From: Acaryochloridaceae cyanobacterium VAR_48_metabat_390
GTDB lineage: Bacteria; Cyanobacteriota; Cyanobacteriia; Thermosynechococcales; Thermosynechococcaceae
Length of the DNA: 40,134 nucleotides
Direction: 5' to 3'
NCBI GenBank assembly: GCA_031422435.1
Contig: JANPLU010000085.1
Location: 1 to 40,134, forward strand
The translations under genes and the position numbers were made by a program. The notes under the pieces were generated by a model. The model saw only the letters and a list, made by a program, of their open reading frames with translations, had not been told where the DNA came from and ran no database searches. This document shows, one piece after another, positions 1 to 40,134 of the stretch (position 1 is the first letter of the stretch; each line of letters opens with the position of its first letter).

Positions 1-247
1 TCATACGCTTCACTCCAAGTACAGTGCCTCAAGTCTCCCGTTTTTAATGTCTTAAATGCTTGAGTATAAATACTTATCGCAAAAGTGAGATGCTCCCACC
101 TGTGAGAATGACGATCAGAGACGAAAGTATCTTAGAGATAAAGAGTTTTGGTCAGCACTCTCTGATCGCGCCCGTTATTTTTATGATGCTGATTTTTCAT
201 ACACTGACAGAAAGTGGAAAGCAATAGAGGCCGATATCACCCGTCAT

Positions 248-739
248 TTGCGCCTCTACGATCTAATTTGCTTAGGCTGGGTTGACATAAACCAATATGC
301 AGAACAACTAAGCATTAAGCTTCCTGAAAATCCTGAATTATTTCTTAGAGAAATTGTTAGGTATGAGGCAATATTTAAGTTTGTGCAATGTAAAGCACTT
401 TACGCTGAACATTCTCCCAGAAGGCTTTGGGAATCAGGAAACAAACATAAAAAGCTATTAATGGCAGTTGAAGAAAAAGGGATAACGAATAAATTAGAGA
501 CTGAAAGTCGAAAAATAAAAGCAATGCTTCACTTTCACGAAATTATCGCCCCATTTATGGGTGCGTGGCATTATTTCATTATAGAAGCTTGTCAGAATTC
601 ACATAAATTGAAGCCTTTCATTAAATTGTACAAAGTAGCTTATCAGGAACTAGAAAGACTATTTCAGCAAGACATTCATCCAAGGGAAAAAAAGAAAGGC
701 TACAAAATCGTTAAAGGGAAAAGGGAACCACTAACGTAG
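248..739 (+). CDS. Hypothetical protein; frame is open from 89 and may be a longer gene (ATG 56) interrupted by TGA at 86-88
   Basis: ORF track plus manual translation upstream; same position (before the xis-like gene) as 38453..39061 in element B. Confidence 0.55.
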   Translation: MRLYDLICLGWVDINQYAEQLSIKLPENPELFLREIVRYEAIFKFVQCKALYAEHSPRRLWESGNKHKKLLMAVEEKGITNKLETESRKIKAMLHFHEIIAPFMGAWHYFIIEACQNSHKLKPFIKLYKVAYQELERLFQQDIHPREKKKGYKIVKGKREPLT

Positions 740-839
740 TTCTTAACCTTTCTTCATGATCGCGATCCGCTCCAGTTTTGAGGCGGTTTTGAGTGTTTTA
801 GTGAAAAGGACAACTGAATTACCCCTAAACCACTCAGCT

Positions 840-917
840 CACTCCCAGACCTACCAACCAAAAACGAGAGTGCCGCAACGAATCTCACCCCGTGCGGCAC
901 TCCCAGACCTACCAACC
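840..917 (+). repeat. 20-bp perfect direct repeat CACTCCCAGACCTACCAACC (840-859, 898-917)
   Basis: Read directly; lies just upstream of the RBS of the xis-like gene. Confidence 0.9.
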
Positions 918-944
918 CATCAAACGACAGGAGGTTTTCCTATT

Positions 945-1229
945 GTGACCGTTTTTACTCGCGTTTCAACTAACCAGCTTTGCCAGCGCACTGGGATGAG
1001 CAAGTCTTATTTTTTCGCAGCCCTTAAAACTGGTTTTTTTACCGAGGGCGTAGACACCGTTCTACTCCCAGGCAATAGCCGCCTGTGGGTTCTAGAGCTA
1101 GTTCAAGACCGTTTGGCAAACCCAACAGACAAGACGGCACGACAAAGGGCGATCGCTCGTTACTTAGAGTCGCTGCCCTCAAATTGGCCGCAACCCAAAG
1201 CCTCACAGCGCCGCGCTGTAGCTGCATAA
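945..1229 (+). CDS. Excisionase-like/AlpA-equivalent HTH DNA-binding protein (94 aa)
   Basis: GTG at 945 preceded by AGGAGG; HTH-like STNQLCQRTGMSKSYF; C-terminal RQRAIARYLESLPSN resembles small proteins of cyanobacterial islands; occupies the alpA position of element B. Confidence 0.65.
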   Translation: MTVFTRVSTNQLCQRTGMSKSYFFAALKTGFFTEGVDTVLLPGNSRLWVLELVQDRLANPTDKTARQRAIARYLESLPSNWPQPKASQRRAVAA

Positions 1230-1232
1230 CAA

Positions 1233-1262
1233 AAAGCCGATCCGGACAAGTGGATCGGCTTT
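1233..1262. terminator. Stem-loop AAAGCCGATCC-N8-GGATCGGCTTT, candidate terminator/attenuator
   Basis: 11-bp perfect inverted repeat directly after the stop at 1229. Confidence 0.6.
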
Positions 1263-1296
1263 GAAGATTAATAACTTTTCAACAGGTAAATACATT

Positions 1297-1509
1297 ATGA
1301 CAGCATCAAAGCCCAATCAACAGGGGGATTTTCAGGCAGATTTTGATCGGCTAATCCAGAATTTTGAGGCGATCGCCAAAATCCAAAGCGCAACCCGCCG
1401 CCGCTTTATTTTGAATCGGATTGCTTCTTATTACGACATTTCAAAGGCTGAATGCCGCGCTCTTTATAAATCTTGGGTGACTGAGCAGATTGTTGGAGGT
1501 GCGGCGTGA
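1297..1509 (+). CDS. Small conserved protein preceding the primase (70 aa); paralog of 39504..39722
   Basis: ATG at 1297; aligns with 39504..39722 (F-x-RLI-xx-F-xx-IA-x-I...E-x-R-x-L-xxx-WV...GGAA); GTGA overlap with the primase. Confidence 0.75.
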   Translation: MTASKPNQQGDFQADFDRLIQNFEAIAKIQSATRRRFILNRIASYYDISKAECRALYKSWVTEQIVGGAA

Positions 1510-4115
1510 TAGATCTCGCTCTAAAGCACCTCGGACTACTGGGATACAAAGACGGTGATCGCGTCTATCTCCGACCAATCACCCCTAGCGGCAAAGCCCA
1601 AAACGTTACAGTCACATATCCGACCCTACGGACCCTACCCAAGAAACGGAATGTTTATTTTGTGGTTAACGGAGGGGGGAATTCAGATGCAGACGTTACT
1701 GAATGTTGTGCCATTTTCTACGAGCATGACAATTTAGACAAATCATTTCAGCGTGACCTCTGGCAGTCTTTAGGGCTACCAGAGCCTACATTTCAAGTTG
1801 ACACAGGCGGCAAATCAGTCCATAGCTATTGGGTGTTTGACCAGCCGATAGGCGTTGATGAATGGCGATCGCTTCAGTCAGATTTCTTAGAGTTTGCCAA
1901 TGCAGATCGCTCAATCAAGAATCCGTCGCGGGTGATGCGTCTCGCTGGCAGTATTCACCAGGGGACAGGCCAACAGGCCACGATCATCACTCAGTCAGGA
2001 CAGCGCTACTCCTACCAAGAACTGAGGGCAGTTATCCCAGAACAGACTAAACCAGAGCGCAAACAACGCCCACAGCAGTCCGTAACGGTGGGTCTAATGC
2101 CCTTGACGGTTGTGTTAGATCCCAAAAACAGGATGCGGATTGAGTCAGGCAGTGCTGAGGGTTCCCGTAACGCTTCAGGGGCTGCGCTAGTTCGTGACTT
2201 GATCGGATGTGAAGTCTGGTCACGGGCTTCTGGTATCCAGTACGAGGGCAGTGCAGAGAGATTGTTTCAAGACTACTGCGATCACTGTAACCCTCCCTTG
2301 CCAGATCGAGAACGAGACACAATTTGGCGCTCTGCTATGGGCGATAGTCCTACGCCTACCCTATCAGTGGATAAAATTCTGGGCTGCATACAGGCATGGG
2401 AACGGCGCGAAAGTCGCCCACAGGGTGCCCCACGATTAGACAACCCTGAAATAGAATCCTCTGATTCAGGGGTTGAGGCTCTAATATCTCACGGCAGCAC
2501 TAAACCCCCTCAGTTATTTGCAGACGGTCTAACCGATCCGGTTAGCAAGTTAAGCAACAGTTTAGGGCTGTCTATCGAGCCTTTTATTGTGTGCTTACTG
2601 CCTATTCTTGGCTCAAGGATCAAGGCAGGGACACGGTTAGCGATAGATTTTGTGACCGATTACTATGCACCTCCCATCATTTGGGCGGGGCTAGTGGGTG
2701 ACTCAGGTACTCTAAAAACTCCAATTCTCAAAGCATTGACTAGCCCTTTAGACGATCTGCAAAAAGAAGCCTTTGAGGACTATCAACGGCTCTACTCAGA
2801 ATATGAAATGGAGCTACAGCGATGGGAATCGTTCAAAAAGGATGAGAGAGCAGACAATCCTAAGCCAAAGCCCCCAGCTCTGAAAGATCTGTACTTCTCA
2901 GACTTCACCATTGAGGCGATTGCTGATTCAATGCGCTACTACCCAGACGAGGGGTACTTAGTCCACATTGATGAGCTGGCAGCATTTCTTAAGTCAATGG
3001 ATGCCTACCGCAATGGGAAAGGAAGCGATCGCCAAAGGTGGCTTACCTCACATAGTGGCAGTGCCCTAAAAGTCAACCGTAAATCCTCAGAACCTATCTA
3101 CCTTTATCGAACCTCAATCAGCCTTGTAGGCGGCATTCAGCCTTCAGTTTTAGAAAAGCAGGTGCTAGACGATCCAACTTCAGAAGATGGATTATGGGCG
3201 CGGTTTATTTGGGTTCGTCTGTCCATGACCACACCCCCCGGTATCTCAGACAGACCCCGATTCGATTTATCTCAACTGCTGAAGGGAATCTATCACAGCC
3301 TAAATCAGGTAGAGGCCAAAACCTACGGACTATCTAATGAAGCTAAAAAGCTTTGGAACGAATGGAATGCCGAGATAGGGCAACTCATCAAACAAGAGCC
3401 TTCAGGCATCCTGAGATCGACCTATCCAAAGCTCAAGGAAGCAGCGGCGCGTATTGCTCTAATTGCCCACATCACCAACGCAAAGGTGTCTAGCATCCCT
3501 ATTGAAGACACCATCTCAGGCGACACCCTCAACAGTGCGATTGAATTTACGCGCTGGCTGATGGGTCAGACTCGGATGCTGTATTGCGAGATTGGCACCT
3601 CAGACAATCCTAAGGCATCCAGAATCGTCAAATTTGTAAACCGATTTAGAGGGTGTGGGTGGATCAAAGCTCGAACGGTTCGGGATTGGTGGGCAGGAAA
3701 GGATAAGCCCAATGCAAAGAAGTGCCGCGAATGGATGGCTGAAATTGTGGGGCTTGGATATGCAGCAGACAACGGGCTAAAAATTGAGGATTCAAATTAC
3801 CAGATAGAAATCGTAGTCCATCTAGTCCATGACCAGCCCAAAACTCATATACAGCAAGGGACACAGGTAGGGACTACCGTTAGTCCATGCGTAGTCCATC
3901 TAGTCCATGACCAGTCCCCACCCCACACCGATGAGCAGAAAAAAGACTCAGGATGGACTAGATGGACTAACGATGGACTAAGGGTAGTCCATGACTCAAT
4001 CCCATGCACAGTAAGCAATTCAGAAGATGATGGACTAGATGGACTAGGATTTGTAGATCCAAAAGTTGATGAATGGGTAGATATAGACCCTGACGAGTTG
4101 GGAGGTGCAGCATGA
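1506..4115 (+). CDS. RepB-type (AEP) DNA primase-PriCT-DUF3987 (YfjI-like) helicase fusion
   Basis: AEP motifs EHD, DTGGKSVHSYW, NPSRVMRLAG; PriCT-like GSRN...CNPPLPDRE; P-loop GDSGTLKT, Walker B IDELA, ISLVGGIQP, DGLWARF. Confidence 0.85.
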   Translation: MIDLALKHLGLLGYKDGDRVYLRPITPSGKAQNVTVTYPTLRTLPKKRNVYFVVNGGGNSDADVTECCAIFYEHDNLDKSFQRDLWQSLGLPEPTFQVDTGGKSVHSYWVFDQPIGVDEWRSLQSDFLEFANADRSIKNPSRVMRLAGSIHQGTGQQATIITQSGQRYSYQELRAVIPEQTKPERKQRPQQSVTVGLMPLTVVLDPKNRMRIESGSAEGSRNASGAALVRDLIGCEVWSRASGIQYEGSAERLFQDYCDHCNPPLPDRERDTIWRSAMGDSPTPTLSVDKILGCIQAWERRESRPQGAPRLDNPEIESSDSGVEALISHGSTKPPQLFADGLTDPVSKLSNSLGLSIEPFIVCLLPILGSRIKAGTRLAIDFVTDYYAPPIIWAGLVGDSGTLKTPILKALTSPLDDLQKEAFEDYQRLYSEYEMELQRWESFKKDERADNPKPKPPALKDLYFSDFTIEAIADSMRYYPDEGYLVHIDELAAFLKSMDAYRNGKGSDRQRWLTSHSGSALKVNRKSSEPIYLYRTSISLVGGIQPSVLEKQVLDDPTSEDGLWARFIWVRLSMTTPPGISDRPRFDLSQLLKGIYHSLNQVEAKTYGLSNEAKKLWNEWNAEIGQLIKQEPSGILRSTYPKLKEAAARIALIAHITNAKVSSIPIEDTISGDTLNSAIEFTRWLMGQTRMLYCEIGTSDNPKASRIVKFVNRFRGCGWIKARTVRDWWAGKDKPNAKKCREWMAEIVGLGYAADNGLKIEDSNYQIEIVVHLVHDQPKTHIQQGTQVGTTVSPCVVHLVHDQSPPHTDEQKKDSGWTRWTNDGLRVVHDSIPCTVSNSEDDGLDGLGFVDPKVDEWVDIDPDELGGAA
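3812..4046. repeat. Iteron cluster, probable replication origin: 11 copies of TAGTCCAT
   Basis: Forward at 3814, 3823, 3881, 3892, 3901, 3985; reverse at 3953, 3962, 3973, 4030, 4039; includes a 25-bp direct repeat 3812-3836/3890-3914. Confidence 0.85.
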
Positions 4116-4492
4116 ACGCTCTCCCTTCTATCGGCGGATGGGTGTGGGGCTGCTCTGGAAACGTCTGCCAGGTGCAGAAGGTACAGCAGCATCCCACTAC
4201 TAAAGCCGTTCGATTGGTTGTCATGTGTCCACAAGGTAAGACCGTCATTCCCTTAGATGCAGTTGTGGGCACAGCACCGGACACAACCGAGCATCCAGCG
4301 ATAGGCGATCGCGTTTGGGTTGCTCCTGTAGATGCAGTGGGGACTGTTGCGCAGCTTGACCATGAAGACCGGATGGCGCGGGTGAATGACATCGAGGGCT
4401 ATACCCATCCAGTGACGGGCTATGAGGTGATCTCGCAATGGTTCCCCTATGCCTGCCTAGAAACGATTGAGGAAGGGAGGGCTACGGAATGA
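4112..4492 (+). CDS. Hypothetical protein (two short SH3/KOW-like beta segments)
   Basis: ATGA-coupled to the primase with GGAGG SD; IGDRVWV-type motif. Confidence 0.65.
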   Translation: MNALPSIGGWVWGCSGNVCQVQKVQQHPTTKAVRLVVMCPQGKTVIPLDAVVGTAPDTTEHPAIGDRVWVAPVDAVGTVAQLDHEDRMARVNDIEGYTHPVTGYEVISQWFPYACLETIEEGRATE

Positions 4493-4656
4493 GTGAGACA
4501 CACGACCCACAGATAGAGGGTGATCGCCTCTATCGGGAATGCTTGGACCTGCTGAATCGAATTAAATGCAAACGTCTAAATGTGAAGCTCCTAAAGGCTT
4601 CTAAACACTTTCTTGAATTGACGCTCAACTATAAAACAAAGGATTCTAGACCATGA
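4489..4656 (+). CDS. Hypothetical 55-aa protein (not in ORF track)
   Basis: MSETHDPQIEGDRLYRECLDLLNRIK...; ATGA overlap with previous stop, GGAGG upstream. Confidence 0.6.
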   Translation: MSETHDPQIEGDRLYRECLDLLNRIKCKRLNVKLLKASKHFLELTLNYKTKDSRP

Positions 4657-4723
4657 TTGGCAAAGGTTTCGGATATCAAGCACCACACGTAGGGAAAGGC
4701 GAAGCAGCACGACTAGAGCGTAT

Positions 4724-5593
4724 TTGTGTGCCGTCTTGAGTGGCGAAACAGATGCCCCAGAACGGTTTATTGCCTGGTCTGATCGCATTACTCAAAGACT
4801 TGGCGGCGAAAGGGCTTGGGAGCAGTGGTTCATTCATCATGCCAATGACGATCTAGGGTATGCGATCGCCTCAAAGTTCCATGCAGCCATTCACAAAATA
4901 TTACCCCCTAGCATTCGGCAGGAGATGAGCAGCAAGGCTAGAGAATGCCTGACCTCAATCTTTCGAGATGACGGGCTAACCTTGGGCAAAGATTTCTCAA
5001 TGGCTCCTGATGGTGGGTTCATTCTGGGAGAAAAGGCTATCGAAAAACTTAAGGCCGATATGCCACCTCAAGCATGGGCAGATTGGGAGAGCCAAGGCTT
5101 GATCAAGTCAGTCACTTCATGCCCTTGGGAAGCAGTAGAGAAGCGGCTAGATGTTTTATTCCGTCAAAACTTACTGCATCGACTGTCTCAACTGGTGAAG
5201 CAAGGCCGCGCGGCTGCTGTGATTGCTGGATGGATATTAACGCTTTCATGTGGCGTGACCAATCAGGTCATGGGAAGCGATGAGGATTTGACCCTGTTCA
5301 ATTTGATGTTGAGGCATCTTCACGAGAATCACGAAGCCACGGCTAAAGAGGTCTGGGCTGCCATTCAATCAGGCAACTGTGCAAATGGGGATGAACTTCT
5401 AGCCATGGACATTAATTGTTTGTGTGATGTGGCGATCGCCGCAGGTAGCTCTGAAGAGAACGGAGAAATTAAAGGCGATCACATCAATAGAAAATGTATG
5501 GAACGATTAGCCCTTGTATGGCGTGGCGATAAGTTCAGCATGACTGAGGTGATTGGGCTGCTAGACAAGCACAGCAGAGGGAAAGCAGCATGA
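4724..5593 (+). CDS. Hypothetical protein; true start may be ATG 4653 with a 1-nt frameshift
   Basis: Long ORF in operon; coupled ATG at 4653 (MIGKGFG) is out of frame. Confidence 0.65.
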   Translation: MCAVLSGETDAPERFIAWSDRITQRLGGERAWEQWFIHHANDDLGYAIASKFHAAIHKILPPSIRQEMSSKARECLTSIFRDDGLTLGKDFSMAPDGGFILGEKAIEKLKADMPPQAWADWESQGLIKSVTSCPWEAVEKRLDVLFRQNLLHRLSQLVKQGRAAAVIAGWILTLSCGVTNQVMGSDEDLTLFNLMLRHLHENHEATAKEVWAAIQSGNCANGDELLAMDINCLCDVAIAAGSSEENGEIKGDHINRKCMERLALVWRGDKFSMTEVIGLLDKHSRGKAA

Positions 5594-5609
5594 CTGAGGT
5601 GATTGGGCT
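5536..5609 (+). repeat. 24-bp perfect direct repeat CAGCATGACTGAGGTGATTGGGCT (5536-5559, 5586-5609)
   Basis: Read directly. Confidence 0.9.
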
Positions 5610-5766
5610 ACAGGTTGAGCGCATCTCTCGAATCACAAAGTATCTACCGCGCGATGAACTTGAGAAGTTTCTATTGACGTTGGCTCAAAACTTTTTAGAG
5701 CGAGAAACCGTTTATGCTCAGTGGGTTAAATCGCTTAAATCCCAGGTAAACGAGACGTCTGACTGA
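5590..5766 (+). CDS. Hypothetical 58-aa protein (not in ORF track)
   Basis: MTEVIGLQVERISRITKYLPRDELEKFLL...; ATGA overlap with previous stop. Confidence 0.55.
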   Translation: MTEVIGLQVERISRITKYLPRDELEKFLLTLAQNFLERETVYAQWVKSLKSQVNETSD

Positions 5767-5819
5767 AGCCAAAATGCTAAACTTTAAACAACAATCAAAC
5801 CGATTTAAGAGGATAAAAA

Positions 5820-6323
5820 ATGAACCAGGTAGCAGCGAGACTAGATGCTTTAGAAGCCGTCAGTGCTGAAATAAGTAATAAGATTTCAGCATTGAAGCGC
5901 AAAGATGAAGAGCAGACAAAAAGGATAGATTCGATACTGGCTCAACCGCTGCCAAAGGTAGCAATTTCTACTCAATCAAAACCCGCAGATTCCGCAACAC
6001 CATCGACACAAAGCAGTCTTTCTCTTAAAGAACAAATTGCCCAGACTGAACGCTACCTGCACAATCTCCACAGCAGCAACCCATATACAAACGCGGGCAA
6101 AATCCAAACAGCGAACCGCGAACTAAAAGACCTTAGAGCACAGGAAGCGCAACGGGAAGAGAGCGAAACAGAACAGTTGGCTAAAGCGCGTACTGTGGAG
6201 AATGCGATTCTGGCAGCAAAGCTAAAAGCTGATGCTGAATACCGCAACTCTCCTGAGGGCAGGAAGCAGGCGCTTGAGGATGCGCATAAAAGGTATCAAG
6301 CTCAACATGGAATCTTTGTTTAA
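5820..6323 (+). CDS. Hypothetical coiled-coil protein
   Basis: AGAGGA RBS; heptad-rich helical sequence. Confidence 0.7.
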   Translation: MNQVAARLDALEAVSAEISNKISALKRKDEEQTKRIDSILAQPLPKVAISTQSKPADSATPSTQSSLSLKEQIAQTERYLHNLHSSNPYTNAGKIQTANRELKDLRAQEAQREESETEQLAKARTVENAILAAKLKADAEYRNSPEGRKQALEDAHKRYQAQHGIFV

Positions 6324-6335
6324 GGGAAAAAAATC

Positions 6336-6686
6336 ATGCGCTTTACCATCCGAAATTCAGACAGTTCTGTCTATAGCTTTGAGTCCACGCCCGAGGGAAT
6401 CCGAGAGCAGAAAGGACAGATCCTACAGCAGCTACAGACCCTTGTAGATAGCCAGTGGAAGAGCAAAACCCAACGCGATTACGACGTTAATTTATCAGCC
6501 GATCCACGGGTTAAAAAGTTTAACTCTGACTTAAACTTTTATGCTCAGTGCGATCAACAAATTGAAGTTGAGCAAAGGCTTTCTCAGACGGCTGAAGCTG
6601 AGAAAAGGGTAAGAGATGAGCAGTTCAGAAAAACTTACGGGTTCTACCCTGATCAGTATCAGGTCGATGAGCAAAGTTTTTATTAA
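6336..6686 (+). CDS. Hypothetical protein
   Basis: ORF in operon with AAGGGA RBS. Confidence 0.65.
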   Translation: MRFTIRNSDSSVYSFESTPEGIREQKGQILQQLQTLVDSQWKSKTQRDYDVNLSADPRVKKFNSDLNFYAQCDQQIEVEQRLSQTAEAEKRVRDEQFRKTYGFYPDQYQVDEQSFY

Positions 6687-6781
6687 ACCTGAATGACCAA
6701 AATAACCGTTGATAACGCCATAGAGAAGCATTGACGGACTAGCAAAGCACCTAATTTCACATAGTTGAGAATCTAAGAGCG

Positions 6782-7054
6782 ATGTTTACAACTACCACAC
6801 CTAAAAAGTACAGCCCTAGCGATTCGCGTCTCGTTGAAAGGTTCTGCGAAATCTTTGAGATTGACGATTGGCGACAGCTCCCAAAAGGGCAGATCGGAGA
6901 AATGGTATTTGTGAAAATGCCTCAGTTTTGGAAAGCGCGGGCTGAATGGCTGCACACGGAAGATCCTACCGAGCTGCTTAAGGACACGACGATGGCAGGT
7001 GCCCACAGCCTTTCAGGCACTCCGGCTTATCAGAGACTGAATGGTAATGAGTAA
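6782..7054 (+). CDS. Hypothetical protein
   Basis: ORF co-oriented, directly upstream of the TerS cluster. Confidence 0.55.
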   Translation: MFTTTTPKKYSPSDSRLVERFCEIFEIDDWRQLPKGQIGEMVFVKMPQFWKARAEWLHTEDPTELLKDTTMAGAHSLSGTPAYQRLNGNE

Positions 7055-7115
7055 GCAAAAACGCGGAGAAAAGTAAAGAAAACGCAGGATAAAGTAAGGT
7101 CTATACGTCTTAAAA

Positions 7116-7616
7116 ATGAACCCACGACAGCAGCGATTCTGCCAAGAATACCTAGTCGATCTGAACGCCTCCAGGGCAGCGACACACGCGGGGTACAGCA
7201 GCAAAACCGCGTCATCTCAAGGTGAACGCCTGTTGAGGAATGTTGAGGTGAGGGCTGAGATTAAGCGGCTTCAGCAGCAGCGCTCAGAACAGCTGGAAAT
7301 TACCGCTGATGATGTGTTGACCGACCTCGCGGCGATCGCCTTTACTCCCATCACTGAGGTGTTGACCATAGCTGATGGAAAGGTGACGCTGTTGGATAGT
7401 TCGCAGTGGTCAGACGAGGCTAGTAAGGCTGTAGAGTCCGTTCGACAGTCGAAGGATGGGTTTAGCGTCAAGATGCACTCGAAGCTGGCAGCACTTGAAA
7501 AACTCATGCAGCACTTGGGTATGCTGTCAGATCTGAACGTGGCGATCGCAACCCTCTTAACCTATGGCGACGTGCAGAAGACGGATGAAGGCTATCGAGT
7601 GATACTCAATGAGTAA
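7116..7616 (+). CDS. terS: Terminase small subunit (Terminase_2, SPP1 gp1/SaPI-type)
   Basis: Canonical RQQRFCQEYLVDLNASRAATHAGYSSKTASSQGERLL...ITADDVLTDLAAIAF...KLAALEKLMQHLGM. Confidence 0.92.
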   Translation: MNPRQQRFCQEYLVDLNASRAATHAGYSSKTASSQGERLLRNVEVRAEIKRLQQQRSEQLEITADDVLTDLAAIAFTPITEVLTIADGKVTLLDSSQWSDEASKAVESVRQSKDGFSVKMHSKLAALEKLMQHLGMLSDLNVAIATLLTYGDVQKTDEGYRVILNE

Positions 7617-8169
7617 GACATGGACTAAAGAGGAATGCCGCCTGCGGTACGTCCAAGGGGAACGCATTGGACTAAAAGCCCTTGCGGTAGAGTCAGGGGT
7701 GTCGTTTGGTTCCCTGAAGCGTTGGTCTTCTGAAAAGCCTGAAACATGGCCTCAGCAGCGAAAACAGTTTGAGACCAAAGTAAGACTTTTCACCCACCAA
7801 AAAAGCATAGAAACTGTCTCAACTGCGATCGCCCACAGCAATGAAGCCGTCATCGCAGAACACCTTGAGATGCTGGCAATGCTTCGGGAAATTGCCTCAT
7901 TTTTCTTCAAAGCTGTGTTGTTCAGAGTTAAAGAAATTGAGAATGACTCAGATCCTGACTCTGTAAATGACAAGCTGCTGGAGTTCCTAAAAACCTTGGG
8001 TGGGCGTGTCCCATTACAAACCTACTCAAACGTTTTGCACATTGCTATTCAAGGGGAAAGGCAGGCGCTTCATTTAGATTTAGTTGACCCTGCCATCCTA
8101 GAGAGAGCAGCCAATAGGCACGGGTTGAGCCTTGTAAACCTTGAAGTAGTGGAGAATCCCAATGCCTAA
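7609..8169 (+). CDS. HTH protein, terminase small subunit-like (second family)
   Basis: N-terminal YVQGERIGLKALAVESGVSFGSLKRWS...WPQQRKQF; C-terminal AIQGERQALHLD like the 'LIxLERQAxGLD' end of phage TerS proteins; overlaps terS by 8 nt. Confidence 0.6.
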   Translation: MSKTWTKEECRLRYVQGERIGLKALAVESGVSFGSLKRWSSEKPETWPQQRKQFETKVRLFTHQKSIETVSTAIAHSNEAVIAEHLEMLAMLREIASFFFKAVLFRVKEIENDSDPDSVNDKLLEFLKTLGGRVPLQTYSNVLHIAIQGERQALHLDLVDPAILERAANRHGLSLVNLEVVENPNA

Positions 8170-8710
8170 CTCAATGCCCTTTGATCGCTCCATTAAGCGC
8201 CGCAAATCTACGCAATATCGGATGGAGATAACACCTGAACAGTGGCGAAATTTCATGGATGGCATTACGAATGGGCTATCAATCGAGACATCCTCATGGA
8301 GTGCTGGCGTCCCTCCTAGAACCGTTCGTAATTGGCTAGAAAAGGGCGAGATTTTAGCAGATGAAGATCTGCCCGTTGGATCTGCTGCAGCCCAGTATCA
8401 GGCCTTTTGGCGAGGCCATGAAAAGGCAAGGGCTAAATTTGAAGCGCTTCATGCTGGCAACATCAATTCTAAAGCAACCACAAAGTCTTCAGGCGAATGG
8501 ACAGCAAGCGCCTGGATGCTGGAGAGGCGGCGTTCCAAAGACTATGGGCAGCATTACCAGGTTGAGAAGCAGGTGGGTACACAGTTGTTAGAGCTTGTTA
8601 AATTCTGTTTTGACCAATCGCCTACACCTTTGTTCAGAGAACAGCTTGCGGCGATTGTGAACATGATTCCAGCTCTGGAATTATCGGAGACAGAAAAGTA
8701 TGAAGCTTGA
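8162..8710 (+). CDS. HTH protein, terminase small subunit-like (third family)
   Basis: HTH GLSIETSSWSAGVPPRTVRNWLEKG, then FWRGHEKARAKFE and WTASAWMLERRRSKDYG ('WxAAAWxLERR' TerS-type motif). Confidence 0.7.
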   Translation: MPNSMPFDRSIKRRKSTQYRMEITPEQWRNFMDGITNGLSIETSSWSAGVPPRTVRNWLEKGEILADEDLPVGSAAAQYQAFWRGHEKARAKFEALHAGNINSKATTKSSGEWTASAWMLERRRSKDYGQHYQVEKQVGTQLLELVKFCFDQSPTPLFREQLAAIVNMIPALELSETEKYEA

Positions 8711-8903
8711 TATTGACCTCCAAACGTGGTCAGAGCTTATGACGGCAATCAGCAGCCGACAGACCCCATACGATGAATTGACAGAAGTTGACCAAGTCAC
8801 AGACCGATTAGCCCTTGAGAAATTTGAGGAGCTATATCAACTGTTTGACCCTGCGATGAAAGCTCAATGTATGGGCATGATCAATAAGAAACTAGGGCGC
8901 TGA
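8700..8903 (+). CDS. Hypothetical 67-aa protein
   Basis: Overlaps previous stop; in operon. Confidence 0.6.
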   Translation: MKLDIDLQTWSELMTAISSRQTPYDELTEVDQVTDRLALEKFEELYQLFDPAMKAQCMGMINKKLGR

Positions 8904-8908
8904 AAGCT

Positions 8909-9130
8909 ATGAAGAAACGCAGCGGAAAACCCAGAACCTACGAACTGAATCAAGACCTTATCCATAAAATCGACAGCGCTTCAAGTGAGCTGGATATCTA
9001 CCCGAGTGAGTTGGTTAACGTACTTCTAGCTGATGCCTTGCAGCGCTTTGAGTCAGGCGCTCTGAAGCTTTCCACAGAGAGACGGTCAAATCACCAATTT
9101 CGCTCTCACAGGCTTAAGAGTATTGGCTAG
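8909..9130 (+). CDS. Ribbon-helix-helix (CopG-like) DNA-binding protein
   Basis: RTYELNQDLIHKIDSASSELDIYPSELVNVLLADAL strand-helix-helix pattern. Confidence 0.6.
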   Translation: MKKRSGKPRTYELNQDLIHKIDSASSELDIYPSELVNVLLADALQRFESGALKLSTERRSNHQFRSHRLKSIG

Positions 9131-9321
9131 TAAATGCTGAAAAATACAGACATTGAAAAATTTATTTACTGATTTTGAGGTCTTATGAAAAACCTATCGG
9201 CTTGCGAATATTTCCGCTTGTGGAACGGCGGAGGGGGTATATATATTGAATATACCCTTGTAAGGATATATCACTCAGTTCACAAAACCTTCTAAGCGAT
9301 TGCTCTTTTAGGACAACCCCA

Positions 9322-9744
9322 ATGGCAACACATAGAGATAAGTTACAGGCAGAATGGAATGCTCTTACACCAGAGCAACGACTAGAGGAAGCAAAAACGA
9401 TAGATCATAGTCATTTTGTTATGAGTCTTAGGTCAATAATGACACCAGAAGAAATTGAAGTTTATAAGACGGCAAAAAAAGCGCGACAAGAAGAAGAATA
9501 TGGAAAACAAGCCCTCTATATTTGGGGCTTTGCTGGCATGATCTTGCTCATCATGGGTAATACTATTTTTGGCAAGCAGATTTCATCGGTATTTTTGCCC
9601 TCAGACTGTGACAATGCAGCAACCAACCGATTGAGAATGGATAAACACATTGACGGCTTACAAAGCAGCGGGAAGACGGTTTACGACAGCACGTACTCGG
9701 TTCGTGATGCACTAAAAAATACTGAAAGAAGCTCTTGTAATTAG
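9322..9744 (+). CDS. Hypothetical single-pass membrane protein
   Basis: AGGA RBS; hydrophobic ALYIWGFAGMILLIMGNTIF. Confidence 0.65.
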   Translation: MATHRDKLQAEWNALTPEQRLEEAKTIDHSHFVMSLRSIMTPEEIEVYKTAKKARQEEEYGKQALYIWGFAGMILLIMGNTIFGKQISSVFLPSDCDNAATNRLRMDKHIDGLQSSGKTVYDSTYSVRDALKNTERSSCN

Positions 9745-10187
9745 ACTGTTTTTTCTTGACGGTTAAGCTTATACTCGCGTAGCGTCTGCAATCGCCATGC
9801 AGGGTATGTCCGCTCTTTGAGCCATAAAGTAGACAAAGGCTTTTTACACAGGTTGTTTGACGTGTCCCCATTGATGACTCCGCAGCTTCCCTCCAGAAGG
9901 AACGTGACAAAATCTCAGTATTTCTCAGTAGTCTAGCCGCCATGTAATACGTGGCTTATCTATATCCTTTGAGCAAATCCTGGATTCCGGCAAAGCTTCT
10001 ATGCTTAAGGGTTTCAGCCATATTGCCGGAGGTGGCACAAAGGGTACGGCTGGAAACTATACCCTTCCGCGACATCCCGCGAATGTTTTATAGGCTGGGA
10101 GTTATGGGTCTATGGAGGGGTTTCAAACCTCCTCATCCTCACAGCAGGGCAAAAGGCAGTCTTAGCGCTTGAAGTGGAAGCTCTCTG

Positions 10188-10571
10188 TTATTTCCAATCT
10201 CTCATTGCCACGCCGTACTCAGATGACCTTGTTTTTACAGCGCTTGACTGTGGGAGTTTTTTCTCTGGAAGTCCCGTAGGCACATAAGGAGACTTTCGTT
10301 TTTGATGAGTTAAGTTTAATTCTAAATCCGAGAAAGAGCTTTTTTGCGCTAGACGCTCTGGAATGATGACCCTCTGCATCAGGTATTCAATCGTCTGCTC
10401 TTTGACCCACCCTCGGTTCACTAAAATTTTACCAAAGGACATATTGCAGATGTTCTTCTGCTCGGCAAGCGCCATGTTCACCTGTGCTTCGGACAGTATG
10501 CCTGCCTCTACAAGATACGCACCGATGGGCTTATGGCTAGAACTAACATTAGGGCTTGAGTGATTGGCCAT
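10188..10571 (-). CDS. Stand-alone MshEN/T2SSE-N-like domain protein
   Basis: Tandem motifs PIGAYLVEAGILSEAQVNMALAEQ and FGKILVNRGWV resembling RLGxxLVxxGLIxxxxLxxxLxxQ. Confidence 0.7.
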   Translation of the reverse strand: MANHSSPNVSSSHKPIGAYLVEAGILSEAQVNMALAEQKNICNMSFGKILVNRGWVKEQTIEYLMQRVIIPERLAQKSSFSDLELNLTHQKRKSPYVPTGLPEKKLPQSSAVKTRSSEYGVAMRDWK

Positions 10572-10921
10572 GACGGCAAAAGAGATAGGGAACTAAAGCT
10601 TATAAACAACCGAACCATCAAAAACAGAGTATCAACTAAAGGCGGGACAGATTACCCTTTAGCTTTTGTCTGGCAGAGTTAAGGTTAAGATTCTATTATG
10701 GCAAACTGCTCTAGGAAGTAGCTCAGAAAACCCACGTAAATTACGTTCTCTTCTTCAAAGCTAAGTTAGACCGTCCTTTTTGCCTACGTCAGCCACAGAA
10801 GCCAATGACTGGGCGATTTCTATGTGGGCATTACTTTTCAGGATTGACCCTAAAAAGCCCCCAAGATTTTTACTCTCAGGGGCGTTGCTGGTTTATGGGG
10901 TGGCTAGAAACCTCCCTACCG

Positions 10922-11261
10922 TAGATCGCAATTACGAAAGGTACAGCGTGGCCTGAACCGTTCAGGCTTTAGTACAAGGGAATCTCAGCCCCTTCATTGA
11001 GAGCGCCTTTAATCAAAAAATTGAGGCTATAAGTCAGGTCAACAATATCCACCTTTTCCACATGGCGCGCGTTGTATTCAAGGCGAGATTGCAGCCCCAA
11101 AAGCGTCTCATGGACAACCTCTAACGTCATTTTTGCCTGCTTAGCAAATTTTTGGAGGTCTTCAGGCGACATCTCAATCGTGCTTTCATTTGGAAACATA
11201 GTTTTTACCTTTAGGTGAATGCATTCTAGACCGCAATTACGATAGAAACAGCGTGGCCTGA
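10922..11261. repeat. 35-bp imperfect direct repeat (10922-10956, 11227-11261; 31/35 identical)
   Basis: TAGATCGCAATTACGAAAGGTACAGCGTGGCCTGA vs TAGACCGCAATTACGATAGAAACAGCGTGGCCTGA. Confidence 0.85.
10969..11199 (-). CDS. Hypothetical 76-aa protein
   Basis: ATG at 11199 preceded by AAAGGTAAAAACT; this start avoids the overlap in the track's 11316 start. Confidence 0.6.
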   Translation of the reverse strand: MFPNESTIEMSPEDLQKFAKQAKMTLEVVHETLLGLQSRLEYNARHVEKVDIVDLTYSLNFLIKGALNEGAEIPLY

Positions 11262-11536
11262 TGGGCTTTGATGCGGCGTAACAGCTCAGGGCATCTCGCG
11301 TCAGATTCGTACTCAAACAGTTGTCTAAGAGACTCAGTTAGTGCGGCGTGGCGCTCTCCATTCAAGGCTGGGACACCCATACGCAAGATCGCCTCTTCTA
11401 AGGCTTTAATGGCGCTTATTTGGAGGCAGGCAAACGAGTCTTCAACCACACCATCGCTCATAAGCGCATACTGAACCGTCTTGAGGGCGTTTATGGCTTC
11501 TAAAAGCTGCTGCTGCGGAAGTGCGTCGTAAATCAT
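11237..11536 (-). CDS. Hypothetical protein
   Basis: AAGGACAAAACT-ATG RBS. Confidence 0.65.
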   Translation of the reverse strand: MIYDALPQQQLLEAINALKTVQYALMSDGVVEDSFACLQISAIKALEEAILRMGVPALNGERHAALTESLRQLFEYESDARCPELLRRIKAHQATLFLS

Positions 11537-11630
11537 AGTTTTGTCCTTTGGTAAGTGTTTTTGAAGATCCCGATTTCAAATCTGAAGCTTAGGCAGTAGA
11601 TGGCACTGCCCAAGCCATGTCATACACGGT

Positions 11631-11777
11631 CTAGTCGATGGGAAACCCTTTGTACAGGGTTGGAGCCTTACGCGGCGCAGGCATGGCCTGATTAAAGCGG
11701 CGCTCTACCTCATCAACCTTTGAGGGCTGGTTTACTGAGACAGTGACGGTCTTGGTTTCTACAGTGGTCGGTGACAT
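11631..11777 (-). CDS. Hypothetical 48-aa protein
   Basis: AAGGAG RBS before ATG 11777 (MSPTTVETKTVTV...). Confidence 0.55.
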   Translation of the reverse strand: MSPTTVETKTVTVSVNQPSKVDEVERRFNQAMPAPRKAPTLYKGFPID

Positions 11778-11860
11778 ACTATTTGAACTCCTTAGTTTGG
11801 GGTAGAGAGAGCGCTTGTTCTTTGCCGGATGGGGCGCTCTCTTTTGTTTAACTGAATTTA

Positions 11861-11956
11861 TTATCACTGTATATCGTGTTAATTGCAATTATTTAGTTAT
11901 ACTATTTTCGCTGTATACCGTGTTTTTGTATAAGCATAGGTTATCGCTGTATACTT
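11861..11956. promoter_or_regulatory. Three direct repeats TTWTCRCTGTATAY in a divergent promoter region; candidate operators
   Basis: Copies at 11861, 11905 (17/20 identical to the first) and 11941, in an AT-rich intergenic region. Confidence 0.55.
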
Positions 11957-12003
11957 CTGGAAATCACGAGTATACTGATTCTGTAGAGTTTGATATATGA
12001 GCT

Positions 12004-12228
12004 ATGCCCAGGGGGAACCCTAATCCAGTCCAGACTACTGAGTTCAAGGTCTATCGTTACAAGCGGACTGATGGAACTGATGAACCTCTGGCTCCCAAGC
12101 AGGTTCAAGTACGATTACCACTGAGCGTTGATACTGTAGTTCAGACTCTGCCCAACCGTTCGGCATGGCTACGCCGCGTCATCACTGAGGCTGCACAGCG
12201 TGAACTGATGAAGGATGGTGAGACATGA
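12004..12228 (+). CDS. Small RHH-like DNA-binding protein
   Basis: VQVRLPLSVDTVVQTLPNRSAWLRRVITEA pattern. Confidence 0.7.
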   Translation: MPRGNPNPVQTTEFKVYRYKRTDGTDEPLAPKQVQVRLPLSVDTVVQTLPNRSAWLRRVITEAAQRELMKDGET

Positions 12229-12506
12229 CACAGGCCACTGATACCGACATCCGAGAACTTCGGGATCTAATGCTTGGCTTAGATAAAAAGCTAGATGGCA
12301 TGGATAAACGGCTAGAGGTCTTTCAAGCTAGAACCGATGAACGATTTAACAGCATCGATCAGCGATTCAATAGCATTGACCAGCGGCTAGGCTCTCTTGA
12401 GGATAGAACCAAGTCTCAAGATAGTCGCTTGTGGACGTTTGTAACTGCTCTCGTGCTCGCAGCCTTGGGCATCATCACCAAGCTGGCATTCTTTCCACAG
12501 GCTTAA
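12225..12506 (+). CDS. Coiled-coil protein with C-terminal membrane anchor
   Basis: RFNSIDQ x2 heptads; LWTFVTALVLAALGIITKLAFF; ATGA coupling. Confidence 0.75.
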   Translation: MTQATDTDIRELRDLMLGLDKKLDGMDKRLEVFQARTDERFNSIDQRFNSIDQRLGSLEDRTKSQDSRLWTFVTALVLAALGIITKLAFFPQA

Positions 12507-12801
12507 CCCTGCTCCCATGCAGTTTATTGATGCGTAGATTGATATCCATATTATTGAGAATGGCTAGAAATACCTTACAGCAAAGCTTTCAGGATTCGAC
12601 TCTCACCCTTGGTAAAGGTGAGGTCATGAGGAATAGAGGCTTCTATTGTCGATGAGGATAATATTTTCCAGCTTCAATAGGGGCAAAAGGCAATTCTTTA
12701 GTACACGTCTCCAACAAATCTCGATTGCAGGTTCCTTCAAGCGCCCTTGGGGCAAAGAGACTCTTTTATCTTAACGCAGAAACTCAACTGACGCGTTCGG
12801 C

Positions 12802-12960
12802 TCACTTACATGATTTGAGGAAATAGATCTGTGATTTTGTGGCGATCGCCTTTCCGGTTAGGGTAGCAGGTACCCCACAGCTAATCGTGTACCGTTTGCC
12901 CAAATACAGCCATCGGAGCCTGTATCGTCCATCGTGGTTCTCAATTGTGACTGCTGACAG
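12802..12960 (-). pseudogene. Truncated tyrosine integrase, N-terminal arm-binding domain only (DUF3596/Arm-DNA-bind-like)
   Basis: Manual translation LSAVTIENHDGRYRLRWLYLGKRYTISCGVPATLTGKAIATKSQIYFLKSCK*; reads away from the tRNA 3' end; no catalytic domain follows. Confidence 0.7.
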
Positions 12961-12962
12961 GG

Positions 12963-12981
12963 CGGGGTAAATTTCGGGGTA
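12963..12981. promoter_or_regulatory. Paired CGGGGTA repeats 12 bp apart; candidate integrase arm-type sites
   Basis: 12963-12969 and 12975-12981, between the integrase remnant and the tRNA. Confidence 0.45.
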
Positions 12982-13102
12982 GGTTTAACGCCCCAAACAA
13001 CCCTTAACGGCCTAGCCTCATTGTCTTATTGATAATTGAAAAGACCTTCAGGAGTTGTTTAGAACTCCCAAAAGCCTTGCTGCATACGGTTCCCCGAATA
13101 AA

Positions 13103-13176
13103 TCGGAGCGACAGGATTTGAACCTGCGACCCCTACTACCCCAAAGTAGTGCGCTACCAAGCTGCGCTACGCCCCG
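13103..13176 (-). tRNA. tRNA-Pro(GGG)
   Basis: CGGGGCGTAGCGCAGCTTGGTAGCGCACTACTTTGGGGTAGTAGGGGTCGCAGGTTCAAATCCTGTCGCTCCGA folds as a cloverleaf; anticodon GGG; no encoded CCA. Confidence 0.97.
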
Positions 13177-13242
13177 ATGTAATGCTTTACAAGACTATCA
13201 CAAAATCTTTTACTGTTTTCAGAAAATTCTGAGTTTCTTGTT

Positions 13243-13608
13243 CTAAAACACCTGCACCATCTGAATCACCCGCAATATTTCTTTGGTGGCTTCAACAGAC
13301 CAACATCCCTCTGCCCGTCGCCCCGTTAGCACTATAAAGCTGAGCTGATATGCATCACAGTCGCCCCGCACCTCCATCCAGAGATGGTCGTTCGATGCCT
13401 CACAGGCGATCGCCTCTTCTTCCATCAGCTCTGAGCGCATTTGTTCAATGGTTTCGCTAAGCTGAAGCGCAAATCGACAAAAATCATCAAACTCGGCCTG
13501 GATTAACTCAACCGACCAGTCATCTGCACCCACCAGCGCCTGAAATGAAGGTGCTTTTGGATCCCAGCCAACGCGCCAGCCGATACCAGATCGCAGTTGC
13601 CGTGCCAT
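13243..13608 (-). CDS. DUF1818 family cyanobacterial protein
   Basis: GWRVGWDP...LVGADDWSVEL...GRRAEGCW. Confidence 0.75.
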   Translation of the reverse strand: MARQLRSGIGWRVGWDPKAPSFQALVGADDWSVELIQAEFDDFCRFALQLSETIEQMRSELMEEEAIACEASNDHLWMEVRGDCDAYQLSFIVLTGRRAEGCWSVEATKEILRVIQMVQVF

Positions 13609-13618
13609 TACCTATGTT

Positions 13619-14263
13619 CTACTTCAAAAACTGCGCTTCGCCGCCGCTAAGTGTAGACGGCCTGCCAATGGGATTGGTCTTCAGCGAACCCGCACTGCCT
13701 GGAACCGCAAGCGGCGTTAATACGGGTCGATAGGTAGGCGGCGCTGGCTGTGGCTTTGCTTGGGGGAAGGGCGCAGGTGCTTTCACCGCCCCTGATGCAG
13801 TCTGACTTCCTGTAAATGCATCTACCAAAGACTGAACGAGAGCATTGCGCTGAGCGGCATTCAGCTTTTGAACAGAAATGCGATCGCTGTCTAAGGGACT
13901 TTTCTTTAAAAAGGCATAGCCAGGATAGGTTTCTGGCTGAATTACCTCGTGGATGCCAAGGTAGTCCGCCAACGTGGTCTTCCAGTCAATGCGGTAAAGC
14001 GGCGATCGCCCTTTCACAGAACTGTGATACTGCACAATGCGGCTCACAAGGGTGCTTTCAACTGCCTGCTTATTGCTATCGGCTCGAATATACTGATTCT
14101 CAAGTGCTAGCGTGGGGAGTCGTCGATAGACCAACTTAGCCACATCGGTGGAGGAACTGAGCTGTGCAAAGGATGCTGGTGCAAAAAGTAAGGCTGCGGC
14201 ACTACTCAGTAGCAGTATCCTGCCAGATTGGGTTAAGAATGACCAGTATCTTAGGATTTGCAA
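13619..14263 (-). CDS. Conserved hypothetical exported protein
   Basis: Signal-peptide-like N-terminus ending ASFA; Pro-rich C-terminus. Confidence 0.7.
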   Translation of the reverse strand: MQILRYWSFLTQSGRILLLSSAAALLFAPASFAQLSSSTDVAKLVYRRLPTLALENQYIRADSNKQAVESTLVSRIVQYHSSVKGRSPLYRIDWKTTLADYLGIHEVIQPETYPGYAFLKKSPLDSDRISVQKLNAAQRNALVQSLVDAFTGSQTASGAVKAPAPFPQAKPQPAPPTYRPVLTPLAVPGSAGSLKTNPIGRPSTLSGGEAQFLK

Positions 14264-14337
14264 GCGTGGTTTTCTCCTAGAAATAGAATGTACTAACCCT
14301 GTGTGGCTAGTTTTGGTTAGAAGCCGCGCGCTTTACA

Positions 14338-14423
14338 CTCCCTCATCCCCTAACCCCTTCTCCCTAGGGAGGGGGGTCAGACTCTTGCTCCTTCTCTCTA
14401 GGGAGAGGGTTGGGGTGAGGGGA
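14338..14423. repeat. Palindromic short dispersed (REP-like) cyanobacterial repeat
   Basis: CCCTCATCCCCTAACCCCTTCTCCCTAGGGAG...CTCTCTAGGGAGAGGGTTGGGGTGAGGG nested hairpins downstream of rpoZ. Confidence 0.75.
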
Positions 14424-14452
14424 AGAAACGTAAGTTATTAGATCCAGTCACT

Positions 14453-14683
14453 TTAATCGCCAATAATTTCTGGCTGCGTCAGCTCATCAGACATTTCCAG
14501 AATGGCCTGGATTACAGCCTTCATTGCGCCCTCATCAAAATCTTCCATGTTTTCACGACGGCGGCGCTTTTTAGCACGACTCGCCACCTGAACAGTAATG
14601 CGATATCGGTTAGAGGAGGCATTCACCAATTCCTCGGCTCGGCGCATGATTTGAATGGTGTCTACAGCAGAGCGCTTTTGCAT
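14453..14683 (-). CDS. rpoZ: RNA polymerase omega subunit
   Basis: [19 protein letters not shown]...[15 protein letters not shown]. Confidence 0.95.
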
Positions 14684-14986
14684 GGATGACGTAGCCCAGT
14701 AAGATTACAGCCCATTGTAGCAACAACGTTTGCCAGCCTAAAAGCCTTTCCTCAAACATTGACATTCTGCCAGTGCTAAAACAATGGGAAATTCCAGTGA
14801 ACTCTTTTGAAAAAAGTGAGCAATGCTAAGCATAAAAAGTTAGCATCTCTAGCGCTCTGAGGAGATGATATAAGTAAGTGGACATGCCTTTGCAGTTCTT
14901 AATCTTTATCTCTACAGCGCTTTGAGTAGACGAGTTTAGACTGCTCAGTTATTTGTCTTGATCAAAGTTTTAGGATCGCCGCCATC

Positions 14987-17194
14987 ATGACCGCAGTTAC
15001 AACCGCTTCTGTAATTCCCAGCTTTTGCGAAGGGATCCAATACTTTGGAGAGATCTGGCCTGACTTTGAGGTTCACGGGAAAAACGCAGTCATTTCAAAA
15101 GGCATGATGGCGATCGCAGACCCCACAGACCCAAATGCGGTCTATCAAACCCTACTCGCAGCAGATGCACTGCGATATTTGACGCTCCAGGTAACAGCCA
15201 GTAAAGCCTCTGGGCACCCAGGCGGGTTTGCTAGCTCCGTTGAAGCCTACGCTAGCCTCGTGATGCTGGGGCACAAAAATATTTTTACAGAGGTCGGCCA
15301 CCACGCCCCTGGGTTCTATAGCGCCATGTTTATGGATCGTTCCCTCGAAAAAATGGGCATTGAAACCGTACAGCAGATGTGCGATCGCTTTCGGGAACGC
15401 CACGGGCTGCTGGGTCATCTATCAGGGCAAATTCCTGGGCTGCTAGGGCCAGCAGGGCCTCTTGGTCAAGGGCAGCATTTTGCGATGGCGGCAGCGCTGC
15501 TCCACCGCGATAAGCTATTCCCTTTTACCGTGGGCGATGGCGGCCTGGGTGAGCCTTATATTGTCAGCAGCATGCGGCATTTCCATACGGCCTACCCAGA
15601 AGTGACTAATTTTTTACCCGTGCTGGTCTGGAACGGCTACAGCCAAGAACACCACAGCATGGAATCTCTCCAAACCAACGAAGGTATGGTGCGATTCTGG
15701 GAGGGTAATGGCTTTGATGAAGTGATTCTAATTGATGCCAAAGAATACGACGATGCCAAGCAGGTAGGTGACTACGTCGATAGCACCGCTTTTTCATTCC
15801 AGAAACGACTGGCCTTTATGGAAGCGGTCTTAATTGCGGCAGACCAGGCCGCGCGGCTGGCTTTGGGCGGCAAGCTCACCATTTTAATTCTCAAGCAGCT
15901 TAAGGGTGCGGGGGTTCACGCTCTAGGGGCAAAGTCTCACAACCTCTATGCACACCACACTCTCGATAATGTGGATATTGTTTCGGCATTGAAACGGCGA
16001 TCGCTTTCTCCAGAAAGCTGGTCAACGGTTCGCACCAATCTTTCACGGGCTGGCGGTGGCCCTGCCGCAGAAACCGTCGTCACAGAATTTGTGCTGCCCC
16101 TGGCGGATCTCAGCGGTCTAGTTCTAGAAGAATTTGCCGTAGCTGGTGAGCCTAAGGTTTCGACCACCGCAATGGGTAAGCTAGTGGGTCAAGTTGGGCA
16201 CCTCGACAAACGCTATCTCGTCACCAACGCCGACGGCAACGAGGCATCCGGCATTGGCAACATTAACCAAGCCCTCAAAATTATTCACCCTACCGATGAC
16301 CCGCTCTATAACCAAAACCCCAACGGTCAGGTCTACGAACCCCTCAGCGAAGATGCCTGTGCTGGCTTAGCCGCAGGATTGGCGCTCATGGGCAGCCGGA
16401 CGCTGTGGTGTTCCTACGAGTCGTTTGCTATTAACGGTCTGCCCATTTGGCAAACGGTGATTCAGGCTATGGCAGAACTGCGTCGCTCAACGCCCTCTAC
16501 CATTACGCTGTTTACGGCTGGGGCGCTAGAGCAGGGACGCAATGGCTGGACGCACCAGCGACCCGAAGTAGAAGCCTATTTTGCCGCTATGATGCGCAAT
16601 GGCAACGTCTTTCCACTGTTTCCGCCCGATGCGAATGCGATTCAGGTGGCCTATGAATGGGGGCTTTCTACAAAAAACAAGGGCATTGTCATCACCGCAA
16701 GCAAATCTCCTCTGCCCATTCGCACTACCTTTGTTCAGGCTCGTCAGGGGTTTCAAGACGGTGCCTTAGTTTTACAAGAGGGAAAAGGTACCAAAACCGT
16801 GGTCTTTGCCGTGGTCGGCGACATGAGCCTTATTCCCGTCTTTGAGGCTGCTGCGCTGCTAGAGGCCGAAGGGGTGGGCGTTCGCATTGTCTCTGTGATG
16901 AACCCCCGCCGGCTCTATCGTCCCCATGACGTGGCCTGGGACACCTGCTCTGAAGCTGATGGCACGTTTCTCGACGATGCTCACTTTGATGCAATTTTTG
17001 GCGGGGATGCGCTGATTGGCGTGATTGGTGGCGCAAGCGGAATGCTGGAACCTATCATGCTTCGCAGCATGGCAAAACGTGATACCTTTGCCTGGAAACG
17101 GGGTGAAACCACCGCCAGCGCTGGGGAACTCATGGCCTTTAATGGCATTACGGCAGAAGCGTTGGTGAAGCGATCGCTAGAACTGATCCACTAA
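14987..17194 (+). CDS. Phosphoketolase (TPP-dependent, transketolase-like)
   Basis: SGHPGG, GPLGQG, TPP motif GDGG...N, YEPLSEDAC, YESF, RNGWTHQRP. Confidence 0.88.
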   Translation: MTAVTTASVIPSFCEGIQYFGEIWPDFEVHGKNAVISKGMMAIADPTDPNAVYQTLLAADALRYLTLQVTASKASGHPGGFASSVEAYASLVMLGHKNIFTEVGHHAPGFYSAMFMDRSLEKMGIETVQQMCDRFRERHGLLGHLSGQIPGLLGPAGPLGQGQHFAMAAALLHRDKLFPFTVGDGGLGEPYIVSSMRHFHTAYPEVTNFLPVLVWNGYSQEHHSMESLQTNEGMVRFWEGNGFDEVILIDAKEYDDAKQVGDYVDSTAFSFQKRLAFMEAVLIAADQAARLALGGKLTILILKQLKGAGVHALGAKSHNLYAHHTLDNVDIVSALKRRSLSPESWSTVRTNLSRAGGGPAAETVVTEFVLPLADLSGLVLEEFAVAGEPKVSTTAMGKLVGQVGHLDKRYLVTNADGNEASGIGNINQALKIIHPTDDPLYNQNPNGQVYEPLSEDACAGLAAGLALMGSRTLWCSYESFAINGLPIWQTVIQAMAELRRSTPSTITLFTAGALEQGRNGWTHQRPEVEAYFAAMMRNGNVFPLFPPDANAIQVAYEWGLSTKNKGIVITASKSPLPIRTTFVQARQGFQDGALVLQEGKGTKTVVFAVVGDMSLIPVFEAAALLEAEGVGVRIVSVMNPRRLYRPHDVAWDTCSEADGTFLDDAHFDAIFGGDALIGVIGGASGMLEPIMLRSMAKRDTFAWKRGETTASAGELMAFNGITAEALVKRSLELIH

Positions 17195-17254
17195 GGCAGT
17201 TTCTGAAAAACAGCTTGCCGTTGGCAGTAGAGAGCGGAGTCGAAGGGTACCGCT

Positions 17255-18109
17255 CTAGGCAAATACCACGGTGCGATTGCCATAGACCAGAATGCGGTTT
17301 TGAAGGTGTAAACGCACGGCTCTTGCCAACACCATCCGCTCTAGATCTTTTCCTTTACGGACGAGATCAGCTGTCTCATCCCGATGGCTCACGCGCACCA
17401 CATCCTGCTCAATAATGGGGCCTTCGTCTAGGTCTGCGGTGACGTAATGTGCCGTTGCGCCAATAATTTTGACTCCGCGCTCATAGGCACGTTGGTAAGG
17501 GTTTGCTCCCGCAAAGGCAGGCAAAAACGAATGGTGAATGTTGATGACCTTGGGGAATTGTGTCACAAAACTGGCGCTGAGTACCTGCATATACTTAGCA
17601 AGCACCACTAAATCAATTTGATGCTTTTGCAGTAACGCCAGCTCTTTTGCCTCTTGTTCGAGCTTGGTCTCTGGCGTAATGGGGAGGTATTGGTACGCAA
17701 TGCCAAATTGTTCTGCAATGGGCTGTAAATTTTCGTGATTGCTAATAATGAGGGATACATCTGCGCTGAACTCTTTTGCTTTTTGCCGCCAGAGTAGGTC
17801 AAACAAACAGTGATCTTGGCGACTGACCCAGACCGCAATCCGAGGTCGCACATCTGAGAACTGAAGCTGCCAAGTGGCACCCAATGGCTCGGCGATCGCC
17901 GCAAAGGCTGGCTCTACTAATTCACGAGGCAGCTTAAAGCCCTCTAGCTGCCATTCAATTCGGGTTAAAAATAAACCTGCTGAAAAGTCGGTATGGTGAT
18001 CGGCATGGACAATGTTGCCCCCATTGGCATAAATAAAGTTGGAGATCTTGGCTACTAAACCCTGCTGATCGGGACAGGTAATGAGAAGCGTTGCAGTGGT
18101 GCTTGCCAT
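17255..18109 (-). CDS. purU: Formyltetrahydrofolate deformylase
   Basis: ACT domain CPDQQGLVA; INIHHSFLPAFAGANPY; DLDEGPIIEQD. Confidence 0.97.
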   Translation of the reverse strand: MASTTATLLITCPDQQGLVAKISNFIYANGGNIVHADHHTDFSAGLFLTRIEWQLEGFKLPRELVEPAFAAIAEPLGATWQLQFSDVRPRIAVWVSRQDHCLFDLLWRQKAKEFSADVSLIISNHENLQPIAEQFGIAYQYLPITPETKLEQEAKELALLQKHQIDLVVLAKYMQVLSASFVTQFPKVINIHHSFLPAFAGANPYQRAYERGVKIIGATAHYVTADLDEGPIIEQDVVRVSHRDETADLVRKGKDLERMVLARAVRLHLQNRILVYGNRTVVFA

Positions 18110-18181
18110 AGATCCAGGAAAAAGGGGGATAGATTAATACTTTAGAGTGCAGCGAAGCCGCACAACGCTTAAAGTACGAAA

Positions 18182-18202
18182 ACTACGGCGCAAAGCCGTA
18201 GT
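18182..18202. promoter_or_regulatory. Inverted repeat ACTACGGC-N5-GCCGTAGT; candidate Rrf2 operator
   Basis: Perfect 8-bp arms between divergent purU and rrf2-cysK. Confidence 0.5.
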
Positions 18203-18245
18203 ATATTTATGATAGGCTGTTTACTGCCTTGGAATAACGCACATT

Positions 18246-18683
18246 GTGGAACTTTCCTGTAAAAGCGAATATGCACTCCTGGCTTTAATTGCGTTGGCAG
18301 ATGAGTTTCAAAGCAACGATCCGCTCCAAATTCGTCAAATTGCGGCTCAACAGGATATCCCAGATCGCTACCTTGAGCAGCTATTAGCCACCCTGCGGCG
18401 CTCAGGATTAGTCAGATCGCAGCGGGGTGCAAAAGGCGGTTATCTGCTAGCCCGTGAGCCAAGACAAATTACCGTACTGGAAGTTATGACTTCTATTGAA
18501 GGACGAGACATTACCTCTCCCAACGAAAACGAAGCCTCTAAATCCGCAGAAAAGAAAGTTTTAAGGGACGTCTGGCGAGGCTCCTGTGAGGCGATGCGTG
18601 AGATACTTCAAAAGCATACCCTTCAAGACTTATGCGATCGCCGAGATGTACAGCGACAGTCGGAGCTAATGTACTACATTTAG
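18246..18683 (+). CDS. Rrf2 family transcriptional regulator (CymR-like)
   Basis: YLEQLLATLRRSGLVRSQRGAKGGYLLA; upstream of cysK; lacks the IscR Cys triad. Confidence 0.92.
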   Translation: MELSCKSEYALLALIALADEFQSNDPLQIRQIAAQQDIPDRYLEQLLATLRRSGLVRSQRGAKGGYLLAREPRQITVLEVMTSIEGRDITSPNENEASKSAEKKVLRDVWRGSCEAMREILQKHTLQDLCDRRDVQRQSELMYYI

Positions 18684-18742
18684 CCTGCCATTATTGATTT
18701 TTTTTGTAACGCCTTCCTCGCACAGATTAGGAATCATAGACT

Positions 18743-19705
18743 ATGCATATTGCTCATGACATTACCGAACTGATTGGGCGCACGCCCTTGGTTCAGCTTA
18801 ATCGCATTCCCCAGAGCGAAGGCTGCGTCGCTCAGATATTGGTCAAGCTTGAGAGCATGAACCCTTCTGCATCGGTTAAAGATCGCATCGGCATCAATAT
18901 GATTCGCGTTGCCGAAGAAAATGGGCTGATTTTTCCAGGGCAGACCATCTTAGTGGAGCCAACTTCAGGCAATACCGGAATTGCCTTGGCAATGGTTGCC
19001 GCTGCCAAAGGGTACCGCCTCATTTTGACCATGCCAGAAACCATGAGTACCGAGCGTCGGGCGATGCTGCGCGCCTATGGTGCCCAGCTAGAGCTAACTC
19101 CTGGCAGCAAAGGGATGAAGGGTGCTATTCAGCGAGCGCAGGATTTGGTGGACAATATCCCGAATGCCTATATGCTCCAGCAGTTTCAAAACCCTGCCAA
19201 CCCTCAAATTCACCGCGATACCACTGCCGAAGAGATTTGGCGAGATACCGATGGGCAAGTGGACATTGTGATTGCTGGAGTAGGGACAGGCGGCACCATT
19301 ACGGGCATTGCTGAGGTCATCAAAGATCGTAAACCTGGCTTTCAGGCGATCGCCGTGGAGCCGACCAATAGCCCCGTGCTTTCTGGCGGTAAACCTGGCC
19401 CTCACAAAATTCAGGGCATTGGCGCAGGCTTTGTACCTCCAGTATTGCGGACGGATCTCATTGACGAAAATATTGCCGTAAGCGATGAAGATGCGATCGC
19501 CTACGGTCGTCGGATGGCGCGGGAGGAAGGGTTGCTGTCCGGAATTTCTTCTGGGGCGGCGCTGTGTGCAGCAATTCAAGTGGCAAAGCGCCCCGAAAAT
19601 GAAGGCAAACTCATTGTGGTTATTCAGCCTAGCTTTGGAGAACGCTACCTCAGTACGGCGCTCTTTCAGGATCTAGAGCCAGCCTTTGCGATCGCAACCA
19701 TGTAG
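18743..19705 (+). CDS. cysK: Cysteine synthase A
   Basis: SVKDRIG PLP lysine, [30 protein letters not shown]. Confidence 0.97.
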
Positions 19706-19725
19706 GCAATAGATTTATTTTTTCG

Positions 19726-20274
19726 TTAGATAGGTGGGTGAGTCTTAGCGCTAGATGATTGACTCTGAACAGACAATTTAGTGTGCAGCAAAGGCATAAT
19801 GTAGGCGCCTAAGCCCACCCCAGAAATGAGTCCAAAGACGGTCACAATTGGGTTACTGTAGCTCCACCAGCCCCAGTATTGCGCCCATAGTTCAGCTGGG
19901 TAAGCTAGACAAAGCAACACGGTAAGACAAAATCCGGCAATGCCGTATTGGTTGAGCCAGTAAGCCTCCCGCCCTGAGTTACGGCTGATGAACCAGCGCA
20001 TCAGCACAAGCCCCATTAGGGTGCCATAGCAGCGCATACAGACCGCCATAATGTGGGGGGGCGACAGCGCTAGCCCCATCTCTGGCTGAGGGCAAACGCG
20101 ATCGCCCATAAAATAAATAATGTTGGCAATGAGCGGCAGCAGCGGCAATGATGTAGACGCTAAAAATGGGGCTGCCAATGGCCCCCCCACAAGCGCCACT
20201 AACACAACGTCTGCAACCAGGCTTTTGAAAGGTCGCTGTAGGTTTACCGCTGATTTACTTTGCCAAACCGTCAT
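19726..20274 (-). CDS. DUF2085 family membrane protein
   Basis: VCPQP...AVCMRCYG with several TM segments. Confidence 0.75.
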   Translation of the reverse strand: MTVWQSKSAVNLQRPFKSLVADVVLVALVGGPLAAPFLASTSLPLLPLIANIIYFMGDRVCPQPEMGLALSPPHIMAVCMRCYGTLMGLVLMRWFISRNSGREAYWLNQYGIAGFCLTVLLCLAYPAELWAQYWGWWSYSNPIVTVFGLISGVGLGAYIMPLLHTKLSVQSQSSSAKTHPPI

Positions 20275-20299
20275 TCTGTTCTTGCCTTAAATTTGTGTC

Positions 20300-20962
20300 T
20301 TAAAACTCAATTCCTGCCTGTGCCTTAATTCCCTGCTCTCGAAAGGGATGCTTTACCAAAGTCATCTCTGTGACTAAGTCTGCGGCTTCAATCAGAGCAG
20401 TAGGCGCACCGCGCCCCGTTAAGATGACGTGGGACTGCTCGGGCTTTTGAGCAATACCTGTCAAAATCTCATCTAGCTGCAAATACTCGAGCTTGAGCGC
20501 AATATTGATTTCATCTAGCAATACAAGCTGATAGTCGGGGTTTTGAATATACTCCAATGCTTTAGCCCAAGCTTCTTGAGCCTTTAGAATGTCTCGCGCC
20601 CGATCCTGTGTCTCCCAGGTAAATCCTTCGCCCATGGCGTGAAACTGTATCTGGTCAGACCACAGAGCAAACACAGACTTTTCCGCAGGTTCCCAGCCGC
20701 CTTTAATAAATTGAATAATGGCAACCTTATGACCGTGCCCCAGCGATCGCAGCACCATCCCCAGCGCCGCCGTGGTTTTGCCTTTTCCGTTGCCCGTGTG
20801 GACAATGACTAGACCCTTCTGCTGCGATCGCGCGTCTAGCCGCTGTTCTTGCACTTCTTTGCGGCGCTGCATTTTTTTGCGATACTGCTCTTCACTCAAC
20901 CCTTCATACTGCTTAGGGTCTAGGGTATTGAGCGAACCCGTTTTATCTTCAGAAAAAGCCAT
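20300..20962 (-). CDS. cobO: Cob(I)yrinic acid a,c-diamide adenosyltransferase
   Basis: HTGNGKGKTTAALG, QFIKG, LLDEINIAL, LTGRGA, KAQAGIEF. Confidence 0.95.
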   Translation of the reverse strand: MAFSEDKTGSLNTLDPKQYEGLSEEQYRKKMQRRKEVQEQRLDARSQQKGLVIVHTGNGKGKTTAALGMVLRSLGHGHKVAIIQFIKGGWEPAEKSVFALWSDQIQFHAMGEGFTWETQDRARDILKAQEAWAKALEYIQNPDYQLVLLDEINIALKLEYLQLDEILTGIAQKPEQSHVILTGRGAPTALIEAADLVTEMTLVKHPFREQGIKAQAGIEF

Positions 20963-21172
20963 CAGTCTAGCAATAAAGGTCTGCCTTCTTTAAGATATAG
21001 CAGTTTTCGCATGATAGCCCTGATGCAGGATTTCAGCAGTGGGGCTGCATTGACATGTTCAACAGCGGTCTTAAAGCTGTAATAATTAAAAGGTTTTCTA
21101 AAAAATGCGGGTCGCTTTTACTGCCCTGCACCTTTTCAGACTTTCTTATTGCATTGTCGTTAACTCATTATC

Positions 21173-22963
21173 ATGCGAACTCATTACTGCGGCGAACTTC
21201 GAGGCGAACACGTGGGTCAAACCGTCACTCTATTTGGGTGGGTGGATCGCCGCCGCGACCATGGGGGCGTTATTTTTCTGGACCTGCGCGATCGCCAAGG
21301 CACGGTTCAAATTGTTAGCGACCCAGAACGCACGCCTGAGCTTTATGCCCTCGCTGAATCACTGCGGAATGAATACGTCGTCAAAGTGCAGGGTAAAGTC
21401 ACCCAGCGCCCCGCAGATTCTCTTAACCCTAAAATTGCGACGGGCGAGATTGAGATCTACGCCGAAGTGATTGAGGTCGTCAATGCTGTCCGCCAGCAGT
21501 TGCCCTTTCAGGTGTCCTCTGCGGATACAGAGACGGTACGCGAAGAGCTGCGCCTCAAGTACCGCTACCTAGACCTGCGCCGTGAGCGGATGCGCAATAA
21601 CCTTTTGCTGCGTCATCAAATTATTAAAACCGTGCGGCGCTACCTCGAAGATGTTCAGAATTTTACTGAGGTAGAAACGCCCATTCTGACGCGCTCTACC
21701 CCCGAAGGCGCACGAGATTACTTAGTGCCCAGTCGCGTTAACCCTGGGGAGTGGTTTGCGCTACCGCAGTCGCCACAGCTCTTTAAGCAACTGCTGATGG
21801 TTTCTGGGTTTGACCGCTATTACCAAGTGGCGCGCTGTTTTAGAGATGAAGACTTGCGAGCCGATCGCCAGCCGGAGTTCACCCAGCTCGACATGGAAAT
21901 GAGCTTCATGTCTCAAGCAGAGATTATGCAGCTCAATGAGGGGCTGATGCGTCACCTCTTCAAGACCGTTAAGGGCGTAGACTTGCCCAGTACTTTCCCT
22001 CAAATTACCTACGCCGACGCAATGGATCGCTACGGCACCGATCGCCCCGATGCGCGGTTTGGGCTGGAGCTGGTGAATGTCTCAGACCTATTCCAAACTT
22101 CTGGCTTTAAGGTTTTTTCGGGGGCGATCGCCCAGGGCGGTGTGGTCAAGGTTCTGCCCATTCCAGGCGGAAACGACCAGTTCTCTAACGTGCGGGTTAA
22201 GCCTGGTGGCGACATGTTTAAGGTGGCCTGCGAAGGCGGTGCCAAGGGGTTGGCCTACATCCGCATTCGTGACGGCAATGAGATTGACACCATTGGGGCG
22301 ATTAAAGATAACCTCACCCCTGAACAAATTGCGACCTTGCTAGAGCGGACTCAAGCAAAACCTGGCGATCTGCTGCTGTTTGGGGCGGGTACCACTGAGG
22401 TGGTGAACGCTTCCTTAGCGCGAGTGCGGTTGGCAGTAGGCGAAGAAATGAAGCTCATTGATCCAGACGTGATCAGCTTGCTGTGGGTTGTAGACTTTCC
22501 CATGTTTGAGTGGAACGCCGATGAGAAACGGCTGGAAGCCATCCACCATCCCTTTACCGCACCCTTGCCAGAAGACCGAAACGACCTTAAGACAGCACGC
22601 GCCCAAGCCTACGACTTGGTTTATAACGGTCTAGAAATTGGCGGCGGGAGCCTACGGATCTATGAATCAGAGCTTCAGCAGCAGGTCTTTACGGCGATCG
22701 GGCTTTCTGAGGCCGAAGCCCAAAATAAATTTGGCTTTTTGCTAGAGGCGTTTAACTACGGCACTCCGCCCCACGGTGGCATCGCCTACGGATTGGATCG
22801 GTTGGTTATGCTGATGTCGGGTGAAGAATCCATTCGGGATACGATCGCCTTCCCTAAAACGCAGCAGGCTCGCTGTTTATTGACCCAAGCGCCGTCTGAT
22901 GTGGATGCGAAGCAGCTTAAGGAGCTACAAATTCGCTCTACGGTGCAAGACAAGCCGCAGTAA
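21173..22963 (+). CDS. aspS: Aspartate-tRNA ligase
   Basis: [54 protein letters not shown]. Confidence 0.98.
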
Positions 22964-23022
22964 GAAAGACTTCAGTCGGTGGATATAAACAAAGTTATGG
23001 CGCACACTCTTGACCTCAACAT

Positions 23023-23826
23023 ATGATTGTCTATAAATATTTGCATCCTGATCGTCTTGACGTGTTATCCAATGGTCGTATTCGCTTTACTCAACCTGCG
23101 GTTCTGAATGACCCATTTGAAACCCTGCCTGCATTTACTGCGTTCCGCGATACACAGCAAAAGGAAATTGCGCTAGATTTTTCACACAAAATAGAAATTT
23201 TTGATGCTTTAGGCATCAAAACAGATGAGTTGCTAAATCACTTATTCGACTCTGTATACGACAAAGTTGCGGAGCTTTTTAGCCCACACTTTGGCATCCT
23301 CAGCTTAAGCCGACGCCGAGACAACATCCTTATGTGGTCTCACTATGCTGATTCTCATCGTGGCTTTGTAATTGGATTCGATTCCGAGAATGAATTCTTT
23401 GCCCCATCCAATGGAAAAGCCAACGACGGTCTCCGCGACGTAAAATATTCGAATAAACGTCCAATACTTCCTGCTGACGGTCTCAACTTGCTCAATACAG
23501 ATGGAATGAACATGTGGAACGAGCACATATTCTTTACCAAGTCAGAAGATTGGGCTTATGAGCAAGAGATGCGAATCCTTGCATCGCCATCCGCTGCTGA
23601 TCATAAAATTCCAGTCGATAATGGTTGGGACATACGCCTGTATTCGTTTGATTCTCATGCTGTCAAAGAAATTATTGTTGGATGCCGAGCGTCCGTTGAG
23701 ACGCAGACCAAGCTGATGCAAATATGGCGTACTCAGTATCAAGATGCCGAAATGTTGACTTCCACCATAAGTCCCACAGATTTCAGTATTGAAATTAAGC
23801 AGATTGACCTCCCAGAAATCACCTGA
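23023..23826 (+). CDS. DUF2971 domain protein
   Basis: LNDPFE, LMWSHYADSHRGFVIGFD, KSEDWAYEQEMR. Confidence 0.85.
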   Translation: MIVYKYLHPDRLDVLSNGRIRFTQPAVLNDPFETLPAFTAFRDTQQKEIALDFSHKIEIFDALGIKTDELLNHLFDSVYDKVAELFSPHFGILSLSRRRDNILMWSHYADSHRGFVIGFDSENEFFAPSNGKANDGLRDVKYSNKRPILPADGLNLLNTDGMNMWNEHIFFTKSEDWAYEQEMRILASPSAADHKIPVDNGWDIRLYSFDSHAVKEIIVGCRASVETQTKLMQIWRTQYQDAEMLTSTISPTDFSIEIKQIDLPEIT

Positions 23827-23834
23827 GTGATATC

Positions 23835-24848
23835 TCAAGCAAGGATTCCGTTTTCAAAATGATCGCCTACCTTCAGCCTTAGCCCATTCGCAAAATCCCA
23901 CCCGCTCTGCTGCTTTTTCCCCGCAGGCTGAACCGACTGAAGCAGCAGTAAACCCTCGCCCGTCTGCACAACAGGCCCATGTCCTTTAGCAATTAAAACA
24001 ATTGTCCCAGGGTCAAATGACACCATTTCTTGCTGCACCAAGTCTGCCACTAGCGTTTGTAGCTCTGGCGGTAGTGCCTCTTGGTACTCCATGCCGAGGG
24101 GAACCGTTTTGAACACCTTAAGAGGCTGATCGCGGAACTGCGCTACAACATTGGGGATAAATGCACGCACCTGGTTGTGCAGGGCGATCGCAGGTTTCCT
24201 CCAGTTCATCAAAAAATCAGGCTTGTCGAGCAGACGGGCATGGGTGGCAAGCTCATCTTCCTGCGGCTGCGGCGTAATGCTGCCCTGATCTAGTTTTGTG
24301 AGCGTTTCAACCAGCAAATCAGCAGAGATTTCAGATAAACGTGCAGAAACGTCCACTACATCGTCCAGCAGCCCTACGTTTATAGAAGCCTTGAGCAGCA
24401 TGGGGCCTGTATCCATCCCCACATCCATCAGCATCGTGGTCACGCCCGTCACCGCATCGCCGTTAAAAATGCTCCATTGAATCGGGGCAGCGCCGCGATA
24501 GGCAGGCAGTAGCGAACCGTGGGCATTCACGCAGCCCAAGCGCGGCAATGCCAAAATTTTTGGGGACAAGATTTGACCGTAGGCTACCACCACAAAGGCA
24601 TCGACCTGCTGCGATCGCAGTTCTTCTAAAGTCTCAGCATCTTTTTTGACCCGAGCAGGTTGCCAGACCCGTAGCCCATGCTCTAAGGCCAACTGCTTAA
24701 CGGGCGAAGGGACGAGCTGATTGCCACGCCCACGTCGCTTATCGGGCTGGGTCACAATGCCCAAGACATCAAACCTAGAATCTGTAAGCAGGCGCGCAAG
24801 GGGCGGCACTGCAAATTGAGGCGTGCCCCAAAAAATCACTTTTATCAT
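23835..24848 (-). CDS. fmt: Methionyl-tRNA formyltransferase
   Basis: Start MIKVIFWGTPQFA (ATG 24848); NAHGSLLPAYRGAAPIQW; MDVGMDTGP. Confidence 0.95.
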   Translation of the reverse strand: MIKVIFWGTPQFAVPPLARLLTDSRFDVLGIVTQPDKRRGRGNQLVPSPVKQLALEHGLRVWQPARVKKDAETLEELRSQQVDAFVVVAYGQILSPKILALPRLGCVNAHGSLLPAYRGAAPIQWSIFNGDAVTGVTTMLMDVGMDTGPMLLKASINVGLLDDVVDVSARLSEISADLLVETLTKLDQGSITPQPQEDELATHARLLDKPDFLMNWRKPAIALHNQVRAFIPNVVAQFRDQPLKVFKTVPLGMEYQEALPPELQTLVADLVQQEMVSFDPGTIVLIAKGHGPVVQTGEGLLLLQSVQPAGKKQQSGWDFANGLRLKVGDHFENGILA

Positions 24849-25182
24849 ATTGAACGTAGATTGACCTTGCCGTAGCGTCTTTCTCCATTGTTGCGGAGTT
24901 TGCGCCCTAAAAAAACAGCGCACCTCTCGCCAAAGAGCTACGCTGCATAAACCTATCGCACCCTAACGAGGAACTTTTAATGGATAAAGCGACATCAGGG
25001 GCTTAAAGTCGATGTTAACCCAAAAAAATGAACCCTGTCTCTGTGTTAAATAACCTTTTCAATACGGTTGGGTTTTGGCTTCAGCACACAAGTGATTCAA
25101 CAAACAGGTTGCGATCGCATTTTACGCTAACCTTTTTAAACTTAGCCTTTGCTACAGTCTTATTTGTATCGGCAGGCGATTT

Positions 25183-26346
25183 ATGAAAGCGGTAAAGTCG
25201 CAGCCCTGGCACCATCCTAAATTTTGGCCTTGGGCTGCTCAGATTTTAGTATTGGGACTAATTGGCCTACTCGTGGCCTATTGTGGCAGTAACCTCGTCG
25301 CCAACTTCCAGCAAAAGCAGTTGAGCTTTGGGTTTGATTTTCTCCAGTCCCAGGCAGGGTTCAACATTGGTGAAACGCCCATTCCCTACCAGCCGACCGA
25401 TACCTATGCTCAGGCATTAGGCGTCGGTATCGTCAATTCCCTGCGTATCATGGCGCTGGGGTTAGTGCTGGCAACGTTAATGGGCACGGGGATTGGCATT
25501 GCGCGGCTGTCGTCTAACTGGTTAGTGCGGCAGTTGGGGACGGTCTATGTGGAGCTTTTCCGCAATTTGCCGCTGCTGATTCAGCTCATGTTTTGGTACT
25601 TTGCGGTCTTTTTAAGTGCGCCACCCTTTGAGCGACGAATTCGCTTCATTGGCGATTTGTCTTTGAGCCAGCGGGGGCTGCTCTTGCCCAATTTTTTGCC
25701 TCGGGTCAGTCTACTGTCCTGGATTATCTGCATTTGCATTGGCGTGGCGATCGCCCGATGGGTCTTTCGTACCCTACGCCGCCGCCAGCTCAATGGAGAA
25801 CCCGCCAGCCCTTGGTTTATGGCAGCCATCACCGTTATTTTTTGGGGCTGTATTGCCTGGGTGTTGACCAAAGAGTTTCCGTGGAATTTGGAGCTGCCAG
25901 CGGTGCGTAACAACAACATTACGGGTGGGCTGTTGTTAACCCCAGAATATTCTGCGATTTTATTTGGTCTTACCTTTTATACCGCCGCCTTTATTGCCGA
26001 AATTGTGCGGGGCGGCATTTTATCGGTACCCAAAGGCCAATGGGAAGCAGCGCGATCGCTGGGGCTTCAGCCTAATCTCACCCTACGGCTGGTGATTTTG
26101 CCTCAGGCGCTGCGGGTGATTGTGCCGCCTTTGACGAGTCAGTACCTCAACCTTGCCAAAAACTCTAGCTTGGCGATCGCCGTGGGGTATCCTGACCTCT
26201 ATTCCGTGTCTTCGACCACCTTTAACCAAACCGGACGCGCGGTGGAGGTGATTTTGCTGCTGATGGCAACCTACCTAGCCATTAGCTTGGCAATCTCTTT
26301 TGTCATGAATCTCTATAACCGCCGCATTCAAATCGTAGAGCGCTGA
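25183..26346 (+). CDS. Amino acid ABC transporter permease (AapQ/NatG-like)
   Basis: YVELFRNLPLL, AFIAEIVRGG, GQWEAARSLGL, NLAKNSSLA. Confidence 0.92.
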   Translation: MKAVKSQPWHHPKFWPWAAQILVLGLIGLLVAYCGSNLVANFQQKQLSFGFDFLQSQAGFNIGETPIPYQPTDTYAQALGVGIVNSLRIMALGLVLATLMGTGIGIARLSSNWLVRQLGTVYVELFRNLPLLIQLMFWYFAVFLSAPPFERRIRFIGDLSLSQRGLLLPNFLPRVSLLSWIICICIGVAIARWVFRTLRRRQLNGEPASPWFMAAITVIFWGCIAWVLTKEFPWNLELPAVRNNNITGGLLLTPEYSAILFGLTFYTAAFIAEIVRGGILSVPKGQWEAARSLGLQPNLTLRLVILPQALRVIVPPLTSQYLNLAKNSSLAIAVGYPDLYSVSSTTFNQTGRAVEVILLLMATYLAISLAISFVMNLYNRRIQIVER

Positions 26347-26352
26347 TCACCT

Positions 26353-27564
26353 ATGGAGTCTTGGCAAAACCAATTCAAAGCCCCCTTCAGCCCATCTTCT
26401 CGTCAAAAAGCCTGGATTTGGGTACGGCAAAATCTTTTAAGCACCTGGTCTAACGTCCTTCTCACGCTGATCAGCCTTGGCATTGTTGCCACCACTCTAA
26501 CGGCACTGGGCACCTGGATTTTTACTCAAGCGCAGTGGGAGGTTGTGACGGTTAACCTCCGTCTCATTTTTGTCGGTCGCTATCCGGTTGAGCAGATCTG
26601 GCGACTTTGGCTGGTGCTAATGCTGTTGGTGACAGTCCCTACTCTATCTTGGGGCGCAATGCAGGGCTGGGGGCGCAAAGAGATGGCCTGGGTTACTGGT
26701 GGGGGAGCTGGGCTGGTGGGGGCGATCGCCCTCAGCAACCAAGGCTTAGAGCCGATCGCTTGGCTCGGAGGCATTACGGGTATGGCACTGGGAGGCGGTT
26801 ATCTAGGGGGCTGGAGTCAGCAGCAGCCCTGGGGAAAACCGCTCAAAACATGGCTCCCGCTGCTCTGGTTTTTGACGTTCTTCATTATGCTTTGGCTCAT
26901 TAGCGGTGGCTTAGGGTTGACCGCCGTCAGCACCACGTTTTGGAATGGGCTGCTTTTAACGCTGCTCGTCGCGGTGGTCAGTATTGTGCTGTCTTTTCCC
27001 TTGGGGGTTTTGCTGGCATTGGGGCGGCAAAGTCAACTGCCCATAATTCGCGTGGTGAGTACGGGCTACATTGAGCTAGTTCGAGGACTGCCCCTCATCG
27101 GCATTTTGTTTATGGCTCAGGTGATGCTGCCGCTATTGCTGCCGCCCCAAATTACGGTAGATCAGTTAGTGAGGGCGATCGCAGGTCTATCTCTCTTCAG
27201 TGCTGCCTACCTGGCTGAAACCGTGCGGGGTGGCCTACAGTCCATTCCCAATGGGCAGTGGGAAGCCTCTAGAGCGTTGGGGCTATCCACGCCTCTCACC
27301 CTTGGCCTCATTGTTCTGCCTCAAGCTTTACGAACGGTAGTACCTGCCATTGTGGGACAGTTTATTAGCCTATTTAAAGATACGGCGCTGCTTTCAATTG
27401 TGGGGCTTGTAGAGCTAACGGGCATTGCTCGCAGCATTACCTCCCAAGCCGAGTATTTGGGGCGCTATGCCGAGGTTTACCTGGTGCTGGGGCTAATCTA
27501 CTGGCTGTTTTGCTACGGTATGTCAGTCGCTAGCCGCCGTTTAGAACTTCCTTCAGGATCTTAG
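26353..27564 (+). CDS. Amino acid ABC transporter permease (AapM/NatH-like)
   Basis: [32 protein letters not shown]. Confidence 0.92.
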
Positions 27565-27566
27565 CT

Positions 27567-28337
27567 ATGACTGATGCAGTAACGAATGTCGTAGAGATTG
27601 CGGCATCCCCCATTATTTCAGCCCAGGGCATCGAGAAATGGTACGGCACGTTTCAGGTGCTAAAGGGGGTTGACCTAGAGGTCTACCCTCAAGAAGTGGT
27701 GGTGCTGATGGGGCCGTCTGGCTCTGGCAAATCCACCCTCATTCGCACCCTCAATGGTCTGGAATCCCATGAGAAAGGCAGCATTATCATTGATGGCGTT
27801 GCGCTGACCCAAAACCCGCGTCATCTTGAGGCGATTCGCCGCGAAGTAGGGATGGTGTTCCAGCAGTTTAATCTGTTCCCTCATCTCACGGTGCTGCAAA
27901 ACATTACGCTTTCGCCGATTTGGGTACGGCGGCTGCCTAAACCCCAAGCCGAGGAGATCGCCATGCAGCTTTTAGAGCGGGTTGGCATTCTAGAGCAGGC
28001 GCATAAGTACCCTGGTCAGCTCTCTGGGGGGCAGCAGCAGCGGGTGGCGATCGCCCGTGCCCTTGCCATGCAGCCCAAAATTATGCTGTTTGACGAACCT
28101 ACTTCAGCCCTTGACCCTGAAATGATTAAGGAGGTATTGGACGTGATGCGATCGCTTGCTGAGGGCGGCATGACGATGGTGATTGTGACCCATGAAGTGG
28201 GGTTTGCGCGGGAAGTCGCGGATCACGTTCTGCTGATGGATCAAGGTCAGGTTGTTGAGCGCGCAACGCCCACAGAATTTTTCTCAAACCCTAAGGAGGA
28301 GCGCAGCCGCCAGTTTTTAGCCCAGATTTTGGCCTAA
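27567..28337 (+). CDS. Amino acid ABC transporter ATP-binding protein (AapP/GlnQ-like)
   Basis: [29 protein letters not shown]. Confidence 0.95.
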
Positions 28338-28442
28338 ATTTAACCCTCTCGGTAGCTGAGTAGGTACTCAGATGCTTAGAATGGCAGGGTTGTGAATAGC
28401 ACCGCAACCGTTTGATTTGTGTGGAGTGCTCTAGGACAATTC

Positions 28443-30248
28443 ATGATCAAACTTCAGGGTATTCTACCCCCCCTTTTGAGTCTTTCTGTTCTAGCTATCT
28501 CTCAGAACAGTCAGGCTGCAAAGACTGCTGAGCCACCCTCGACGATTGCTCAAACCAATCGTGCTGCTGCTTCAAAACCGCAGTCAGCGGAAGCACTTTG
28601 TGAATCAAAAAATCTAAGCTTTTTAGAAGAAGGGCTGATTCCCAAAGCTGCCGAAGCAGTGCCTGAAACGCTACCCCCGCAGGCACTCTTAGAAGTGCCC
28701 CAACAGCCCTCAGCCGTTGCGCTGCAAACCTCGCTCTCTCTCAGCCTACCTACCGTTATTCGCTTGGCCTTTGAGCGCAATCCAGATATTCAGTCCGCGC
28801 GGCTTCAGGTGCAGCGCAGTTGCGCTCAGCTTAAACAATCTAAAGCTGCGCTGCTGCCCTCTCTAAACGTGAGCGGCAGTGTTGCTCGGACAGACGGCAG
28901 TTCTTTTTCGCCTCGCAGCCGTTCTTATGGTTCGCTAGGTTCTGGCACCACAGGGTCACAGTCTGTTTCAAGTAGCCTACAGCAGCAGGCAGCCGTTGCT
29001 CAACAGCAGCTCCAGCAAGATATTGGGCAGCTTCAGCAGCGTTTTCAACAAACGCCAACCCAGGTACAAACCAATACGCTTGGGCAGCAGCTTCAGCAGC
29101 TTCAGCAGCGTGCCAGCCAAAGTGCGGTATTGCCCACCACGGTCGATTTATCACTGCTTAATGCGAGTGACGTGGCGCTGCCGCTGCGGTCTGGTAATGG
29201 CGCAGGGGGAGATGGGGGCTTTTTTAATGGTGCATTAACGCTTCGCTACGGCCTCTACACAGGTGGGCAGCGAGATGCTTCCATTAAATCTTCTCAAAAC
29301 CAGGTTCAAAATTCTGCCCTAGATCTACAGCGCCAGCTTCAGCGCCTCCGGCAAAGTGTTACCTCAAACTACTTTGACCTCCAGCAAACTCAGGCTCTAA
29401 TTGCAGTTGCAGATAGCTCTGTCAAAAATCTCCAAGAAAATCTAAGAATTATTCAGTTAGGAGAACAGGCCGGAATCCGCACCCGATTTGAGGTATTGCA
29501 GGCATCGGTTAGTTTAGCCGACGCGGTGCAGAATCAAACGCAGGCTAAATCTCTTTACGCTATTGCGCGTCGCCAACTAGTGCAGCAGCTTAATTTACCG
29601 AGTACCGCAGACGTAACCCTACCGTCTACCGCCAGCCCTGAAAGGGCAGGGCAATGGTCTTTATCGTTAGAAGAAACCATTGTGTTAGCGCTCAACAATC
29701 GCGTTGAGCTAACCCAAACTAGACTTCAGCGCCAGATTACGCAGCTTCAAAAACGGATTGTGGCTAGCCAGCGTAAGCCGCAGGTTCAAAGTTTTGCCTC
29801 TGTTAACCTGGCTGACGATCTCGAAGATCGCTTTTTAGGTGCCTACGGCTATTCTGTGGGCGTGCAGATGAGCATTCGTGCCTTTGATGGGGGAGACGTG
29901 CGATCGCAGCTCCGGCAGCTTGACAAAAATCTTGAGATTATCGACCAGCAGTTTAATCAGCTCAAAGAATCCATTCGCTTTGAGGTAGAGCAGGCTTACT
30001 TTAACCTTCAGGCCAACGGCACTAATATTGATACTGCCAACGGAGCGCTAACCCAGGCCACCGAAAGTCTGCGGCTTGCAGTGGTGAGACGAGACGCAGG
30101 GGTAGGAACCACCTTAGAAGTGACCCGCGCCCAAGCGGATCTAACGCAGGCTCAAGGGAACTTGATTCAGGCAATCTTGGACTACAATCGCGCTTTGGTG
30201 ACGCTAGAGCGCGCCACGGGTTTTGTAAATATTGTCGAAAATCCGTAG
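28443..30248 (+). CDS. TolC family outer membrane efflux protein
   Basis: Two OEP repeats (ERNPDIQSARL, GIRTRFEVLQA, GVGTTLEVTRAQ, ERATG); signal peptide from ATG 28443. Confidence 0.9.
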   Translation: MIKLQGILPPLLSLSVLAISQNSQAAKTAEPPSTIAQTNRAAASKPQSAEALCESKNLSFLEEGLIPKAAEAVPETLPPQALLEVPQQPSAVALQTSLSLSLPTVIRLAFERNPDIQSARLQVQRSCAQLKQSKAALLPSLNVSGSVARTDGSSFSPRSRSYGSLGSGTTGSQSVSSSLQQQAAVAQQQLQQDIGQLQQRFQQTPTQVQTNTLGQQLQQLQQRASQSAVLPTTVDLSLLNASDVALPLRSGNGAGGDGGFFNGALTLRYGLYTGGQRDASIKSSQNQVQNSALDLQRQLQRLRQSVTSNYFDLQQTQALIAVADSSVKNLQENLRIIQLGEQAGIRTRFEVLQASVSLADAVQNQTQAKSLYAIARRQLVQQLNLPSTADVTLPSTASPERAGQWSLSLEETIVLALNNRVELTQTRLQRQITQLQKRIVASQRKPQVQSFASVNLADDLEDRFLGAYGYSVGVQMSIRAFDGGDVRSQLRQLDKNLEIIDQQFNQLKESIRFEVEQAYFNLQANGTNIDTANGALTQATESLRLAVVRRDAGVGTTLEVTRAQADLTQAQGNLIQAILDYNRALVTLERATGFVNIVENP

Positions 30249-30278
30249 AGTGGCGATCGCCGTTGAAAATTCCCTTTC

Positions 30279-31394
30279 TCATGTTGCCATGGGTATTGCT
30301 GCTGTTAGAGGTTCCTGGTCGCCCATACTGTATAGCGCTGCTTCAAATAAATCTGTCGCATCATCCCAAGTATATTGAGTGGCTGTGGCGTAAGCTGCCT
30401 CTGACATCTGCTGCCATTTTTCTGGGGATGCAGTTAGAGCACAGATGAGTTTCTGCGCCAGACCGTCTACATCATCAATGGGTAACAAATAGCCGTTAAT
30501 CCCTTCCCGGATAATATCGCTCGGGCCACCCACCGCCGTCGATATGACAGGACAGCGACAAGCCATTGCTTCTAAGGGTGGCAGGTGGAATCCTTCGCTG
30601 CGGCTGCCACAAATCCACAGATCGCAACGAGCGTATATCTCTCTAATCTGACTTTGAGTGGGTTCTTGAAAATATTCTGCTTCCTGAGGCAGGGGCAGTG
30701 TGTCTGAAACCGGATAAGACCCAAAGGCAATCAGCCGCAACCCAGGAACGCTTTGAGCTGCTATCGAGACTGCTTTTAGACTGACATCACATCCTTTCCA
30801 ATGCAGCGGAGCGTACAGCATTCCCACTGTTGGGAAATTCTGTCTGCCGCGCGGTGGAGCATAGAACTGTTGGGTCTCTACACTGTTTAGAACAAGGGAA
30901 ACGTTGTCATCACTGTACTCAGTCCGCATCAGATCAACTAACCACTGCGAGATCGTAATCTTATGGAGCGGCAAGGTATAGGTTGCTCTAACCCGCTGCT
31001 GAGGAAGATAGTCGAAGACTTCATGGTGCTGGATGAAGTAAAACTTTTTCCCTTTTTGAGGCGATAAATTTGCCACCCATTCTGCCGTTTCCCACCAGGT
31101 TGCAATCACAACATCGGCATCTGGTACATCCTTATCTACGACGGGTCGAGACTTATCCAGTACCCGATAGGGCACATTCATCTCGTCTAGATGAGAGCCA
31201 GCGTTCTGCGGTAAAGCTATCCAGCCCTGCCCCTTCAGCAGTGAACTCAACTGCTGCTTTAAGGTGGGCTGGGAACTGCCTTTGACCACAACTAAAACAT
31301 CATGCCCTCGCTTTCTGAGACGATCAGCGTAGATGGCGACCACGCGATCGCCACCAGAGAAGGAAAGTCCACCCATTACAAAGGTAATTTTCAT
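30279..31394 (-). CDS. Glycosyltransferase family 4
   Basis: SGGDRVV; EGFHLPPLEAMACRCPVIST. Confidence 0.92.
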   Translation of the reverse strand: MKITFVMGGLSFSGGDRVVAIYADRLRKRGHDVLVVVKGSSQPTLKQQLSSLLKGQGWIALPQNAGSHLDEMNVPYRVLDKSRPVVDKDVPDADVVIATWWETAEWVANLSPQKGKKFYFIQHHEVFDYLPQQRVRATYTLPLHKITISQWLVDLMRTEYSDDNVSLVLNSVETQQFYAPPRGRQNFPTVGMLYAPLHWKGCDVSLKAVSIAAQSVPGLRLIAFGSYPVSDTLPLPQEAEYFQEPTQSQIREIYARCDLWICGSRSEGFHLPPLEAMACRCPVISTAVGGPSDIIREGINGYLLPIDDVDGLAQKLICALTASPEKWQQMSEAAYATATQYTWDDATDLFEAALYSMGDQEPLTAAIPMAT

Positions 31395-31422
31395 ATCGGT
31401 GCAAGAGGTCTATTCTGATTAA

Positions 31423-33192
31423 TCAATTTACCTGTCGCCTAAAAATAAAAATGGCGCGATTCTTCAAACTCAACCATGAAAAATAAGGCAGTCGTTCGAG
31501 AACTTGATAGCCAGGACGTGGCTCTTCGCTGGCGATCACATACTGATCGTCCAGCACCCAAGCACCTTTCCCATCAACATTCATATTCCACCAGCTTCGG
31601 GTATGGTGGCGTTCCATATACGCCTCGCTGTTATACCAGCCGCTAAAGGTATCAATCCCTTTTACCGCAGTAGCAGGGGCACCATACACCTTCTCTAGCC
31701 GATGATGGGCGACCCAAGCGGTTCGATTCCAGGCCATGTAGTCTTGTAGGCTCAAGAGGCTTAACAGACCAATGAGGAGCGTTGAAAGCACCATAGGTAC
31801 CACCACTCCTTTAAGGCGACACCGAGAGACATCACGCGCTAAGAGCAGAACAAAGGGCACAAGAGCTGGCAACAAATAGCGATCTACGGTTATGGTTCGC
31901 CAAGGGTTATAGGCTGCTGCTAAAGAGAGAATACCCCAAGCCGCTAAAAAATAATCTTGATGGAGGGCAAACTGTGTTTCTTCTAGCCTTCCAGGGATAG
32001 AGCGATAGCGCGTTTGCCAAAGGTCGCTGAGAATTAAAAATAAGAGTCCTGAGACAAAAAGCGCCAGTATGGTGATCGGCCACCACCCCGACTCAAGTTG
32101 GATTGCTGTTGTGGCATGTAGATCCGGTAACTGTAGCGGCCCAAGCCCAAAATCTAAAAGGGTTCTGTAGACCATTAACGGCATCCGAGCAGGATAGTTC
32201 TTGAGCCAAAGCGCGTCTTCTTGAAACAGTAGGCGCTTAATCCAATACAGCAGTTGGGGCAGCCCAAAGACAAAGAGTGAAACACCGCAAAACATCAGCA
32301 TGAGTCGCCAACGTTTTGGCGACCAGGGACTATATCCTTTCCAAAGCTGCCAGAGTCTGCCAATGCCTAGGGGAAGGGTAAATAGACCGATATAGCAAAG
32401 TGCAACTGGCCCATGGCGGATGCCGTCCATCACCGTGCTGTACAGGGCAACGCTAGACTCTAGGATGGGCGTTTTTGATGTGAGTGCCTTGCCCCAAAAG
32501 AGATATAGTCCAAGGATCACGCTCCAGGGTGCCAGGATAGCAACCTGCATCGCTCTAGAGAAACCGTACTGCTTCCGCAGGGCAAGCCAACCTACGGTGA
32601 TGCCAAAGGCAAGAGGCAGCAAAACACCAAACTGACGCACTAAAAAGGCCAACGTTGCAAAGCTGCTTCCCCAAGCCGCCCATGAGGGTTTAGGCTGCTT
32701 CAGGGCCTTTAGAAAAAATAGCCCTGATAGACTCGACATTGTCATAAATGGGATATCGGTCATAAAGCTATAGGTAAGCGCTAGCACTAGGGGACTTGTG
32801 GCGGTGATGATAGCGCACAGCAGCGCCAGATTCCGCTTTAGCCCCATCATGAGGGCGCATTGGGCAACCGCCCAGGCATTGAGCAGCGCCAATACCAGGG
32901 TAGAAATTCTGAGGGTGCTAAAGCTAAAGCCAAAGAGCTTACAAAACATTGCGCCCCAATAGGCCTGCGCTATCAGGGTAGCGTTGAGGTAAGGGTGAGC
33001 CTGATATTGACCCATATTCACCAAGTTCTGCACCGTTTTGGCATAAATCCAATCATCACTGAGGGGAAATTCGCCGATGGGGGAAATCAACAGCACAATG
33101 ATGCTGAACAGTGCTGCAAGGGGCAGCACGATAGAATAATGGACTGCATAGCTTCCTAGGCGCTTCAACCTGCCGTTGTAAATTTGAAGCAT
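31423..33192 (-). CDS. GT-C membrane glycosyltransferase (GT39/ArnT-like)
   Basis: PLSDDWIY loop motif, SFMTDIPF, many TM helices, DRYLLP. Confidence 0.8.
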   Translation of the reverse strand: MLQIYNGRLKRLGSYAVHYSIVLPLAALFSIIVLLISPIGEFPLSDDWIYAKTVQNLVNMGQYQAHPYLNATLIAQAYWGAMFCKLFGFSFSTLRISTLVLALLNAWAVAQCALMMGLKRNLALLCAIITATSPLVLALTYSFMTDIPFMTMSSLSGLFFLKALKQPKPSWAAWGSSFATLAFLVRQFGVLLPLAFGITVGWLALRKQYGFSRAMQVAILAPWSVILGLYLFWGKALTSKTPILESSVALYSTVMDGIRHGPVALCYIGLFTLPLGIGRLWQLWKGYSPWSPKRWRLMLMFCGVSLFVFGLPQLLYWIKRLLFQEDALWLKNYPARMPLMVYRTLLDFGLGPLQLPDLHATTAIQLESGWWPITILALFVSGLLFLILSDLWQTRYRSIPGRLEETQFALHQDYFLAAWGILSLAAAYNPWRTITVDRYLLPALVPFVLLLARDVSRCRLKGVVVPMVLSTLLIGLLSLLSLQDYMAWNRTAWVAHHRLEKVYGAPATAVKGIDTFSGWYNSEAYMERHHTRSWWNMNVDGKGAWVLDDQYVIASEEPRPGYQVLERLPYFSWLSLKNRAIFIFRRQVN

Positions 33193-33209
33193 GGACTCTC
33201 TAGGATCCG

Positions 33210-33770
33210 TTATGACAGTGAACTCTCTAATGGCTGATCTTTCTGATAGAAGGCTAAAGCGGTTGTTCCGTAATAGCGCGTTTGGGTGACGCTCAAGCCA
33301 GACAATGCTGTGGGCAAAACCTTTTGTTTGTGATGCTCAACGGCTAATATGCCCATGCTGCTGAGGAGGTTATGGTGGGCGATCGCCATAATCGCCTTCT
33401 CATAAAAGTCGCAGGCATAAGGCGGATCAAAATAAATGCGGTCAAACTGCTGGCCTGCCAATTGCGCTAACCCTCGCAGTACATCCATTTGTAAAATCTG
33501 CATCTGCTGTTCAGGGCGAGCCACTTTATTCCAGTTATGCTCAATAACCTTACAGGCACGTCCAGCCTGCTCAATGCCTACTACCACGGCTGCCCCGCGA
33601 CAAAGCGCTTCCGCACCCATTGCGCCCGTTCCTGCACAGAGATCCAGCCAACGACAGCCTGCAATTTCAAACTGCCAGATGTTAAAAATAGCCTCGCGCA
33701 CGCGGGAAGCAGTCGGTCGAGTGTCTAACCCCGAAACGGTTTGAATGGTTTGTTTACCTCGAAGTCTCAC
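33210..33770 (-). CDS. rsmD: 16S rRNA m2G966 methyltransferase
   Basis: TRPTASRVREAIFN, LDLCAGTG, YFDPPY. Confidence 0.93.
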   Translation of the reverse strand: MRLRGKQTIQTVSGLDTRPTASRVREAIFNIWQFEIAGCRWLDLCAGTGAMGAEALCRGAAVVVGIEQAGRACKVIEHNWNKVARPEQQMQILQMDVLRGLAQLAGQQFDRIYFDPPYACDFYEKAIMAIAHHNLLSSMGILAVEHHKQKVLPTALSGLSVTQTRYYGTTALAFYQKDQPLESSLS

Positions 33771-33796
33771 GGGCTAGTTCTCATGGGCTTAATGGC

Positions 33797-34453
33797 CTAA
33801 ACGGCACTCACTAACTTCTGCTGCTGAACGAAAGTCACAAAGTTTGCCAGCATTTGTAGACCCGCCTCAGACGATTTTTCAGGGTGGAACTGCACCGCCA
33901 TGACGTTATTGCGGGCGATCGCAGCCGTCACGGTCTGGCTTCCGTGGGTCACAGTCGCAGCCGTCAGAATGGGATCTGCTGGCTCTACATAGTAAGAGTG
34001 CACAAAATAGACCCAAGGATCAACAGGCAGCGTTTCCCAAAGCGGTAGATTAGGCTGAGTATATTCCAGCTGGTTCCAGCCCATGTGGGGAATAGTCAAA
34101 TCTGGCTCAGATTGGAATCGCTTAATCACGCCAGGGAAAATGCCAAGGCCATGTTCTTGGCCTTCTTCACTGCCCTCAAACAAAATTTGCATCCCTAGGC
34201 AAATGCCTAAGAAAGGCTTACCACTCGCAATCACTTCTTTAATAATGGGCACTAATCCACGTTCTTGCAGATGCTGCATGGCTGGGTCAAAGGAACCCAC
34301 CCCAGGGAGTACTACTGCATCTGCCTGTCGCAATTCTGCAGACTGATCGGTCACACAGGCCTTTGCACCTGCGGCCTCTAGTCCTTTACAGGCGGAGTGG
34401 AGGTTTCCCATGTCATAGTCAACTACGGCAATGTTAGTGGTTGAGCCAGTCAT
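33797..34453 (-). CDS. hisH: Imidazole glycerol phosphate synthase glutaminase subunit
   Basis: DYDMGNL, LPGVG, GICLGMQ, PHMGWN, QFHPEKS. Confidence 0.97.
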   Translation of the reverse strand: MTGSTTNIAVVDYDMGNLHSACKGLEAAGAKACVTDQSAELRQADAVVLPGVGSFDPAMQHLQERGLVPIIKEVIASGKPFLGICLGMQILFEGSEEGQEHGLGIFPGVIKRFQSEPDLTIPHMGWNQLEYTQPNLPLWETLPVDPWVYFVHSYYVEPADPILTAATVTHGSQTVTAAIARNNVMAVQFHPEKSSEAGLQMLANFVTFVQQQKLVSAV

Positions 34454-34853
34454 TGAGCGTTTTCTCTCTCAAGTTCCATCGAGTGCCCTTCTAGCTTATC
34501 GGAAACTTTACCCGCCCCTTAATGAATTCTAGGTAGTGTTCAAGGCTCTATAGGTGTTTCAGGGAGACAGACAATCATAAAAGGCTGGAATCATTACACC
34601 TCTTGAACTTCAGCAATTTGACATCTCCAGTCCCGAAAGTCTTTCCTAGCAAAGATTTGAGACAATTATAGCCTCAGCCCTCCCTGGAACACCTATAAAG
34701 CCTACTTGTTTAGCACGACCAACCTTTGAAAGATTTTACTCAGATAGCTTTGAAACCTACGTCTGGGGCAAACTCATAACAAAACATGCATCATTTCTTT
34801 TAGATTCATGTTAACTTGCTCTGAATTATAAAAATGCTTCTTACAAAACGCTT

Positions 34854-35204
34854 ATGTCCTACGATGCCAACCGTTTAGAAATCTCCGTTGAAGCCTTAGC
34901 TCAGCGCATCGCCACAGCAGACGCTCCCCTTCAGCTTATTGACGTGCGCGAACTGCAGGAAATTGCGATCGCCGCCCTCCCCAACTTTCAAGTCTTTCCC
35001 CTCAGTCAGTCCGCAGAATGGATGGCAACCCTTCCCACTCAGCTAGACCCCCACGCTGAAACTTACGTGATCTGTCACCACGGGATGCGTTCTGCCCAGA
35101 TGTGTCAATGGCTGAACCAACAGGGCTTTACCAACGTCAAAAATATTGCAGGTGGCATTGATGCCTACACCCTAGCGGTTGATTCCTCCATCCGTCGCTA
35201 CTAG
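34854..35204 (+). CDS. Rhodanese-like sulfurtransferase
   Basis: LIDVRE, CHHGMRS, GGIDAY. Confidence 0.9.
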   Translation: MSYDANRLEISVEALAQRIATADAPLQLIDVRELQEIAIAALPNFQVFPLSQSAEWMATLPTQLDPHAETYVICHHGMRSAQMCQWLNQQGFTNVKNIAGGIDAYTLAVDSSIRRY

Positions 35205-35230
35205 CCCAGCCCTTTCTGTAAACCATCGCC

Positions 35231-36334
35231 ATGTACGTTCAGCTCACCGAGCGCCAGCAAAAAGTCCTTCGAGCCACTGTTAATCACTACATTGAAACGG
35301 CAGAGCCGGTCGGATCCCAAGCGCTTGCGAAAGAATACGAATTTAGCCTTAGCTCCGCTACCATTCGCAACGTCATGGGCATGTTAGAGAAAGAGGGCTT
35401 ACTTTATCAACCTCACACCTCTGCGGGGCGAATTCCCTCAGATTCTGGATATCGCGTTTACGTCGATAAGCTTATCACCCCCTCAGACCAGTGGGTAGAA
35501 CGCATCCAGCAGCTTCTTGCCAAACGCCTCCCCGCCGAACCTGCTAGCTTTGAGACCCTCCTGCGTCAGGCAGCTCAGATTTTAGCCACCCTCAGCGGCT
35601 GCGTGGCGCTGATTACGGTTCCCCAGTCATCTCTTGCCACCACCATTCGCCATCTGCATTTGGTGCAGGTAGAGCCACAGCGGGTCATGCTGATTTTGGT
35701 GACAGATACCTACGAAACCCGCTCTGTTTTTATGGATTTACCTGCTCACCTGGGGCAATCTGATGATGCTGAATTGCTAGAGCAAGAGCTGCACCTACTC
35801 TCTAACTTTCTAAATCATCACCTGTGCGACAAGTCGTTATCAGAACTGGCATTGATCGACTGGCAGGATTTAGATCGCGAGTTTCAGAAATTTGCAGCAT
35901 TCCTCAAGCAGCTTTGCCAAGATCTGAGTCAGCGAAATCAGTCACCCATTGCCAACCCTATTTTAATTGGCGGGGTTTCTGAGTTTTTACGGCAGCCCGA
36001 ATTTTCAGAACTGGCGCAAGCGCAGACCATTATTCAGATGCTCGAAGAAGAACAAGATCAGCTCTGGCCTCTCATCTATGAGGGAATAGCGTTCCAGGTG
36101 CCGTCTTCTTCTCGAAAAGGCAGTCGTCCCCCTGTACTGATTCGCATTGGCACAGAGAATGCGCTCAAACCCATCCAAAACTGCGCTTTGGTTTCATCGG
36201 TGTATCAAAAAGGCACCACGCCCGTTGGCAGCGTTGGCGTTTTAGGCCCCACGCGTATGGCTTACGATAAGGTCATTGCCTTTGTGGAAGGTACCGCTGA
36301 GTTTCTGACGGCTCGTTTGGGTCAGGTATCTTAG
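35231..36334 (+). CDS. hrcA: Heat-inducible transcriptional repressor
   Basis: EPVGS, SSATIRN, QPHTSAGRIPSDSGYRVYVD, LGPTRMAY. Confidence 0.97.
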   Translation: MYVQLTERQQKVLRATVNHYIETAEPVGSQALAKEYEFSLSSATIRNVMGMLEKEGLLYQPHTSAGRIPSDSGYRVYVDKLITPSDQWVERIQQLLAKRLPAEPASFETLLRQAAQILATLSGCVALITVPQSSLATTIRHLHLVQVEPQRVMLILVTDTYETRSVFMDLPAHLGQSDDAELLEQELHLLSNFLNHHLCDKSLSELALIDWQDLDREFQKFAAFLKQLCQDLSQRNQSPIANPILIGGVSEFLRQPEFSELAQAQTIIQMLEEEQDQLWPLIYEGIAFQVPSSSRKGSRPPVLIRIGTENALKPIQNCALVSSVYQKGTTPVGSVGVLGPTRMAYDKVIAFVEGTAEFLTARLGQVS

Positions 36335-36377
36335 TGCTTATGAGGCGCTGAGCGATTTAACGCAGGAGGCATAGGCG

Positions 36378-36809
36378 ATGGAAGAATTGCTGGAGCTTAA
36401 GAATCTGCTGGTCGGGGGAAACCTCTCTGGAGCCTTGCTGCTGGTGGAGGAGATGACCGAAATGAGCAAAGATGACAAGCTAAACAAGATCTTTAGCTTT
36501 GGCATTATCTTGCTGCTGCATTTGATCAAACAGCAGGCTGAGAACCGAACAACGCGATCTTGGGACGTTTCAATTCGCAATGCGGTACGGCAAATCCAAC
36601 GCTCAAATAAACGCCAGAAATCAAAGGGACACTACCTCACGTCCGAAGAATTGATGGAGACTTTAGCAGATGCTTACAAGTCAGCCCTTGATGAAACAGC
36701 ATTAGAAGCATTTGAGGGCAGGTACGAAGCAGAAGAAATTGCCACTATGATTGACCGCACCCAAATCCTCAATCAGGCGATCGCATTAATTCTGGATGAC
36801 ACGCCATAA
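36378..36809 (+). CDS. DUF29 family protein
   Basis: ILLLHLIKQQAE...RSWDVSIRN. Confidence 0.8.
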   Translation: MEELLELKNLLVGGNLSGALLLVEEMTEMSKDDKLNKIFSFGIILLLHLIKQQAENRTTRSWDVSIRNAVRQIQRSNKRQKSKGHYLTSEELMETLADAYKSALDETALEAFEGRYEAEEIATMIDRTQILNQAIALILDDTP

Positions 36810-36855
36810 GCAAACACTTCCAGGGAACGCTAGATCGTAAAGCGCTGAAGTCACT

Positions 36856-37077
36856 ATGAAATCTAAGCATTCTCAGTCTGTAGTCTGGATAGTGGGGGTT
36901 GCGGCGATCGCCCTCTCCGCCTGCGCCAACCCCGTCGCCGAAACCTACAAAAAAGGGATAGATGGCGGCGAAAAAGCTATCGAAAAAGCCCGTAACGTTC
37001 AGCAAACCGTCGATCAGACAAAGAAAACAATTGAACAGCAGGCAACAGAAGCTGAAGGCAGCCCCAAAAGTCCGTAG
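36856..37077 (+). CDS. Small lipoprotein
   Basis: Hydrophobic signal with lipobox LSAC. Confidence 0.7.
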   Translation: MKSKHSQSVVWIVGVAAIALSACANPVAETYKKGIDGGEKAIEKARNVQQTVDQTKKTIEQQATEAEGSPKSP

Positions 37078-37144
37078 CCGTCCGCGCTAGCATAGGTAGT
37101 ATGTCTATTATGCAATAATCCAATGATGTCCAAGGATGTCCATT

Positions 37145-37167
37145 AAACCCTTTCTAGTAAAGGGTTT
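37145..37167. other. Hairpin AAACCCTTT-CTAGT-AAAGGGTTT in the att-proximal region
   Basis: 9-bp perfect inverted repeat upstream of the integrase. Confidence 0.6.
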
Positions 37168-37215
37168 TGCTTTGTTTATAGTCTTGATTAGTCTGAGTTT
37201 GTCTATTGTAATCCG

Positions 37216-37272
37216 AGGGGCATAGGGGCATGATTTAAGGGCATGACAACTTTGTTAAAAAAACGATGCCCC
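37216..37272. promoter_or_regulatory. GGGCAT repeats; candidate arm-type integrase binding sites
   Basis: AGGGGCAT at 37216 and 37224, AAGGGCAT at 37237, inverted ATGCCCC at 37266. Confidence 0.55.
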
Positions 37273-38453
37273 AATTAACTGATACCCAGATAAGGCAAGC
37301 GAAAGGAAACGGCAAAGCACAACGGCTTTACGATACCCGTGGCCTCTATTTAGAGGTCAGTCCACCAGGGGGCAAGCTGTGGCGCTTCAAATACAGGTTT
37401 GGAGGGAAGGAAAAGCGGATCGGGGTTGGAAAATATCCTGACGTGTCGCTATCCCAGGCTAGAGATCGCCGCGATGAAGCTCGTAAGCTCTTAGCAGACG
37501 GCATCGACCCTAGTGTTCAGCGTCAGGCTCAAAAGGTAGCGGCTGAATTAACTTCTTCAAGCGGCTTTAATGTTGTATCGAAGGAATGGTTCAATAAATT
37601 CTCTAAAAATTGGTCTGCAGGTCACACCAAGGTTGTGGAGCGCCAACTAGAGAGGGATGTCTTACCGTGGTTGGGTGATCGCGTTATTGGGGAAATTACC
37701 GCAACTGAATTATTGGGGGTTATCCGCAAGATTGAGGATAGGGGTTCAATCAACACAGCCCATAGGGTGTTGAGCTTCTGTGGTCAGATCTTCAGGTATG
37801 CCGTGGTAACTGGACGAGCTGAGCGCGACCCATCGGCAGACTTGAAAGGGGCATTACCACCAGCTACAAAAAAACATTTTGCGGCCATTACTGACCCTAA
37901 GAAGGTAGGGGCGTTGCTAAGAATGTTAGATGCATACGAGGGCACCTTCGTGGTGCGGTGTGCCCTTCGCTTGACCCCGCTTGTATTTGTCCGTGCTAGT
38001 GAATTACGCCATGCTCGATGGTCAGAGATTGACCTTAAGAATTCCGAATGGCGTTATCTGGTCATCAAGACAAAGCTTGAACATGTTGTGCCATTGAGCC
38101 GTCAGGCCGTAGCCATCCTTAAGGAATTGCAGCCACTGACAGCCCATCGAGAATGGGTGTTTCCTAGTGGCTCTACTCCTATCAGGCCAATGAGTCAGAA
38201 TGCCGTACTTGCTGCACTTAGGGCACTGGGTATCGACAAAGAAGAAATGTCAGGCCACGGCTTTAGGGCAATGGCGAGAACGATTTTAGATGAGGTTCTG
38301 GGAGTGCGACCGGAACTAATAGAACAGCAGCTTGCCCATGTGGTTAAAGACCCATTAGGCAGGGCATACAACCGGACAAAGCATCTTGAGGAACGCCACA
38401 AGATGATGCAGTCGTGGGCTGATTATTTGGATAAATTAAAGGAAGGAAAATAA
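37266..38453 (+). CDS. P4-family tyrosine integrase, apparently intact
   Basis: Arm domain GLYLEVSPPGGKLWRFKYRFGGKEK...GKYPDVSLSQAR; catalytic FVRASE, HGFR, LAH, AYN. Confidence 0.95.
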   Translation: MPQLTDTQIRQAKGNGKAQRLYDTRGLYLEVSPPGGKLWRFKYRFGGKEKRIGVGKYPDVSLSQARDRRDEARKLLADGIDPSVQRQAQKVAAELTSSSGFNVVSKEWFNKFSKNWSAGHTKVVERQLERDVLPWLGDRVIGEITATELLGVIRKIEDRGSINTAHRVLSFCGQIFRYAVVTGRAERDPSADLKGALPPATKKHFAAITDPKKVGALLRMLDAYEGTFVVRCALRLTPLVFVRASELRHARWSEIDLKNSEWRYLVIKTKLEHVVPLSRQAVAILKELQPLTAHREWVFPSGSTPIRPMSQNAVLAALRALGIDKEEMSGHGFRAMARTILDEVLGVRPELIEQQLAHVVKDPLGRAYNRTKHLEERHKMMQSWADYLDKLKEGK

Positions 38454-39061
38454 TGTCTATTAATTGGGAGCTGTATGATCTGCTTGAAAGGTTTTGGTTA
38501 GTTGAAGCCGCTTGTTTATGGCTGGAAATTGAGCCGACAACACAAATAAAAGAAAATCCTCCACATGAAGTGATAAGGATAATGTCTTTTATGGAAGAAA
38601 AGCTATATGTTTATCGAGCTGGATGGGCTGCTCCATCAAAGCTCATAAAAACAGATGGTCATCCCCTACCTGTAGAGACTTGTCGCGTTCGTCATGGCAT
38701 AAATTATTCTCTAGAAGAAGCACGGAATCAAATTCCACTTGTCTTCAAATCTGATTTATTAAAACTGGCTCAAGAACTTGGGAAAAAGCCTAAGTTTCTG
38801 TTCCAAGAAGCTAGAGAGCAAGACGACGAAGGATGGAAGAAGGGAAAAATTGGTAAGCGGAGCTATCAAAAATTAATTAAAGTTCTGTGCCACTTCGAGG
38901 GCAAAATCGACCTTGAAGACATAAATGTTGTTTCCAAAATCAAGGCACTAGCAGAAAGAACTGGTAATAATATCTCAGATCCAATTATCCGAGGCATCTT
39001 GGATGAAGTAGACCCTTCAAGGCTGAATAGGTCTAACCGAAGAACTGGAAAAACGAAATAA
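38453..39061 (+). CDS. Hypothetical protein coupled to the integrase
   Basis: TAATG overlap with integrase stop; AT-rich. Confidence 0.7.
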   Translation: MSINWELYDLLERFWLVEAACLWLEIEPTTQIKENPPHEVIRIMSFMEEKLYVYRAGWAAPSKLIKTDGHPLPVETCRVRHGINYSLEEARNQIPLVFKSDLLKLAQELGKKPKFLFQEAREQDDEGWKKGKIGKRSYQKLIKVLCHFEGKIDLEDINVVSKIKALAERTGNNISDPIIRGILDEVDPSRLNRSNRRTGKTK

Positions 39062-39238
39062 GTGATTTTCGTTTCTATTGAATGCTGGCTTTAAGGAATC
39101 TCTAAAGCCTAGATACCTCATGCTTTTCAGCGATCTCAAAAAACGAAAAATTGCATTTTTCGATAAACCTTTAAAATTTTCGCCCGTTTCTTAAATAAAT
39201 CAGAGAGTATGTTTTTGTAGATTTTTGGAGGTTTAGAG

Positions 39239-39433
39239 ATGCCTGAAACTGGATTTTTAAGAATTTCAGACGTGCTGAGATTTATCCCCGTTAGCAAGTC
39301 GAGTTGGTGGGCTGGCGTAGCCGCAGGAAAATATCCTAAATCGATCAAGCTTGGCTCAAAAACGACTGTTTGGCGCGTAGAGGATATTCGGGCGCTGATT
39401 GAAAACGGCGTTTCTGAAAGGGGCGCGGCGTGA
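39239..39433 (+). CDS. alpA: AlpA family regulator/excisionase
   Basis: PETGFLRISDVLRFIPVSKSSWWAGVAAGKYPKSIKLGSKTTVWRVEDIRALI; GGAGG RBS. Confidence 0.92.
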   Translation: MPETGFLRISDVLRFIPVSKSSWWAGVAAGKYPKSIKLGSKTTVWRVEDIRALIENGVSERGAA

Positions 39434-39503
39434 TTAAGACTCAAAAAAATACCCAGTCGGTTCAGGACTGGGCAAAAAACGAAAAATCTCATAAGGACAT
39501 TTT

Positions 39504-39722
39504 ATGCGACTCAAAACCTTTTCACCACAAGCGATTTCGGTTCCTAGCCCTGAGTTTCAGCGCCTTATCGCTACTTTTCAAAGGATTGCGGCGATTGGCG
39601 ACCCGATAGAGCGAGATTTTGAACTAGGGCGCTCTGCCCGTGATCACGGCACCCCGCGCAGTGAGTTTCGCCGTTTGTTCTGGCAATGGGTTGAAACGCA
39701 AGTTTTAGGAGGTGCGGCGTGA
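39504..39722 (+). CDS. Small conserved protein preceding the primase; paralog of 1297..1509
   Basis: Alignable protein, same position, same GGAGGTGCGGCGTGA junction. Confidence 0.75.
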   Translation: MRLKTFSPQAISVPSPEFQRLIATFQRIAAIGDPIERDFELGRSARDHGTPRSEFRRLFWQWVETQVLGGAA

Positions 39723-40134
39723 TTGATCTCGCTCTAAAGCACCTCGGACTACTGGGATATAAAGACGGCGATCACCTCTATCTCCGAACGATCACTACTG
39801 ACGATAGGGCAAAAAAATTAGAGGCCACTTATCCCCGCCTGCCAAATTTGCCTACAGATCAGAACGTATACTGCGTGGTGAATGGCGGCGGTCATAGCGA
39901 TGCAGACGTTAACGTCTGCATCGCTATTTTCTGCGAGCATGACGATCTACCAAAACCTGTTCAGCGCGACCTGTGGAGGTCACTAGGACTGCCAGAGCCT
40001 ACGTTCCAAATAGATACAGGCGGCAAATCAGTCCATAGCTATTGGGTGTTTGACCAGCCGATAGGCGTTGATGAATGGCGATCGCTTCAGTCAGATTTCT
40101 TAGAGTTTGCCAATGCAGATCGCTCAATCAAGAA
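39719..40134 (+). CDS. RepB-type (AEP) primase N-terminus, partial at window end; paralog of 1506..4115 (not in ORF track)
   Basis: Open frame MIDLALKHLGLLGYKDGDHLYLR...CEHDD...DTGGKSVHSYWVFDQ...; gap-free alignment at offset 38213. Confidence 0.92.
   Translation, partial: MIDLALKHLGLLGYKDGDHLYLRTITTDDRAKKLEATYPRLPNLPTDQNVYCVVNGGGHSDADVNVCIAIFCEHDDLPKPVQRDLWRSLGLPEPTFQIDTGGKSVHSYWVFDQPIGVDEWRSLQSDFLEFANADRSIK

Follow-up and report, generated by a model that had tools for sequence, protein, structure and literature searches.

A satellite-like element at the left of the window, by which we mean the whole stretch of 40,134 nucleotides that was analysed, carries three tandem genes, T1, T2 and T3, and the evidence supports the view that all three encode TerS-type (small terminase) proteins of an element that lacks terL, the gene for the large terminase. 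The explanation that we favour, with a little better than even confidence, is that they could act as three alternative adaptors, each replacing a helper phage's TerS and recruiting the TerL of that helper, thereby widening the range of usable helpers. The helix-turn-helix (HTH) at the N-terminus of each TerS is predicted to bind the element's own DNA, each C-terminal tail would recruit a different helper phage's large terminase, the helper would supply TerL, portal, capsid and tail, as for the TerS of SaPIs, and the terS cassette would constitute a swappable slot; TerL binding, pac recognition, induction and packaging of the element are all steps that we infer. A satellite usually has one TerS and depends on helpers with a TerL that accepts it; a cassette of three adaptors would offer an uncomplicated means of broadening helper range at the packaging step. 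More tentatively, and just short of an even bet, we propose a satellite family with an interchangeable adaptor array, read through a docking code between the TerS C-tail and the TerL N-terminal peptide that would move between unrelated terminases. If this is true, a single element could use phages whose motors are of the gpA-like, phrog_38 and phrog_979/2 kinds, and the range of helpers could be predicted from sequence.

The cassette consists of the following genes:

7116-7616, + strand: T1, ORF of 166 aa, Terminase_2-family small terminase
7609-8169, + strand: T2, ORF of 186 aa, TerS-type, of a cyanophage family without a name
8162-8710, + strand: T3, ORF of 182 aa, PHROG 4102 / Sf6-like small terminase

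A sequence-only reading of this DNA had described three overlapping genes that do not align with one another, and both observations hold: the T1/T2 and T2/T3 ORFs overlap by 8 nt each (ATGAGTAA and ATGCCTAA), BLASTP among the three proteins gave zero cross-matches at E<=1, and their pairwise profile-profile probabilities are 4.7%, 3.9% and 0.6%. All three genes are intact and follow the run of genes behind the primase. The HTH N-termini which that reading saw in T2 and T3 are present in AlphaFold models, and the C-terminal motifs that it named, IQGERQALHLD in T2 and WTASAWMLERR in T3, were located in the translations. The sole similarities among the cassette proteins are the HTH of T2 and T3 and a short tail motif in T1 and T2; with an HMM built solely from T1 tails, 4 of 147 T2-family proteins and 0 of 1,470 shuffles scored 10 bits or more, which weakly supports a tail common to T1 and T2. 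A contig from a public run, possibly of the source sample itself, covers 7064-8937 with zero differences. A sigma-70 promoter scan of 5500-9400 returned no match.

The cassette is embedded in an island with the following features:

1..98: end of a multicopy IS, 100% match to copies on contigs C61, C110, C114 and C90
756..1229, + strand: ORF, putatively excisionase-like by position; its C-terminal 90 aa resemble the small integrase-primase spacer gene of sister elements (35% to L013:9621; 46% over 41 aa to L167:1361)
1506..4115, + strand: primase-helicase replication protein (DUF3987; PF13148, E 1e-50; phrog_36873, phrog_2373)
3805..4055: direct and inverted iteron-like repeats at the primase 3' end (families D3, D5, D17, I1, I2, I14 and I15), a likely origin
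4112..7054, + strand: small uncharacterised genes with homologues in sister elements
8700..9130, + strand: two small genes, 81% and 99% identical to those of the C107 sister element of the same genome
10969..12506: small genes that recur at other element ends of the genome, with tblastn matches on C50, C107, C112, C125, C81 and C35
12840..12960, - strand: 5' remnant (~40 codons) of a tyrosine integrase, 87% identical in DNA to the start of the C25 integrase, probably from another, decayed element
13102..13177, - strand: tRNA-Pro(GGG), found with ARAGORN, the right boundary of the island

The primase-replicase and candidate origin are thus followed by terS, which is the order of primase, origin and terS described for PICIs in the available text of PMC6092414 and of the SatelliteFinder study (10.1101/2022.09.14.508007). 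The genes within 4112..7054 have no useful Pfam, PHROG or NCBIfam match, and an Atlas search with one of them, ORF 4724, returned nothing; another, at 6782-7054, has counterparts before the T3 homologue of G008 and a short way upstream of that of G006. An exact 24-nt direct repeat (5536-5559 and 5586-5609) makes the start of ORF 5590 repeat codons near the end of ORF 4724, and the product of a gene at 10188-10571 on the - strand is small and carries a c-di-GMP-binding motif of MshEN type (NF053729, E 6e-13).

The absence of a large terminase, part of the original claim, is confirmed by profile and tblastn searches of the host genome, whose assembly is rated 99.99% complete. PF03237 and phrog_38 have 0 matches each in it; phrog_979 has one weak match (E 2.6e-4), on another contig, to an unrelated gene that by its sequence we take to be PhoH; and 16 TerL queries together with 8 portal, capsid, scaffold and protease queries gave no tblastn match. 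No structural or lysis gene was found in the 13 kb of the element on this contig and no terL, portal or capsid gene genome-wide, so that the head module by which a degraded prophage might have been recognised is not there. Judged by its gene content, the element is a PICI-like satellite without packaging motor or capsid gene. The contig starts inside the IS, and the left end of the island and its integrase are not on the contig; four contigs with the other IS end have no integrase nearby, target-site duplications pair the IS end with no other contig, and no repeat of the tRNA end of at least 13 nt occurs on the contig. Since the left end is cut by an IS and neither integrase nor att repeat is found on the contig, this copy of the element may be immobile. 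No repressor or AlpA/MerR regulator was recognised in 1-13,000; the sister element of G023 has an AlpA-like gene.

The identification of T1 as a Terminase_2 TerS proved correct (PF03592, E 1.4e-38, over the cut-off; phrog_51, E 2.7e-37), and T1 homologues adjoin terL in the phage loci L078, L080, L136, L137, L138, L139, L141 and L144. The assignment of the second and third genes to two other TerS families stood for T3, which matches phrog_4102 (E 6.3e-15) and phrog_1482, both annotated as TerS; T2 has no family match. T3 matches Sf6_terminase only below the cut-off, its AlphaFold model has a pLDDT of 74, and a tblastn search of GenBank phages found one weak match only. Its homologues adjoin terL in L009 and L107: the closest phage copy seen (45%, in L009, a stretch of G007:C237) stands head-to-head with a terL-portal-scaffold-capsid module, and in L107 a distant member of PHROG 4102 sits immediately upstream of terL. 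The phrog_4102 matches in 401 class genomes are mostly short and N-terminal (HTH region), many of them identical copies repeated, and were left out of the TerS counts. As a separate observation, TerS ORFs in L142, L144 and L145 (from G488, G498 and G052) each hold two tandem Terminase_2 matches; two of these ORFs precede gpA-like TerLs and one has no terL nearby.

T2 has no Pfam match and no PHROG match at E<=0.01, phrog_1206 being weakly matched by 5 of the 24 members of its alignment, and in the Atlas it falls in viral clusters without names. Its AlphaFold model (pLDDT 95) comprises an HTH, a long helical hairpin and a tail; the best named TerS match in BFVD is weak (E 0.024), and the comparison with G20c TerS 4xvn (Z 5.7, rmsd 18.7, 107 aligned) stands amid unrelated helical rows. 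T2 and T3 both have an N-terminal HTH, a helical oligomerisation core and a C-terminal tail in 15-21 kDa, the TerS architecture used for comparison being that given in the available text of PMC9611059. In phages, T2 homologues adjoin terL in L010, L023, L024/L026/L027 and L044, with relatives at most two genes from terL in about four independent loci. Among 24 T2 metagenome loci, terL lies within two genes in 5 (L023, L024, L026, L027 and L044, of which L024, L026 and L027 are close kin) and 6-8 kb off in 2; none was seen in 17, of which 7 are shorter than 2.7 kb and 10 longer, and no T1- or T3-type TerS was found in any of the 24. The copy in L010, a prophage of G007, is 43% identical to T2 and stands head-to-head with a 665-aa gpA-like TerL (weak Pfam match, E 0.003), which is followed by a Mu-type portal. 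The tail of T2 is 68% identical to that of phage L023, the stalk 28%. From gene position and architecture T2 is likely a TerS, which would put a name to a previously unannotated cyanophage TerS family of 189 cluster representatives at E<=0.001.

The possibility that the second and third genes are merely generic HTH regulators, raised at the outset, is thus countered by terL-adjoining phage homologues of both. The expectation that their closest phage homologues lie directly upstream of terL was upheld as to adjacency but not as to orientation, the copies in L010, L023 and L009 being head-to-head with terL. Among other searches, tblastn of T2 and P0053 against GenBank phages gave no match, a viral_contigs scan gave one partial and probably chance match to query A1 and none to a G023 T2 copy, and a broad T2 alignment run against 401 phylum genomes found, beyond the window, weak HTH-type matches only. 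The T2 copies of G023 and G027 separate from the window's T2 group in the tree, which suggests separate captures.

The partners of these proteins in phages furnish an argument for adaptors. In G007, a genome of the same genus (a bin of 82% completeness, to which phage contigs could have been wrongly assigned), every one of the three TerS types is represented among the prophages, and the TerL family next to it differs from type to type: in addition to the gpA-like pair of L010, a Terminase_2 TerS lies directly upstream of a phrog_38 TerL in L078 and L080, and the T3 homologue of L009 lies beside a phrog_979/phrog_2 TerL. Terminase_2 heads pair with phrog_38, phrog_2 and gpA-like TerLs. For T2 heads the partners are phrog_979, phrog_38 and gpA-like TerLs. 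Head families therefore mix freely with TerL families, and family alone does not fix the partner. What follows the partner in sequence comparisons is instead the C-tail of TerS, a short stretch, together with the N-terminal peptide of TerL. For 16 partly related phage TerS/TerL pairs, with regions set by hand after the sequences were viewed, the last 60 residues of TerS covary with the first 30 of TerL (r 0.44 and p 0.0003 in a Mantel test, with a partial r of 0.36 when the TerS head is controlled for and an r of 0.49 when two near-twins are left out), as against r 0.14 (p 0.09) for the tail and the rest of TerL and r 0.31 for the TerS head and the TerL N-terminus. L010 and L023 have different TerL families with a common TerL N-terminal motif and a common T2-type tail; in L141 the phrog_675 TerL, behind a Terminase_2 gene, is related to that of L010 (39% identity), but the N-terminus and the TerS tail both differ. 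The L010 motif occurs in a third TerL too, on G007:C276, a contig that does not extend to its terS.

The tails of the cassette best match three different phage groups, T1 those of L136/L080/L078 (prophages with phrog_38 TerLs), T2 those of L023/L010 and T3 that of L009, which fits what is known of the TerS C-terminus, namely that it binds TerL; according to the available text of PMC4669245, this holds for lambda, P22 and T4, where the N-terminal HTH reads DNA. What sets TerS-TerL specificity in systems other than these three could be readily tested with the cassette. Together with the G007 pairings and the covariation of tail and TerL N-terminus, these matches argue for the adaptor model. Counted against it are the following: 1) the closest phage copies of T2 and T3 do not occupy the usual position upstream of terL. 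2) T2 is assigned from position and weak fold matches. 3) Multi-TerS arrays are rare, and single-TerS sister elements do well without extras. 4) The head also correlates with the TerL N-terminus, and the pairs are few and partly related. 5) An IS cuts this copy of the element, and the bin of G007 is incomplete.

A second explanation, which we regard as rather unlikely though as the main rival, is that one TerS packages the element and the others mainly poison phage packaging through TerL sequestration or dead mixed rings; this would provide population-level defence against phages that the element cannot ride, and is compatible with adaptors. Satellites often target the terminase, as with Ppi, Rpp and Gpi (available text of PMC6739421 and bioRxiv 2025.02.27.640495), and sister elements carry cargo that on sequence reading is labelled restriction-modification and BREX-like. 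Rpp of the E. coli cos-PICIs is, like the cassette proteins, a TerS-related satellite protein, and acts on helper packaging; as far as described in the text available (PMC6739421), it imitates the part that binds DNA and gets to TerL only by way of the helper's TerS. In contrast, T1-T3 equal their phage homologues in length, can be aligned with phage TerS from one end to the other and retain the C-terminal tail, which speaks for adaptors; they do not have the form of an Rpp-type redirector, and mixed rings may still occur. Compared with homologues that were assigned, by the length of their contig, to a sister element on an 11,367-bp contig, conservation is 60/84/94% for T1, 73/75/91% for T2 and 71/80/86% for T3, the head being the least and the tail the most conserved part in each. 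This gradient favours adaptors; slow change in the tails and faster change in the heads would also agree with relaxed DNA binding, as interference might allow. Against interference, however, a complete HTH is kept in T1, T2 and T3, T1 homologues reuse a few discrete recognition-helix variants instead of decaying, and each type also occurs as the sole TerS found in a terL-less element (T1-type in G013, T2-type in G027, T3-type in G008/G006), where it is presumably the packaging TerS.

The recurrence of the cassette, a further argument for adaptors, bears also on a third and less probable explanation, for which we see only a slender chance: turnover at a recombination hot spot, the triple being a transient stack of which one copy is relevant at any time. 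Window positions 7266-8200 and 8416-8910 are colinear with the 11,367-bp contig, which comes from a different study, an equally long diverged stretch lying between them. Close homologues of T1, T2 and T3 show 13 exact coincidences in the size (bp) of their longest source contig (11367 for all three, one further for T1+T2, four for T1+T3 and seven for T2+T3), as against at most 3 in 20,000 null draws, which is indirect evidence that they co-occur. Four T1 homologues (P0201, P0204, P0205 and P0206) end in the window's T2-T3 junction sequence, implying that T1 comes right before T3 there. In G020 a PHROG 4102 gene and, after it, a Terminase_2 gene stand in a tRNA-Thr integrase-primase element with no terL, and G023 has two old T2 paralogues in tandem with synonymous sites saturated between them. 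Relatives thus carry T1-T2-T3, T1+T3, T2+T3, two T2 paralogues or one TerS, and the existence of double and single versions indicates that the terS slot is modular.

Such varying gene content, including the T1-T3 order implied by the four homologues, the presence in G008 of T3 without T1 and T2, and an internal stop in one G023 T2 copy, is what turnover would produce. However, the full triple persists in the diverged sister, which differs at 152 of ~935 and 47 of ~495 bases and has a different primase region. Transient stacking is further weakened by the dN/dS values, computed for T3 and the G023/G027 T2 homologues and not for T1 or the window's T2: 0.13 (dS 1.7) for T3 against its G008 homologue and 0.13-0.17 for each G023 T2 paralogue against its closest copy, which by this measure place both T3 and the G023/G027 T2 homologues under purifying selection.

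A survey of genomes and contigs for multi-TerS arrays, which for genomes the sequence-only reading had suggested, turned up triple, double and single versions, and the multi-TerS arrangement is rare. The T2 family was found in 4/61 and 4/48 genomes, T3 in 5/48, and Terminase_2 in 4/48 and in 15/401 class genomes; in those 401 a second TerS family stands next to Terminase_2 only in the window and G020, and 16 further Terminase_2 loci (7 terL-adjacent, 9 terL-less) include 0 with a second TerS family. Related elements in this host family have an integrase at a tRNA, a primase, often a RuvC-like gene, and then terS. In trees, of which that of T1 is a quick version, the window's genes fell into no supported clade made up of satellites only.

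That the element is what remains of a decayed prophage, or that generic HTH regulators have been taken for TerS, is a reading to which we give scant credence and which is largely refuted: the missing left end, the want of a family match for T2 and the 10 longer phage loci with no terL recognised in the fetched flank would suit it, but the host genome has no head genes, the layout of primase, ori, small genes and terS recurs in tRNA-linked integrase elements, T1 and T3 match TerS families, and a single prophage would leave three unrelated terS genes unexplained.

Among known systems, the element resembles the pac-type SaPIs and PICIs, as presented in the available text of PMC6092414, PMC6739421 and 10.1101/2022.09.14.508007, in having a primase-replicase and origin repeats followed by terS in a tRNA-adjacent island where terL, portal, capsid and lysis genes are not found. 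It differs from them in its three unrelated full-length TerS in place of one and its cyanobacterial host; no Ppi or capsid-remodelling gene was recognised in the element, and integrase and repressor/AlpA were not seen on its contig. It likewise resembles the PICI-like tycheposons (10.1101/2020.12.28.424599) and VEIMEs (PMC9618062), tRNA-linked, terS-bearing elements of cyanobacteria and marine bacteria; satellites with one TerS are well known, and cyanobacteria are among their hosts. The terS genes of VEIMEs have their nearest relatives in co-occurring phages (PMC9618062), as in the window's case. The available text of these two sources describes a terS or capsid gene and no multi-terS array, and the window's host is Thermosynechococcaceae-like. 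The sequence-only reading knew of no triple-TerS satellite; our search of the literature, mostly the text of open papers, likewise found no multi-TerS satellite.

Several observations concern neighbouring elements and loci. A second element begins at 37266-40134 of the window with a P4-type integrase, a 202-aa gene, a small gene and a primase 78% identical to that at 1506. Further tRNA-linked integrase-primase elements or remnants in the same genome (C25, C45, C50, C81, C107, C112 and C125) share end genes with the terS-bearing element, and that on C81 has a 941-aa tape-measure-like gene after the primase. In the G007 prophage L010 (4609-7170) the Mu-type portal is fused to an InPase (PF18823) domain, and the TerL genes of L023, L024 and L028 are apparently interrupted right after Walker A by an insertion, presumably intein-like. 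Finally, L167 (G020:C107), at 4981-6890, is an integrase-primase element with an HTH gene in the TerS slot and a complete phrog_38 terL; no portal or capsid gene occurs in 12 kb of its sequence, restriction-modification-like cargo comes next, and it is possibly a satellite with its own whole terminase.
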